From positions 256,001-320,000 of the forward strand of contig CBDFKD010000002.1 of the NCBI GenBank assembly GCA_965248695.1: 64,000 nt of DNA. Direction: 5' to 3'. Positions within the stretch are counted from its first letter, which is position 1, and each line of letters begins with the position of its first letter. A model generated the notes under the pieces. It made no database searches. It was not told the DNA's origin and saw only the letters and a program-made list of their open reading frames with translations. This DNA is from Acidobacteriota bacterium. Its GTDB lineage: Bacteria; Acidobacteriota; UBA890; WLXD01. The translations under genes were made by a program, and so were the position numbers. Shown here piece by piece: positions 1 through 64,000 of this stretch.

Positions 1-5
1 CGGCT

Positions 6-944
6 TCAGCCGGGGCATGCCGCGCTTCCCTCGAGCGCTTCCAGTAACGCTGTCTCCTCACCGCAGATGTAGGCGCCGTTGCCCGCATGCATGTGGAAGC
101 GGATATCGCCGAACACGCCGCTGTCCGCGTAGCGCTGAATGGCATCCTCGATGACCTTCCAGGGAATCTGAAACTCGCCCCGAAGGTAGAGATAGACCTC
201 GGTCGCCTCGACCGCATAGGCCGCGATCGCCAGGCCCTCGAGAATCTTGTCCGGGCGGCGCAGCATGACCTCACGATCCTTGAACGTCCCGGGCTCGCCC
301 TCGTCGGCGTTGAGCACCACGTACCGGGTGGTGACCGGCTGCCCGCGGGTGCCGGTCCATTTGATATGGGCCGGGAACCCGGCGCCGCCACGGCCCTGCA
401 ACCCGGATTCCTTGAGCGTCTCGATCACCGCCTCAGGACCCATCTCGACGGCGCGCGCGAATGCACCGCCGCCGTAGTCCAGCTCGCCCAGGAGGTTGCA
501 GGCGAGCGTTTCGGGATCGTCGATCTCGGGGCCCACGGTGCCCAGCCAATGCTCGTCCGGCACGTTGCCGGCCGATTGCAGGCGCTCCCAGTCGCCGTCT
601 GCCTCGTGCACATCCTCGATGGTCAGGCGCGGCAACACGATTCGGTCGCGCATCACCGCCGGCGGCACGTCGCAAGCTGCCAGACACGAGCAGCCCTCGA
701 CGGGAAAACCGGCGAGCTCGGCGGCCCGCAGCACCTTGTCGGCGCCGGCCATCTGACACGACAATCCAGTGCAGACGCGCACCTTGAGATGAGGCCGCGC
801 CAGCATGTGATAGAAGCTGCCGACACCGTAGATATCGGCCTCCGGAATACCGGTCTCCTCGGCAATCCGGCGGGCGGTACCTTCGGTCAGGCCACCGGCC
901 TCGTACAGCAGGTCGGGAATCTCGTGACGACGATCTTCGCTCAT
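6..944 (-). CDS. NADH dehydrogenase NuoE-NuoF-like fusion (2Fe-2S thioredoxin-like domain + FMN/NADH-binding domain); apparent frameshift near 30, gene continues beyond the window's left edge
   Basis: VCTGLSC...CLAAC (NuoE-like), then SGLQGRGGAGFP, NADEGEPGTFKDR and GAYICGEETALLEALEG (NuoF motifs). The expected continuation KRGMPRLKP is in the adjacent frame. Confidence 0.85.
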   Translation of the reverse strand: MSEDRRHEIPDLLYEAGGLTEGTARRIAEETGIPEADIYGVGSFYHMLARPHLKVRVCTGLSCQMAGADKVLRAAELAGFPVEGCSCLAACDVPPAVMRDRIVLPRLTIEDVHEADGDWERLQSAGNVPDEHWLGTVGPEIDDPETLACNLLGELDYGGGAFARAVEMGPEAVIETLKESGLQGRGGAGFPAHIKWTGTRGQPVTTRYVVLNADEGEPGTFKDREVMLRRPDKILEGLAIAAYAVEATEVYLYLRGEFQIPWKVIEDAIQRYADSGVFGDIRFHMHAGNGAYICGEETALLEALEGSAACPG

Positions 945-1152
945 GGCCCGACCATGCTAGTGGACTGTGGAGATCGAATCGAATTCGCAGCGGCGAGAAC
1001 GCGGCGCGCGGCTAAGGCAAGCCGACGTCCACTCTCTCGCGGGCCCCTGGGGCGTCTATCCCGAAGCCGGCATGCGGCCCGCGGCGCTCGCCAGCGGCAC
1101 CCATCCAGCCGCCGTGACCGCCTCGCTTCACTGCCCGGATCGACTTGCTATT

Positions 1153-1182
1153 TATCCGCTTTGGATATATCTATATTGGATA
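1153..1182. promoter_or_regulatory. Tandem palindromic operator, probably PadR autoregulation site
   Basis: TATCC-N5-GGATA (1153-1167) directly followed by TATCT-N5-GGATA (1168-1182), in an AT-rich patch 40 nt upstream of padR. Confidence 0.55.
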
Positions 1183-1222
1183 GAACGTTTCGGATCCGCC
1201 AGCCAACCAACGGAATCGACGC

Positions 1223-1570
1223 ATGACCTACGGCAAGCCCCTGAACACCGCGCCGCTCAAACCGGCCGTGCTGCACATCCTGCTGGCCCTCAGTCCGGGG
1301 CAAATGCATGGGCTCGGCATCGCCGACGCGATCGAAGAGGAGACCGACGGCGAGATCCGTGTCGGACCCGGAACGCTGTACCGATCGCTCAAGGAGATGA
1401 CGGCGGCGCAGCTGGTTGCGCCCGTTGACGCTACCTCCGGTACCGATCCGCGCCGCAAGTACTATCGCCTCACCGACCTCGGGCTCGAGGTGCTGCAGGC
1501 GGAGGCGGCGCGCCTGGCACGTATCGTCGAGGTTGCCAGGCGGCGGCACGTGCTCTCGGGCAACGCCTGA
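1223..1570 (+). CDS. PadR-family transcriptional regulator
   Basis: HILLAL...HG..I...GPGTLYRSL...RRKYYRLTD.G winged-helix pattern; stop overlaps the start of the permease gene. Confidence 0.9.
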   Translation: MTYGKPLNTAPLKPAVLHILLALSPGQMHGLGIADAIEEETDGEIRVGPGTLYRSLKEMTAAQLVAPVDATSGTDPRRKYYRLTDLGLEVLQAEAARLARIVEVARRRHVLSGNA

Positions 1571-4304
1571 TGGACCTGTTCTACCGCCTGTTGCTATTCG
1601 CCTACCCGCGCCCGTTCCGGCGCGAATACGGCCTTGCCATGCTCGACCTCTTCCGACTGCAACGCAACCGTGCACGGCGAGAGACGGGGCACTTGGGCGG
1701 GGCCGCCTTTTGGGCGTTCGCCGTCGACGACCTGGTGCGCAACGCCTTCGCCGAGCGCACGCGCCGCTGGCAACAACGCAGCCCACTGCACCGTCGCGTT
1801 CGGCTATCCGAGACACCCACTCCCCGGGAACCACGCGAAATGATCGACACCATGCTTCGCGAGCTGCGACACGCGGCCCGACGACTGATCAAGGCTCCGG
1901 TATTCAGCACAACGGCAATCATCATCATTGCCCTGGGAATCGGCGCCAATGCCTCCATGTTCACGTTCGTCGACGCGGTGTTGATGCGGCCACAGCCGTT
2001 TGCACGACCCGCTGAGCTGGTGGATGTGTATCAGGACTCCGATGACGGAGATCCCAACTCGAGCTCGTTCCCGGCCTACCGGGACATTGCTGCGCGCACC
2101 GACGTCTTCTCCGGCGCCACCGGGATCATGCCGAGGAGCGCCACGCTGATGAACGACGACGGCGTCGAGAGCGTCGCTGTCGAGTACGTGACGTCGAACT
2201 ACTTCGATGTCCTCGGTCTACCGCTCACCATCGGACGGGCCTTCAGTCCGCTGGAGGATGTAGATGGGGGCGAACCAGTAGCCATCGTGAGCTACCAGAC
2301 GTGGCGGGATCGCTTCGGCAGCGATAGCGAGATTCTCGGCACGACCCTGCGGCTCGAGGGCGCGGCGATCACCATCGTCGGCGTCGGGCCGCAGAGCTAC
2401 GGTGGGATCATGCCGGGTTTCAGCCGCGACCTGTGGCTGTCGTTGTCGGCGATGCGCTCGACCATGGGCGAGTACGCCGCGACAACGCTCGATCGCCGCG
2501 GCGACCACTGGTTCCTGATCAAGGCACGTCTTGCCGCCGGAGTCTCGGCAGTGCAGGCGCAGGCAGGGATGGATGCCCTGGCGACACGGCTCGCCACCGA
2601 GTTCCCGGAGATGAACACGGGGCGCGATATCACCGTCTTCGGCGCCGGCGCCGTGCGCCTGCACCCGTCGTTCGACAGCAGTCTCTTGCCGCTTTCGGCG
2701 GGTCTGATGACCCTCGTCGGACTCGTGCTGGTCATCGCGTGCAGCAACCTCGCCAACCTGCTGCTGGTTCGCGCCTCGACGCGAGGCCGCGAGGTTTCCG
2801 TACGACTCGCGGTGGGCGCTTCGCGCGGCCGCATCATCCTGCACATGATGTCCGAGAGCGTTGTGCTGTCGTTGGCCGGCGGCGCGTTGGGGCTACTGCT
2901 CGCCGGCTGGACCATACGCGCCTTCACTGCCGCTCAGCTACCGCTGGGCATGCCTGCGCCGGTCGACTTGCGCCTAGACATGCGCGTCGTGAGCTTCACG
3001 CTGGTGGTTTCGTTGCTTTACCGGCGCCCTCTTCGGGCTGCTCCCGGCATTGCGCTTGGCACGGGCCAACGTGGTCGGCTCGTTGCGCGACGACGGCACG
3101 CCGCTTTCGTTCCGCGGCGGGCGTTTCACCGTTCGCAACCTCCTGATCGTCGCCCAGGTCGCCGTATCGTTCGTCATCCTGGTAGTCGCCGGCCTGCTCG
3201 GTCGCAGCGTCGCCAACGCGGCGTCGGTGGATGCGGGCTTCGGTGCCAATCCCGAGCATGTCGCGTTGCTTTCCACCGACTTCGCGCACGCCGGTTATAG
3301 CGCCACCGAAGCGGCACCGCTGTACGAAGAGCTCCGGCGCCGCTACGAGACCTTCCCCGGGGTCGAGCGCGTTGCCCTCACGGCCCACTTGCCGGCGCGC
3401 GGATTCGGCGGCTCCAGCACCCTGGTAATCGACGGCTACACGCCCAACCACCGGCACCGACTCCGTCGAGGTATTGCGGGCGAGCGTCGGGCCGCGCTAC
3501 TTCGAGACACTGAAGATCCCGGTGCTACATGGCCGACCGTTCACCCTCGAAGACACTCCGGATAGCACGCCGGTCGTGGTCATATCCGAGGCCATGGCCC
3601 GCGCTTTTTGGGGCCGCAGCGACGTCGTCGGCGAGCGGTTTCGATGGCAGGGAGTGCCCGACGGCTGGCAGGACATCGTCGGTGTCGTGGCGGACGTGAA
3701 GATTCGCGAACTCACCGAAGCCCCGACGCCACTCTTCTACCGGTCCCTCGGCCAGGGAGCCGGGCCGTCGCTGTACTTGGTGGCGCGATCGTCGCGCGAT
3801 GCGAGCCCACTGCTCCCGGCGATGCGGACCGAGCTGACGAATATCGATCCGTCGCTCTCGGCGCTTCGACTCAGGACCATGGACGAGCATCTCTCCGACG
3901 GACTGGCGCTGTCTCGCTTGGGAACGCGGATGGTCTCCGGCTTCGGCTTGCTCGGCCTGATACTCGCCAGCCTCGGGCTCTACGCGGTGGTCGCCTTCTC
4001 GGTGCAACGGCGCACACGCGAGGTCGGCGTGCGCATGGCGCTCGGAGCCGGCAAACAGCAGGTGGCGCGCATGGTGCTCGGCGAGGTGTTGATCGTCGTC
4101 GGGATTGCCGTCGGGGTAGGAATCGCGGCATCGTTGCTGATCACCCCCGTCATCGCCGGGCAGCTCTACAACGTCCCGCCGGTAGATCCGTTGACGCTGG
4201 CCGGGACGGCCCTCCTGTTGACGCTCACCGGAGCGGTGGCAACGTGGCTTCCTGCCAGGCGTGCCGCCACCGTCGATCCGGTCACGGCACTGCGGAACCA
4301 GTAA
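1570..4304 (+). CDS. ADOP-type (MacB/FtsX duplicated) ABC permease, split by two one-base frameshifts (~3018 and ~3447)
   Basis: ALGIGANASMF, LVIACSNLANLLL, REVSVRLAVGASR, LIVAQVAVS, REVGVRMALGA and PARRAATVDPVTALR are spread over ORFs 1570..3300, 3050..3565 and 3474..4304. Confidence 0.85.
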
Positions 4305-4412
4305 GCGCCAATCGGGCGGTGGTTGTAGATTCTCCGTCGCGGGTAATCGATCCTCGTCCGCCCGCCGCCGGGCCCGTTGGACGGCGTCGCCGCCTACCGG
4401 AGCCCCCCATAA

Positions 4413-6005
4413 TTGGACCATCGCACGGAAAACGTACTGATCGCAGGACAGTGGCGCCCCGCTGACGCCACCGGCACGTTTCAGGCAATCAACCCGGACA
4501 CGGGCGAGACGCTGTCACACGTGTATCCGGTAAGCAGGCGAGCTGACGTCGACGCGACGCTCCGAGCCGGTAGCGATACGGCCCGTCTGCTGGTCGACGC
4601 GGAGCCGGAGCGCATCGCCGCGTTCCTGGACGGCTACGCACACCGCATCGAGGCCGCGAAGGACGAGATTGCCGTCGCTGCGAGCCTCGAGACGGCACTG
4701 CCCGTATCCCCTCGCCTGGCCGACGTCGAGCTACCGCGCACGACCGACCAGCTACGTCAGGCAGCCAACGCCGCGCGCAGTGGCGGCTGGCGCCAGCCGA
4801 CGATCGATACCGCCAGCAACATCCGCTCGATGTACGGACCACTCGGTGGTCCAGTGGCGGTGTTCGGACCGAACAACTTTCCACTGGCGTTCAACGGCGC
4901 CTCGGGCGGCGATTTCGCCGCTGCGATCGCTGCCGGCAACCCGGTGATCGTGAAAGCGCATCCGAGCCATCCGCGCACCACCCAGCTACTCGCCGAGGCC
5001 ACGGTTCCGGCCCTCCAGGAGGCCGGGCTGCCGCCGGCAACAGTACAGATGATCTACCGCACATCGCACGAGGACGGTGCGTATCTGGTGTCCCATCCGC
5101 TCATCGCCGCGACCGGCTACACCGGCTCGCGCGCCGCCGGTCTGGTGCTGAAGGATGCCGCCGATCGCGCTGGCAAGCCGATCTACCTCGAGCTCAGCAG
5201 CATCAATCCGGTGTTCGTGCTACCCGGGGCTCTCAGCGAGCGCCGAGAGGTTCTGGTGGAGGAATTCGTCGGATCGGCTCTGCTCGGAACGGGGCAGTTC
5301 TGCACCAACCCCGGTGTCGTTGTCGTGCAATCCGGCGACGACGCCGAGGAATTCATCGATTCCCTCCGGGAAGGCTTCGAAGCATCGGGAGTCGGCGCGT
5401 TGCTTGGCGCCGGCACGGTCGGCGCGCTGAGCACCGCCGTCGGCACTCTGCGATCCGCCGGTGCCGAGCTGCTCACCGGCGGCGAGCCCATCGAGGGCAA
5501 GGGATGTCGGTTCCAGAACACCCTGCTGCGCAGCGATGGCGCGGCGTTCTTGAGCGATCCCGCCGGCCTGCAGACGGAGGCGTTCGGCAACTCCAACCTC
5601 ATCGTCGTGGCCGCCGACGACAGCGAGATGGAGCAGATCGCCGGAAGCCTCGAGGGCAATCTCACCGGGTGTATCTACTCGCACACTGGCGGTGACGATG
5701 ACGCGCTGTACGAGCGCATCGCCAGGCCGCTGCGACGACGTGTCGGGCGATTGCTGAACGACAAGATGCCGACCGGCGTGGCGGTCACCGGGGCGATGAA
5801 CCACGGCGGCCCGTACCCTGCCACGGGTCATCCGGGATTCACCGCCGTGGGGATTCCCGCGTCGTTGGCGCGCTTCGCGATGCTCGAGTGCTACGACAAC
5901 GTCCGGCCGCACCGGCTGCCGCCCTTGCTGGGCGACACAAACCCCGAGAGAGGGTGGCGCAACGTCGACGGGGAATGGACGCGCGCCAGCATCGCCGCGC
6001 CTTGA
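4413..6005 (+). CDS. NADP-dependent aldehyde dehydrogenase, alpha-ketoglutarate semialdehyde dehydrogenase-like
   Basis: VAVFGPNNFPLAF, KAHPSHP, GYTGS, ELSSINP, GQFCTNPG (catalytic Cys), HGGPYPAT. Confidence 0.85.
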   Translation: MDHRTENVLIAGQWRPADATGTFQAINPDTGETLSHVYPVSRRADVDATLRAGSDTARLLVDAEPERIAAFLDGYAHRIEAAKDEIAVAASLETALPVSPRLADVELPRTTDQLRQAANAARSGGWRQPTIDTASNIRSMYGPLGGPVAVFGPNNFPLAFNGASGGDFAAAIAAGNPVIVKAHPSHPRTTQLLAEATVPALQEAGLPPATVQMIYRTSHEDGAYLVSHPLIAATGYTGSRAAGLVLKDAADRAGKPIYLELSSINPVFVLPGALSERREVLVEEFVGSALLGTGQFCTNPGVVVVQSGDDAEEFIDSLREGFEASGVGALLGAGTVGALSTAVGTLRSAGAELLTGGEPIEGKGCRFQNTLLRSDGAAFLSDPAGLQTEAFGNSNLIVVAADDSEMEQIAGSLEGNLTGCIYSHTGGDDDALYERIARPLRRRVGRLLNDKMPTGVAVTGAMNHGGPYPATGHPGFTAVGIPASLARFAMLECYDNVRPHRLPPLLGDTNPERGWRNVDGEWTRASIAAP

Positions 6006-6039
6006 TCTCGCCCGCAAATCCCATCTGCGGCGCTTTCGA

Positions 6040-6060
6040 TTCATCTGTTACAGGCCACTA
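6040..6060 (-). repeat. 21-nt stop-codon-anchored repeat, copy 1
   Basis: TTCATCTGTTACAGGCCACTA is identical at 52380..52400. Confidence 0.7.
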
Positions 6061-7278
6061 GACAGGCGGCAGCCTCCAGTCTGCCGCCGCCCCGTCGAGC
6101 TCCTGCCGGAGGACATCCACCGCCTCGGTTCGTCTCTTCATGTTTCCCGCCTTGCCCTGAAACAGCGTCGCCGATCCGCCGCCGCGGCCACCGAGCAACT
6201 CGGCGATCCGGGGTCCGGGCCGGGTGAGTTCCACCGAGCAATCGGAGCCGCAGGCAAGCAGGAAGAAGTGCTCGCCCGCCTCAGACGCTGTCAGCAGAAC
6301 GACGCGGCTACCGACACCGGCGACGACATGTCGCGCCACCAGCTGCAGGAACTCGGCGCCAGCATCGTCGAAATGTGCCTCCATCAGCGTCGTATCGGAT
6401 TCCACCAGGCGGCCTGCGATCTGTCGCGCCAGCTCTCTTTCGAGGCGGCGAGCGCGCCGATCGGCCGCCTTGAGCTTCTCCAATCGGCCGGTGACGGCGG
6501 CCACGAGATCGTCGTTGCCGGCGTCGAGGACGGCGCGCAGGTCGCGGGCGCGTGCTTCGTGCTCGCCGAGCAAACCGCGCACCCGGCCGCCCGCAGCCCA
6601 ATGCAGTCGACATCCGCCGCGCATCGCCTCGACTCCGAGCAACTTGACCGCTTCGATCTCGGCGGTCGACGCCAGGTGAGTGCCGCCGCAGGCACAGACA
6701 TCAACGCCGTCGATCTCGACCAGGCGTACGCTGCCCTCATGCCCGGGGGGCATCCCGCGGCTGCGGACCTCGAGGGCACTCACCTCGGCAGGCGTCACCA
6801 GCCGGGCGCTAACGCGGCGGTTCGAACGCACCACCCCCATGACGGCATCCTCCAACCGTGCCAACGACCCACCGTCCGGGAGCGGTGTGTTGAGCTCGAT
6901 GTCGCAACGGCGGTCACCGAGATGAAATGAGGTGGTCTCCCAGCCGTGCTGCGCGTCCGCCACGGCGGTGATGAGATGTTGGGCAGTGTGCTGCTGCATG
7001 TGGTCGAATCGCCGCGACCAATCCAGCTGCAACCGCGCCGCACCCGGTTGCACCAGGCGCTCGACATAGTGGCGGATGTCCCGATCGACGCGCTGCACGT
7101 CGGTCACCGGCACGTCGCCGACCAGGCCGTGGTCGGCGGGCTGGCCGCCACCTTCCGGGTACAGGATGGTGTCGTCGAGGATGACGAAGGGGCGCCCGTC
7201 CTCGTCACCTGACGAGATCGCCTCGACATCGAGCTCGGTGAGATATGGCTCGCGCTGATACGCGTGCTCGTCACCCAT
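6058..7278 (-). CDS. Alanyl-tRNA editing protein (AlaX-L type, with DHHA1 domain)
   Basis: DTILYPEGGGQPAD, HMQQHTAQHL, CACGGTH zinc motifs and C-terminal GGRGGG; start taken at MGDEHAY. Confidence 0.85.
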   Translation of the reverse strand: MGDEHAYQREPYLTELDVEAISSGDEDGRPFVILDDTILYPEGGGQPADHGLVGDVPVTDVQRVDRDIRHYVERLVQPGAARLQLDWSRRFDHMQQHTAQHLITAVADAQHGWETTSFHLGDRRCDIELNTPLPDGGSLARLEDAVMGVVRSNRRVSARLVTPAEVSALEVRSRGMPPGHEGSVRLVEIDGVDVCACGGTHLASTAEIEAVKLLGVEAMRGGCRLHWAAGGRVRGLLGEHEARARDLRAVLDAGNDDLVAAVTGRLEKLKAADRRARRLERELARQIAGRLVESDTTLMEAHFDDAGAEFLQLVARHVVAGVGSRVVLLTASEAGEHFFLLACGSDCSVELTRPGPRIAELLGGRGGGSATLFQGKAGNMKRRTEAVDVLRQELDGAAADWRLPPV

Positions 7279-7418
7279 GGCGACACGGCTCCTGGTCTGA
7301 TTCAGACACGCGGACGCAGAATACAACGGCTGCCTCTGGTGGGCGGTAGCAATGTTGCCTCCGGATGCGGGCGCGCGTAGATTGCCCGGAAGCTCAGGCG
7401 TCACGAAGGAGATTTTCG

Positions 7419-8417
7419 ATGTCACGACCGATCACCCTTTTCACCGGTCAGTGGGCCGACTTGCCCCTGGCCACCCTGGCTGAGAAAGCTGCCGAGTGGG
7501 GCTTTGACGGACTCGAGCTAGCTTGTTGGGGTGACCACTTCGAAGTTGACCGAGCGCTCAACGACGACGCCTACGTGGGGGCCAAGCGGGACTTGCTCGA
7601 GAGTCGCGGACTGACCTGCACGGCGATCAGCACTCATCTGGTCGGACAGTGTGTCTGCGATCCGATCGACGAGCGCCACGAGGGGATTCTGCCGCCGCGC
7701 ATCTGGGGTGATGGCGATCCGGAGGGCGTGCGTCGGCGCGCCGGCGAAGAAGTCGCCAACACCGCACGTGCGGCGCGCCGCTTCGGCGTCGATGTCGTTA
7801 ACGGGTTCACCGGCAGCCGCGTGTGGTCGAAGCTCTACTTCTTCCCGCCCACGAGCCAGGCCGATATCGACGCCGGCTACGGCGACTTTGCGGCGCGCTG
7901 GCTGCCAATCCTGGACGTCTTCGCTGACCAGGGAGTGCGGTTCGCCCTCGAAGTGCACCCGACCGAGATCGCCTACGACATCATCACGTCGCGGCGGGCG
8001 CTGGACGCGATCGACGACCATGCGAGCTTCGGTTTCAACTTCGACCCCAGTCACCTGGTGCACCAGTTCGTCGAGCCAGTTGCGTTCATCGATGAGTTTC
8101 CGGACCGTATCTTCCACGTCCACGTGAAGGACGCTCGCGTGCAGCTGGACGGACGCAACAGCATCCTGTCGTCACACCTGGATTTCGGCGACCCTCGTCG
8201 TGGTTGGGACTTCGTCTCGCCGGGTCGTGGGGACGTCGAGTGGGATCCGATCATCCGGGCGCTCAACCGCGCCGGCTACGATGGCCCGCTGTCGATCGAG
8301 TGGGAGGACAGCGGTATGGATCGGGAGTGGGGTGCCCAGGAGGCCTTGCAGATGATCCGCGACCAGGATTTCGTCCCCTCGGACGTGGCGTTTGACGCCG
8401 CCTTTGCCGACGATTGA
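7419..8417 (+). CDS. Sugar phosphate isomerase/epimerase (xylose-isomerase-like TIM barrel, IolE/AP-endonuclease-2 family)
   Basis: [36 protein letters not shown]; RBS AAGGAG upstream. Confidence 0.85.
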
Positions 8418-8448
8418 TGAGCAGCATCGAACCCACGGAGCGCGAGTA

Positions 8449-9654
8449 ATGGGTGAGCAATCCTTCACCGATATGGCATCGGCGACGATCGATATCGACG
8501 CACCCAGCGTCGGGGTCGGAATGCTCGGATACTCGTTCATGGGGAAAGCACACTCGAACGCGCTCAAGAAGCTCCCCTACATGATCTACCCGCCACCGGC
8601 GACCCCCGAGCTGGTGGCGATCTGTGGCCGTAATGAGGACGCGGTCGCGGAAGCTGCGCGGCGTTACGGCTACTCGCGCCACACCACGGACTGGCGTGAT
8701 CTGATCGAGGATGAGCGCGTGCAGCTGTTCGACAACGGCGGACCCAACGATGCCCACGCCGAGCCGTGTATCGCTGCCGCCGCGGCCGGCAAGCACGTCA
8801 TCTGCGAAAAGCCGCTGGCCCGCAACGCCGAGGAAGCGGCATCGATGCTGGTGGCGGTACGCGAGGCCGACGTGAAGCACATGGTGGCGTTCAACTACCG
8901 CTTCGTACCGGCCATCCGCCAGGCGCGCGCGCTGATCGACAGCGGAGCGCTGGGCCGGATCTACCACTATCGCGCCATCTACCTACAGGAGTGGATCCTG
9001 CCCCACTACGACACGCCGAGAGTCTGGCGGCTCGACAAGGCACAGGCCGGCAGCGGTGCGCTGGGTGATCTCGGGGCCCACATCATCGACCTGGCCCACT
9101 ACCTCGTGGGCGACATCGCCAGCGTCGGTGCCGCGACCCGCACATTCATCGACGAAAGGCCGTTGGCGGACGGTTCCGGGAACGCCAGGGTCGATGTTGA
9201 CGACGCCTTCGTCGCCACCGTCGAGTTCGCCAACGGGGCGCTGGGTACGCTCGAATCGACCCGCTTCGCCGCCGGTCGCAAGAATCACCAGGTGGTCGAG
9301 ATCAACGGCGAGCTTGGCAGCATCCGATTCAACCTCGAACGGCTGAACGAGCTGCAGGTGTTCTGGGTCGGCGAGGAGCCGGCCGCGACTCAGGGGTTCC
9401 ACGACGTGCTGGTGACCGAAGCGCACCACCCGTTCTGGGAACACTGGTGGCCTCACGGCCACATCATCGGCTGGGAACACACGTTCGTGCACGAGTTCGC
9501 TCACCTGCTCGACTGCATCGTCAACGATCGCGAGGTCGCGCCGCACGGAGCCACCTTCGACGACGGCTACCGTGCGGCGGTTGTCTGCGACGCTGTGCTG
9601 GCGTCGGCATCGACGCGTCGTCAGGTCGACGTACGCTACGGCACGGGTACGTAG
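8449..9654 (+). CDS. Gfo/Idh/MocA-family NAD(P)-dependent oxidoreductase (sugar 3-dehydrogenase/levoglucosan dehydrogenase-like)
   Basis: GYSFMGKAHS, CEKPLA, AFNYRF, GALGDLGAHIIDL, WWPHGHIIGWEHTF. Confidence 0.85.
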   Translation: MGEQSFTDMASATIDIDAPSVGVGMLGYSFMGKAHSNALKKLPYMIYPPPATPELVAICGRNEDAVAEAARRYGYSRHTTDWRDLIEDERVQLFDNGGPNDAHAEPCIAAAAAGKHVICEKPLARNAEEAASMLVAVREADVKHMVAFNYRFVPAIRQARALIDSGALGRIYHYRAIYLQEWILPHYDTPRVWRLDKAQAGSGALGDLGAHIIDLAHYLVGDIASVGAATRTFIDERPLADGSGNARVDVDDAFVATVEFANGALGTLESTRFAAGRKNHQVVEINGELGSIRFNLERLNELQVFWVGEEPAATQGFHDVLVTEAHHPFWEHWWPHGHIIGWEHTFVHEFAHLLDCIVNDREVAPHGATFDDGYRAAVVCDAVLASASTRRQVDVRYGTGT

Positions 9655-9682
9655 TCGCCGCGAGACGGAAGAAGGAACTCGA

Positions 9683-10426
9683 ATGCAAGATCACGCCAGA
9701 CCTTCGAGGCGGGCGCTCATCGGCGTAGTGCTCACGCTGGTGGCGAGCAGCGCCTGCTCGGCGCCGGCGCCTCCGCGCGTGCTGGTGTTCTCGAAGACCG
9801 CGGCCTTCCGACACGACTCGATCGAGACGGGCGTCGACGCCATCCGACAACTCGGGCAAGACCACGGCTTTGTGGTCGACGCAACCGAGGACGCCGCGGC
9901 GTTCGACGAGGACAATCTGCGCAATTACGACGTTGTGGTTTTTCTCAGCACCACCGGCGACGTGCTGGACGGGTCGCAGCAGGCCGACTTCGAGCGCTTC
10001 ATTCAGGCAGGCGGCAGCTTCGTCGGCGTCCACGCCGCCAGCGATACCGAGTACGCCTGGCCCTGGTACGGGCGACTCGTGGGCGCCTACTTCGTGAGCC
10101 ATCCAGCACCCCAGGAAGCCACCCTGCAAGTGATGGACCCGGAGCATCCGGCTACCCGGCACCTGGCGGCGACCTGGGCCCGCTTCGACGAATGGTACGA
10201 CCTGCGATACACCGATCCCGGCGTCCATGTCCTGCTGACGATCGACGAGGACAGCTACAACGGCGCCACCACCGGATCTCCGCATGCAATGGCGTGGTCG
10301 CACGAGTTCGACGGCGGCCGGGCCTTCTATACCGCGCTCGGGCACACGCCCGAAAGCTATTCGGAGGCGGCGTTTCTCCGGCACCTGTCCGGTGGTATCG
10401 AATACGCCCTCGGAGGCGACTTCTAG
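9683..10426 (+). CDS. ThuA-like (trehalose utilisation) domain protein with signal peptide/lipobox
   Basis: VLVFSKTAAFRHDSI, GGSFVGVHAASDT, DEWY, GRAFYTALGH. Confidence 0.85.
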   Translation: MQDHARPSRRALIGVVLTLVASSACSAPAPPRVLVFSKTAAFRHDSIETGVDAIRQLGQDHGFVVDATEDAAAFDEDNLRNYDVVVFLSTTGDVLDGSQQADFERFIQAGGSFVGVHAASDTEYAWPWYGRLVGAYFVSHPAPQEATLQVMDPEHPATRHLAATWARFDEWYDLRYTDPGVHVLLTIDEDSYNGATTGSPHAMAWSHEFDGGRAFYTALGHTPESYSEAAFLRHLSGGIEYALGGDF

Positions 10427-10701
10427 CAGGCCGTGGTGAAAGTGTGGTGGGTCTGGCGACAGGGTATTGCGAGGCGCAGGCCAGGAGAGAGGAGGCGGCG
10501 ATGATTACCCTATCGTTGACGACAAACGACGCAGCATCCGCGCGCAACCCCCAGTCGCCCGAAGGGTTACGGCGATTTGGGGCCATCTGCGGCGTTGGCC
10601 TTCCTCGACGATGGCTAGGGCATCGTGTGCGTCAGGCCGCCTTGCATCTGGCCCCAACTCGCCGTAACCAGACCCACCACACTTTCACCACGGCCTGCTA
10701 G
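10423..10701. mobile_element. MITE-like inverted-repeat element, long form (279 bp including CTAG ends)
   Basis: Perfect 34-bp terminal IR CTAGCAGGCCGTGGTGAAAGTGTGGTGGGTCTGG, no transposase ORF, related copy at 50141..50299. Confidence 0.85.
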
Positions 10702-10704
10702 CGC

Positions 10705-12222
10705 ATGGTTCTCCTCGGCTACGACATCGGCAGCTCCTCGGTAAAGGCGGCTTTGCTCGATGCCGAATCCGGCACCTGTCTCGCGTCGGCGTCCTCGCCG
10801 GACGACGAGATGGAGATCGAGGCGCCACAGCCCGGCTACGCTGAGCAGCATCCGGAGCGCTGGTGGCATCACCTGGTGCGTGCGACGACCGCCGTGCTCG
10901 AGGCCGCGGCCGTTCCAGCCGGCGAGATCAGCGCTATCGGCGTCGCCTATCAGATGCACGGGCTCGTGCTGGTCGACGAGCAGGGAGAAGTGCTGCGGCC
11001 AGCGATCATCTGGTGCGACAGCCGTGCCGTCCCCGTGGGCACGACCGCTCTGGAGGCGCTGGGATTCGAATACTGTCAGCGTCATCTGCTGAACTCACCG
11101 GGCAATTTCACCGCCTCCAAGCTTGCCTGGGTACGCGACCACGAACCGGACATCCTTGGCCGTGCAAGCAAGATGATGCTGCCAGGCGACTGGATCGCCA
11201 TGCGGATGACCGGAACGGTGGCCACCACGGTGCCGGGCCTGTCGGAGGGGATCCTGTGGGACTTCGTCGACAACGACGTCGCCGCGCCGGTGCTGCGGCA
11301 CTTCGAGCTAGACGAAGCGCTGCTGCCGGACCTTGTTCCGACGTTCGGACCCCAGGGGACGCTTACCGCCGCCGCCGCCGCTGAGCTCGGACTGCAAGCG
11401 GGCACGCCGATCTGCTATCGCGCCGGCGACCAGCCGAACAACGCGCTGTCGCTCAACGTGCTCGAGCCCGGCACCATCGCCGCCACAGCCGGCACCTCCG
11501 GAGTGGTATACGGCGTCAGCGATGTCGCTCAGCCGGATCCGTGCTGGCGGGTGAACACGTTCGCGCATGTCAATCACGCGCCCGCCGCGCCACGGCTCGG
11601 CGTGCTGCTGTGCATCAACGGCACCGGCATCCTGAACGCCTGGCTACGGCAGCATGTGTGTCCTCCGGGAACCGACTATGGCGCCATGAACGCTGCCGCC
11701 CAGCGAATTCCCGCCGGCAGCGACGGCGTCGTCGTGCTGCCGTTCGGCAACGGGGCGGAGCGACTGCTGGAGAACCGTGATCCGGGCTGCCAAATCCACG
11801 GCCTGAGCTTCACCCGACACCAGAGGGCTCACCTGCTGCGCGCCGCTCAGGAAGGCATCGCCTTTTCTTTCCGTTACGGGCTCGACGTCATGCGTCAGAC
11901 CGGGATCGAAGCGCGGGTGATTCGGGCCGGCTCCGGGAACCTTTTCGCCAGCCCGATCTTCCGTCAGGCACTTGCCGACACCACCGGGGCGACAATCGAG
12001 CTGTTCGACACCGACGGGGCGCAGGGAGCAGCGCGCGGCGCCGGCATCGGTGTAGGAATCTATGAATCCGCCTCCGCGGCGTTCGCCGGACTCGGTGCCA
12101 GCGCCCTGGTCGAGCCCAACGAGCGACGGTCCGAGTACGCTGACGCCTATGGCCGTTGGTGCCGTCGACTCGAAGGTGCGCTCGCCTACTACGACACGGA
12201 GAAACAATCCGAATGCCGGTAA
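10705..12222 (+). CDS. xylB: Xylulokinase (FGGY carbohydrate kinase)
   Basis: [39 protein letters not shown]; adjacent to xylA. Confidence 0.9.
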
Positions 12223-13553
12223 CGATCGGAGACCGCGAGTTCTTTCCGCACATCGGAGAGATCCCGTTCGAAGGACCGTCCTCTGACAACCCGCTCGCCT
12301 TCAAGACCTACGATGCCAGCCGCGTGGTGGGCGGCAAGACGCTGGCCGAGCATCTGCGCTTCGCGGTGGCGTACTGGCACAGCTTGGGCGTCGGCGGCGT
12401 CGATCCGTTCGGCGCACCGACGCGCGCGCCCGCATGGTCGAGAGAACCGGACCCGCTGGCGGCGGCTCGACTGAAAACGGATGCAGCGTTCGAGCTCTTC
12501 ACCAAGCTCGGAGTGCCGTTCTACTGCTTCCATGACGTCGACCTGGTCGCCGAAGGCAGCTCGGTTCGCGAATCAGAGCGTCTCCTGCAGGCGACGGTCG
12601 AATACACGGCTCAGAAGCAGCAGGCGTCCGGAGTGCAGTTGCTTTGGGGTACGGCCAACCTCTTCTCGCACCCGCGCTACATGAACGGCGCCGCAACAAA
12701 CCCGGACTTCGCGGTCGTCGCCCACGCTGCGGCGCAGGTGAAATGCGCCCTGGACGCCACCGTCGCCCTCGGCGGTAGCAACTACGTGTTCTGGGGTGGG
12801 CGTGAGGGCTATATGAGCCTGCTGAATACCGACATGCAACGCGAGCGCGCGCACATGGCGCGTTTCCTGCACGCGGCGCGCGACTATGGACGCGGTCACG
12901 GCTTCGACGGCGTATTCCTGATCGAACCGAAGCCGCAGGAGCCGATGAAGCACCAGTACGACTACGACGCGGCGACCGCCATCAGCTTCCTGCGCGAGTT
13001 CGACCTGCTGGACGACTTCAAGCTCAACATCGAGGTCAACCACGCCACCCTGGCGGGCCACACCTTCCAGCACGAGCTCCAGGTGGCCGCCGACGCCGGT
13101 CTTCTCGGCAGCATCGATGCCAACCGCGGCGACTACCAGAGTGGCTGGGACACCGACCAGTTCCCGGTGGACCTGTACGAGACCACCGAAGCGATGCTGG
13201 TGATCCTCGAGGCCGGCGGGCTGGAGAGCGGTGGCGTCAACTTCGACGCCAAGTTGCGGCGCAACTCGACCGATACGGAGGACCTGTTCATCGCCCACAT
13301 CACCGGCATGGATACCTTCGCCGGCGCCCTGCTCGTAGCGGCACAGATCCTCGAAGACTCTGACTATCGGCGGCTGCGTAGAGAGCGCTACGGGAGCTTC
13401 AACGCGGCCCCCGGAGCGGCATTCGCATCCGGTGAGCTGGGCCTCGCCGACCTCTACGAGATCGCGTCGTCCGGTGAGGCGCCGCAGCGCCGTAGCGGCA
13501 AGCAGGAGCTCTTCGAGTCGATCCTCAACCGGGCGCTGCTGCCGCCAGGGTGA
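12213..13553 (+). CDS. xylA: Xylose isomerase (class II)
   Basis: [59 protein letters not shown]. Confidence 0.95.
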
Positions 13554-13688
13554 CCACTCGGCCGCAGGGCCGCACCCTACGCCCGCGCTTTCAAAGTGGA
13601 GCACAGCCGTGACTGCCGTATAATCCGCCAGACCTGGATAGATCTCTCCGGGTGCCCCTCTGACTATGAGTCGGGCCGGGAGGCGCGT

Positions 13689-16088
13689 ATGTGGACGGGT
13701 AGCGCGAGGCGGGCGCTGGTAGGAGCGGCGATTGGGCTATCCGTCGTGTACTGGCCGCCCGACGGTGCGCGCGCGACCCCATCGGAGGGCCAGACGGCGC
13801 CCGACTCTGGACTGCATGCGACCCTGATCGGAACTTACTGCACCAGTTGCCACAACGATCAGACCCTGAGCGGCGGACTGGCGCTCGACCGAGTCGACTT
13901 CGATCACCTCGGCGACGATGCCGAGATCTGGGAAAAGGTGGTCCGCAAGCTTCGCGCCCGGGCGATGCCCCCGGTTGGAACGCCGCGGCCCGACGAGGCC
14001 GCCTATGCGGACGTGCTGACGTACCTGGAGGCGGAGCTCGACCGCTCCGCAATGACGAACCCGGATCCGGGGCGTACCGACACGTTTCGCCGGCTCAACC
14101 GGACCGAGTATCAGAACGCGGTGCGAGATCTACTGGCACTCGACGTCGACGTAACCGCGCTGCTGCCCCGCGACGACGCCGCCTACGGATTCGACAACGT
14201 CAGCGCCGTGGGACTGTCGCCGATGCTCATGGAACGTTATCTGTCGGCCGCTCACAAGGTCAGCCGGGCGGCGGTCGGCAGCCCGTTGCCGGCCCCCGGG
14301 AGCTACGTCGCGGTGCTGCCGGCCGATCTCACCCAGGAAGACCACCTCGACGGCCTGCCGTTCGGCACACGCGGCGGGATGGCGGTGAGCTACCACTTCC
14401 CTCAGCAGGGCGAGTACGAGTTCCGAGTGCGTCTCTCCCGCAACCGCAACGAAAACGTCGAAGGCCTGACGGAGCCGCACGTGATGGAGCTATCGCTGGA
14501 TGGGGAGCGCCTCGAGCTGTTCACGATCACGCCGAACCGCAATCGTTTCGGCGACTACTATGCCGACGAAGATGTCGACCGAAACCTCGTGGTTCAGGTA
14601 CCTGTGGAGGCCGGACCGCATGTGGTGACCGCGACGTTCCTGAAGAAGAACTCGGCGCTCATCGAGACCGAGCGCAAGCCCTTCGCGGCACACTTCAATA
14701 TGGACCGACACCCTCGGATACAGCCCGGGGTGCGTTCGGTGGGAATAACCGGCCCGTTCGAGACCGGCGGGTCCGGCTCGACGCCGAGCCGCGAGCGAGT
14801 CTTCGTGTGCCGGCCGGCCAGCACCGCCACAGACGATGAGGCGGCATGTGCGCGCACCATCCTCGCGACCCTGGCACGGCGCGCGTATCGGCGCCCGGTG
14901 ACCGACGACGACGTCTCGGCGCTCATGGGGTTCTATGAGCGCGCCAACGCCACAGCCGGGTTCGAGGGCGGCGTCGAAACCGCGCTCAGGGCACTCCTGT
15001 CGAGCGCCGAGTTCCTGTTTCGTATCGAGCGCGACGCCGATCACGTGGCGGCCGGTACAGCGTATCGGCTCGACGATCTGGATCTGGCGACGCGGTTGTC
15101 GTTCTTTCTCTGGAGCAGCCTCCCGGACGACGAGCTGCTGACGGTGGCCGAGCGTGGCGAGCTCTCGAGCCCCGAAACGCTCGAGTTCCAGGTGCGCCGA
15201 ATGCTGGCGGACCCGCGAGCGGCGTCGCTCAGCACCAACTTCGCCGGGCAGTGGTTGCATCTGCGAAACCTGGATGCAGCCCGCCCGAACCTGCGATTGT
15301 TCCCCGATTTCGATGACAACCTGCGGCAGGGATTCCGTCGCGAGACCGAGCTGTTGTTCGACAGCGTCGTGCGCGAGGACCGCAGCGTCGTTGATCTGCT
15401 GACGGCCGACTACACGCATCTGAACGAGCGGCTCGCAGGGCACTACGGGATACCGAACGTCTATGGCGATCACTTTCGTCGAGTGCCGCTGCCCGACGGC
15501 AGCCAGCGAATCGGTCTACTCGGGCACGGCAGCATCCTGACGGTAACTTCGTATGCGACCCGCACCTCACCGGTGCTGCGCGGGAAATGGGTGCTCGACA
15601 ATGTTCTGGGGATGCCGCCACCGCCGCCACCGGCGACCGTGCCGCCGCTGCGGGAAAACAAGCCCGGACAACGGATTCTGTCGATGCGCGAACGCATGGT
15701 CGAGCATCGCGTCAACCCGGTGTGCGCCGCCTGTCATCAGCTGATGGATCCGGCCGGCCTGGCGATGGAGAACTTCGACGCCATCGGACGCTGGCGTGAT
15801 CACGGAGCTGCCCGCGCGTCGATCGACGCATCCGGAAGCTTGCCGGGTGGAGCGACCTTCGAGGGCATCGCCGGGCTGCGCGCCGCGCTGCTGGCCCGCC
15901 CGGAAGTATTCGTCGGCACGCTGACAGAAAAGTTGCTCACGTTTGCCCTCGGTCGCGGGGTCGACTATCGCGACGCCCCTGCCGTGCGCGCAGTTGTCCG
16001 AGAGGCAGCGCCGGCTGACTATAGGTTCTCGTCGCTGGTGCTCGCGATTACGAAGAGTCGTCCGTTTCAGATGCGGAGGTCGCAATGA
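13689..16088 (+). CDS. DUF1592/DUF1588/DUF1587-type protein with c-type haem motifs (planctomycete-cytochrome family)
   Basis: CTSCH, RRLNRTEYQNAVRDLL, RLSFFLWSSLPD, RTSPVLRGKW, CAACH. Confidence 0.85.
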   Translation: MWTGSARRALVGAAIGLSVVYWPPDGARATPSEGQTAPDSGLHATLIGTYCTSCHNDQTLSGGLALDRVDFDHLGDDAEIWEKVVRKLRARAMPPVGTPRPDEAAYADVLTYLEAELDRSAMTNPDPGRTDTFRRLNRTEYQNAVRDLLALDVDVTALLPRDDAAYGFDNVSAVGLSPMLMERYLSAAHKVSRAAVGSPLPAPGSYVAVLPADLTQEDHLDGLPFGTRGGMAVSYHFPQQGEYEFRVRLSRNRNENVEGLTEPHVMELSLDGERLELFTITPNRNRFGDYYADEDVDRNLVVQVPVEAGPHVVTATFLKKNSALIETERKPFAAHFNMDRHPRIQPGVRSVGITGPFETGGSGSTPSRERVFVCRPASTATDDEAACARTILATLARRAYRRPVTDDDVSALMGFYERANATAGFEGGVETALRALLSSAEFLFRIERDADHVAAGTAYRLDDLDLATRLSFFLWSSLPDDELLTVAERGELSSPETLEFQVRRMLADPRAASLSTNFAGQWLHLRNLDAARPNLRLFPDFDDNLRQGFRRETELLFDSVVREDRSVVDLLTADYTHLNERLAGHYGIPNVYGDHFRRVPLPDGSQRIGLLGHGSILTVTSYATRTSPVLRGKWVLDNVLGMPPPPPPATVPPLRENKPGQRILSMRERMVEHRVNPVCAACHQLMDPAGLAMENFDAIGRWRDHGAARASIDASGSLPGGATFEGIAGLRAALLARPEVFVGTLTEKLLTFALGRGVDYRDAPAVRAVVREAAPADYRFSSLVLAITKSRPFQMRRSQ

Positions 16089-17431
16089 TCGTCACCAAGA
16101 TGGCGCTGCCGCGCCGAACGTTCCTGCGGGGCCTCGGCGCGACCGTGGCGCTGCCGCTGCTGGACGCCATGGTGCCGGCGCTCTCCGCGGCCATCGGCAC
16201 GGCTGCGAACCCCGTGCGCCGGCTCGGGTACGTCTTCATCCCGATGGGGATGAACCCGGTGCCGTGGATCCCGCAGGGCGACGGCGCCATCACGGAGCTA
16301 TCGCCGTCGCTGGCGGCGCTGACGCCGTACCTCGATCACCTGAGCGTGGTCACCAACACCGAGCTGCGCAACGCCTACACTACCGGCAACCACGCGTCGT
16401 CGAACGCCGCGTTCCTGAGCTGTACCGGAGGCAAGCGGACCGAAGGCAGCGACTACGAGCTCGGCACCACCGTCGACCAGATCGCCGCCCAGCAGATCGG
16501 CGGCGACACGCCTATCCCGTCCCTCGAGCTGGGTACCGATCTGATCGCCCAGGTCGGCAATTGCGACAACGGATACGCCTGCGTCTACATGAACAGCTTG
16601 TCGTGGTCGTCGCCCACAACGCCGCTGCCACCAGAGGCCGACCCCCGGGCGGTCTTCGAACGGTTGTTCGGCGACGGCGGCACCGTGGAGCAGCGCAAAG
16701 CACAGATGAAGACCAACGCCAGCATCCTCGACTGGGTGATGCAAGACATGGCGCGCCTGCAATCGAAGCTCGGCGTCGGCGACCGCGCCAAGGTCGACGA
16801 GTACCTCGACACCGTGCGCGAGGTCGAGCGCCGCATTCAGCGGGCCGAGCAGGTTGTCGAATCCACGGCGTTGCCGGAGCTCGATCGGCCCGCGAGCGTA
16901 CCCGACTCCTGGGAAGAGCACGTCAAGCTCATGTTCGACCTGCAGGTGCTGGCGCTTCAGGCCGATATGACGCGGGTCATCACGTTTCAGCTGGCGCGCG
17001 AGGGCAGCACCAGGACCTACCCGCATATCGGCGTGCCGGAGCCGCATCACCCGGTGTCACACCATGTGAACGACCCCGTGAAGCTGGCCAAGCTGGCCAA
17101 GATCAACGCGTATCACGTTTCGCTGTTCGGGTACTTGCTGGAGAAGCTGCGATCGACGCCGGATGGCGACGGTACGTTGCTCGACCACACGACGTACCTG
17201 CTCGGAAGCGGCATGGGGAATCCGGACGTGCACGACCACACCAACTTACCGATCGTCGTCGCCCGCGGCGGCGCCGGCCGAGTCAAAGGCGGCTGGCACA
17301 TCCGCTATGACGAGCCTACGCCGCTGGCCAATCTGCATCTGACGCTGCTGGATCACGTCGGCGTACACCTGGATAGCTTTGTCGACAGTACCGGGCGCGC
17401 CGGTGAAGTGCTCGAGCCACTGAGCCTCTGA
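16085..17431 (+). CDS. DUF1552 (HxxSHH) protein with Tat-like signal
   Basis: PRRTFLRG, LPLLDAM, HHPVSHH, GNPDVH. Confidence 0.85.
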   Translation: MIVTKMALPRRTFLRGLGATVALPLLDAMVPALSAAIGTAANPVRRLGYVFIPMGMNPVPWIPQGDGAITELSPSLAALTPYLDHLSVVTNTELRNAYTTGNHASSNAAFLSCTGGKRTEGSDYELGTTVDQIAAQQIGGDTPIPSLELGTDLIAQVGNCDNGYACVYMNSLSWSSPTTPLPPEADPRAVFERLFGDGGTVEQRKAQMKTNASILDWVMQDMARLQSKLGVGDRAKVDEYLDTVREVERRIQRAEQVVESTALPELDRPASVPDSWEEHVKLMFDLQVLALQADMTRVITFQLAREGSTRTYPHIGVPEPHHPVSHHVNDPVKLAKLAKINAYHVSLFGYLLEKLRSTPDGDGTLLDHTTYLLGSGMGNPDVHDHTNLPIVVARGGAGRVKGGWHIRYDEPTPLANLHLTLLDHVGVHLDSFVDSTGRAGEVLEPLSL

Positions 17432-17438
17432 CCGCCCG

Positions 17439-18977
17439 ATGTCTGCCGACGACGTGCTGACCGCCTTGACGCGAAGGTGCGGCTCGCTTGCAATGATCGT
17501 CGCAGTCGCCGTCACAGTCGGCGGTCCCCTGGCAGCCAGCGAATTGGAGCTAGTCGGTGCCGTCCAACGCGGCGACGTCGAAGCCGTGCGGGCGCTGCTT
17601 GCCGACGGGGCGGAGATCGACGAGCCTCAGGCGGACGGGACCACGGCGCTTCATTGGGCGGCCTATCGAGACGACGTCGAGATGGTCGCGCTGCTACTCG
17701 ACTCGGGGGCCACTGTCGACTCGACCAACCGCTACGGTGTGCAACCGATCTCGCTGGCCGCCGTCAACGGCAACGCATCGATCCTTGCAGCTCTGTTGAG
17801 TGCTGGCGCAGACGCCAACGCGACGCTCGAGGAAGGCGAGACCGTCCTGATGACGGCATCACGCACCGGCAGGCTGGCGGCGGTCAAGCTCTTGCTGGCG
17901 CACGGAGCCGACGCCAACGCGATCGAGACCTGGCGCGGCCAGACAGCGCTGATGTGGGCCGCCGCCGAGGGCCACACCGACGTGATCAAGGCGTTGCTGG
18001 CGCACCATGCGGACGTGCACGTGGCGTCTGACAAGGCGTTCACGGCATTGCTGTTCGCAGCCCGTCAAGGGCACGTAGCCGCGGTCGAGATGCTGCTCGA
18101 TGGCGGCGCCAGCCTGGAGGAGTCGCTGACGGTCAACGCCAGGCGAACAGCCGGCGGGCTGGAGCGTGACCCGGCCTCCGAGGCCGGGGTCAACGCCTTT
18201 CTGCTCGCGGTGGGCAACGCGCACTACGAGCTCGCCGCCATGCTCCTTGATCGCGGAGCCGACCCGGACGTTGCGCCGCGTGGCTGGACCGCCCTCCATC
18301 AGGTCACCTGGGTACGGAAAGCTGGTAATGCCGGCAGCAACGACCCGGCGCCCGAGGGCTCCGGCACCATGACGAGCCTCGATTTCGTCCGCCGGCTGGT
18401 GGCCGGCGGCGCCGACCTCAACGCCCGAGTGACGAAGCGTCCACCCGCCGGAATCACGTCACTGAACTTCGCCGGCGGGACTCCGTTCTTGCTCGCTGCG
18501 CGCACCGCAGATGTCGAATATATGCGCCTGCTGGTGGACCTCGGCGCCGATCCGCTGCTGACCAACGACGACGGCTCGACGCCACTGATGGTCGCCGCCG
18601 GCCTCGGAACCTCTTCGCCCGGGGAGGACCCGGGAACGGAGCCCGAGGTGATCGAAGCGGTCAAGCTGGCGCTCGAGCTCGGAGGCGACATCAACGCGGT
18701 CGACGTCAAGGGCGAGACCGCGATGCACGGGGCCGCCTACAAGGCGGTGCCGCAAGTGGTGCGGCTGCTCGCCGCCGAGGGAGCCGACATCACGATCTGG
18801 AATCGGCAGAACTCGCGGGGTTGGACGCCGCTGAAGATCGCCGAAGGGGTGCACCGCGGCATGAACATCATCATTTCACGGCCCACAGCGGCGGCGTTCC
18901 GTGAGGTGATGCTCCACGAGGGCGTCGATCCGGTCACCGATGCTGAAGGAGACACGCGTCCTGGCGGAAGCCGCTGA
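17439..18977 (+). CDS. Ankyrin-repeat protein, secreted
   Basis: Repeated GxTALHWAA / GQTALMWAA / GGTPFLLAA / GSTPLMVAA / GETAMHGAA. Confidence 0.9.
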   Translation: MSADDVLTALTRRCGSLAMIVAVAVTVGGPLAASELELVGAVQRGDVEAVRALLADGAEIDEPQADGTTALHWAAYRDDVEMVALLLDSGATVDSTNRYGVQPISLAAVNGNASILAALLSAGADANATLEEGETVLMTASRTGRLAAVKLLLAHGADANAIETWRGQTALMWAAAEGHTDVIKALLAHHADVHVASDKAFTALLFAARQGHVAAVEMLLDGGASLEESLTVNARRTAGGLERDPASEAGVNAFLLAVGNAHYELAAMLLDRGADPDVAPRGWTALHQVTWVRKAGNAGSNDPAPEGSGTMTSLDFVRRLVAGGADLNARVTKRPPAGITSLNFAGGTPFLLAARTADVEYMRLLVDLGADPLLTNDDGSTPLMVAAGLGTSSPGEDPGTEPEVIEAVKLALELGGDINAVDVKGETAMHGAAYKAVPQVVRLLAAEGADITIWNRQNSRGWTPLKIAEGVHRGMNIIISRPTAAAFREVMLHEGVDPVTDAEGDTRPGGSR

Positions 18978-19056
18978 CCGGGGCCGGTCCGTCCGCGAGT
19001 GTCGCGCAGCGTTGCCGGGAACCGGGAAACCTCGCTAGGGGTCCCGTTACCGGTCT

Positions 19057-20691
19057 CTAGTCTCCGAGACCGAACGCGAAGACCGCGTTCCCGGCCGCGA
19101 TCGACACGAACTGCTGGCCGTTCACGGCGTAGGTTATCGGCGCCGCGTGAACGTGCCCGCCGACGTTCACGTGCCACAGCTCCTCACCGCTGTCGGCGTC
19201 GAGGGCGAAGAAGTAGCCTCCGACCGTGCCTCCGAAGACAAGACCTCCGGCGGTCGACAGCAACCCTGATGTGGATCGAGGCGCGATCGGGAACTCCCAA
19301 CGGATGTCACCGGTCGCCGGCTCGATGGCGCGGATGGCGCTGTAGTACTCGTCGGGCGGGGCCAGCCGACGCCCGGAGCCGCCCGAAAACCACTCGCCCT
19401 CGACGTACTCCTGTTCGCGTTTGAAGTATTCCTGTTCACCATCATAGGCATTGACATAGAACAGGCCGCTGAGTGGGCTGAACGCCGGCGACCACCAGTT
19501 GGTGGCGCCGCCGATGGTCGGCGCTACCACGACCCCTTCCAGAGAAGGTTCGAGGCCCGGGAACCGGATCGGTCGGCCGCGCTCATCGAGGCCCTCGGCC
19601 CAGGTTTGCTTGGCGAAAGCCTCGCCGACCAGGAACTCGCCGGTTCGTCGGTCGAGCGTGTAGTAGAAACCGTTGCGATTCGCCCACATCATCGTCTTGC
19701 GAGCCTCGCCGTCGACGGTGATATCGCCGAGGACAGGAACCTGGATCGCGTCCCAGTCATGGACATCATGCGGTGTGAACTGGAAGTGCCATCGCAGCTC
19801 GCCGGTATCGGCGTCGATCGCCAGGGCGGAGTCCGAATACAGGTTGTCCCCCATCCGGTTGTCGCCGTTCCAGTCAGGACCGGGATTTCCCGTGCCCCAG
19901 TAGATCAACTCGAGATCCGGATCGTAGGAGCCGGTGATCCACGTCGGAGCACCCCCCGTTCGCCACGAGTCGCCCGCCCAGGTCGCATTGTCCGGGTGCT
20001 CCGGCCCGGGAATCGTCCAGGCACGCCAGCGGTGCTCGCCGGAAGCGGCGTCATAGGAATCGAGGAAGCCGCGAATGCCGTATTCGCCACCGGCAATGCC
20101 GGTGACCACCTGGTCCTTGACGATGAGCGGCGCCGCGGTCTTGCTATATCCGGAGCTGTGCTCCGCCACCTCGCGATTCCACAGCAGGTTGCCGCTTCGC
20201 GCATCGATGGCGACGAGATGCGCATCCAGCGTGCTCATGTAGAGCGTCTCGCCGAGGATCGCCACGCCACGATTGTTGCGACCGCAGCAAATCCGCAAAT
20301 CGTCCGGCAGCGCATGGTCATAGCGCCAGAAAGGCCGTCCGGTCGCAGCGTGGAGCGCGACGACATTGCTCGGTGCTTCGGTGACGAACATGACCCCGTC
20401 GACGACCAACGGCGTAGTCTCGGCACGATCGATCTGTGGGATCTGATACGCCCACTTCAGCTCGAGCTGCGCCACGTTGCCGGCGTGCACACCGTCGAGT
20501 CGACTGTGCCGCTGGCTGTCGAGCGTCCCGGAGTACATCAGCCAGTTCTCCGGCTCGTCAGCGGCATTCAGCAGTCGCTCCCAGGTCACCGGCGACAGCG
20601 CCGGCGTCGCCTCGCTCGTTCCCGCCGGCTCCTGCGCCGCTACCAGCTGCACGGAGACGACCGCGATGAAGACGAACGGGAGTCGTTTCAT
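19057..20691 (-). CDS. PQQ-dependent dehydrogenase (methanol/ethanol family)
   Basis: ETTPLVVDG, vicinal CC (RICCGRNNRG), GTGNPGP, HDVHDWDA, ANRNGF, GATNW; signal peptide from MKRLPF. Confidence 0.9.
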   Translation of the reverse strand: MKRLPFVFIAVVSVQLVAAQEPAGTSEATPALSPVTWERLLNAADEPENWLMYSGTLDSQRHSRLDGVHAGNVAQLELKWAYQIPQIDRAETTPLVVDGVMFVTEAPSNVVALHAATGRPFWRYDHALPDDLRICCGRNNRGVAILGETLYMSTLDAHLVAIDARSGNLLWNREVAEHSSGYSKTAAPLIVKDQVVTGIAGGEYGIRGFLDSYDAASGEHRWRAWTIPGPEHPDNATWAGDSWRTGGAPTWITGSYDPDLELIYWGTGNPGPDWNGDNRMGDNLYSDSALAIDADTGELRWHFQFTPHDVHDWDAIQVPVLGDITVDGEARKTMMWANRNGFYYTLDRRTGEFLVGEAFAKQTWAEGLDERGRPIRFPGLEPSLEGVVVAPTIGGATNWWSPAFSPLSGLFYVNAYDGEQEYFKREQEYVEGEWFSGGSGRRLAPPDEYYSAIRAIEPATGDIRWEFPIAPRSTSGLLSTAGGLVFGGTVGGYFFALDADSGEELWHVNVGGHVHAAPITYAVNGQQFVSIAAGNAVFAFGLGD

Positions 20692-20810
20692 GATGACCGC
20701 CCTTTGCGGAGCGAGAAGAGGTAGGCAACGAGGTCGTCCACCTCGTCTGCTGTGAGACTGTCCGCGTAGCTCGGCATGCTCGACGTTTTGGTCCGCTCGC
20801 TCGCCTGGGT

Positions 20811-22214
20811 GAGTTATTTGCAAATGTTGTGGATCGGTGGATTTGTTCAGGCGGCGTCTTCGCTAGCGATCAGGTGAACTCCATCGACGAATGTGGCGCC
20901 CTCGAGTACGAGGGCAGTGAGGTGAGGAGCGTTGATGCGGCGCCATCGTTGCTGTGCCATCTCCAGGAGCTTGAATGCCATCGTCAGCGCCTTGGTGCGT
21001 GAGCCGGCGCCCTTGGTGACGCGTTGTCTCAGGCGTACGGTGGCGAACGCCGACTCGATCGGGTTGGCCGTGCGCAGATGAACCCAGTGGTCGGCGGGGA
21101 AGTCGTAGAACGTCAGCAGCTTGTCGGAGTCGCGTTGCAACGACGCCACGGCCTTGGAGTACTTGGCGCCGTAGTCGGCTGCGAACCGCGCCATGCCCTC
21201 CTGAGCATCCTCGCGCGTTGGCGCACCGATGATCTCGTGCAGCGCGCGCTTGGCTTTGGCCTGCAGCCGCCTCGGTAGCTTGTCGAGCACGTTGCCAAGC
21301 CGATGCACCCAGCATCGTTGCTCTCGAGTCTGGGGCCATACATCCCGCACCGCCGCCCAGAACCCCAGCGCCCCATCACCCACTGCCACGAGCGGCGCCC
21401 GCATGCCTCGACGCTTCAGCTCCCGGAGCACGAACGCCCAGCTCTCGGTGCTCTCTCGATACCCGTCCTCGACCGCGATGAGCTCCTTGGTTCCGTCCGG
21501 CAAAACGCCCAGGATCACCAGCGTGCACAGCCGATCATCCTCGAGTCGAATGTTGAAGTGCACACCGTCCGCCCACACGTATACGTACTGCTTGGTGGAC
21601 AGATCCAGCTTCCGGAATGCCTCGTACTCCGTGCTCCAGGCGTTCGTCAGCCGGCAGATCGCCGATGCCGACAGCCCGCTGGCTTCCTGTCCCAGTAAGA
21701 TCGGCAGCGCCTCCTTGAAGTCGCCCGTCGACAGGCCCCGCAGGTACAGCACCGGCAGCACCTCCGCCACCTTCGGCGAGCGCCGCATGTAGGGCGGCAG
21801 GATCCGACTGCTGAACCGCTGCCTCAGTCCCTGCTCGTCGAGCCGCTTGTCGTTGACCCGTGGCGCGGCTACTTGCACCGTCCCGCACCCCAACGTGATC
21901 TTGCGTGCGCGAGCCCGACCGTTGCGTACCACTTGCCGACGGCCGGCTTCATCCAGTTGCCCGGCGTGGCTCTGGATATACTCCTGAACCTCCCACTCCA
22001 GTGCTGTTGCCAGCATCTGCAGCGCGCCCTGCCGGGCGAGCTCATCGACGTCCAGTGTCAGCTGTCCTTCCTCCGCGTCCGATCCACCGATAATCTTGAG
22101 CACGAGTGGCGTCTCCTTCCCGGCCTCCACAGCCGGCTGCTGGTTGTTGATGATCCCAGCGAAGGTTACGCCGCCTTTCTTTTTCCTCCCATCCACAACT
22201 TCCGGTTATATCTC
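20811..22214 (-). mobile_element. IS256-family element, copy A (1404 bp)
   Basis: Imperfect TIRs GAGTTATTTGCAAATGTTGTGGAT / ATCCACAACTTCCGGTTATATCTC; 9-bp target duplication CGCCTGGGT (20802-20810, 22215-22223). Confidence 0.95.
20847..22196 (-). CDS. IS256-family (Mutator-type) DDE transposase
   Basis: LYLRGLSTGDF, VYVWADG, VGDGALGFW, QRCWVH, RTANPIES. Confidence 0.95.
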   Translation of the reverse strand: MDGRKKKGGVTFAGIINNQQPAVEAGKETPLVLKIIGGSDAEEGQLTLDVDELARQGALQMLATALEWEVQEYIQSHAGQLDEAGRRQVVRNGRARARKITLGCGTVQVAAPRVNDKRLDEQGLRQRFSSRILPPYMRRSPKVAEVLPVLYLRGLSTGDFKEALPILLGQEASGLSASAICRLTNAWSTEYEAFRKLDLSTKQYVYVWADGVHFNIRLEDDRLCTLVILGVLPDGTKELIAVEDGYRESTESWAFVLRELKRRGMRAPLVAVGDGALGFWAAVRDVWPQTREQRCWVHRLGNVLDKLPRRLQAKAKRALHEIIGAPTREDAQEGMARFAADYGAKYSKAVASLQRDSDKLLTFYDFPADHWVHLRTANPIESAFATVRLRQRVTKGAGSRTKALTMAFKLLEMAQQRWRRINAPHLTALVLEGATFVDGVHLIASEDAA

Positions 22215-22953
22215 CGCCTGGGTCTGGTTCTTGGCGAAATGCCAGAGCTTCTCCCCTTCGTCCATGATGCTGAGGGAGAAGGTGTCCTCGTTCATCCGTA
22301 GGCCCTCGATGACCGCGCCGTCGCTGCGCGTGACCCGCAGCGTCCACCAGCGCGGGGCGACCTCTTCGTCGGGGGCGAGCAGGTCGGTCTCGAGCTCTCC
22401 CGGGTCGCGGCGGTTGGCCACCGTCGACAGGTCGGGACCGAGCCGGCCGCGCTTGCCGTCGACCATGTGGCAGCTGGTGCAATTCCCCTTGTCGCCGAAG
22501 ATCTCCTCCCCGGCGCTGACGCTACCGGGCAGGTCGTAGTCGCCAGGGTCGAGGTTCAACGAATGGATGTACGCGATGACCTGCCAGACAGTCTGATCGG
22601 GGGCGGTCGGGCTGATCCCCATCATCGCGGTGCCATCGATGCCGTCGCGAACGACGGCAAAGAGCCCGGCGTCGGTGCTTGCGGTGACGAACGTGCCAGT
22701 GGTCAGGTCAGGTGCCCCGGTCTCGCCACCGCCAGTCCCGTCGAGCCCGTGGCATCGGCCACACTGCGCCTGGTACACGCGCCGGCCCATGCGAACATCG
22801 ACCGAAGTCGTAAGCACGTTTTCCTGGGCAGCTACCGGTAACGCCGCGGCAGCACTGATCAGCAGGCCACCGATGAGACCCTTCCCGATCGCTCCGATCA
22901 TCTGTGAGGACATGCCGGCATTCTGCCAACGGCGCGCTCGCGCGACAACCGGA

Positions 22954-23685
22954 CTAGCGGCACTCGTCGGACAGGCTCGACAGCGCCGTGACGTTGAGGG
23001 CGTCCCGATCACCGCGGATGAGAAACCCCTTCACCTCGACGCGGTGCCCCTCCAGATCATCCGGGCGCGGAAACACGTACAGGAGCTCGAACGCCGCCGC
23101 ACCGCGCAACGTCGTGATCGAGCCGGGCCGCGCCTCGCCGGTCGATGCATCGGGGTTCCGGGTGCGTGTGGGGCGGCTCGCGCGCGTGACGATCCAGGCA
23201 TCGTCCGGCCCTCGGGTCAGGCAACCGACCACCTGCACCAGCGAATGGTCGGGTACTTCCTGCGGACCCTCGGCGCCCTCCAGCAGAACCGTTGCGAGGT
23301 CGTCCAGGCGCAGATCTTCCGCTCCGCTCGGGAATCCGTTGGTGTGGAGGACGTAACTCAGGATGTCCAGGTAGACGCGGTCTCCGAGGCTTGCTGCGGC
23401 CTCAGGAGGCATGGTGCGGACGAAATCGAACAGCCCCGCGAGCGGCAGTCCGGTCCAGGCGCGCACAAAGCCCTCTCCGACCAACGCGTTGGCGCTGTCG
23501 CCCTGCAGGTCGACTCCATGGCAGGAGGAGCAGTCAGCCTCGTAGCCCGCCTGGCCGCGCTCGACCTGCGCCACGCTGAAGACCGCACTGCCCGCCGTCG
23601 CCCCATCCTGGGACGCAGCTGGCACAGCGAATGAGCCGATCACGAGACCGGCGGCCAGCGGAACGCGAATCAGAGACAGGCGCAT
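22954..23685 (-). CDS. Periplasmic monohaem cytochrome c domain protein
   Basis: Signal peptide, QVERGQAGYEADCSSCHG, TMPP axial Met region. Confidence 0.8.
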   Translation of the reverse strand: MRLSLIRVPLAAGLVIGSFAVPAASQDGATAGSAVFSVAQVERGQAGYEADCSSCHGVDLQGDSANALVGEGFVRAWTGLPLAGLFDFVRTMPPEAAASLGDRVYLDILSYVLHTNGFPSGAEDLRLDDLATVLLEGAEGPQEVPDHSLVQVVGCLTRGPDDAWIVTRASRPTRTRNPDASTGEARPGSITTLRGAAAFELLYVFPRPDDLEGHRVEVKGFLIRGDRDALNVTALSSLSDECR

Positions 23686-23747
23686 GCTTCTGAGGGTACG
23701 CTTCCGGACCGGTCACCGGACCGCCTCGGTGTGGAATCTTGCCGGAT

Positions 23748-26700
23748 CTAGAAGACGAACACGGCGTTCTCGCGTCGCAGCTGTAGAACGACGGCGTCCG
23801 GATCGACGACGAGCCGGTCGGGTTTGAAGTCGCAGCGGATCGTCACGCGGGCAGACTCTCCCGCCGCCAGCACCACGGTACTTCGCGCCTCGGCATAGAC
23901 CTCCGAGATCGTCGAAGCGCCCGGCGCGGCGGCCGTGTCGGCAGTCGGGTCGCCAGGTGGCGTGCCGGTGTCATCCGGGAAGCGCTCCCCCTGCGATGCG
24001 GCCACTTCGATCGACATCGATCCGGTGCCGATGTTCTCGACCGTCGCTGTGACCTCCCACGCCGTTCCGTCTCTGTGGACGCGTGCCTCCGAGAGCTGGT
24101 ATTCGGGCGCCACGACGTCGAAGAACCACTGCTGCACGAACACGTCGAACGCCTCGGCGTCGGGTGCCCGGGGTCGGAGGGTCGCCACCAGATCCTGAAG
24201 GCCTGGATGATCCGGGCTCGGGTTGTAGGTGGCAATGAACTCCTGCAACCCAGCGAGCATGTTGTCGCGTCCGATGAGGTTGAGCAGCATCCAGGCCACC
24301 CAGCCGCCCTTGTCGTAGGTGACCGTTGTGTCGCCGGCGCGACTGCCGTCGATCTTTACCAGCGGGCGCTCGGAATCTAACTGTCGCAGATCGCCGTAGC
24401 GCTCCTCGATGCGCTTGGCGAACTCGATGCGCGCCCCGACACCATCCACCGCTTCGCTCAGCAACATGGTGGAGAAGTGCGACATCCCCTCGGAGAGAAT
24501 GTTGCCGCCCGGTCCCCGCCCGGGCACCAGCAGGTTGGCCCACCACTGGTGCGCGGCCTCGTGGGCGGTCACCAGGAACGCTGTGCGGGCGCGCGGGTCG
24601 TTGCGGGTCAGGAACCCGATTCCCTCCGAGAAGGTGATGTTGGTCGGGAACCCCTGCGCGTACTGCGCCAGGTTGGGGAACTCGCTGAGCTTGAGCTCCT
24701 CCCAGGGATAGGGATAGAACCACTCCGAGTAGAACCGGCGCGACGCATCGAGGGCGGCGGCAATCTCGTCGATGTTGTAGGTGTGCTCCGGGTGGTAGAA
24801 GACGGCCGTTCCGTCGCCACGGCGAACGTCCCAGCGCCCGGCAACCACGTTGAAGAACGACACCGGGTAGTCGCTCTCCCAGACCACCTGCCGCAGACCA
24901 TCCGCAACCGACTCGCTCTTTAACGAACCCACCGAGTTGAGCGTGTATTCCTCAGGAGCAACGATCCGTATTCGGGTCGTGAACGGTGGTCCTCCGTTGC
25001 TGAACGCAGGCGGTGTTATGCCGTCGAAGTGATCGTCGGGATACTCGGGCGGTTCGTAGCTGTTGTCGTCATCGATGCCGATGCCCTCGACGAACCCCAC
25101 CGTGGGTACGAACGTGGGGCCAAGGCTACCGAGCACGATGCCGGCCGGCAGGACAAACTGAGCGGCTCCACCACCGCCCTTGGTGTAGCCGCGCGGCAGC
25201 GTGGCCTCGTAAGCGAAGCCGATTCGCACGCTGTCGCCCAGCTGCAGGGGCTGGCGCGGCGACAGCACGTGCAGCCCTTGACGGTCGTCCGACTCCGCCG
25301 CCGCCCCATCCACCGTCCAAGTCACCTCGCCCCAGTCCCCGACGGTCAACGGCACGCCGGTGAGCACCACCTCCAGTTGGTTCTGCAGGTCGTAGAAACC
25401 CTCGACGGTGAAGGCGCGTTCCGCCGGCCGCAGCGCAAGGTCGACATCGACATGGGTGACGTACGGCGTCGGCGCGTCCTTCCACGTCGTCAGGTTCTTG
25501 CGCCAGTAGTCCTTCTGTTGCTTCTCTGCTGCCTCGCCCTGGTAGCCGGCGTTCAGGCGGCTGTATAGCGGCAGACCGGTGACCAGCGGCAGAAGCAGGA
25601 ACGGCGAGAGGCTCAGCGTGCTCCACGCCAGCGCTTTGGGTCGCAGCCGATGGACGATGCGGTTGGCGTCGAACTCCTGGCGCCCGAAGAGCCGCACGGC
25701 AAGTGCTACGAACAGCACCGCCCAGCCGAGCACGTAGAGTCGGTTCAGCATCAACGGGTCGCGGTTGAGGCCGAGCGCCCCCATATCGCTCCACGACACA
25801 ACGCCCCAGGCCATCCAGTTCGTGACCCAGTTGAGCCCATCGCCACCGACGATCTTGTAGAGGGTGTAGAAGATCACCCCGATGCAGATCCCATAGGTGG
25901 TGTAGCGGCTCCGCGTGGCAGCGTACACCGCCATCACGAAGGCGCTCCACACCAGGAAGGTAGGCACCAGAATCAGGCCCCAAACAACGGCGAACGGGGC
26001 GAGCGACACGCTCACCGGGCTGTCGAAGAACAGCTGCTGAACGAGCAGGATCACGACGCACGCCACCAGGGCCGCGAGCAGAATAACGGCGCCGACCATG
26101 CTCGTCCCCACCGCTTTGCCCGCCAGAATCGCCCCCGTCGGCGTCGGCGTGGCGTAGTAGATGGCGGCGAGCCCAGTGCTGAACTCACGCTGCAACGACT
26201 CGACCATATAGAAGAGCAGGAGCGAGCAGACCATCAGCGTCAGCGCGTTCATCATGCTCACCGCCATCAGGCCCGGAGTGAGCAGCAGCGGCGCGTCGAA
26301 CGCACCCACGGTGACGACGTTGCCGGTCGCCTGCAGAATCACCAACGGTACGAACAGGTACATGCCCGGCCGGGTCAGCAACTCCCACAGCTCGGCTCGC
26401 GCCACCGTCCAAGCCGCGCGGATGAACCCGAGCGGCAAAGTGCTCATGCGCAGTGCCGCCAGGGGAAGTGGTCGCAACGTGCCGATTGTCTCGGGCGCAG
26501 CTGTCGACGCGTCCGCATGATGCCGCGCACGCCGCTTCGCCGCGCCTGGTAGCCAGACACCTATCGCATCGACCACGGACCGCACACGGCTCGTCTGCGC
26601 CGCACCGCGCAGCGTCGCCCCGAATCTCCGCTGGCTGTACCAAACCGCCATCAAGCCAATCGCCATCAGCGCCACCCTGCTGATCAGAAAGCCGCCATCG

Positions 26701-27455
26701 AACCCGATCGGTTCGGCGTTGTAGAACGCCACGCCGCGGTCGACCTTCAACCAGGTCTCGTTCAGCCAGCGGAATCCTGATGGGTCGATCAGCATCAGCA
26801 GTCGGTTGATCGACGGGCTCAGCCATGTGGGCGTCCAGCTCACGAGGAACCCGAGCGTCCCGAGCATCACGGCCAAGGGCAATACGAACACGAGGATCGG
26901 ACGCCGCGTGCGCTCGCCTATCGCGAACGCGGTGCCGGCGAGAAACACGATCATCGGCAAACCGAAAACCAGCGCCGGAACGAGATAGTTGGCCACCTGC
27001 AGCGGCCCGATGTACTCCTGCGTGGCGGCGTCCGCCAGCGCGTGATTGAAGAACATCGACATCGCCATGTGCAGCCCGAGCACCGCCGCGAAGCTGCCGA
27101 GGACGGCGAGGAACTTCCCCCAGATGTACTCCGCCGGCGACAACAAGGTTCCATGCAGCAGTTCGCCGATCTTGTCCTCCTCGTCACGGATCACCGTCAT
27201 ACCGGCGGCGATTGCCAGGAAGAAGCCATAGAGAGCCAGAACGTTGACCCCGATGACCTGGGCAACGGCGAACTGCGACGTGATGTGGGCCTCGGTGCCG
27301 CCGACGGTCGAATTTCCGGAGCCGATTCGCACGTTGCCGTTCGACAGACCCCAGGTCAGCAGGGCCAGGACGACAACGAGCACCCAGAACAGCGGCCGAC
27401 GGGCGTTGTGCACTGCGTCGCGACGAAGCACCTGCCACATACGAGAGAAGCTCAT
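23748..27455 (-). CDS. ABC-2-type double permease fused to M1-family (gluzincin) aminopeptidase
   Basis: Two multi-TM halves followed by YAQGFP, HEAAHQWW...SEG (HExxH + E) and YDKG. Confidence 0.85.
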   Translation of the reverse strand: MSFSRMWQVLRRDAVHNARRPLFWVLVVVLALLTWGLSNGNVRIGSGNSTVGGTEAHITSQFAVAQVIGVNVLALYGFFLAIAAGMTVIRDEEDKIGELLHGTLLSPAEYIWGKFLAVLGSFAAVLGLHMAMSMFFNHALADAATQEYIGPLQVANYLVPALVFGLPMIVFLAGTAFAIGERTRRPILVFVLPLAVMLGTLGFLVSWTPTWLSPSINRLLMLIDPSGFRWLNETWLKVDRGVAFYNAEPIGFDGGFLISRVALMAIGLMAVWYSQRRFGATLRGAAQTSRVRSVVDAIGVWLPGAAKRRARHHADASTAAPETIGTLRPLPLAALRMSTLPLGFIRAAWTVARAELWELLTRPGMYLFVPLVILQATGNVVTVGAFDAPLLLTPGLMAVSMMNALTLMVCSLLLFYMVESLQREFSTGLAAIYYATPTPTGAILAGKAVGTSMVGAVILLAALVACVVILLVQQLFFDSPVSVSLAPFAVVWGLILVPTFLVWSAFVMAVYAATRSRYTTYGICIGVIFYTLYKIVGGDGLNWVTNWMAWGVVSWSDMGALGLNRDPLMLNRLYVLGWAVLFVALAVRLFGRQEFDANRIVHRLRPKALAWSTLSLSPFLLLPLVTGLPLYSRLNAGYQGEAAEKQQKDYWRKNLTTWKDAPTPYVTHVDVDLALRPAERAFTVEGFYDLQNQLEVVLTGVPLTVGDWGEVTWTVDGAAAESDDRQGLHVLSPRQPLQLGDSVRIGFAYEATLPRGYTKGGGGAAQFVLPAGIVLGSLGPTFVPTVGFVEGIGIDDDNSYEPPEYPDDHFDGITPPAFSNGGPPFTTRIRIVAPEEYTLNSVGSLKSESVADGLRQVVWESDYPVSFFNVVAGRWDVRRGDGTAVFYHPEHTYNIDEIAAALDASRRFYSEWFYPYPWEELKLSEFPNLAQYAQGFPTNITFSEGIGFLTRNDPRARTAFLVTAHEAAHQWWANLLVPGRGPGGNILSEGMSHFSTMLLSEAVDGVGARIEFAKRIEERYGDLRQLDSERPLVKIDGSRAGDTTVTYDKGGWVAWMLLNLIGRDNMLAGLQEFIATYNPSPDHPGLQDLVATLRPRAPDAEAFDVFVQQWFFDVVAPEYQLSEARVHRDGTAWEVTATVENIGTGSMSIEVAASQGERFPDDTGTPPGDPTADTAAAPGASTISEVYAEARSTVVLAAGESARVTIRCDFKPDRLVVDPDAVVLQLRRENAVFVF

Positions 27456-28342
27456 GCCGCCCCCCTCACCGCCTCATCCGTCTGCATCAGCGTCAGGTAG
27501 GCATCCTCCAGGGTTGGCGGCACCGACTCGAACCCGGCAGGTGGGGCGCCTTCAGGCACGTGCACGCGCACCCGGTTGCGACCTTCGAACAGGATTGCCT
27601 GGGTGACTCGATGGTCGCGATCGATGAGCTCGAGCTCATCGGCAGTGGCGGTGCCTTCGAAGATCGTTCCTTCGATCGCCGCGCGCGCCTCGGCCGGAGT
27701 CGTCGTGGCAACCAGGGAGCCTCCACGAATCACCGCAAACCGCGGACAGAGCACCGCGACGTCCTCGACGATGTGGGTGGAAAGCACGACGGTACGCTCC
27801 TCGGCGAGCTCGGCAAGCAGCCGGTAGAAGCGCAGGCGCTCCTCCGGATCGAGCCCCGCCGTGGGCTCGTCGACGATGATCAGCTTGGGGTCGCCGGCGA
27901 GCGCCTGGGCGATGCCGAGCCGCTGGCGCATGCCCCCGGAGTAGGCCTTCAGCTTGCGGCGCCCGGCCGACGCCAGATTGACGCGCTCCAGCAGCTCAGC
28001 AGCGAGCTTCTTGAGCCCGCCGGGCGCCTCGACGCCCTTGAGCTTGAGCAGGTAGATGAGCATCGCCTGGCCGCTCATGTGGGGCGGAAAGCCGAAGTCC
28101 TGCGGCAGGTAGCCGAGTTGCCGCCAGATGGTCTGCGGATCGGCGAGCAGGTCCTCACCATTGAACGACACCTCGCCGGAGGTCGGCTCCAGTAGGCCGG
28201 CGACGATCCGCATGAGGGTCGTCTTGCCGGCGCCATTAGGGCCGAGCAGCCCGAACATGCCGGCCGGCACGTCGAGATTCACGCCCTGCAGTGCGGGTAC
28301 CGGCCCCGGATAGACCTTCACCAGATTGCGGATCTTCAGCAT
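27452..28342 (-). CDS. ABC transporter ATP-binding protein
   Basis: GPNGAGKT, YSGGMRQR, IIVDEPT, STH. Confidence 0.95.
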   Translation of the reverse strand: MLKIRNLVKVYPGPVPALQGVNLDVPAGMFGLLGPNGAGKTTLMRIVAGLLEPTSGEVSFNGEDLLADPQTIWRQLGYLPQDFGFPPHMSGQAMLIYLLKLKGVEAPGGLKKLAAELLERVNLASAGRRKLKAYSGGMRQRLGIAQALAGDPKLIIVDEPTAGLDPEERLRFYRLLAELAEERTVVLSTHIVEDVAVLCPRFAVIRGGSLVATTTPAEARAAIEGTIFEGTATADELELIDRDHRVTQAILFEGRNRVRVHVPEGAPPAGFESVPPTLEDAYLTLMQTDEAVRGAA

Positions 28343-28352
28343 GTCTTGGTCC

Positions 28353-28583
28353 TCATTCCTCGTTGTCTTCTTGATCGTCGGGGGCTCGATACTCGAGTAG
28401 GTCGGCGGGCTGGCACTCCAGCGCCTGGCAGATGGCTGACAGCGTGGAGAAGCGCACCGCTCGTGCCTTGCCGGTCTTCAAGATCGAGAGGTTCTGTGCC
28501 GTGATGCCGATGGTCTCGGCCAGGTCCTTCAGACGAACCTTGCGCCGAGCCAGCGCGACGTCCAGATTGACGATGATCGGCAT
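28353..28583 (-). CDS. Cro/C1-type HTH regulator (YozG-like)
   Basis: MPIIVNLDV...NLSILKTGKARAVRFSTL..IC..LECQPADLLEY. Confidence 0.9.
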   Translation of the reverse strand: MPIIVNLDVALARRKVRLKDLAETIGITAQNLSILKTGKARAVRFSTLSAICQALECQPADLLEYRAPDDQEDNEE

Positions 28584-28591
28584 GGATGGGT

Positions 28592-29161
28592 TCAGATGGT
28601 GAGGTCGGCGTCGACGGAGATATCGCAAGCGATGCTCATCACGTGACCGATCACGATGTTCGCCACACCGGCAAGTAGCAGCGACGGATCGAGCTTGAGC
28701 TCCCAGATCGACAAGCCCCACCCGAGCCGAGCTGCCACAATGCCGGTCGCCAAACTGAAGATCGGACCGAACACTCCCAACACGACCATCAGCTGACCGG
28801 CGCGGCGAATTCGCATGGCGTTGTCAGCCGTCAGGATCGTGCCGCGCTCGTACAGGGCGAGCAGCCGCTCGTACTGATACAGAATCGCTCCGACGACCGC
28901 GAGGCCGGGACAGACGAGTACGAGCAGCAGAATCACGTCCGGAGCCTCGACATCCTCGATCGGAACTCTGGTGCCGGTGAAGTCGACGTGCGCCGTACCG
29001 ATGTCCAGCCCGAGCGCCAGGGCTACGGCCACCCCCAGCAATACGACCGCCAGTAGCCCGATCGCGCCCAGCAACGCCCATCGCAACCGGCGGCTCAGGG
29101 TAGTAATGCTCACGAGTCGCGGGTCTCCGTCGCTGCGGAACTCATCCAGTTGCATCTTCAC
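28592..29161 (-). CDS. DUF2975-like membrane protein
   Basis: Four hydrophobic segments ending ADLTI; canonical pairing upstream of a YozG-like HTH gene. Confidence 0.75.
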   Translation of the reverse strand: MKMQLDEFRSDGDPRLVSITTLSRRLRWALLGAIGLLAVVLLGVAVALALGLDIGTAHVDFTGTRVPIEDVEAPDVILLLVLVCPGLAVVGAILYQYERLLALYERGTILTADNAMRIRRAGQLMVVLGVFGPIFSLATGIVAARLGWGLSIWELKLDPSLLLAGVANIVIGHVMSIACDISVDADLTI

Positions 29162-29226
29162 GCCTCGCGCGGAGATGGCGCGGCACCGGCTGGCGACACG
29201 ATCCCATCTCGACAGTCAGTGATTAG

Positions 29227-29243
29227 TTATCGATAAACAATAA
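29227..29243. promoter_or_regulatory. Putative operator for the DUF2975/HTH operon
   Basis: TTATCGATAAACAATAA, containing the palindrome TTATCGATAA, in an AT-rich patch upstream of the operon. Confidence 0.45.
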
Positions 29244-29288
29244 CTATCCATTGAACTTCAATAAGTCAAGCGAGGGTGACTGAGACGA

Positions 29289-30917
29289 CTATCGAATTCT
29301 CTGGAACGCGACGTTGTTGTCCTCGACGCTCTCCTCGAGCTTGCCGTTCGGATCGACCACGACGAGCAGGAACTTGTCCGACACCGGCACAGTGGTCGCG
29401 CCGGAAAGCGTAACGACCTTGCGGCCGTACGCGCCCAGCTTTCCGGCTTTGGCTTTGCTGATCAGGACGTCGCGGCTCTTGTGGAAGACGCTGTCGGCGG
29501 ACAGATACGCCGCCACTTCGACCTGCTTGCGAGCCCGGTGCGGGCTGGTGTTGATGACCTCCACCTCGACGGTCAGGTCGATCCGGCGCGCGCCAGACCG
29601 TGCCGCGGACTGCACGCTGCCGACCTGCGAGACGATCTCCGGCAGCATCGGCCCGACCGGCATCATGTCGCGCACCAGCGCAGCCGATGCCGTGCTGCGG
29701 GCGATGCCTTCGGCCAGAAGGATCACATCGATCGCTTCGATGTCCCCGGGAACGAGGTTCTGCAGCATCATCGTGAACGCGATCTGCGCCCCCGTCTCGC
29801 GTGAGTGCATGTAGGCAGTCCAGTTCAGGACGTTCGTACCGAAGCTGCCGCCCTTGCGCCCGTAGCGGCTGAAGACGGCAGAGAAGTTCGGTAGCTCCAG
29901 AACCGACTCGAGGTGCCGCCGTACGACCGCATCAACGTCGTCAGCCAACAGATCGCCGGAGAGCAACCGGGTCATCAAGTTCACATACGTTCGGCTCGTC
30001 GAGCGACTGAAATGCGACTGCGTCAGAGCCGTCACCTCTTCGTCACTGGTACCGAACACCGGGGCGCAGCCAGCAGGTGCCCGTTTCCAGGGAGGCGCGA
30101 AGCAGCGCACCTTGCGCAGCCGGTTCATGTACCGCTTCTTGTGCATGTCGTCGAAGACACTCGCGACCTCGTTGTGGTAGCCGCCCACGTCGTTGCCGCT
30201 GTAGTCGGCCAACATGCGCGGGCCAATGTCTTCCTCGTCCGGGTTCGCAACCCACGTGTTGAAGAAAGCATTTATGGGTCGAGGGCGATCGTGATGCCCG
30301 GCGGTGTTGACGTAGGTATCGACGACCTCCTGGATCGCAGCGTCACCGAGCTCGGAGATGAACCAGTCGGGAGCAGCGTTGTCGCTGAAGGCGATCATCT
30401 GGCGAGCGATCTGATCCGGCGTCACCTTGGACGGCCGACCCAGGTCCTCCCACGCCACCGCCAGCGCTCCCCCGTCAAGCGAGCTCCAGAAGCGCGCCCA
30501 AGTGTCACGCGGCATGAGCTTGTGGGGAATGATCGTGCTCCGAGCCGAGCGGTCGGACGAAGCGACGCGACCATTGGCGACGGCCTCCGCGTAGCCAATC
30601 AGTACCAGGGTCTTGAGGGTGGATGCAGTCGCCTGCAGACGGTCGGCGTTGAAATGACGCTCCCAGCCGTCACTGAGGTGGTTCACCGAAAGCGCGCACT
30701 TATCACTGTTGGACAGACAGAAGTCGATGGTCGCGGCAACCGTGCGACGCCCTGCCCCGGCTTTGGCAATCGTCGGAGCCGCCGCGACGACCTGTCCGCG
30801 GATCGGCAGGGTGACCGAGCGAGCGGCGGTCGGCAGCTGCGACGCACCGTCAGCGGATGCGCCGGCAACGCCGCATGTCAGCACCAGAGCAATCGCTGGA
30901 AGCGCCGAACTTCTCAT
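29289..30917 (-). CDS. Secreted serine hydrolase of class A beta-lactamase fold with C-terminal CARDB-like domain
   Basis: Signal peptide, ASTLK (SxxK), SDN, RKGG; C-terminal VVVDPNGKLEESVEDNN. Confidence 0.7.
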   Translation of the reverse strand: MRSSALPAIALVLTCGVAGASADGASQLPTAARSVTLPIRGQVVAAAPTIAKAGAGRRTVAATIDFCLSNSDKCALSVNHLSDGWERHFNADRLQATASTLKTLVLIGYAEAVANGRVASSDRSARSTIIPHKLMPRDTWARFWSSLDGGALAVAWEDLGRPSKVTPDQIARQMIAFSDNAAPDWFISELGDAAIQEVVDTYVNTAGHHDRPRPINAFFNTWVANPDEEDIGPRMLADYSGNDVGGYHNEVASVFDDMHKKRYMNRLRKVRCFAPPWKRAPAGCAPVFGTSDEEVTALTQSHFSRSTSRTYVNLMTRLLSGDLLADDVDAVVRRHLESVLELPNFSAVFSRYGRKGGSFGTNVLNWTAYMHSRETGAQIAFTMMLQNLVPGDIEAIDVILLAEGIARSTASAALVRDMMPVGPMLPEIVSQVGSVQSAARSGARRIDLTVEVEVINTSPHRARKQVEVAAYLSADSVFHKSRDVLISKAKAGKLGAYGRKVVTLSGATTVPVSDKFLLVVVDPNGKLEESVEDNNVAFQRIR

Positions 30918-31076
30918 GGTCGTTTTCCGCCACTGGGGGCGGCGCCAGCGCCCCTTCCGAGGGAGCCTCACCGCCGACATTCTCACATCACGCTCGCGCA
31001 CAGGTATAGTCTCGTCAGAATCGGTTCGTTGTCACACCTTGAAACACGTTGGGTTCAACGCGCGGGCGGTGAACGT

Positions 31077-34000
31077 ATGGGCCTGGACGTAACACGGCGG
31101 CAGCTATTCAAGGCGGGCGCGGCGGCAGTCGCGACCACCGCCTTCGGCTTCGATCTGCGCCCGGCGCACGCCGCTGTCCGCCAGCTAAAGATCGCGCGCA
31201 CGACCCAGACCCACAGCGTATGTCCGTATTGTGCCGTCGGCTGCAGCGTCGTCATTCACACGCTCGGCGATGGGGCCGACAACGTCAAGCCGTCGGTGGT
31301 CCACGTCGAGGGTGATCCCGACAGCCCGATCAACCGCGGCACGCTCTGCCCCAAGGGGATCAGCCTGAAGGACTACGTCAACAACGATCGCCGGCTGGAG
31401 CGGCCGCTATACCGAGCCCCGGGGGCAACGGCGTTCGAGGACATCTCTTGGGAAGAGGCTCTCGACCGCATGGCCCGTCGCATCAAGGACACTCGCGACG
31501 CCGGGTTCGAGGAGCGCGACAGCCAGGGGCGTACGGTCAACCGCCTCACCAACCTGGCGCTCATCGGCGGCTGCACCGACACCAACGAGGTGAACTACCT
31601 GCTCGGCAAGCTGCGCTTCGGCCTCGGAATCCTGCCGTACGAGAACCAGGCACGTTTGTGACACGGCCCCACGGTGGCCAGTCTGGCCGCCACGTTCGGT
31701 CGCGGGGCAATGACCAACGGCTGGACGGACGTCGCCAACGCCGATGTGGTGCTCGTCATGGGGGGCAATCCGGCGGAGAACCATCCGGTGGGCTTCCGCT
31801 TCGTCATGCAGGCGAAGAAGGAGCGCAATGCCAAGCTGGTGTGTATCGATCCGCGCTTCAACCGCACGGCGGCGGTATCGGATGAGTACGTCGCCATCCG
31901 CGCCGGTAGCGACATCGCTTTTCTCGGCGGCCTGATCAACTACGCGCTGAGCAACGACCGCTACCATCGAGAGTACGTGGCCCAGCACACCAACGCCGCC
32001 TTCGTGATCGCTGACGGCTTCGGGTTCGAGGACGGTCACTTTTCCGGCTGGGACGAGGAAACCAGATCCTACGATAAGTCGACCTGGAGCTACGAGCTCG
32101 ACGGTCGTGGCCACGCGCGGGTCGACCCGACGCTGCAGCACCCGCGCTGCGTCTTCCAGCTCATGGCGCATCACTACGAGCGCTACACGACCGACGTGGT
32201 GGCGTCGATCAGCGGCTGCAGCGCTGAGGCGTTCGAGCGCGCCGCCGAAGTGATCACCTCATCCGGTCGTGCCGGGCGCTCCGGTACGGTGCTCTATGCC
32301 CTCGGGTGGACCCAGCACAGTCACTCCGTCCAGCTAATCCACTGCGCCGCGATGCTGCAGCTGTTGCTGGGCAACGTCGGCATTCCAGGCGGCGGCGTAA
32401 ACGCGCAGCGCGGCCACTCCAATATCCAGGGCGCCACCGACATGGGCGCCTGGAACATGCTACCCGGCTACCTGAAGGTCCCCCAGGCATCGCAGACATC
32501 ACTGGCCGAGTACAACGCCGCCAACTCGCCGCGCGCGCTGCGACCGAACTCGATGAACTACTGGGGTAGCACGCCGCGCTTCATGACCAGCCTGCTGAAG
32601 GCGTACTACGGCGCCAACGCCCAGGCATCGAACGATTTCGGCTACGACTGGCTGCCGAAGATCGACGAGAGCGCCAACCACAGCTGGGGCCAGATCTTCG
32701 ACCGCATGAACGAGGACGAGATGGAGGGCTTGATCTCGTTCGGCATGAACCCGGTGGCCAACGGGCCCAACACTCCGAAGATGATCGCCGCGCTCGGCAA
32801 GCTGAAGTGGATGATCGTGGTCGAGAATTTCGAGACCGAGACAGCAGCGTTCTGGAAGGCGCAGGATCTGGCCGGTGAGTACTACCCGGCCGCAAAGAGC
32901 CCCGAGGACATCGACACCGAGGTCTTCCTGCTGCCGGCCGGCTGTTTTGCCGAGAAGGATGGAACGTTCGTCAACTCGTCGCGCTGGTTGCAGTGGAAGG
33001 ACGCCGCCCTACCCCCGCCCGGCGACGCCAAGAACGACCAGGAGATCATCGCCAGATTGTTCCTGAAGCTCCGCGAGCTGTATCAGCAGGAGGGCGGTAC
33101 CGCCCCGGAGCCACTGCTCAACATCGCCTGGAACTACGGCAACGCCGTATCGCCGTCGCTGACCGAGGTGGCCAAGGAGGTCAGCGGACGATCGATCGGC
33201 GATGCGCGACAGGTAGATGGCTTCGGTGAGCTGCGCGCCGACGGGTCGACGCTCTGTGGCAACTGGCTCTACTCCGGCTCGTTCACCGAGGCCGGCAACA
33301 TGATGGACCGTCGGGGGCAGGAAGACCCGACCGGGTTGGGCTTGTTCGCCGACTACGCCTGGAGTTGGCCGGCCAACCGCCGGGTGCTCTACAACCGTGC
33401 CTCGGCCGATGCCGACGGTCGGCCGTGGGACGCCACCCGTGCGCCCATCCGCTGGGACGACGGCCGTTATCTGGGAGATGTCGCCGACTACGGGGCCAGC
33501 GCGCCGCCCGAGCAGTACGGTTCGTTCATCATGCTCGCCGAGGGTGTGGCGAAGCTGTTCGCGCCCGACTTCGTGGAGGGGCCGTTCCCGGAACACTACG
33601 AGCCGGTCGAGTCGCCGGTCGACAACCTCCTGCATCCGACGGTGAACAGCAATCCGATGGCGACGATCATGTCCGGCGAACTCGATCCTCTGGGCAGTGC
33701 CGAAGACTACCCCTACGTGGCGGTGACCTTCCGGTTGACGGAGCACTTCCACTACTGGACCAAGCACGTGTCCGCCACATCGCAGCTGCAGACGGAGTTT
33801 TTCGTCGAGGTCCCCGAGGAGCTGGCGCGTCAGAAGGACATCGCCAACGGCGATCTGGTCGCTGTAACCGCCGCGCGAGGCCGGGTGGAAGGGCCCGCAA
33901 TGGTGACCAAGCGGCTGCGCGCGCTTCAGGTGAACGATCGACCGGTGTATCAGCTCGGCATACCCATCCACTGGGGCTTCGTAGGCCGAGTGCGTGGACC

Positions 34001-34091
34001 GCTGGTCAACAACCTGACCCCCTCGGTGCTCGACCCCAATTCCGGCACACCCGAATACAAAGGGTTCCTGGTGAACCTGGAGAAGCTCTGA
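31077..34091 (+). CDS. fdnG: Formate dehydrogenase alpha subunit, selenocysteine-containing (UGA at 31659-31661), Tat signal
   Basis: TRRQLFK Tat motif, CPYCAVGC...LCPKG, NQARL-UGA-HGPTVASLAATFGRGAMTN in frame, C-terminal TPEYKGFLVN. Confidence 0.95.
31662..31695 (+). promoter_or_regulatory. Bacterial SECIS hairpin
   Basis: GGTGGCCA-GTC-TGGCCGCC stem-loop starting about 11 nt 3' of the in-frame UGA, the geometry known for fdnG/fdoG SECIS. Confidence 0.8.
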
Positions 34092-34095
34092 GCTC

Positions 34096-34893
34096 ATGAC
34101 CGAGATCGTCGCCAAGCTGATCGACACCTCGACCTGCATCGGCTGCAAAGCCTGCGAGGCCGCCTGTCAGCAGTGGAACGACCAGGGCACCACGTACGGC
34201 ACCTTCGACGGCACGTATCAGACGATGCCGGAAGTCCGCCACGACTTCTGGAACCTGATCAAGTTCAAGGAAATCGAGCACGAGGACAACACTCTCGACT
34301 GGATCTTCTCCAAGTACCAGTGCATGCACTGCGTCGAGCCCGGGTGCATGGATGTGTGCCCGGTTCCGGGAGCGATCTTCCGGCACGACAACGGCATCGT
34401 CGATTTCGACCACAACCTGTGCATCGGCTGCGGCTACTGCATCGCCGGCTGCCCGTTTGACATCCCGCGGTTGTCGCCGGTGACCCAGAAGGTCTACAAG
34501 TGCAACTTGTGCTCCGACCGCACCTCGGTCGGGCTCGAGCCGGCTTGCGTGAAAGCCTGCCCGACGAGCTGTCTGACCTTCGGCACCCGCGACGATCTGC
34601 TGCAGGTCGCGGAGAGCCGCGCCGAGGATCTTCGTGGTGCCGGTCATGACAACGCCGGCGTATACAACCCCATGGGCGTCGGCGGGACCAACGTGCTGTA
34701 CGTCCTCAAGGATGCCGAGCGACCGCAGAGCTACGGTCTGCCGGCCGACCCGGCGGTGCACTGGACCGTAAAGCTCTGGAAGGGGCCAGTGAAGTGGTTC
34801 GGCAACCTGGTCTTCTTCGGCGGACTCCTCGGGGTGCTGTTGCACTACGTTCGCGTCGGGCCCCTGGGTGAAGAGCACGGGGGTGAGGCGTGA
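34096..34893 (+). CDS. fdnH: Formate dehydrogenase iron-sulfur beta subunit
   Basis: CIGCKAC, CMHC..PGC, CIGCGYC...CPF, KCNLC, C-terminal TM helix. Confidence 0.95.
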   Translation: MTEIVAKLIDTSTCIGCKACEAACQQWNDQGTTYGTFDGTYQTMPEVRHDFWNLIKFKEIEHEDNTLDWIFSKYQCMHCVEPGCMDVCPVPGAIFRHDNGIVDFDHNLCIGCGYCIAGCPFDIPRLSPVTQKVYKCNLCSDRTSVGLEPACVKACPTSCLTFGTRDDLLQVAESRAEDLRGAGHDNAGVYNPMGVGGTNVLYVLKDAERPQSYGLPADPAVHWTVKLWKGPVKWFGNLVFFGGLLGVLLHYVRVGPLGEEHGGEA

Positions 34894-35516
34894 GCGCACC
34901 GCTCGACGAAGGGCGTATCGAACGGTTCTCGGCCCGCGAGCGCACGATCCACTGGCTGGTGGCACTCAGCTTCGTGTACGTCGCGCTGACCGGATTGTCG
35001 CTGTGGAGTCACAAGTTGTTGTGGCTGTCGACGCTGTTCGGCGGTGGCGAGACCATCCGCTGGGGACACCCCTGGGGCGGCGTGGTGTTCGCCGCCATCC
35101 TCGGGGCGTTGTTCGTCAAGTGGGCACGCCAGATGCGGGTCGACTCCGACGATCGTCGTTGGCTCCGTCAGTCGCATCGGTACGCGGTCAACGACGCTAC
35201 CGGGTTGCCGGAAGCCGGGCGCTTCAACGCCGGGCAGAAGATGTTGTTCTGGGCTCAGGCGGTGGCCACTGTGGCGCTGCTCGCCAGCGGCCTGGTGATG
35301 TGGTTCCCCGGCACCGCGCCACGTGACCTCACGTTCGCCGCCCTGCTCATCCATCCACTCGCGGCAGTGATCTCCATCGGCGGCATCATCGTCCACATCT
35401 ACATGGCGGTGGCGGCGATCCCGGGGTCGCTCCGGGCGATGACACGCGGCTGGGTGAGCCCCGCATGGGCCGCGTCGCACCACGCCAAGTGGTACGCCAA
35501 GATCTCCGGCCGCTGA
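34890..35516 (+). CDS. fdnI: Formate dehydrogenase cytochrome b556 gamma subunit
   Basis: ER.IHW, HPW.G, GRFNAGQK, VHIYMA, WA.SHH.KWY. Confidence 0.95.
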   Translation: MSAPLDEGRIERFSARERTIHWLVALSFVYVALTGLSLWSHKLLWLSTLFGGGETIRWGHPWGGVVFAAILGALFVKWARQMRVDSDDRRWLRQSHRYAVNDATGLPEAGRFNAGQKMLFWAQAVATVALLASGLVMWFPGTAPRDLTFAALLIHPLAAVISIGGIIVHIYMAVAAIPGSLRAMTRGWVSPAWAASHHAKWYAKISGR

Positions 35517-35541
35517 GCGTCCTGCGCCGTACGGAGCGCCG

Positions 35542-36339
35542 TTGCCGCCGGATGAAGTTCCGCTGACCGCGCCGCTGCCGGCTCAGCCGGATTTCGGCTC
35601 GCTCTGCGCGCGCCGTGAAGCCCGCGCGCGGGAGCTTGCCGAACGTCACCCGGCAACGCGCCAGGCGCTGGAGTTCTACGCCGAGATCGCTACGTTCCAG
35701 GCGCGCGTCTCGACCGAGTCGCCGCTGGACTCGCGCGCCGACCTCGTAGACCTCGTCCTCCGGATCGCGCCCGATCCACTCGCGGCAGCCGCGCGAGATC
35801 TCGATCCCGCCGCCGGCGAGCTTGCGCTCAGAGCCTATCGGGGCGGCGTCGACACGGAATCGCCACAGAGCTTCTTCGCCCGCGTCCTGCTGGGGCCGGC
35901 AGCGGCTGCCGGCACGCTCGACCTGGCGGAGATCGCCGATTCGCCGCGCGACCGGAACGGCAGTGCTTCTGGCGGCTCTAGTGACACCTGTCCACGGTGC
36001 GGCCACGCGCCGCAGGCCTGCTGTTCGCGAACCAGTGGCGATGGCACGGCCCTGAGCCTCTCGTGCTCCCTCTGTCTGGCGGAATGGGACTTTCCTCGCG
36101 CACGGTGCGCTGCCTGCGGCGGTGACGATGACTCCCAGCTAGCATGGTACGGAACCGACGATCTGCCGCAACTTCAAGTCCGCGCTTGCGAGAGCTGCAA
36201 TCGGTACCTGCATACCGTCAGCATGGTCGCCGACCCGCGTGCGATACCCGACGTCGACGAGATCGCCGCGTTGCCGCTGGATGTTTGGGCCAGCGAGCGC
36301 GGCTACCGCAAGCAGCGGCCGAACCTCGTGGGCCTCTGA
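35542..36339 (+). CDS. fdhE: Formate dehydrogenase maturation protein FdhE
   Basis: CPRCG, CSLC, CAACG, CESC..YL, DEIAALPLD; operon position. Confidence 0.9.
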   Translation: MPPDEVPLTAPLPAQPDFGSLCARREARARELAERHPATRQALEFYAEIATFQARVSTESPLDSRADLVDLVLRIAPDPLAAAARDLDPAAGELALRAYRGGVDTESPQSFFARVLLGPAAAAGTLDLAEIADSPRDRNGSASGGSSDTCPRCGHAPQACCSRTSGDGTALSLSCSLCLAEWDFPRARCAACGGDDDSQLAWYGTDDLPQLQVRACESCNRYLHTVSMVADPRAIPDVDEIAALPLDVWASERGYRKQRPNLVGL

Positions 36340-36357
36340 GGATCGCGATTCGGCTCC

Positions 36358-36547
36358 TCAGAAGCCGAATTCGCGCTGCACCGGCGAGTCGGCGCGCTCC
36401 AAGCCGGCCGAAGTGAGCACGAAGCGATCGAAGTACTGCCGCGCGATCATCGCCTCGGCATCTGCTGCCCGTAGCGTCGCCAGGTAGAAGTCCTGCGGCG
36501 TGAGCGGGGCCGCCAGACCCGCGTCGACGATCGGACGGCCACCGTCC
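36358..36547 (-). pseudogene. 3' fragment of an unidentified gene truncated by IS3
   Basis: Open frame DGGRPIVDAGL...PVQREFGF* running up to the IS3 end with host-like codon usage. Confidence 0.5.
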
Positions 36548-37807
36548 TGACCTGACCCCCGAAAACGGATCCGGATGTAATCTCACGATCTGGGTCAAGA
36601 ACGGGAGGTCAGAATGCCGAGTAAGAGGCACAGCGCCGAGCAGATCGTACGCAAGCTCCGGGAGGCTGAGGTGGAGCTGGCTCGAGGGGCGACGGTCAAG
36701 GATGCCTGCCGCAAGCTAGCAATCACCGAGCACACCTACTACCGGTGGCGGCGAGAGTACGGCGGACTGAAGCTCAACCAGGCCAGAAAGCTCAAGCAAC
36801 TGGAGAAGGAGAATGCCCGGCTCAAGAGGCTGGTGGCGGAAAAGGAACTCGACCTGTCGATCCTGAAGGAAGTGGCGGAGGGAAACTTCTGAGCCCAGCT
36901 CGGCGGCGAGAGGCGGTGGCACATGTACGGGGGCGGCTGGGCGTCTCGGAGAGGCGGGCGTGTCGGGTACTGAAACAACCACGCACGACACACCGGTACG
37001 TGCCAAGAGAGCCGCAACAGGAGCAGATTTTGACGGAGCGGATCGTGGATTTAGCCCGACAGTACGGGCGCTACGGATATCGGAGGGTGACAGCGTTGCT
37101 GCGCATGGAGGGCTGGTCCGTGAACCACAAACGAGTGCAGCGTATCTGGCGGCGCGAAGGGCTGAAAGTACCGAGAAAACAGCCCAAACGAGCACGGCTG
37201 TGGCTGAGCGATGGCTCCTGCATCCGGCTGCGCCCACAGCACCGGGATCATGTCTGGGCGTATGACTTCCTGCACCACCGGACGCACGACGGTCGGGCTA
37301 TGAGGCTGCTGACGATCGTCGATGAGTACACACGAGAAAGCCTGGCGATCCATGTAGCACGGAAGCTCAACTCTGAGGACGTGCTGGAGCAGCTCGGGAG
37401 GTTGTTCGTACACCGGGGCATACCTGAGCACATCCGGTCGGATAACGGACCAGAGTTCACCGCCGAGGCGGTTCGCGACTGGCTGGGCCGGTTGGGCGTG
37501 GGGACGCTGTTCATCGAGCCGGGCTCGCCGTGGGAGAACGGTTACGTGGAGAGCTTCAACGGCAAGCTACGCGACGAGCTGCTGGATGGAGAGATCTTCT
37601 ACACGCTCAAGGAGGCAAAGGTTCTGATCGAGAGATGGCGTCAGCACTACAACCGCATGCGACCGCACAGCTCGCTGAGCTATCGGCCGCCCGCACCCGA
37701 AGCGACGTTGTTGAAGCCGGCTGCGCTCCGCTTCGCCGGCCTCAACAACCTCTTGTCAGCACCGAGTTACTGAGATAAGACATGGTACTAACCGCGGGGT
37801 CAGGTCA
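36548..37807 (+). mobile_element. IS3-family element (IS407-like)
   Basis: TIRs TGACCTGACCCC / GGGGTCAGGTCA, orfA plus orfB, no flanking target duplication. Confidence 0.9.
36614..37773 (+). CDS. IS3 transposase OrfA (36614..36892) / OrfB joined by -1 programmed frameshift
   Basis: OrfA HTH (EQIVRKLREAE, TYYRWRREYGG); slippery G-GGA-AAC at 36880-36886; OrfB WAYDF, RSDNGPEF, PWENGYVESFNG. Confidence 0.9.
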
Positions 37808-38007
37808 CTGCGTGCGCCCTCCGCCCGGACTCTTGCACTCGGATGATTGCCCACCGCGGTGTGGTCTGAAATCAGGATGTAGCTGCTCGACGCCTCATCG
37901 GGCTTGTAGATCGTAGTGCCGGTCGGAAAGACAGTCTGGGCGACAGCCTGGTGCGCCAGTGCAGCTACCGTCAGCACACCGGCCGAGATTGAAAGGGCGT
38001 GTTTCAT
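37808..38007 (-). pseudogene. 5' fragment of a secreted protein, arylsulfotransferase-like N-terminus, truncated by IS3
   Basis: RBS, signal peptide MKHALS...AVAQ, then TVFPTGTTIYKPD, cut at the IS3 end. Confidence 0.55.
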
Positions 38008-38109
38008 GACGGTCATCGTTCTCTCCCTGGATGAAGGACTGCTGAACGTCCTCTTGGCCCCGGCACACAGTTTTCTCGGCGGCCATAGAGCGTACCGTCA
38101 GGCACGGCA

Positions 38110-39513
38110 GAGTTATTTGCAAATGTTGTGGATCGGTGGATTTGTTCAGGCGGCGTCTTCGCTAGCGATCAGGTGAACTCCATCGACGAATGTGGCGCCC
38201 TCGAGTACGAGGGCAGTGAGGTGAGGAGCGTTGATGCGGCGCCATCGTTGCTGTGCCATCTCCAGGAGCTTGAATGCCATCGTCAGCGCCTTGGTGCGTG
38301 AGCCGGCGCCCTTGGTGACGCGTTGTCTCAGGCGTACGGTGGCGAACGCCGACTCGATCGGGTTGGCCGTGCGCAGATGAACCCAGTGGTCGGCGGGGAA
38401 GTCGTAGAACGTCAGCAGCTTGTCGGAGTCGCGTTGCAACGACGCCACGGCCTTGGAGTACTTGGCGCCGTAGTCGGCTGCGAACCGCGCCATGCCCTCC
38501 TGAGCATCCTCGCGCGTTGGCGCACCGATGATCTCGTGCAGCGCGCGCTTGGCTTTGGCCTGCAGCCGCCTCGGTAGCTTGTCGAGCACGTTGCCAAGCC
38601 GATGCACCCAGCATCGTTGCTCTCGAGTCTGGGGCCATACATCCCGCACCGCCGCCCAGAACCCCAGCGCCCCATCACCCACTGCCACGAGCGGCGCCCG
38701 CATGCCTCGACGCTTCAGCTCCCGGAGCACGAACGCCCAGCTCTCGGTGCTCTCTCGATACCCGTCCTCGACCGCGATGAGCTCCTTGGTTCCGTCCGGC
38801 AAAACGCCCAGGATCACCAGCGTGCACAGCCGATCATCCTCGAGTCGAATGTTGAAGTGCACACCGTCCGCCCACACGTATACGTACTGCTTGGTGGACA
38901 GATCCAGCTTCCGGAATGCCTCGTACTCCGTGCTCCAGGCGTTCGTCAGCCGGCAGATCGCCGATGCCGACAGCCCGCTGGCTTCCTGTCCCAGTAAGAT
39001 CGGCAGCGCCTCCTTGAAGTCGCCCGTCGACAGGCCCCGCAGGTACAGCACCGGCAGCACCTCCGCCACCTTCGGCGAGCGCCGCATGTAGGGCGGCAGG
39101 ATCCGACTGCTGAACCGCTGCCTCAGTCCCTGCTCGTCGAGCCGCTTGTCGTTGACCCGTGGCGCGGCTACTTGCACCGTCCCGCACCCCAACGTGATCT
39201 TGCGTGCGCGAGCCCGACCGTTGCGTACCACTTGCCGACGGCCGGCTTCATCCAGTTGCCCGGCGTGGCTCTGGATATACTCCTGAACCTCCCACTCCAG
39301 TGCTGTTGCCAGCATCTGCAGCGCGCCCTGCCGGGCGAGCTCATCGACGTCCAGTGTCAGCTGTCCTTCCTCCGCGTCCGATCCACCGATAATCTTGAGC
39401 ACGAGTGGCGTCTCCTTCCCGGCCTCCACAGCCGGCTGCTGGTTGTTGATGATCCCAGCGAAGGTTACGCCGCCTTTCTTTTTCCTCCCATCCACAACTT
39501 CCGGTTATATCTC
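38110..39513 (-). mobile_element. IS256-family element, copy B (appears identical to copy A; transposase 38146..39495)
   Basis: Same TIRs, length and protein as 20811..22214; flanks GGCACGGCA / CGCAAGCAC are not duplicated. Confidence 0.95.
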
Positions 39514-40935
39514 CGCAAGCACCTGGTGCTGCTATCGACGGGTTTCACTGATCTCATGCTAGAAGGCATGGACCTTGATAGTCAGGCGGCATTTTCGGAG
39601 GTCAGGTTGAGGGGCGGCGTGCCCCCAAGCTACATGGATCCCGCATACGAGAGCGGATCGCCCGAGGTACGCGCTGCGATCGGAACGGCGGTGCAGAAGC
39701 TGTTGGAAGCCGACGGTGTGATCCATGCGCTGGATCCGCGTGGGCTGCTTGCCCCGGGTGGCGACGCGAGTGAAATGGCCCCTGCCAATAGTCGTGGGCC
39801 CCGGGCTGGGGGCGATGGTCGGGAGGCACTCTACTATCTGGCCTCCGAAACCGGAGGCCAGGCCCATTGGAACCTCAACGACTTGACACCTGCGTTCGCC
39901 CAGGTGGAAGAGGCCACGGCCCACTACTACGTGGTGGCGTATCGCAAACAGCCCACCGATCCGAACACCGTCAGCATCCATGTCCAGGTGCAGCACCCGG
40001 ACATGGAGGTGGTCTCAGCGCCTCGACGGCTCACCACGCCACGGGACTACCAGGACATGAGCGAGGCGCAACAACAGCTGCTTCTGGCCGAAGCCATGAC
40101 GCACGACACCGACGTGGTGGCCATGGCCTTGGACGCCAAGACGGTGAGCTTTCCGGCGCCCTTGGACTCCACACCTTCCGTCGCCGTGTTGCTTCAAGTT
40201 GCGGGAAGAGATCTGGAGCGGGTAGCGGCACAACGGGGCGATGACAAAGTGGAGCTTGAGATCGCTTGTTTGGCCCTCGGTCCGGATCACACGGTATTGG
40301 ATTACGCTCGACGCCGAGTCGGTATTGATGTGGCCCGGATGCGGGCCGCGGGACCGATGCAAGCCCAGTCGTTTCGCCACACGGAGTTTGTCGATGTGCC
40401 CGTGGGCGAGGGTCGGGTGCGGATCTTGGTGCGGGACTCCGAGGTGGGCGACCTCACTGCCACCACGCGGCAATACGACGCGGTGACACTGCCACAGGGC
40501 CTGTTCCTGGCGCAGCCGATCGTGGTGGATGCCTACCGGCTACCGCCGATACGCGGCGACTCCGAGGGGTTCGATCCGCTGCTGCTGAAGGGACAACGCC
40601 TCGTGCCGTCGCCGGTGCCGAGTGTTGTTCCGGGTGGAGGGATCGAGGTTCTGGTTGTCCTTTACAACGTCTCATCGGACTCCACGCCCGCGCAGCTGGT
40701 GGCGGCCACGACGGTGCAGTTACAGGATGCTGCGGGGAGCGTGCACGTGCTGCCGAACCTTCAACTAAAAGCCTCCCAGGTCATTGAAGATGCCAACGCC
40801 GTGCAGTTGCTGTTGGGCGCCTCGGTACCGTCGTACACGACCCTAGGCCAGGCTCAGCTTACGGTTCGGGTTGCTGACCATCTTGGGGGGCGAGCGGTAC
40901 AGGAGGCTACGCAGCTCGTTGTCACTGCGCGCTGA
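39514..40935 (+). pseudogene. 5'-truncated acidobacterial VWA-related domain protein
   Basis: Begins at the IS edge with RKHLVLLSTGF, then LASETGG, YYVVAY; no start codon of its own. Confidence 0.65.
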
Positions 40936-41032
40936 GGCACCGAGCGCATGGCTAAGCTCGAAGGCTCCGTCACTGGCTTCATGCGCGCCAACCAGCCCAC
41001 GTAGGGACGCATCCGGCAGCAGTAGCACCATC

Positions 41033-41117
41033 TCACCGCCTCGGCACCGGGTTGGTCAGGCGCAGCTCCGAAGCCCCATGGTCACGCCCGTTGATGCAGG
41101 GTGACCACCTACCAGGT
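41033..41117. repeat. ~67-bp island direct repeat, copy 1 (plus shared extension)
   Basis: TCACCGCCTCGGCACCGGGTTGGTCAGG...CCATGG...GATGCAG; homologous to 41652 and 46506. Confidence 0.85.
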
Positions 41118-41321
41118 GATCGCAATGCGAAACGCGAAAAGGAGTGGACTATAATTACGAAAACCCGGCCATGTGCGTGACCGGGCTTTCAGAAGAATCA
41201 GATTTGTGTACCAGCGATTCGCGGGGGCTAGTCGCTGTCGGGCGTGGGCCGCCCGAAGTGTGTCTACGGTACCGCTTCGGCCCACTCCCGCGCAAGCACT
41301 CGCCCCAGGAAGCAGTGCGCC

Positions 41322-41576
41322 TGAAGAGATAACAGCTGAGGGGTCGCCATCTTGTTCCTCACGCCCGACGACAACCAAATACCCGGTCGGGGAAGGAGGT
41401 GAGAGCTATGGCTAAATGTCCACCGAAAAAGCGCGTAAAGCGCATCGTTCGACCAGGCAAAAAGCCAGGACCAAAGCCGGTGCGTGTCAAGCCGCACCGG
41501 CGGTCCCCACCGTGCAAGTAGACGGCTAGGTTGACCTGCTGAAGCCCCTGGCGGCCCCTCAGCTGTTATCTCTTCA
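41322..41576. repeat. 28-bp inverted repeat (41322-41349 / 41549-41576) enclosing a small ORF
   Basis: TGAAGAGATAACAGCTGAGGGGTCGCCA versus TGGCGGCCCCTCAGCTGTTATCTCTTCA, 27/28 complementary. Confidence 0.9.
41408..41521 (+). CDS. 37-aa Lys/Arg/Pro-rich small protein, not in the ORF track
   Basis: AAGGAGGTGA RBS shortly upstream of the ATG; MAKCPPKKRVKRIVRPGKKPGPKPVRVKPHRRSPPCK*. Confidence 0.6.
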   Translation: MAKCPPKKRVKRIVRPGKKPGPKPVRVKPHRRSPPCK

Positions 41577-41651
41577 AAGTTCCAATGATAACAAAATTAC
41601 CTGATTGTGGAGACCTCCCGTCAACCCATGCGTTTCCTGGTAATCGAGTAG

Positions 41652-41732
41652 TCACCGCCTCGGCACCGGGTTCGTCAGGTACAGCTCCGAGGCCCATGGC
41701 CACGCCCGACGATGTAGAGGCCCCTACCAGGT
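41652..41732. repeat. ~67-bp island direct repeat, copy 2 (plus shared extension)
   Basis: TCACCGCCTCGGCACCGGGTTCGTCAGG...GATGTAG. Confidence 0.85.
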
Positions 41733-41907
41733 AACGGCGATCCCTACCGCCACACCCGGCTCCCAGCCGCCCCCGGGGCTCCGCACACCACCCCCGAGCG
41801 TCGCTTTCCATGTCGTCGAAATCGAACCTTCAGCCTTGTCGGCGTAATCTTGTTCGTTGCTCATGCTTCGGCCCTGTGCATTCCGAGGGGCGGCGGGCGT
41901 GGCTTCC

Positions 41908-43059
41908 TTATAGGGCTGACAGACGGCGTCCCCATCCGTCTGTTAGAGCCGTTGAAGTAATGATGTCCCGTACCTTCACAAGCGTGTCTCGGCTGTGCGC
42001 GTAGGAGATCGCGCCTCGGTATTGCAGTTGGCCTGCGACAATTCCGGGGTGGACATTGTTCATCTTTGCGAATCCCCGAATCTTCTCTTTGTAGAAGAAC
42101 GGAGTAGTCTCGCTGATGAAGCTCGATAGCTTCTTCTGGTCCACGAGAAACGCCGCTGCGAACGCATCTACTTTTTGTTCGGCATCACTGATCGCCTGGG
42201 TTCCTGCTCGTGCTTGAGCCGAGGCAAGAAGGTCTACGTCAATCTGCATTGTGCGGTCTAACAGGCCGTCGCGATTCATGACGTGACCTAACTCGTGCAC
42301 TAATCCGAACCAGAACGAGTCGATCCGGTCGAAGCGCATCGAGATAGCGACGACGGGCGAGTGGCGATCCAGCCACAGGCAGGCACCGTCAATCTTCGTG
42401 CCTTGAAGATGCTCAATCACAACTAATCTGACCCCGCCCTCAGCAAGGATCGCCGGCACGCGTCGAATCTCATCTTCCACATGGAAACATTGGCGAAGTT
42501 CCTCAAGACAGCGCGCGAACCGTGTTTCCGTGAACCTTCGCGCCTGTAATGTGTGCGCCAACTGCCGGGCGCGATACAGCCAAGCGTTTTGCGCGGGCGT
42601 TGTTTCTGTATAGATCGTTCCTTTTCGCGCGGCGTGTGGAAGGCGGCGCGGGTTGTCCTCGATCTTCTGGATTTCGAAGAAGCTAAGGATCTGTTCCTCA
42701 AGCACATCTACGCTTTCGGTGGCCTGAAGCCAGCCGCGCCGGATCATCTCCGCGACCGGCGCCTTCTCATAGAGCTTCGCTTTGCGCCGAACGTCATCCG
42801 TCCCCGACACCTCGGTCTTCCAAAGCTGGTAGATGCTCCCAAGGCTCAGCCAAAACTCAGGTCCGGTATCAAAGGCTTCGCCGAACACAACCGCAGTTTC
42901 GGTGGAAACGCCACGCTTCCCGTTGATGACCTCGTTTATCAATGTGAGTGGCCTCCCAGTGATCTCTGCGAAGTCTCTTTGGCTCCATCCCCGAGCCTCT
43001 AGCTCGTCGCGGACAAACTCTCCAGGCGGAAATGCCTCAGCTAGCTTGTTCTTCATCAC
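41908..43059 (-). CDS. higA: HigA-family antitoxin (XRE HTH) fused to ImmA/IrrE-like metallopeptidase domain
   Basis: FPPGEF..ELEARGWSQ..FA...INEVINGKRG...FWL; later KIDGA, RFDRIDSFWF.LVHELGH (HExxH). Confidence 0.85.
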   Translation of the reverse strand: MMKNKLAEAFPPGEFVRDELEARGWSQRDFAEITGRPLTLINEVINGKRGVSTETAVVFGEAFDTGPEFWLSLGSIYQLWKTEVSGTDDVRRKAKLYEKAPVAEMIRRGWLQATESVDVLEEQILSFFEIQKIEDNPRRLPHAARKGTIYTETTPAQNAWLYRARQLAHTLQARRFTETRFARCLEELRQCFHVEDEIRRVPAILAEGGVRLVVIEHLQGTKIDGACLWLDRHSPVVAISMRFDRIDSFWFGLVHELGHVMNRDGLLDRTMQIDVDLLASAQARAGTQAISDAEQKVDAFAAAFLVDQKKLSSFISETTPFFYKEKIRGFAKMNNVHPGIVAGQLQYRGAISYAHSRDTLVKVRDIITSTALTDGWGRRLSAL

Positions 43060-43071
43060 GCGACCTCACTT

Positions 43072-43368
43072 TCAGTGGTAGTCCTCGATGCCTTTGATGA
43101 GCACTCGTTTTTCTTTTCCCTTGCCTCGAATCTCAAGAATCAGTCTGAACTGCTTGTTGAGCATCATGGAACGCTCGTGACTGCGGTTGCCCTTCAGCTT
43201 CTCGAAATGCAGTCCTTTCTGCTTGTAGAACACGCGCTCATCGGGCGCCGCCAGGATCGATTGCAACCGCTTGCGAAACGCTTTGATCACGGCGCGTGAG
43301 TAGCCGCCTGTAAAGCTGGCGTCCTCCGCCAGGCGTTCCGCGTCCCTGGTCGCGAACTCAACGTCCAT
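43072..43368 (-). CDS. higB: HigB/RelE-family toxin (plasmid maintenance system killer)
   Basis: LHFEKLKGNR...SMMLNKQFRLI, IEDYH; lies upstream of the antitoxin. Confidence 0.85.
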   Translation of the reverse strand: MDVEFATRDAERLAEDASFTGGYSRAVIKAFRKRLQSILAAPDERVFYKQKGLHFEKLKGNRSHERSMMLNKQFRLILEIRGKGKEKRVLIKGIEDYH

Positions 43369-43554
43369 TCGCCAAGGGTAGCGCGAATCGGGCACGAGTT
43401 CAATATCAGAATTCCACGTGTTACGTGAAAGCGTTGAATTCTGGTAAACTGCGTCGAACCTTACCCTGCTAGGCCGCAACGTAGATGATCAACCTTCAGG
43501 TCGCCGTCTCTTCTTCGCCACGCGCCGCGGCCGTTCCTGCGCATAGAAGAGCCG

Positions 43555-43752
43555 TTATCGACAAACATCAATCTCTAGTCGTTCAGCCTCTTCCAAGAAA
43601 GCCGTTTCCTCTCGATCGAAGCGCTTCTGTAGGCTCTCTCTGACAACTCCAAGAGACGGAGATTGAGGGTCGTCGGCCAAGGCGTGTTCAAGTTGCGCCA
43701 TAGCCTCCAACGTGCGCTGCACGTCTTCCTGTAGATCCAAGAGTCGAGACAT
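43555..43752 (-). CDS. Small hypothetical protein, probably a truncated fragment
   Basis: 65-aa helical ORF in an AT-richer island, ends abruptly. Confidence 0.4.
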   Translation of the reverse strand: MSRLLDLQEDVQRTLEAMAQLEHALADDPQSPSLGVVRESLQKRFDREETAFLEEAERLEIDVCR

Positions 43753-43794
43753 CTATACGAACTGGATCTTATGCGCAGGTTGCGCAGTCATTGT

Positions 43795-44010
43795 CTAGTC
43801 CCGTCTTGGCCAGCGCACGAAGGCCGGGATTCGGCCAGCTTCCTCATATTCCCGAATAGCAGCGAGCCTCATCCGCTCCCGGATCCACGTGGATAGCCCA
43901 ATTCCTGCCATCTCAGCCGCTTCCTTGAAAGCCTGCTTCTCGACGGCGGAAAGGCGAATATGCACCAATTCGTCCCTGGGTAACTGAGTTTTCGGCCTTC
44001 CCTTGACCAT
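43795..44010 (-). CDS. Ribbon-helix-helix (CopG/MobC-like) DNA-binding protein
   Basis: GRPK...VHIRLSAVEKQAFKEAAEMAGIGLSTWIRERM pattern. Confidence 0.7.
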   Translation of the reverse strand: MVKGRPKTQLPRDELVHIRLSAVEKQAFKEAAEMAGIGLSTWIRERMRLAAIREYEEAGRIPAFVRWPRRD

Positions 44011-44019
44011 GCTCAATAT

Positions 44020-44082
44020 TGTACACACAATAAATACACAAACCAACAGAATTGCCTCGACTGTGTATTTATTGTATGTACA
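44020..44082. promoter_or_regulatory. 21-bp inverted repeat operator upstream of the RHH gene
   Basis: TGTACACACAATAAATACACA-N21-TGTGTATTTATTGTATGTACA, 20/21 complementary. Confidence 0.7.
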
Positions 44083-44146
44083 GATCTAAAAACCGACGAC
44101 CTTCTGGGCCATGCTGTCACGCAAACGATGGCAAAATAAACTCTCT

Positions 44147-45670
44147 CTAGGGCTGATCTTCGGCCTTGGAGTAGCGCTTGGGCGCGCCCGAAAGCTCCAG
44201 CAAGGCGTTGATCGCCGTCTTGAGGCCCCTGGCCTGTTGCTCTAATCCAGCGAGCTTGGGATCCGGCCCGAGTCCTGTGGAAATAAAGATGGCGTAACCT
44301 CCGAGTAGGAAAAACACAAAGCCGCCACGAGCGGCAGGAGGCTACGCCGTGAAGCAGGTTAGCACGGAGGGAACCGGGCTCGTCGAGTTCCGGCAGGACG
44401 TACAGGCGCTGTTGCGCACCAGGATCCGCGAGGCGATCCAGATGACGCTTGACGAGGAGCTCACCGAGGCGCTGGGTTGCGACCGATACGAGCGCAACGG
44501 GCAGCGGCGAGGCTACCGCAACGGCAGCCAAAGGCGTCGGGTGACGACAGCCCAAGGGCTCCAGGAGCTGGACATACCGCGGGGGCGCATCGTGGGGCAA
44601 GACGGCAGCACCCGAGAGTTCCGCAGCGCGATCCTGCCACGGTACGCACGGCGAGCCCGGCAGGTGGACGAGGCGATCCTGGGAGCATACCTGGCGGGAG
44701 CCAACACCCGGCGGATCCGCAAGGCGCTCTCTCCGCTGCTGGGCAAGGCGCACCTGACCAAGAGCACGATCTCCAGGGTGGTGGGGCGCCTGAAGGCGTA
44801 CTTCGAGCGCTGGAGACAGCGAGATGTGTCAGGCGAGCGGTACTGGATCCTGTATTTGGACGGGTTCCATCTGAAGGTCAGGCTGGCGAGGCGGGTCGTG
44901 TCGGCGCCGGTACTGGCGGTGCTCGGGGTCCAGCCCGACGGCCAGAAGGTGTTGGTAGCGTTGCAGTTGGCGGTCTCGGAGGCAGCGGTGCACTGGCAAG
45001 GACTGATCGAGTCGCTGGTGAGACGAGGGCTGCAGGCGCCGGAGGTGCTGATCGCCGACGGCCACAAGGGCCTGGCCAAGGCGATCGAGGTATGGCCCGA
45101 TGTGTCGGTGCAGCGGTGCACACAACACAAGTGGAGCAACTTACGCGACCACTGCCCGGTTCATGCACGTGCGGAGATGAAGCGGGACTGGGATGCGATC
45201 GTCCGGGCCGATGACGGCAACCAGGCCAGAGCCGCCTACGCCGCCTTCGTACGCAAGTGGTCGACCCTCGTGCCCGCCGTGGCCCGGAGCCTGCAGGAGG
45301 CCGGCTTGAACCTGCTGACTTTCTACCAGTTCCCGAAGCCGATGTGGAAGACGCTGCGCACCACCAACGCCCTCGAGAACCTGAACCGGGAGTTCCGTCG
45401 TCGTACCAAGACGCAGGGCTCGTTCTCGACCGAGGCCGCTGGGGTGACGTTGCTGTGGAGCCTGGTCGCCTTCGGCCAGATCCGCATGCGACGCATCGAT
45501 GGCCACCGGTTCTTGGCTCAGCTCACGTGCGGCCCCGACAAACAGGCCGCCTAACCGATAGGATCATCCGTCGTCGCGGAGGAGACGCTCATCCAATTTC
45601 CACGACATTCGGGGCACATCCCGAGCTTGTCTTCCAAGCTCTCAATGCTGGCTCGGTGTTCGTCCGCCAT
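44147..45670 (-). pseudogene. 50-aa coiled-coil ORF interrupted by IS256
   Basis: GGAG RBS; MADEHRASIESLED|KLAGLEQQARGLKTAINALLELSGAPKRYSKAEDQP* is restored on removing the IS and one target copy. Confidence 0.6.
44259..45621 (+). mobile_element. Second, distinct IS256-family element (transposase 44349..45554)
   Basis: TIRs GGATCCGGCCCGAGTCCTGTGGAAAT / ATTTCCACGACATTCGGGGCACATCC; 8-bp TSD CGAGCTTG; motifs YRNG, LYLDG, IADG, QRCTQH, RTTNALENLNRE. Confidence 0.95.
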
Positions 45671-45979
45671 AGCCGTTTCTCCAGTTCGAGACTTGACGGC
45701 CCAACGCGGTGGCAACTACGCTAGACAAAGCTAACGCTGTCGGCCCCGAGGGGGTCGATCACGCAGTCGAACTCGCTGGTACGAGTCGGCTGCCGGTCCA
45801 AAAAGCTACCTAATAGAGATGTGCTCAGGATCCATTGCAACTCAGGGTGCCGATCCGGGCTGCCCGCGTTGCGGTAGCACCGCCGTATACAAGATGAAAG
45901 ACAGTCCGCGGGACTCGCTAAACTGCTTTTAGAAGTTGCTATAAAACCTCACGTTCCAGCGATGGACCGTGGGCGAAGG

Positions 45980-46011
45980 CCCCGCCGCTTGCGGCGGGGT
46001 TCTTTCTTTTT
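45980..46011 (+). terminator. Intrinsic terminator-like hairpin directly upstream of the NYN ORF
   Basis: CCCGCCGC-TT-GCGGCGGG followed by GTTTCTTTCTTTTT. Confidence 0.7.
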
Positions 46012-46023
46012 GGGGAGGCTCCG

Positions 46024-46160
46024 ATGGCAGCAACGCAACGAGGGATGGTCTTCGTTGACAGTTCGAATCTCTATTACGGCCTCAAGCGCATCGGCTTCAA
46101 GATGTACCACCTTGATTTCGTGAAGTTCGCCGATCAACTCCTTCTCGGACGGCGCGCTAC
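46024..46160 (+). pseudogene. N-terminal fragment of a NYN/LabA-DUF88 (PIN-like) ribonuclease
   Basis: GGAGG RBS, MVFVDSSNLYY...LDFVKF motif; similarity is lost after about 45 codons. Confidence 0.6.
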
Positions 46161-46232
46161 AACGTGGCTTGCGATCCGCATCTTTCCTCTATCGCTCGTC
46201 ACTGTGACGTTTGCCAGTCTTGAGAATCTACG

Positions 46233-46493
46233 ATGCCTCCAAGTATTTCTTACCTCGCCGACGAAAAGTCGGATAGCAACTCTTGGTCGGTTGAACAAAT
46301 GCTGGCTAGCGCCCTCTCCGATATCCAGAAGGGAGAGCGGGCTGCTACAAAAGCTATCGTCCTGTTTCTAGACGATAGCGATGAACAGTACAACGTAGGG
46401 TTTAATCAATCGGGATTCCGCATGTCTGAGGCGATCGCCCTGATCGAAGTTGCCAAGATTACATTCCTGCGAGAAATGGGCCACCTGGAATAA
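46233..46493 (+). CDS. Small hypothetical protein (phage/island-like)
   Basis: 86-aa ORF with globular-protein composition, ending 12 nt before repeat copy 3. Confidence 0.5.
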   Translation: MPPSISYLADEKSDSNSWSVEQMLASALSDIQKGERAATKAIVLFLDDSDEQYNVGFNQSGFRMSEAIALIEVAKITFLREMGHLE

Positions 46494-46505
46494 TACGGAA
46501 CCGCC

Positions 46506-46572
46506 TCACCGCCTCGGCACCGAATTGGTCAGGCACAGTTCTGAGGCCCCATGGTTGCGCTCGACGATGTAG
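46506..46572. repeat. ~67-bp island direct repeat, copy 3
   Basis: TCACCGCCTCGGCACCGAATTGGTCAGG...GATGTAG. Confidence 0.85.
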
Positions 46573-46577
46573 GTGGT

Positions 46578-46855
46578 CTAGTCCAGCCGCAAGACTTCTG
46601 CTGGGCTCGTATTGAGCGCGCGTATTGTTGGGACCATCACAGCCATTGCGCCGACCAACAGTAGAATCAACCCAGTATTGATCAGAACCATCGGATCTGC
46701 GGGCGATGTCTCAAAAAGAACGCTCCGCAGCCAGCGGCTCGCAACCAGGATAAGCACACCACCCGCAATTAGCCCAACCGCCACCGATGCAAGGGTGTCA
46801 CCGACCGATAGCCTGATTAGTTTCCACCGCGGCGCACCGATGGCCCGTCGGATGC
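46578..46855 (-). pseudogene. 3' fragment of an FtsX/ADOP-type ABC permease
   Basis: IRRAIGA, LFETSPADP, PTIRALNTSPAEVLRLD*. Confidence 0.7.
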
Positions 46856-47506
46856 GCATTCAGCTGGGGCTTAAAGCTGCGGCTGTTCGACTCCAATCCA
46901 GTCCAAGGCCTCGTGCCACCGGCACCGCCAAGCGATCGCCGGTCGCTAACCGACCAGGAGCGCCACAGGGTGCTCCATGAAGCACGCTACCGTGACGTGT
47001 GGTTCACGTACTTGCTCACCGGGCTTCGGGCTTCCGAGCTCGCCGAGCTGCCGACCGACAGCGTGAAGCTCGACACTCCGGCTCCGCATCTGGTCGTCGT
47101 GGGCAAGGGGTCCAAGGAGCGCATCGTGCCAATCCACGGGCACGATGCGGTGTCACACTTTCGGAAGCTCGTGGCCGACGCGAGGGTGCGGCGCGATTCC
47201 CGGTTGATGCCGTGGAGGACGCGAAGGGTGCAGGGGCTTTGGCAGCAGGATCGAGAACGTCTGGGCTTGCCCGAGGACATTACGATCCACACGTTCCGGC
47301 ACACGTACGGGACGTTCATGGCGTACCGAGACCTCGTGGGAACGCAGCGTGCGATGGGGCACTCGGACATCAAGACGACGATGCTGTACGTGCACGATGA
47401 CGACCGCCTGATCCGGGAATCGTCGGTGCAATGGGGAGCTGTTTTGCATGGCGATGAAGCCCGGAATGGTACAAAATCGGTACCACATTCGAAAAATCCC
47501 AAGTAG
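46856..47506 (+). pseudogene. N-terminally truncated tyrosine recombinase/integrase (catalytic domain intact)
   Basis: AFSWG...NP, TGLRASEL, GKGSKER, HTFRHTY, MGHSDIKTTMLY. Confidence 0.85.
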
Positions 47507-47517
47507 AACAAGTGTTC

Positions 47518-48230
47518 CCGGTGTTCTGCATAAACACCGTCAGATCCTCCCGACCCTCTACTGTCAGCACGAAGCTGATGGCGCCGCCGTGCGGCGTGCG
47601 GAGACTCTGTTCCGGGTCCGGCGGCTCGGTGAGCTCGGCGTGTGGCCCCGGACCACGCTCGACAGGCCACCAGTGACCGTTGCGTACGACGCGAATGCTG
47701 ACATCGTCATACTCGAGCAGGTCGCCGTCGCCGACTACTGTGCAACGCTCTGGCCGCAGCCCCTGAGCCTGGGCCACGAAGCACGTGGTGGGTGTGCCCA
47801 CCGCCTGCGCGCCGGTGAACAGCGCCGTTGCGCCGAGATCGGAGATATGGTCGAAATGCGCGTGGCCGATGAGGATGGCGTCCACCTGCTCGGCCCCCGC
47901 CGCCTGCAGCACTCGCTGGATCTGCGGCATGCCATCGATATGCGGCTCGCCGCCGAAAGCAGGTCGGCTGTAGTACGCGTCGAACAGCAGCGTCGTGCTT
48001 CCGACGCGCACCAGCCAATTCGACACTCCGAGCCAGACCATCTCGACGGATTCGACCGTCGACGTCTCCCGCGCAGGATCCGCCCCGGAACCCGACCCCG
48101 ACGAGCTCGAGCAGGCGATTCCACTCGACGCCACCAGCAGCAGCGCCATCATGAGACAGACCGGGTGGCGGTATCGCGACCGCCCCGCCCGTCGGCGACG
48201 CGCTACATAGGTGATCGGTGATCTCGGCAT
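47518..48230 (-). pseudogene. MBL-fold metallo-hydrolase (lipoprotein), 3'-truncated at the island edge
   Basis: WLGVS, LLFDAY, GHAHFDHISD; the frame runs into integrase-end sequence after VFMQNTG. Confidence 0.65.
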
Positions 48231-48291
48231 GATTGCCTCCATCGGTTGAAGCACAGCAGGGGAAGCGTTTTGACGATCACGCCAGCTAACG

Positions 48292-49473
48292 CTAGAGCAC
48301 CAAGCGTTCCGCGTGCGGCCGGCCACAGTGAATGTTGGCGAGCTCTGCACCGTAGCCACCGACGTTCAGCAGCGCCAGGATGTCGCCCTCACGAACCTCC
48401 GGCAGCTCCGCCTGGTCGGCGAACACGTCGCGCGCCTCGTTGATGTGTCCAGCCACGGTATAGCTCCCGGTCGGCTTGGCGTCGGCGGCCCGGCAGACCA
48501 CGATCTCCTGCGGCTCGCGGTACAGGTAGGGAATGCCACATGCGTTATAGCCGCCGTCCAGGCCGACAAACTTGTTGCCGCGGCGCTCGTCGATGCCGAC
48601 CACCTCGACCAGAAAGATGCCGGCGTCGCGGGCCAGAAAATCGCCCGGCTCGCACATGATCGGGACGCCGAGTGGCCCGAAGCTCGCCTCGATCAAGGCC
48701 GCGTAGGCATCGAGATCGACCGGGTCTGCAGACGCCAGCAGCGGCACGCCGATGCCGCCGCCGACGTTGATGTAGTCGAGATCCTGAAGCCGTGCGGCAA
48801 TCTCACCGACCACGATTACCGCCTGGCTGAAGTCTTCGATGCCGTACTGTAGCCAGCCCGATCCGATATGAAAGTGCAGCCCCCGCACCTGTAACTGGTA
48901 CTCGGACGCGAGCGCCAGCGCCTCGTCCACCTGCTCCGGGTAGATGCCGAACTTCGACGGCCAGCTGCCTTCCGCTGTGGTGCGCGTCGAGTACGTCCCC
49001 ACGCCGGGGTTGAGTCGCAGCCCGATGGTCCTTCCCGGGGCACGCTCGCCGACGTGGCGGATGGTGCTCATCGAGTCGAGGTTGAAGATCACCGGCTGCG
49101 CCAGAATCCGCTCGAGGTCACGCTGGCTGAGGTTGGTTCCGGTGTAGGAGATCTGCTGCGCACGCCAGCCGGCACCCAGCGCCATGTCCATCTCGCTCGG
49201 CGAGCACACGTCCACGCCGACGCCGGTGCCGTGCATCCGGGAAACGATATCGGGGTGGCGATTGCACTTCAGAGCGTAGAGCAGGTGATGGCGCACGCCG
49301 GCATTCTCGAGGGCACGCTGCAGGCGCCCGAGGTTAGCCACCATGCGAGCGCTGTCGTAGACATATAGCGGCGTGCCGTTGGCACGCGCCAGCTCCTCGA
49401 CGTCGCGACCCGCGATCGTCATCCGACCGTCACGCACCTCGAGCCCGTCACGATTCCACCATGGTGTCGTCAT
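48292..49473 (-). CDS. lysA: Diaminopimelate decarboxylase-like PLP enzyme (Orn/DAP/Arg decarboxylase family)
   Basis: GTPLYVYD, YALKCN, SKFG, HFHIGS, NVGGG, EPG. Confidence 0.75.
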   Translation of the reverse strand: MTTPWWNRDGLEVRDGRMTIAGRDVEELARANGTPLYVYDSARMVANLGRLQRALENAGVRHHLLYALKCNRHPDIVSRMHGTGVGVDVCSPSEMDMALGAGWRAQQISYTGTNLSQRDLERILAQPVIFNLDSMSTIRHVGERAPGRTIGLRLNPGVGTYSTRTTAEGSWPSKFGIYPEQVDEALALASEYQLQVRGLHFHIGSGWLQYGIEDFSQAVIVVGEIAARLQDLDYINVGGGIGVPLLASADPVDLDAYAALIEASFGPLGVPIMCEPGDFLARDAGIFLVEVVGIDERRGNKFVGLDGGYNACGIPYLYREPQEIVVCRAADAKPTGSYTVAGHINEARDVFADQAELPEVREGDILALLNVGGYGAELANIHCGRPHAERLVL

Positions 49474-49628
49474 GGTCGGAAGCTCGCAGACGGACGTCGT
49501 CCGTGCAACCACGACCCCGACGGGCTACGATGAAGAAGTCCCCTGTCGCCCCGCCGGCACGCTACTCCCCGGAGTCGCGCGCGGCGTCGCGCCGCTTTCG
49601 CGCCTCCGCTGAAACGGAGAGATCTGGC

Positions 49629-50144
49629 ATGCGAAAGCTCCTCTTGGCGGTCTCGGTGCTCGTGGTTTTCGTCGGTGCCGCTTCGGCCGGCGCCCAGAGT
49701 GGGGTCCGGAGAACGATCCGCGACGGCGATGTGTTCTCCTATCAGCCCATCGGCTTCGGCTTCATGCGTTGGCAGGTCGCGTGGACCAAGAACGCCGACT
49801 TCGACATCCTCATCGAGGGCATTACCAACGGGGAGATCTTCAGCGTCTGCGCCGGACAGTCATTCGACACCGCCTTCGAGCTTTGTGAGCACGGGCTGGG
49901 CGCCGACTCCTACCTGATGACCATCTTCTCGGTCGACGGTGCCACGTCTGCCAAGGGGTCTTTGATGATCCAGGAGTCCGTGCCGGAGGACAACTTCCGC
50001 GGCGCTCGACGTCGAAGCCAGGGCAAGCGCGAGGGCCTCAACTACCTCGGAAATATCCACGACGACACCTCCGACCGGCTGCTGATCGAGGCTCGCAGCA
50101 GGTCGGAGGCGCGCCGCAACACCAAGGCTCGACGGGACCGCTAG
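49629..50144 (+). CDS. Secreted hypothetical protein
   Basis: GGAG RBS, signal peptide MRKLLLAVSVL...AGA. Confidence 0.6.
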   Translation: MRKLLLAVSVLVVFVGAASAGAQSGVRRTIRDGDVFSYQPIGFGFMRWQVAWTKNADFDILIEGITNGEIFSVCAGQSFDTAFELCEHGLGADSYLMTIFSVDGATSAKGSLMIQESVPEDNFRGARRRSQGKREGLNYLGNIHDDTSDRLLIEARSRSEARRNTKARRDR

Positions 50145-50299
50145 CAGGCCGTCGTGGAAGTGTGGCGGGCCTGGTTGCGCGCGGATGCTGCGTCGTTCGT
50201 CGTCAACGATGGGGTAACCATCGCCTCCTCCTCTCTCCTTGCCTCCACATCGCAAGACCCTGTCGCCAGACCCGCCATACTTTCACGACGGCCTGCTAA
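50141..50299. mobile_element. MITE-like element, short form (159 bp), opposite orientation to 10423..10701
   Basis: CTAGCAGGCCGTCGTGGAAG...TTTCACGACGGCCTGCTAA; interior matches the first module of the long copy. Confidence 0.85.
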
Positions 50300-50959
50300 C
50301 CGGCTTCAACAATTCGGCCAGCGCCCCAAGGCGTTCGCCCCACCCGGCACGCGCCGCGTCCGCAGCCGACTTACTGGTCAGCTTGCTGTGCTGAACCGCA
50401 ACCTGGCTCTTGGAATCACCCTTGGCCGTGAAGTACGCGTTGACCTGGGTGCCGTCGCCCAGGACATGCGTAGCGACTTGTTGCGCGTCGAGGTTCGAAT
50501 CTCGAGCGCGTCATTGTCTAGCCACCGCTGCCGCCGACGCTTCTCGCTGAACGCCCGGTAGAGCGTCTCGATCGGAACGCCGACGGTCTTGCTCTTGTTG
50601 ACGTCGTAGCCACCGCCGCGACGCTGGCCGGGGTCCCGGAGCCCGCGGAGGCGCTCATACCCGACCGTCACCATCTGCGCCCACCAGCCCGACACCTCGA
50701 AGTTGTCGTGCACGTACTGCGCGATCTCACGATGCGGCATGGAGACAGCCTGGGCCCGATCGAGTACCTGGACCCATTGCTTCCACGTCTTGCCGGTCTT
50801 GGCGGCGACGGCATCGTCGCTCATCCCGGCGAGCGCTGCAGGATCTGCTGGTAGCGGTGGCAGCTTGCCGACCAGCTGGGCGCGGGCGGCGGTATAGGAC
50901 TCGCCGGTCTTGTCTATGCGCCCACGAATGAGGCGCTTGAGGTCCCTTTGTTTCGGCAT
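50283..50959 (-). CDS. Hypothetical protein (DUF4287/SRPBCC-like C-terminus) with two apparent homopolymer frameshifts (~50460, ~50340)
   Basis: MPKQRDLKRLIRGRIDKTGESYTAAR, KTGKTW..W, GWWAQMVTVGYE; continuation DGTQVNAYFTAKGDSKSQVAVQHSKL in another frame. Confidence 0.6.
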
Positions 50960-51125
50960 CACGAACATCCTTCGGTCAAGCCGCAACGGCTCGCCCTCCA
51001 GCGACGGCGCCGTGCGGCGACGCAAAGGCTGTCGATGCCGATCCGGGAGTGTGCCCCCCTTTGCCTCGCAAGGACCCTTGCTGGAGCAGGGTCGTCGAGG
51101 TTCGGCGTGGACCGACGCCGTGTGC
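50960..51125 (-). promoter_or_regulatory. Candidate structured 5' leader RNA
   Basis: Three stems: CGGCGT/ACGCCG, GACCCT..AGGGTC, GCAAAGG/CCTTTGC. Confidence 0.45.
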
Positions 51126-51220
51126 TCGAGCTTGCCATGGCGGCCGGGAGATGTTCAACCCGGTGCTCTGGCCGCCCGCCGGCGGGGACGCTTGCTCCGC
51201 GACAGAATTCTGCAGGCTTG

Positions 51221-52330
51221 CTACAAGCGTCCGAGCACGTCGTCGATGCGAGCCAGCCCGGAAACCAGCTGTTCCGACTCGCCGCCAATGCCGATGCGCA
51301 GGTAGTGGTCCATGCCGAAGCAATCGCCGGCGATGACGAGCAGCCCCTGCTCATCGCGCAGGCGGGTCGCCAGCTCGGTCGAGTTGACATCGAGGTCGTA
51401 GCGTATGAACGCCATGCCGCCCGACCGCGGCGGGACGAACTGGAGCCGCCCTCCGTGCGCATCGACCCACTCCTGGATGATCCCCAGGTTGTGTCGCAAC
51501 AGGCTACGGTTGCGCTCGAATATCTGCTCGCGACGCGGCGACGTCAGCACCATCTGCGCGATTCGATCGCTCATGATTGCCGGCGCAATGGTGGTGTAGT
51601 CGTGACGCGCCCAGGAATCGGCGATCATCTGATGCGGGCCCAGCAGCCAGCCGATGCGCAAACCGGGAAGCGCGTATGCCTTCGACAGCCCTCCGGTGAC
51701 CACGACCTTGTCGTAGGTTCCCCAGAACGTCGGCGTCGCGTCGTCGACAAGCTCGGCGCCGCGATAGATCTCGTCGACGTAGACCCAGGCGCCGACCTCG
51801 GCGGCAAGGTCGGCGATCACCTGCATCACGTCGGCTTCCAGCACCGCCCCGGTCGGATTGTTCGGATTGCAAAGCGCGACCATCTTCGTCCGCGGTGAGA
51901 TCGCCGCACGCAACTCGTCGAGGTCGGGGCCCCACGCAAGCTCTTCGCGCAGATGGAATGGGCGCACGTCGACGCCGAAGGCGTGCGCCACTCCCTGCAA
52001 CTGCAAGTAGTTCGGGACCATCATGGCGAGCTCGTCACCGGGCTCCAGAAGATTCCACGCGGCCACGAAGTTGGCCTCCGCCGAGCCCGTCGTCACCAGC
52101 GCGTTGTCGGCATCGGCGCTCTCGTACAGACCGCTGATGGACTCCCGCAACGGAATCGAACCGTTCGTCTGGCCGTACCCCAGGCGAACACCGACCACCT
52201 CGTCCATCTCTTCAGGCGTCAGCAGCTCCTCGAGAGTGTACGGATGCACCCCGCTCTCGGTGAGGTTGATCTCGACCAGGTTCTCCCAGAGCGACTGAAC
52301 TCTCTCGAGCTCGAACGTCTCGACCTTCAT
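51221..52330 (-). CDS. PLP-dependent aminotransferase class I/II
   Basis: CNPNNPTG, DEIY, GLSKAYALPGLRIGW. Confidence 0.9.
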   Translation of the reverse strand: MKVETFELERVQSLWENLVEINLTESGVHPYTLEELLTPEEMDEVVGVRLGYGQTNGSIPLRESISGLYESADADNALVTTGSAEANFVAAWNLLEPGDELAMMVPNYLQLQGVAHAFGVDVRPFHLREELAWGPDLDELRAAISPRTKMVALCNPNNPTGAVLEADVMQVIADLAAEVGAWVYVDEIYRGAELVDDATPTFWGTYDKVVVTGGLSKAYALPGLRIGWLLGPHQMIADSWARHDYTTIAPAIMSDRIAQMVLTSPRREQIFERNRSLLRHNLGIIQEWVDAHGGRLQFVPPRSGGMAFIRYDLDVNSTELATRLRDEQGLLVIAGDCFGMDHYLRIGIGGESEQLVSGLARIDDVLGRL

Positions 52331-52379
52331 CAGCAAACTCCGTTCAGCAGGCTGCGGCGCGCCGTGTCACTCCCGACGG

Positions 52380-52400
52380 TTCATCTGTTACAGGCCACTA
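52380..52400 (-). repeat. 21-nt stop-codon-anchored repeat, copy 2
   Basis: Identical to 6040..6060. Confidence 0.7.
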
Positions 52401-53945
52401 CGATCCGAAGGCGTAGAGAGTCTCACGAGTGCGGATGTATATGCGTCCGTCCGCGATCGCAGGCGTCCCGTAGGCCAGATCGTCGAGATCGTTGACGGCC
52501 AACACTTCGAGCACCGGGCCCGGCCGCAGGACCGCCACTTTGCCGAGCTCGCTGACCATGTAGATCTTGCCGTCGGCGGCGACCGGCGAAGCATAGAACT
52601 GGTCGACCGCGCCCGGAATTCTCCCCTGGTCGAGCCGCTCGCCGGTGGACGGATCCAGAATCGTCACGATACCGCCGTCGTTGATCATGTAGAGCAGCCC
52701 CTGGTACAGCAGCGGCGACGGTAGTTGCGGCACCGCCCGACTGTAGATCCACAGGAAGCTCTCGGCGGTCATGTCGCCGCTGCCCCCGAGCCGAATGGCG
52801 AACATGCCGTTGGTCATCGCCATCGAGTTGCGAAAGTAATCCCAGTCGCGCTGATCGAGCGTGCCGTCGCGGTCCAGATCGCTCATACCGAAACGGCGCT
52901 TGGCCCTCCCTTCCGGCAGCTCTTCGGAGGTGAGCCGGCCGTCGGCGTCCGCGTCGCTGACCGTCAGCGCTTGCTCGAACGAGCCCACGTCGATGACGTT
53001 GTCTGGATCGTTGAGCGGCGAGCCGTAGCCGTTGACATAAACGACGCCATCGCCGACAACCGGAACTGACTTCATCTCGTGGATCATGCCGCGCACCCAC
53101 CACCGGCGGTCTCCGGTCTGCACGGAATAGCCGCTGAGCAGAAACGACCCGACCACGATCAGCTGCGGTTCGCCCTGCGGCGACGTCCAGATGATCGGCG
53201 TCGCATGCGAGCTGGCGGCTTCCGGGCGGTCGACCCGCCACAGCTGGCGACCGGTGGCAGCGTCAACCGCCAGCAGGTACGAGTCGGTGCGTTGATCGCA
53301 CACCAGCAGGACCTTGCCATCATGGAGCACCGGGGAAGCGCCCATGCCGTACAGGTTGTCGAACGGCGCCAGCGGCATTCGCCAGAGCTCCTCACCGTCG
53401 AGGTCGTACGCTAGCAAGCCAAAGTCGGCAAAGAACACCACCACGCGCTCGCCATCGGTCGCCGGGCTCGGCGCGGCCGGGTTGTTGCGCGTATCCAGGG
53501 TCTCGGCGCGCGGCCTCGGAGCCTGCCGCCGCCAAAGCACCTCACCGGTGGCTCGATCGACGGCCAACGTGAACAGCTGCCCTTGCTCGAACGCGGTCAC
53601 GAAGACGCGATCCGCCGACAGCACCGGCGACGAGTGGCCGGGTGGCAACGGCGTCTTCCAGACGACATGGTGCTCGCCGTCGAAGCGCAGCGGCAGCGGC
53701 GTCGTCTCGGCGACGCCCGAGCCGTTGGGACCGCGGAAGCGCGACCACGACCCGGCCCCGGAGTGCTCCACGGCGGGAGCTGGCGCGGCTTGCCCGCAAC
53801 GGCCGCTTGCTGACGGTGCCCACGACAAGAGCACCGACGCCAGCACCGAGATGCAAGCGACCCGCGCACCGGAAGGCAGTATCCCGCCCCACCAGCGGCC
53901 GACCCGCAAGAACCGCGACAGCGGTCTGCTCAGACTACTCGGCAC
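52398..53945 (-). CDS. PQQ-like beta-propeller (BamB-like) protein with EF-hand-like insert; start uncertain
   Basis: WSRFRGPNG, GHSSPV, GASPV, DADADGRL / DLDRDGTL, FYASPV, TPAIADGRIYIRT. Confidence 0.8.
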   Translation of the reverse strand: MPSSLSRPLSRFLRVGRWWGGILPSGARVACISVLASVLLSWAPSASGRCGQAAPAPAVEHSGAGSWSRFRGPNGSGVAETTPLPLRFDGEHHVVWKTPLPPGHSSPVLSADRVFVTAFEQGQLFTLAVDRATGEVLWRRQAPRPRAETLDTRNNPAAPSPATDGERVVVFFADFGLLAYDLDGEELWRMPLAPFDNLYGMGASPVLHDGKVLLVCDQRTDSYLLAVDAATGRQLWRVDRPEAASSHATPIIWTSPQGEPQLIVVGSFLLSGYSVQTGDRRWWVRGMIHEMKSVPVVGDGVVYVNGYGSPLNDPDNVIDVGSFEQALTVSDADADGRLTSEELPEGRAKRRFGMSDLDRDGTLDQRDWDYFRNSMAMTNGMFAIRLGGSGDMTAESFLWIYSRAVPQLPSPLLYQGLLYMINDGGIVTILDPSTGERLDQGRIPGAVDQFYASPVAADGKIYMVSELGKVAVLRPGPVLEVLAVNDLDDLAYGTPAIADGRIYIRTRETLYAFGS

Positions 53946-56900
53946 CCGTCACCAGCGGCCCGAGTCCACTCTCGCGCAACAGCCGGTTGAACTCCTCGAC
54001 GTCCAGACCAACCACCCCCGCCAGCTCCTCGCTGAGGTCGAGCATCCGGTCCTCGAGCACCCGCTGCACCTCGTGCGCCTGGTCGGTCGGCGGAAAGTCG
54101 ACGGTCGACACCGCGCCGATCAGGTACTGCAGATGCCCGAACAGGCGCGTCGGCCAGCGAACCCGATCCTGACCCGTATAGCTCAACCGCGTCTGGTAGA
54201 GGTCCTCCTCGACCGCAAGCAGCGCGGCGCAGCCATTCGATCCGGTTGATCATCCCTACGGTAGTTTCAAGGGCGTCGTACAGCTCCACGACCATTCCGG
54301 TCTGCGCCGCGATGTCGGCCGCGGTGCCTTCAGAATTGGGATCCTTCAGCACTTCCAGGGAGTGCTCGGATGTCTGTCCGGCGGCCTCGAGCGTCAGCGT
54401 GTAGCGGCCGGGTGGCTGGAGCATGCCGGGCCGGCTGTTCACCTCGCGAACGCGGTCGGCACCCAGGTCGAACCACTCGACGGTCACCGGTCGTGTGCGT
54501 AGCCGCAGCGGCGTGGCCGCTTCGCCGCGCAGATTCCACCAGACGCGGTTGATCCCGGCGGTCGTGGTGCCATCGAGCTGTCGCACGATCTCTCCCGCGG
54601 CGTTGGTGATGCGGACCGTCACCGGCCCTTCCGGCTCCACGCCTAGCCAGTAGCTGATCGACGCGCCGCGGGGGGGATTCTCACCGGTCGCAGGATCGCC
54701 GGCGGTGGTCGCCGGGGAGGTGATGTTGTGGAAGCGATACGCCTGCCGAGGCTCGAACAGGTGCGCCGCCGGCCCACCCGCGGTCCCACCCTGGACGGCA
54801 GCCACCATCGCCGGTGTGAGCTGCTGCAGCGGCGACAGATCGTCCATGATCCAGAAGCCGCGCCCTTAGGTACCGACCACCAGATCGTTGAAATGCTCCT
54901 GGATGACGATGCCGTATACCGGCGACGCGGGCAGATCGGTCATCAGCGACTGCCAGCTGTCGCCGTCGTCGAAGCTGACGTACAGCGCATTCTCGGTACC
55001 CAGGTACAGCAGCCCCGGACGCACCGGGTCCTCCTCGATGTGGCGCGCGTAGCTCAGGACACCGGCGGCGATGCCGTCGGTGATCTTCTCCCAGCTGCGG
55101 CCGAAGTCATCGGTGCGATAAACATAGGGAGCAAAATCGCCGACCTGGTGATGCTCGATCGCCACGTAGGCCTTGCCGGCGTTCCACTTCGACGCTTCGA
55201 CGGCGCGCACGACACCGTCCGCCGGCAGGCCGGGGATGTTCCCCGTGACGTTGTCCCACGACCCGCCGCCGTCGCGGCTCACCTGCACCAGGCCATCGTT
55301 GGTGCCGGCCCACAGCACCCCCTGTTGCGCCGGCGACTCGTCGAACGCGTAGATGACGCAGCAGTACTCCACACCGATGTTGTCGGGCGTCAGGCCGCCG
55401 GAAATTCCCTGCTTGGTCTTGTCATTGGTGGACAGATCCGGGCTGATCACGTCCCAGCTCTGACCGCCGTTGCGGGTGCGATGAACGTGCTGGCTGGTGA
55501 CGTAGATCGTGTCGCTGTCGTGCGGTGAGATGAGCAGCGGAAACGTCCACTGGAACCGGTACTTGAGATCCGCGGCGGGCCAACCGCCAGTGCTCTCGGG
55601 CCATACCTCCACCTGACGGAACTGACGCGTGCTCTCGCGATAGCGCACGACGATTCCGCCACGCGCACCGGCCCCGGAAGCGCTCGACCAGATGACGTCC
55701 GGGTCCTCCGGATCGGGAGTGGCGAAACCGCTCTCACCACCGCCAATGCTGTGCCACATGCCCCTGGGTATGGAGCCACCGCCGAACCCGCCGGTGCGGC
55801 TGTTGCTTGGGCCTCGGTACGACGGTCCGTCCTGGCGATTGCCGTAGACGTAGTACGGCACGTTGTTGTCGGCGGTGACGTGGTACATCTGCGCGATCGG
55901 CAGCTGGATGCGCAACCAGCTGCGACCGCGGTTGGTGGAGATGGCGACGCCCGGATCGTTGCCGACGATCATGCGATCGGGGTCGCCCGGGTCGATCCAC
56001 ATATCGTGATTGTCTCCACCCGGCCGTGCCATCGCGGCGTCGGCAGAGCCGGCAGAGGAGTACGTGCGCCCGCCGTCGAGCGTGTACAGGAACGGCGCCG
56101 CCAGGAAGTAGGCCTCGTCAGCATCTTCCGGCGACACGTGGCAAACGGTGTAATAGGCGCTGCGCCCCGCCAGGTCGCGGCTGTGGTTGACCATCTCCCA
56201 CTCGCGCCCGCCGTCTTCGGAGCGCCACAGCTCACCGCTGTCGGTCTCCTCTCCGTGCCAGGGGACCCCGTCGCCGGTCTCGATCAGCGCATAGACACGA
56301 CGGCTGTCGGCCGCCGTCATGCAGACGTCGATCTTGCCCACCGCTCGGGTCGGTAGCCCGTGCCCCTCGAGCTTCGTCCAGGTGTCGCCGCCATCACGGC
56401 TAGCGAAGATCCCACTGCCGGGTCCACCGCTCTCGCGGTTCCACGTGTTGATCGACACCTGCCACATCCCGGCGAACAGAATGCGCGGGTTGCTCGGGTC
56501 CATCTCCAGATCCGAGGCACCGGTGTTCTCATCGACGAACAGCACCTGTTCCCAGCTCGAGCCACCGTCGGTGGTGCGGAAGATGCCGCGCTCCGCCTGC
56601 GGGCTGTGCCCATGCCCGAGCGAGGCGACGTAGACAGTGTCCGCATCACGCGGGTGGATCAGCACGTCGGAGATCCGTCCGGTCGCCTCCAACCCCATGT
56701 GCACCCAGCTGTCGCCACCGTCGGTGGATTTCCACACGCCGTTGCCTACCGACACGTTGGATCGAATGTGAGGCTCGCCAGTGCCGGCCCAGATGATTTG
56801 TGGATCGCTCGCCGCGACCGCCAACGACCCGATCGCGTGCACCGGCTGGTCGTCGAAGATCGGCCGCCACGTGAGGCCGCCGTCCTCGGTCTTCCAGATG

Positions 56901-57139
56901 CCGCCGGACGCGGCGCCAACGTAGTACGTGTGCGGGTCGCCGGTAACCCCGGCAACAGCGGCGATGCGGTTCCCGATCGGGCCGATGTGGCGGAAGTGCA
57001 ACGGCTGTAGCGCGGAAGGTGCATCCATCTGCGCTGCGGCGGTGGCTGGTGCCAGCGCAACAAGGCAACCGCCGAGAAGCACCAGCCGGAGTAGAGCCGT
57101 GCGGTGGACGCAAGGACGAGCAGACGGTCTTTTCATCAT
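53935..57139 (-). pseudogene. Sortilin/VPS10-like BNR-repeat glycosyl-hydrolase-like protein with in-frame TAA (54866-54868) and a frameshifting deletion near 54225
   Basis: Many S/T-x-DGG-x-x-W Asp-boxes; LVVGT*GRGFWIMDD; C-terminal part in another frame. Confidence 0.75.
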
Positions 57140-57257
57140 GGCGACTCCTGATCGCGATGGGCGCGAACGTCAGGTTGGCGACTCGACGGGCAACAGACTA
57201 GTCTTCCGGCGGACGCCCTGCACCGGCCCACGCCGGATCGAACCCGCCGCCTGGCCC

Positions 57258-58403
57258 ATGTCAGCAGATCCTCTTCCGACCGACCATTTCCGCCGTCCGG
57301 ACGGCTGCACCTACCTGAACACCGCGTCCGTGGCGTTGATGCCGCGCGTTGCCGAAGAGGCAATCGTCGATTGGCAGCGCGACGTGGCACGCAACGGCAC
57401 GGTCAACCTCAGCGAGATCGTCGAGGAAACGATCTTTGACGATCTGCACGGGTCCGCGGCGCGCATGTTCGGTGCATCCAGCGACGACGTCGCGGTGGCG
57501 GCGAGCTTCAGTGAGCTCCTAGGCTCCCTCGCCTGGGCCCTGATGCCTCCGGCCGGCAGCAACGTCGTCGGCACCGACGTCGGCTTCCCGAGCACGCTCT
57601 ACCCGTGGGTACGCGTGGCTCGTACGACGGGATGCGAGATTCGCCTGGCCCCGAGCCGCGACATGCGCGTGGACCCCGACGAGCTGGCGGATCAGATCGA
57701 CCCCAACACCGCGGTGGTCTGCATCTCCCATGTCGAGTTCGGCAGCGGCCAGCGCTACGACCTGCGGCGACTTGCCGACACCGCCCACGCCCACGGCGCG
57801 CTGCTCGTCGTCGACGGCACCCAGTCGGCGGGCGCCATTCCGATCGACGTTCGCCGAGATGGCGTCGACGTGCTGATCAGCGGCGGCTACAAGTGGCTCT
57901 GCGGACCGTTCGGCGCCGCCGTGATGGTGTTGGCGCCACACCTCCACACACGCTTCGACCCGGGCCTGGTCGGCTTTCGAAGCCATCAACGGCTCTGGGA
58001 TCTGGCGCCGGTGCGCATGGACCTGCCGGACACAGCGCGGCGCTTCGAATACGGCACGATGGGATACGGCAATGCGATCGGCCTTGCCCGAGCGCTAGAG
58101 GCGCTGCTGGATGTCGGGGTGGATCGAATCGCGACGCACAACCTCGCACTGGCAACACGCTTGATCGACGGCCTGGAAGCGCGCGGTGCGGAGATTCTGT
58201 CGCCTCGAGCCACCGAGGAACGGTCATCGATCGTTTCAATGCGGGTGCCAGGGACCGACGCACCCAAGATCGCGAAACACCTGAACGACAACGGCGTGAT
58301 CGTGTCGGGCCGCAACGACTTCGTGCGCTTCTCGCCGCACCTGTACAACACCGTCGAGGACATCGAGCGGGCTCTCGACGAGCTCGATCGTGGCCTGAGC
58401 TAG
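57258..58403 (+). CDS. Aminotransferase class V / cysteine desulfurase-like PLP enzyme
   Basis: YLNTAS, VVDGTQSAG, GYKWLCGP.G, RFSPHLYN. Confidence 0.85.
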   Translation: MSADPLPTDHFRRPDGCTYLNTASVALMPRVAEEAIVDWQRDVARNGTVNLSEIVEETIFDDLHGSAARMFGASSDDVAVAASFSELLGSLAWALMPPAGSNVVGTDVGFPSTLYPWVRVARTTGCEIRLAPSRDMRVDPDELADQIDPNTAVVCISHVEFGSGQRYDLRRLADTAHAHGALLVVDGTQSAGAIPIDVRRDGVDVLISGGYKWLCGPFGAAVMVLAPHLHTRFDPGLVGFRSHQRLWDLAPVRMDLPDTARRFEYGTMGYGNAIGLARALEALLDVGVDRIATHNLALATRLIDGLEARGAEILSPRATEERSSIVSMRVPGTDAPKIAKHLNDNGVIVSGRNDFVRFSPHLYNTVEDIERALDELDRGLS

Positions 58404-58419
58404 ACGCTGGGGCGGGGCC

Positions 58420-59160
58420 TCAGCCCGACCCAGCAGACCACAGCATCAGCGCCCCGAAGGCGACCATCGCGATACCGGCGATGCGGCCGCCAACATCGCC
58501 ACGCGGGCCGATCGTCTCGAACAGCACGAACGCCGTGATCATCGCGATCCACAGCAGGTTCATGACGCTGCCCACGAACAGCAGCATCATCAGCAACCAG
58601 CAACAGCCCAGACAGAAGATGCCGTGCTCGGCGCCCATGCGAATGGCGCCGGCTGCGCCCGCACGCCAGTGCTCGGCGATGAAGTGTACCGGCGATCGGC
58701 AATGGCGCAGGCAAGCCTGCTTGAGTGGCGTCATTTGATAGAGGCCCGCACCGATCAGCAGCCCGGCGCCGAGCTTCGAGCTATGGAGGACCATCATTGG
58801 CGACAGCAAGGCGACACGGCTCAGCTGCCATTGAAGCAACGTCGCGAGGACACTGAAAGCACACCAAACCACCACGTATCCGCCCACGAAGGCGGCCGTC
58901 GGCGCCAGGATGCTTCCCTGGCTCGCTGCCTTGCGCACCACGGACGCGTAGATCATCGCCATGGGAGTGGCCGTCGGGATCATCATCCCGACCATCATCA
59001 CCGACCACATCATCAACATGAGGCCGAAGTCCGTTGCGCTCCAGTAGCGCAACGCGACCATCCGCCCCAGGCCGGCAGTGCCGGCCGGGTCCATGCTGAC
59101 GGCGCCGACTACCAGGTACGCCCAGGCCAGGGCGGTGACGCCGGCGAGCGACGCCAGCAC
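58420..59160 (-). CDS. DUF2182 predicted metal-binding membrane protein
   Basis: MWSVMMVGMMIP, YQMTPLKQACL.HCR, CLGCCWLLM, MNLLWI. Confidence 0.85.
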   Translation of the reverse strand: MLASLAGVTALAWAYLVVGAVSMDPAGTAGLGRMVALRYWSATDFGLMLMMWSVMMVGMMIPTATPMAMIYASVVRKAASQGSILAPTAAFVGGYVVVWCAFSVLATLLQWQLSRVALLSPMMVLHSSKLGAGLLIGAGLYQMTPLKQACLRHCRSPVHFIAEHWRAGAAGAIRMGAEHGIFCLGCCWLLMMLLFVGSVMNLLWIAMITAFVLFETIGPRGDVGGRIAGIAMVAFGALMLWSAGSG

Positions 59161-59180
59161 CGCGATACGATCGCGTCGGT

Positions 59181-59813
59181 TCAGCGAATCACCCCGTCCT
59201 GATTCATGTGCAGGACGTTGAACTGGGCGTACGAGCCGTCGAGGTCGAGCTCGATCGCGCCGGTCACCCTGGAGCGACCGCTACCCATCTCGGCATAGGT
59301 GTACTCAAAGCCGTTCGGCAAGTGAATCCGCGAACGTGACTCCTCACCTGAAAAGGCGTCGGTGATCGGCGTGCCGGCGGATTCGATCAGACCCGGCACG
59401 CGTGCGGTGGCACGGCGAGCATCGACATCAATCGACAACTCGATCGGTGCCGATAGCGTCTCGAGCACCTCCGACATGGTGCTGTTGTAGACGAAGAAGT
59501 GCGTCGCACCGGGGGTGGTGCACTCGCCGTGGAGGATCTTGCGCAGTGCTTCGTGCTGCTCGGGTGTGGCGCTCTCGTCGATGACAACCTGCTGCCGACC
59601 GTTGCCTTCGGCGATCTCTCCAGGCCACCAAACCATCATCGCCCAGTCGAGCCCGTCGAGACGGGTGTCATTGAAGTACCCCTCTTCGATGTGGCCGTGC
59701 ACGACGGCCTCGCAGTTGCCGTGCGTAGTGGGGGCGCCGAACTGGCAGGGACAACCCCAGTCGCAGTTACAGTTCCCGTATTCCGCCCCTCGCAACATCC
59801 ACCGATCTTCCAT
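59181..59813 (-). CDS. DUF1326 protein
   Basis: NCNCDWGCPC, PTHGNC-like motif; canonical partner of DUF2182. Confidence 0.85.
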   Translation of the reverse strand: MEDRWMLRGAEYGNCNCDWGCPCQFGAPTTHGNCEAVVHGHIEEGYFNDTRLDGLDWAMMVWWPGEIAEGNGRQQVVIDESATPEQHEALRKILHGECTTPGATHFFVYNSTMSEVLETLSAPIELSIDVDARRATARVPGLIESAGTPITDAFSGEESRSRIHLPNGFEYTYAEMGSGRSRVTGAIELDLDGSYAQFNVLHMNQDGVIR

Positions 59814-60973
59814 CACCTTTCTCCCCACCAGCCACTGGCCGTTTGGCGGGCGCCGAAGCCCAGCCAAGTGTCGAGCCTCAACAATAGCCATCGCAACGGA
59901 GTGGACGCCAGCCGACGCCACAGCCCGAACGCTCTCGGTGACCAACTCTTGTTGTAGGGGCAGACGCGGATACAGATGGAGCAATCGCTGTTCTGCCGGG
60001 TCCAGAAGCTGAAGCACTTCTCGGCGTCGACGGTCCACTTGCGCACCCCTACGAGATTGGACCGGTTGTAAACGCGCGCGCTGGGAGCGTCGTCGGGAAT
60101 CGCTTGCACCGGGCAGGCATCAGAGCATCGCCGGCACGCCTCGCAGAACTCCTTCACGCCGAAGCTCACCGGCTGATCCACGAGCAGCGGGAGATCGGTG
60201 AATATCTTGCCGAACCGCACCCGTGGCCCGAATTCCTTGGTGATCACCATGCCGTGGCGCCCGTACTCGCCCAGACCGGCCTGGATCGCCAGCGGAATCG
60301 ATAACGCCGTGTCGTTGAGGTTGGGTACCGCCTCGTAGCCGAGGTTGCGGATGTACTGACTCAGCGCCAGCAGCGTCAGGGTGTCCTCGGAGTAGCCCCA
60401 CCCGGTCGCCGTGCCGCTCAGCGCCGACGGCACCGTGTCGATGAGCCCGTGGTCCATCTCCTTGGCGATGACGTGGGTCAGCCCCTCCGGCATGACGTTG
60501 GGCTTCTCATGCTCCAGCCGACGACTGTACTTGTGGGTGTACACCCAGCGCTCGTCGTAGGCGGTGACGCCGATCAGGTCGGCGCCGAACAGCTTACCGA
60601 CGCGCTTGATCTCCGAGCTCGCCGCCGCCGGCGAATCGAACGGGACCTGCTGGTCCGGGGCATCGCGTAGCACAGTGAGCTCGTCGAGGTAGCCTTCACG
60701 CCGGTCCTCGTCTTCCTTGAGCTCGGCAAACACGTCGGTGACATGCCAGGAGGCATTGCGCAGCGCGTAGTCGCGCTGCGTGAACCCGTCGACCTTGCGC
60801 CAGTTGGCGAGCGGCTTGCGATAGGTGTCGTAGAACAGGTCGCTGCGATCGGAGCGCACCGCCGGATCCCAGAACGAGCGACAGAACACATCGTCGCGCT
60901 GGCTGAAGCGTTCGAACTGCGGAAGCACCTCGAACGGCTCACGGTCGTCGCCGCCGCCGGCCGGCGCGCTCAC
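59813..60973 (-). CDS. Reductive dehalogenase-like cobalamin/2x[4Fe-4S] protein without Tat leader
   Basis: FGADLIG, SIPLAIQAGLGEYGR.G, GPRVRF.KIFTDLPL, FCEACRRCSDACP, CSICIRVCP. Confidence 0.8.
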   Translation of the reverse strand: MSAPAGGGDDREPFEVLPQFERFSQRDDVFCRSFWDPAVRSDRSDLFYDTYRKPLANWRKVDGFTQRDYALRNASWHVTDVFAELKEDEDRREGYLDELTVLRDAPDQQVPFDSPAAASSEIKRVGKLFGADLIGVTAYDERWVYTHKYSRRLEHEKPNVMPEGLTHVIAKEMDHGLIDTVPSALSGTATGWGYSEDTLTLLALSQYIRNLGYEAVPNLNDTALSIPLAIQAGLGEYGRHGMVITKEFGPRVRFGKIFTDLPLLVDQPVSFGVKEFCEACRRCSDACPVQAIPDDAPSARVYNRSNLVGVRKWTVDAEKCFSFWTRQNSDCSICIRVCPYNKSWSPRAFGLWRRLASTPLRWLLLRLDTWLGFGARQTASGWWGER

Positions 60974-61701
60974 TGCGCCGTCGCTAGTTGCGCCTCGACG
61001 GCCTCCAGGAGCATGCGAACGATCTCCGCGTCGCCGCTGTCGGACGGCTCGAGCTCCAGGAACACCTCGAACGCTGCCGCTGCGGAGGAAAGATCGCGCG
61101 CCTGGACGTGCGCCAGGCCTACCTGCTTGTGCACCACCGCCAGCCCCGGATCGATTGCCAAAGCCTGGGAGAAGGTCGCCAGCGCCAGGTCGTTGCGCTG
61201 CTCCTTCAGGTAAATATCCCCGACACCCACGAGAACGGTAGCGTCACCCGGATGCCGCGCCAGCAGTTCCGCGAACAGCCGGTCGGCGGCGTCATCGCTC
61301 CCGGCGCGCAGGTACGTCCGCGCCAGCGTTAAGCTCACTCCGACGTTGGGGTCGGCGCCGAGGTAGCGCTTCAGGGCCGCTACCTCAGCGGCGTCATTGC
61401 CCAGTGCCCGGTGGGACTCGGCGAGCCGCAGCAGCACGATGTTGGCGGTCGGATTCGCCTCTAGTAGCTTCTGCCACTGCTCCAGCGCCGCCTCGTGGTC
61501 GCGCGCTTTGACTGCGATCAGGCCGGCCTGGTATTCCTCCGTTTCTACGACATCCTCGACCTCGCCGGTCGTCCCACCCGGCTCCTGCGACGGCGCGGCG
61601 CTCAGCTGACCGGCTGTCAGCGTCAACAGGGCCAGCGCGAAGCGAAAACAGTCGCGGAGCTGGGGTCGGCGCGAATCGCCCGCTGGTCGCCTCAAAGCCA
61701 C
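60970..61701 (-). CDS. Tetratricopeptide-repeat protein, secreted
   Basis: Helical repeats such as ALATFSQALAIDP and AFEVFLELEP; hydrophobic N-terminus. Confidence 0.7.
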   Translation of the reverse strand: MALRRPAGDSRRPQLRDCFRFALALLTLTAGQLSAAPSQEPGGTTGEVEDVVETEEYQAGLIAVKARDHEAALEQWQKLLEANPTANIVLLRLAESHRALGNDAAEVAALKRYLGADPNVGVSLTLARTYLRAGSDDAADRLFAELLARHPGDATVLVGVGDIYLKEQRNDLALATFSQALAIDPGLAVVHKQVGLAHVQARDLSSAAAAFEVFLELEPSDSGDAEIVRMLLEAVEAQLATAQ

Positions 61702-61776
61702 CTCAACGCCTCCACCGTAGGTCGGCAGGATTCCTCCCCGGGACGGGACGGTGAGTATAGTCCGAAGCTGCGGCGA

Positions 61777-62175
61777 TCAGCCCGCAGTCCACAGCCGCAA
61801 CGAGGTGTGGCGAGCGATGTGTTCGAAGTCCGCGTCGGGACTCAGGAGCTCGGCGTCTAGATCTAGACAAATCTGGGCGATCACACAGTCGACCGCCCCT
61901 CGCACCGTGACTCCGAGGCTTCGGAGCGAGCGGAACAGCCGGGCGGCCCGCACGTAGCAGTCCAAGTCCGGCTGGATCATAGGGAGCCGCAGGAGGACGT
62001 CGCAAGCGCGCCTGAATCCGCTCTCGGTTCGGAACCCCTGAAGTACCTCGGTGATGATGATCGGGGTTGCGCCCAGGTCCTCCTCACCCTTCAAAGCGTC
62101 GCCAAGCCGACGCGTGTGCGGAGTGAGCACGCCATTGAAGAAATCCGCCCAGGTATTCGAGTCGACGAGTGTCAC
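61777..62175 (-). CDS. vapC: VapC PIN-domain toxin
   Basis: LVDSNTW, EVLQG, DCVIA, DADF. Confidence 0.9.
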   Translation of the reverse strand: MTLVDSNTWADFFNGVLTPHTRRLGDALKGEEDLGATPIIITEVLQGFRTESGFRRACDVLLRLPMIQPDLDCYVRAARLFRSLRSLGVTVRGAVDCVIAQICLDLDAELLSPDADFEHIARHTSLRLWTAG

Positions 62176-62384
62176 CGACCCACCGTACGATCAGCTCGCC
62201 AGGCGACCACGTCGCCCTGCCATTCGAACTTGCCCTCTAGCCGACGGATAGCGCGATACAGACTGCCTTTCTCAACCAGGCGGCGCAGCGCGATTTCCAC
62301 CACCTCGCGCTTCGTACGTGCCCCCGTGAGTCGCATCGCCTGTTCGACAAGCTCGTCGTCGAGGAAGATGTTCGTACGTCCCAT
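62172..62384 (-). CDS. vapB: VapB antitoxin
   Basis: [25 protein letters not shown]; overlaps vapC. Confidence 0.9.
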
Positions 62385-62473
62385 TCTGTTGTCCTCCATC
62401 TGTCGACTTGATACACCATTCTAAGTCAAGATGGTGTATACGGGGCCGATCACACCACCGGAGACATGAGACG

Positions 62474-63136
62474 GTGTCGAACCGCACGATTACCCTTACC
62501 GACGAGCTCTACGATTACCTGCTCGACGTGTCGCTGCGCGAGCACGATCTCCTCCGGCAGCTGCGTGAGGAGACCGCGTCGCACCCGCACGCCGTGATGC
62601 AGATCTCGCCTGAGCAGGGCCAGTTCATGGCTCTGCTGGCGCGCCTCATTGGAGCCCGACGGACCCTCGAGATCGGCGTGTTCACCGGCTACAGCTCGCT
62701 CGCCGTGGCTCTGGTACTGCCACCGGGCGGGCGGATCGTCGCCTGCGATATCAACGACGAGTACACGTCGGTGGCCCGACGCTACTGGAGGGAGGCCGGC
62801 GTCGCCCACAAGATCGATCTACGCCTCGGCCCCGCAATGGAAACGCTGGATGCGCTTATCGAGGACGGTCGGCAGGCAACTTTCGACATGGCGTTCATCG
62901 ACGCCGACAAGACCGAGTACGACGCCTACTACGAGCACGCGCTGACGCTAATCCGGCAGGGCGGCCTGATCGCCATCGACAACGTTCTCTGGAGCGGCAC
63001 CGTCGCCGACCCTGGCGACTCGGACCCCGAGGTCATGGCGCTTCGCGAGCTGAACATCAAGCTGCGCGACGACGAACGCGTCCATCTGAGCATGCTGCCG
63101 CTCGGCGACGGGCTGACGCTGGCGATGAAGCGCTGA
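62474..63136 (+). CDS. Class I SAM-dependent O-methyltransferase (caffeoyl-CoA OMT family)
   Basis: [28 protein letters not shown]. Confidence 0.9.
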
Positions 63137-63361
63137 CAGGACGGTCGACTCCACTGCCGCGCCGTTTCCGTCGAACCCGCCGCGGTCGCGGTCAGGGTCC
63201 CTTGACAGTGGCCCCTATTGCCGAGATCCCGGACACCGAAGGCGTGCGTATCGACCTCGGCGAGATCGTCTGCAGGCTGGGGTCCTGACCGCATGACTAT
63301 TCGGTGTCTACGACCGAGATCTCATGAGTGATCTTGTTGGCCACACCGCGAGCTACCGGCA

Positions 63362-63763
63362 TTAGGGGCTCCAGATCGCAAGGGCCGTGTGCTGCGCGAT
63401 GCCGTCGAAGTCTCGGTCGGCGGTCAGCAACACTGCTTCGTGTCGGATGCACAGCTGCGCCAGCAGCGCGTCGATGGTGCCCACCTGAACTCCCTGACGG
63501 CGACAGTGATTACGGAGCCTCGCGGCGGCGATGTGGTCGTCTCGTTCCGGCGGCACGAACGGCAGCGCCGCGAACCGCCGCACGATGGCGCCTTCTGCGC
63601 TCGGGCCGTGGAAACCCTGCAATAGCTCCTGTAGCACCAGACCCGTGGTCAAGACCGTCTCGCGGGCGCGCAACGAGCGCGCCAGGTGGAAGACTTCGGG
63701 ACAGGGGTCGGCGTCCGTGCGCAGTGCCCGCGACCACACGCTGGTATCGACCAGCAGGCTCAC
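63362..63763 (-). CDS. vapC: VapC PIN-domain toxin
   Basis: LVDTSVWS, QELLQG, TIDALLA, LTADRDF. Confidence 0.9.
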   Translation of the reverse strand: MSLLVDTSVWSRALRTDADPCPEVFHLARSLRARETVLTTGLVLQELLQGFHGPSAEGAIVRRFAALPFVPPERDDHIAAARLRNHCRRQGVQVGTIDALLAQLCIRHEAVLLTADRDFDGIAQHTALAIWSP

Positions 63764-63960
63764 AAGCGATGGCGCTCGGTCTTGTAGTCGTAGTCGGCAT
63801 CCCATTGGAGGGTGCCGAACAGGTCCGCGATCCTCTCCTGCTGGTATCGCATGACGAACTCACGGAGCGCTCGGGTGACGGCGGCTTTCTTGGTGGTCTC
63901 GCCGCTCACGCGCAGCGCTTCGTTCACCAAGTCCTGATCGAGATCGAGGTTCGTGGCCAT
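63760..63960 (-). CDS. vapB: VapB antitoxin
   Basis: MATNLDLDQDLV.EA...TKKAAVT.AL; overlaps vapC. Confidence 0.9.
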   Translation of the reverse strand: MATNLDLDQDLVNEALRVSGETTKKAAVTRALREFVMRYQQERIADLFGTLQWDADYDYKTERHRL

Positions 63961-64000
63961 CGTGCTCCAGGCTCCAGACGGTGATCGTATCCTGTCTCTC

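Follow-up and report, generated by a model that had tools for sequence, protein, structure and literature searches.

Direct repeats beside a truncated tyrosine integrase are probably spacers left by the stacking of phage modules in an Acidobacteriota prophage remnant

The window, a 64,000-nt stretch of DNA from an Acidobacteriota bacterium, contains three direct repeats of about 67 nt next to a tyrosine integrase gene. The repeats are probably a non-coding spacer from the 3' side of the stop codon of a phage gene, here called gene X, and relics of the stacking of phage modules in a decayed prophage. On this reading they are phage patchwork and not a new gene-capture system. The region is composed of the following features:

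39514..40935, plus strand: VWA-domain gene of Acidobacteria type, 3' two-thirds only (cargo unit 1), convergent on copy 1
41033..41100, minus strand: spacer repeat copy 1, its sense in the orientation of gene X
41108..41126, minus strand: 3' stub of gene X, 19 nt, ATTGCGATCACCTGG-TAG-G, corresponding to gene X nt 673-691, TAG at 41109-41111
41127..41651, no strand assigned: unique 525-bp segment (cargo unit 2) between copies 1 and 2
41652..41717, minus strand: spacer repeat copy 2, with a 1-nt deletion relative to the other copies
41723..41831, minus strand: 3' stub of gene X, ending in …GGGWEPGVAVGIAVTW and a stop, TAG at 41724-41726
41908..43479, minus strand: HigB-like ORF (43072-43479) and HTH/M78 peptidase ORF (41908-43059) of cargo unit 3
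43555..44046, minus strand: small ORFs of cargo unit 3, one of 65 aa (no family) and one of 83 aa (NikA-like/DUF6290, ribbon-helix-helix type)
44259..45621, plus strand: IS element that interrupts cargo unit 3, its transposase of the Mutator family (IS256-type)
45904..46152, plus strand: start of an NYN-domain gene that breaks off after about 43 codons, 99.2% identical to G001 L058 8228-7980
46233..46493, plus strand: ORF of 86 aa without a known family, convergent on copy 3
46506..46572, minus strand: spacer repeat copy 3
46578..46859, minus strand: C-terminal 93-aa fragment of an ADOP/FtsX permease, with its natural stop TAG at 46578-46580
46854..47523, plus strand: 5'-truncated tyrosine integrase, coding to 47506, element end at 47523

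The three repeats are real and share one orientation. The 17-nt block TCACCGCCTCGGCACCG is exact in copies 1, 2 and 3; allowing up to two mismatches, it matches the window three times, against 0.07 matches expected from 100 shuffles. Pairwise identities are 81-85% (58/68 between copies 1 and 2, 55/68 between copies 1 and 3, and 56/67 between copies 2 and 3), with BLAST E-values of 3e-11 to 6e-14. CCATGG is present in all three copies, the minus-strand TAG codons lie 5-8 nt ahead of them, and the frames ahead of copies 1 and 2 end in IAITW and IAVTW followed by a stop, much as the initial annotation had described. The annotation had also reported an internal dyad, GCCTCGG..CCGAGGC, which is perfect in copy 2 only; the second arm reads CCGAAGC in copy 1 and CTGAGGC in copy 3. 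Folded with RNA parameters, none of the six sequences (three copies, both strands) is more stable than its shuffles (z from -1.0 to +0.86), and the predicted folds differ from copy to copy. Beyond the repeats, the homology of copies 1 and 2 continues through the last part of the upstream gene, as far as 41126 for copy 1 and about 41792-41831 for copy 2. Copy 1 forms the right-hand edge of a segmental duplicate of 1.6 kb, in which 39514-41126 is 97.6% identical to C2:5556286-5557897.

A genome-wide search identified five copies of the repeat in the 5.9-Mb genome: c1 to c3 in the window, c4 at the C2 duplicate, and c5. Four of the five are located directly 3' of TGG-TAG-G, the stop of gene X or of a gene X stub. 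The repeat was matched in one of ten other genomes of the family, again 3' of gene X, and exact-pattern scans of viral contigs and genome contigs found no repeat.

Gene X encodes a phage-restricted protein of 230 aa and is located 3' of the endolysin in prophage late regions, where it directly follows an SLT-type endolysin (phrog_669, E 4.9e-28; Pfam SLT) and lies behind tail-fibre-like ORFs. The protein is hydrophobic in an N-terminal segment and at its end, …GVAVGIA[IV]TW, with a coiled-coil-like middle. It is probably a spanin-like lysis protein, and gene X would be the last late or lysis-region gene in a narrow family of temperate Acidobacteriota phages. Of 401 genomes sampled in the phylum, three carry the gene, and eight such proteins are present in a collection of 5.8 billion; the nearest Atlas clusters are viral. 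The window contains no intact gene X, only the 3' stubs of 19 nt and about 70 nt ahead of copies 1 and 2; for the longer one, DNA homology covers 70 nt and a protein-level match reaches 41831. Of the two origins proposed initially, duplicated gene or element ends comes close to what is seen for copies 1 and 2, each of which is a gene X 3' stub plus spacer.

Gene X stubs vary in length from 19 to 278 nt. The nine stubs of genomes G000 and G001 begin at gene X nt 408, 467, 552, 568, 578, 607, 619, 630 and 673, and no upstream motif common to their 5' ends was found. Their 3' side is sharp: in the gene X loci compared, homology always ends at TAGG (at position 6004 in one comparison), the downstream DNA differs, and at least four unrelated sequences adjoin gene X 0-10 nt past its stop. 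Every stub is colinear with its downstream cargo, as seen in the X1397/X5218, L038/L058 and window/c4 pairs. Locus X1397 is 97.2% identical to the X5218 stub over 432 nt, across TAGG, and L038 5958-6521 is 98.8% identical to L058, starting 43 nt before the stop. The full-length gene X loci X2744, X1397 and G001 L059 lack the spacer or carry at most a diverged proximal part. Decay of the spacer differs by lineage: it is whole in c1-c4, reduced to the distal 40 nt in c5 and two G001 loci, and reduced to the proximal ~22 nt in G004, whose gene X gives a piecewise match. All four lineages retain the distal 27 nt, a hint that this part may have a function; variable columns number 4/27 in the distal and 13/39 in the proximal part, a difference that is not significant.

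The site directly 3' of gene X or its stubs carries variable cargo in three related Acidobacteriota genomes, G000, G001 and G004. The cargo includes HigB/HigA, ParE/HTH, NYN (HEC-09), N6_Mtase, RadC and PD-Lambda-2_B-like genes as well as several ORFs without a family, and its units are stacked, each led by a gene X stub of differing length. Two 98%-identical G001 prophages diverge from 4 nt past the stop codon onwards, and all G000 gene X loci differ after TAGG. The site thus has the properties of an accessory-gene hot spot: a fixed slot by a conserved phage gene, variable content, and toxin-antitoxin (TA) and defence cargo.

The window contains three such units. An IS256-type element (38110-39513) truncates the VWA gene of unit 1 at 39513; the intact 731-aa paralogue of this gene matches TIGR03436, and homologues in the relatives are at most 42% identical. 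Unit 2 has a 28-nt inverted repeat (41322-41349 and 41549-41576) around a 37-aa basic ORF (41408-41521, plus strand); neither a second copy in the genome or in ten relatives of the family nor a family match was found. The toxin-antitoxin-like pair of unit 3 matches Pfam HigB-like_toxin, HTH_3 and Peptidase_M78, PADLOC PD-Lambda-2_B (E 2e-38) and NCBIfam antidote_HigA. The IS element inserted into this unit has about ten identical copies in the genome and is missing from some contigs (joint 44250 to 45622). The full NYN gene at G001 L058 matches Pfam NYN and PADLOC HEC-09. The permease fragment, whose stop lies 5 nt before copy 3, covers residues 31-120 of 120 in Pfam FtsX and 713-802 of 803 in NCBIfam ADOP, and its paralogues are at most 41% identical.

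We propose that units were stacked behind gene X, each led by a stub, so that every unit dragged the spacer along and it became a repeat. The gene X site would hold different TA or defence cargo in different phages. From the anatomy of the loci, the joining step would be recombination between related phages or prophages, linking a point past one cargo to a random point in the last ~20-280 nt of the other gene X. The product would have the order gene X, cargo A, gene X stub, spacer, cargo B, and the process could be repeated. Copies 1 and 2 with their stubs would thus recur because units were added one behind another, and the window would be an IS-ridden remnant of such a stack, with three units and no intact gene X. 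The adjacent type of truncated integrase may belong to the same phage family. A 143-nt repeat of 98% identity that flanks 3.9 kb at G001 L059 looks like a recent, cleaner event; equally, it could be a Campbell-type insertion. This repeat and the retained distal 27 nt count among the observations that stand against stacking. In addition, copy 3 follows the permease fragment, with the joint within ~6 nt of its stop, which is unlikely to arise from random joining unless microhomology (CTGG..TAG) or past selection was involved. The sharp abutment 0-10 nt past the gene X stop also fits a site-specific process. Furthermore, the gene X family is present in three genomes only, a small sample, and these genomes are related.

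The initial annotation named, as one option, recombination sites for cassette capture by the neighboring integrase. This option lacks support, as the integrase is truncated, the stub lengths are random and excision joints are unseen in the contigs of four runs. The window gene corresponds to residues 120-335 of a 335-aa paralogue (96% identity) and misses residues 1-119; the boundary of its element is 17 nt past its own stop, and homology to the paralogous locus ends at 47523. No repeat accompanies the intact paralogue (C2:2774603-2775750) or other members of the clade. PF00589 has 13 matches in the genome, and just one of them, the truncated gene of the window next to copy 3, lies within 20 kb of a repeat. 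Integrase fragments are located 0.3 kb from copy 3 and 3.5 kb from c4 (141 nt). More broadly, the gene X end and the 67-nt spacer could form an active att- or attC-like site, served by a phage recombinase in trans, or the place of Campbell-type recombination of circles carrying cargo and a stub. Such a site would account for direct repeats that bound cargo units, the exact 17-nt block common to the window copies, the recurrent breakpoints at TAGG, the parting of the near-identical G001 prophages 4 nt after the stop, the 143-nt repeat of G001, and the integrase fragments near copy 3 and c4. One low-depth contig is also joined precisely at 41723 (the G of TAGG), which puts the HigB-like cassette behind another stub. 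However, the 5' ends of the stubs are scattered without a common motif, and stubs move with the downstream cargo, whereas integration of a circle predicts upstream cargo. A recombinase gene is absent from the arrays whose ORFs were listed, the nearby integrase is truncated, and in the integrases of this type examined the element end adjoins the gene's own 3' end. The exact 17-mer occurs four times in the genome, in c1-c4 only; all copies share the same arm on one side, and none consists of the core alone. Since 17-mer near-matches (one or two mismatches) lack further homology, no stand-alone partner site was found. Contigs from public runs bridge c1-c2 as assembled, and those of four runs of one sample contain no c1/c2 or c2/c3 deletion joint, although contigs drop rare variants. 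The relatives lack a locus orthologous to that of the window repeats. We consider an active site of this kind quite unlikely. It is also improbable that the gene X end and spacer constitute an integron-like phage cassette platform run by a hitherto unrecognised recombinase or by phage recombination functions; if they did, defence and TA cassettes would be captured and stacked behind lysis genes by an integron-like, non-integron system.

The spacer could instead recur because each unit needs it, as a functional cis-element where the late operon ends: a protein-binding site, a Rho- or factor-dependent terminator, or a signal related to convergent cargo. This explanation is compatible with stacking. 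It is in line with the sharp end of the spacer, which falls on one and the same base (TCA/TGA) in all of four lineages that differ in their downstream DNA, with the survival of a distal block (two CGGTG motifs, 11 nt apart) even in the c5 type, which has an internal deletion and is present in two genera, and with the constant position of the spacer between convergent genes. We nevertheless regard it as unlikely: no intrinsic terminator, promoter consensus or Rfam family was found, the folding is no better than that of shuffles, and covariation is uninformative (a double change in 1 of 22 predicted pairs, four sequences). In addition, X2744, X1397 and G001 L059 do without an intact spacer, G004 retains only the first ~22 nt of the spacer, and conservation is not significantly higher in its distal than in its proximal part. 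It is very improbable that the repeat encodes …YI[IV]GRDHGASELxLTNPVPRR and a stop, as a read-through extension, a small overlapping lysis gene of the o-spanin type or a target gene's displaced 3' end. Homology does stop exactly at TGA, the frame of c4 and c3 runs on from the upstream ORF across TAG, and several differences are synonymous. However, the frame relative to the upstream gene is 0 in c4, +1 in c1 and c2, and +2 in c5 and in a relative; the 1-nt deletion of copy 2 falls in the frame, and the internal deletion of c5 is not a multiple of three. The third-position excess noted at the outset is weak (variable columns by codon position 5/5/7), and these columns reveal no coding signal in the spacer. 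The proposed tblastn search found no parent gene in the genome, four of five gene X homologues fetched end in …TW without an extension (the fifth is cut short), and c2 and c3 lack a start codon. The window has no tRNA gene and thus no suppressor. A dispersed REP- or MITE-like element without a tie to phages has a negligible probability. Copies do lie in intergenic gaps between convergent genes, right after stops, but the genome holds only five, each tied to gene X stubs or the same island, which rules out for this genome the dispersed REP-like repeat that the initial annotation had allowed for. Moreover, the single match among ten other genomes of the family is behind gene X, the scans of viral and genome contigs were empty, and a hairpin is absent, with the dyad perfect in one of three copies.

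The stacking of phage units offers a detailed view of accessory-gene acquisition by the temperate phages of a little-known soil phylum: units are added serially behind the last late gene, each leaving a datable gene X stub. Should further genomes show the same pattern, the stubs could be used to find phage cargo, as candidate defence genes, in Acidobacteriota and to work out the order of its acquisition. Direct repeats next to an integrase may be inherited gene-end debris and not recombination sites.

REP, BIME or REPIN elements and MITEs have many dispersed intergenic copies and a palindrome or terminal inverted repeats, whereas the repeat described here has five copies in 5.9 Mb and neither structure. 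The arrays resemble those of integrons in their small serial units, the repeat at each boundary and the nearby tyrosine recombinase gene. However, they lack R''/R' core motifs, and their cargo has its own operons and mixed orientation. As stated initially, GTTRRRY and RYYYAAC are absent, here from both strands of four of four copies. Integron attC sites are hairpin-forming palindromes, whereas the repeat folds no better than shuffles. The full-length integrase paralogue scores 44.3 bits on the IntI model TIGR02249, against a cut-off of 265, and the window copy is truncated. Tandem accretion is also known from the CIMEs and ICEs of streptococci. The ssrA-specific islands of Dehalococcoides similarly combine serial cargo with direct repeats that duplicate a single gene's 3' end, and their description places integration modules beside the site in 16 of 31 (PMC3146451). 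In contrast, the units described here lack a recombinase in the arrays whose ORFs were listed and have variable stubs, and the target is a phage gene instead of a host RNA gene.

P2-like phages and P4-like satellites have hot spots of accessory (moron) and anti-phage defence genes at fixed genome places, and their description proposes exchange between co-resident phages as the mechanism (PMC9122126). The site behind gene X shares with them the fixed slot by a conserved gene, content that varies between close relatives, and TA and defence cargo. It differs in being behind the lysis region instead of beside cos, in its uncultured Acidobacteriota hosts, and in its serial units, each with a core-gene stub and a common spacer. 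In mycobacteriophage Island3, an inserted gene is flanked by ~50 bp duplicated from the 3' end of the gene before it, and the last 18 codons of gene 68 repeat those of gene 67; the authors interpret the duplicate as recombination at or near gene boundaries (PMC3029335). The phage units of the window likewise have inserted genes flanked by the duplicated 3' end of an upstream gene. However, Island3 is a single case, whereas here up to three stubs occur in a row and nine in two genomes, together with a shared 67-nt spacer past the stop codon.

The three direct repeats reported by the initial annotation lie in the window in one orientation, reading in the sense of the minus strand. Five copies are present in the 5.9-Mb genome, two of them outside the window (C2 is the contig that contains the window, which spans C2:256001-320000).

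Copies of the repeat in the genome
Copy 1: 41033-41100, minus-strand sense
Copy 2: 41652-41717, same orientation
Copy 3: 46506-46572, same orientation
Copy 4: C2:5557805-5557875
Copy 5: C2:5215366-5215415, internally deleted

The 17-nt block TCACCGCCTCGGCACCG is exact in copies 1-3 and, with up to two mismatches, matches the window three times (0.07 expected). Pairwise identities among the window copies are 58/68, 55/68 and 56/67. The central CCATGG occurs in each of the three window copies, the minus strand has a TAG 5-8 nt ahead of every one of them, and copies 1 and 2 are preceded by frames ending in IAITW* or IAVTW*, all as annotated; the attC core motifs are likewise absent. The dyad ascribed to the repeat is perfect in copy 2; in copies 1 and 3 it is imperfect, and no fold beats shuffles on either strand. 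The claimed excess of third-position differences is weak (5, 5 and 7 variable columns per codon position). A 27-nt exact degenerate pattern has no match in either viral_contigs or genome_contigs, scans that may omit records near this genome. Copies 1 and 4 lie at the ends of a segmental duplicate of 1.6 kb (window 39514-41126 and C2:5556286-5557897, 97.6% identical). One coding end, …GVAVGIA[IV]TW-TAG-G, precedes copies 1, 2, 4 and 5 on the minus strand, and the gene end therefore belongs to the repeat.

The shared coding end recovered a gene family by tblastn, here called gene X, with three full-length members in this genome.

Full-length copies of gene X
C2:2744061-2744750
C2:5214671-5215357
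C2:1397659-1398342

The gene X product has 230 residues; as read from its sequence, it begins with a hydrophobic N-terminus, continues through a long middle rich in Ala, Glu, Gln and Arg, and finishes with the hydrophobic end. An endolysin gene is directly upstream (phrog_669, E 4.9e-28; Pfam SLT), and tail-fibre-like ORFs also lie upstream. No Pfam, PHROG or NCBIfam family matches gene X, and its nearest Atlas clusters are viral. Position and composition suggest that gene X is a spanin-like lysis gene. It is rare, with representatives in 3/401 genomes sampled from the phylum and eight proteins in a collection of 5.8 billion. None of the 20 pattern matches in viral_contigs was confirmed; genome_contigs holds one true relative, identical to the related genome G004, and two short, weak matches, and metagenome_contigs one weak partial match.

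The 67 nt are a spacer that formerly stood behind gene X in one lineage. The spacer is whole in copies 1-4. Its distal 40 nt alone are left in copy 5 and in two loci of the related genome G001, its proximal ~22 nt alone in G004, and a diverged proximal part remains in the G001 locus L059. The frame YI[IV]GRDHGASELxLTNPVPRR*, for which a search for a parent gene had been suggested, is absent from five fetched gene X homologues; four of these terminate in …TW and the fifth is truncated, so that none carries a read-through extension. Searches of the genome with two versions of the peptide by tblastn returned the repeat copies only, and then noise. Relative to gene X the frame is 0, +1, +1, +2 and +2 across spacer lineages; the spacer is therefore neither a read-through tail nor an overlapping gene, and an overlapping o-spanin-type gene was rejected on account of this inconsistency.

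Other identities of the spacer were rejected as well. As to a structured RNA, the spacer has no Rfam match, and a search of 40500-47600 with E up to 1 gave nothing apart from three chance-level matches elsewhere. The alifold covariation term (-0.31, four sequences) is uninformative, and the folds are no better than those of shuffled sequences. There is no terminator or promoter consensus in 40800-41900. A tRNA-derived attachment site was discarded, as the window contains no tRNA and the repeat no tRNA-like motif by eye. A host origin was sought in the neighbors: the VWA-type gene adjoining copies 1 and 4 has no close orthologue in 10 relatives (≤42% identity), nor does the permease fragment near copy 3 (≤41%), and for this reason no empty site was found.

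Homology between gene X loci, compared pairwise, always ends at TAGG, and the sequence beyond differs at each locus. The 67-nt spacer together with a VWA gene of the Acidobacteria type is one of the sequences seen in this slot. The other cargo there comprises a HigBA pair, a segment containing RadC, a 237-aa ORF accompanied by an XRE-type regulator, ParE/HTH, an NYN gene (PADLOC HEC-09) and an N6-methylase gene. Among the cargo of the window are a HigB-like ORF and an HTH-M78 protein matching PD-Lambda-2_B (E 2e-38). Two G001 prophages that are 98% identical diverge from four bases past the gene X stop codon; their left edges fall inside paralogous kinase-like genes. The slot behind gene X thus acts as a hot spot for phage accessory genes. 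The cargo ORFs that belong to no family may be candidate defence genes. The start of the NYN gene in the window (45904-46152) is 99.2% identical to G001 locus L058 (7980-8228), from another genus and with a different flanking order, an indication that phage cargo was shared recently.

When the loci are searched with gene X by BLAST, 3'-terminal stubs of the gene are found behind cargo. Cargo units accumulate in the slot and are not merely exchanged.

Gene X stubs
G000 (the genome of the window), C2:5218115-5218235: 121 nt
G000, copy 4 locus: 228 nt and 82 nt
G000, window, before copy 2: 70 nt
G000, window, before copy 1: 19 nt
G001: 278, 143 and 59 nt, consecutive
G001: 114 nt

The 5' edges of the stubs are at gene X nt 408, 467, 552, 568, 578, 607, 619, 630 and 673. 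The stubs are colinear with the cargo downstream of them; a unit is thus a stretch of donor genome reaching from an arbitrary point late in gene X through the cargo. The 121-nt stub and the next 311 nt are 97.2% identical to the full-length locus C2:1397659 across the TAGG, and a 564-nt segment that is 98.8% identical between G000 and G001 begins 43 nt before the stop codon. In L059 (G001:C2:3763000-3777000, reverse strand 3520-7690), a 143-nt repeat of 98% identity, made up of the final 114 nt of gene X, a TAA stop codon and a further 27 nt, brackets 3.9 kb. This segment starts with an IS5-like transposase gene (family assigned by eye) inserted at TTAA.

The window contains no intact gene X and no late genes. 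Its repeats are best read as leftovers of phage cargo units that were stacked in a now decayed island.

Order of features on the minus strand
C-terminal fragment of an ADOP permease, ending in TAG
Copy 3
Cargo 3: 86-aa ORF, NYN-gene start, IS256-type insertion, two small ORFs, HigB-like and HTH-M78 ORFs
Gene X stub, then copy 2
Cargo 2: 525 bp, with a 37-aa ORF inside an inverted repeat
19-nt stub, then copy 1
Cargo 1: VWA-type gene cut by a second IS256-type element

Three kinds of IS element lie in or beside the island. Cargo 2 is unique in the genome, absent from 10 relatives and matches no family. At 41322-41576, its 28-nt inverted repeat (96% complementary) brackets a Lys/Arg/Pro-rich 37-aa ORF (41408-41521, plus strand), with GGAAGGAGG just upstream of the ORF. 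An AT-rich palindrome at 44020-44082 (two 21-nt arms that are 95% complementary, separated by 21 nt) overlaps the 5' end of a NikA-like/ribbon-helix-helix ORF (43795-44046) and may be an operator. The ~160-nt repeat at 50139-50301, with 33-nt inverted ends and dozens of genome copies at 82-95% identity, looks like a MITE.

Four public sequencing runs carry the region. All belong to a single study and a single sample, from which the assembly itself may derive, and they are available as contigs, which are blind to rare excision products. Contigs span copies 1-2 as assembled (39487-41805 and 41061-44288) with zero differences. A deletion joint between copies 1 and 2 or 2 and 3 is not listed in the contigs of the four runs. 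Some contigs in runs X2 and X3 lack the IS256-type (Mutator-family) element at 44259-45621, which makes this insertion polymorphic in the population sampled; the joint 44250->45622 has eight ambiguous bases, probably the target duplication. One X3 contig, at depth 2.9, has joints 43457->41723 and 41786->41693, which place the HigB-like cassette behind a 64-nt stub, and the stub behind 30 nt of spacer. This contig hints at other stack orders in the population.

The integrase ORF next to the repeats (46856-47506) corresponds, at 96% identity, to residues 120-335 of the 335-aa integrase encoded at C2:2774620-2775627. The integrase is not of the integron type (profile score of the full-length paralogue 44 bits, cut-off 265). 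DNA homology with the paralogous locus stops at 47523, 17 nt past the stop codon, which marks the integrase element's own end. The truncated integrase and the truncated permease join head to head at 46854-46859, a rearrangement joint. Ahead of the intact paralogue lie an excisionase-like ORF (HTH_17) and a pentapeptide-repeat ORF. The same neighborhood recurs 24 kb downstream of the gene X copy at C2:5215357, there around an integrase of 34% identity (C2:5238716-5239831), so this integrase type may belong to phages of the gene X family; if so, the attachment site adjoins the integrase gene and not the end of gene X. Loci L041 (C2:2770000-2780000) and L078 (C2:5236000-5243000) have a common order of pentapeptide-repeat ORF, excisionase-like ORF and integrase. 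Their pentapeptide ORFs are near-identical by eye and their integrases 34% identical, which looks like integrase-module exchange within one phage family. In window 47370-48359 and L041 3861-4757, a host ORF (MBL-fold in the window, ABC-transporter-like by eye in L041) enters the element end and continues antisense through the integrase gene, suggesting that the element inserts into 3' parts of genes.

From the anatomy of the units we infer how they were joined. The simplest route would be one crossover, illegitimate or at short homology, that joins two related genomes; these could be phages in a co-infection, a phage together with a prophage, or units of a concatemer. Such a crossover would tie the DNA past one cargo to a point within gene X of the other genome. 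The surviving products would be those in which gene X is intact and the stub short, long duplicates being lost through homologous recombination or the packaging limit. No common sequence was seen in the 60 nt upstream of the stub edges. A site-specific or Campbell-type cassette process is unlikely, and we retain it at a low probability on account of four misfits: copy 3 follows the stop codon of the permease and not of gene X; several cargos abut the gene X stop codon at a distance of a few bases; G001 has the clean 143-nt, 98%-identical repeat around 3.9 kb; and the distal block of the spacer persists across lineages (copies 1-4, copy 5 and two G001 loci). Cassette capture at the repeats, one of two explanations offered initially, is unsupported, and the other, a duplicated gene end, is essentially right.

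The feature is a variant of known phage mosaicism and of modest novelty. A single case of such joining has been described for mycobacteriophages (PMC3029335). The gene X slot resembles the phage accessory-gene hot spots outlined in PMC9122126, in which variable content occupies a fixed place.
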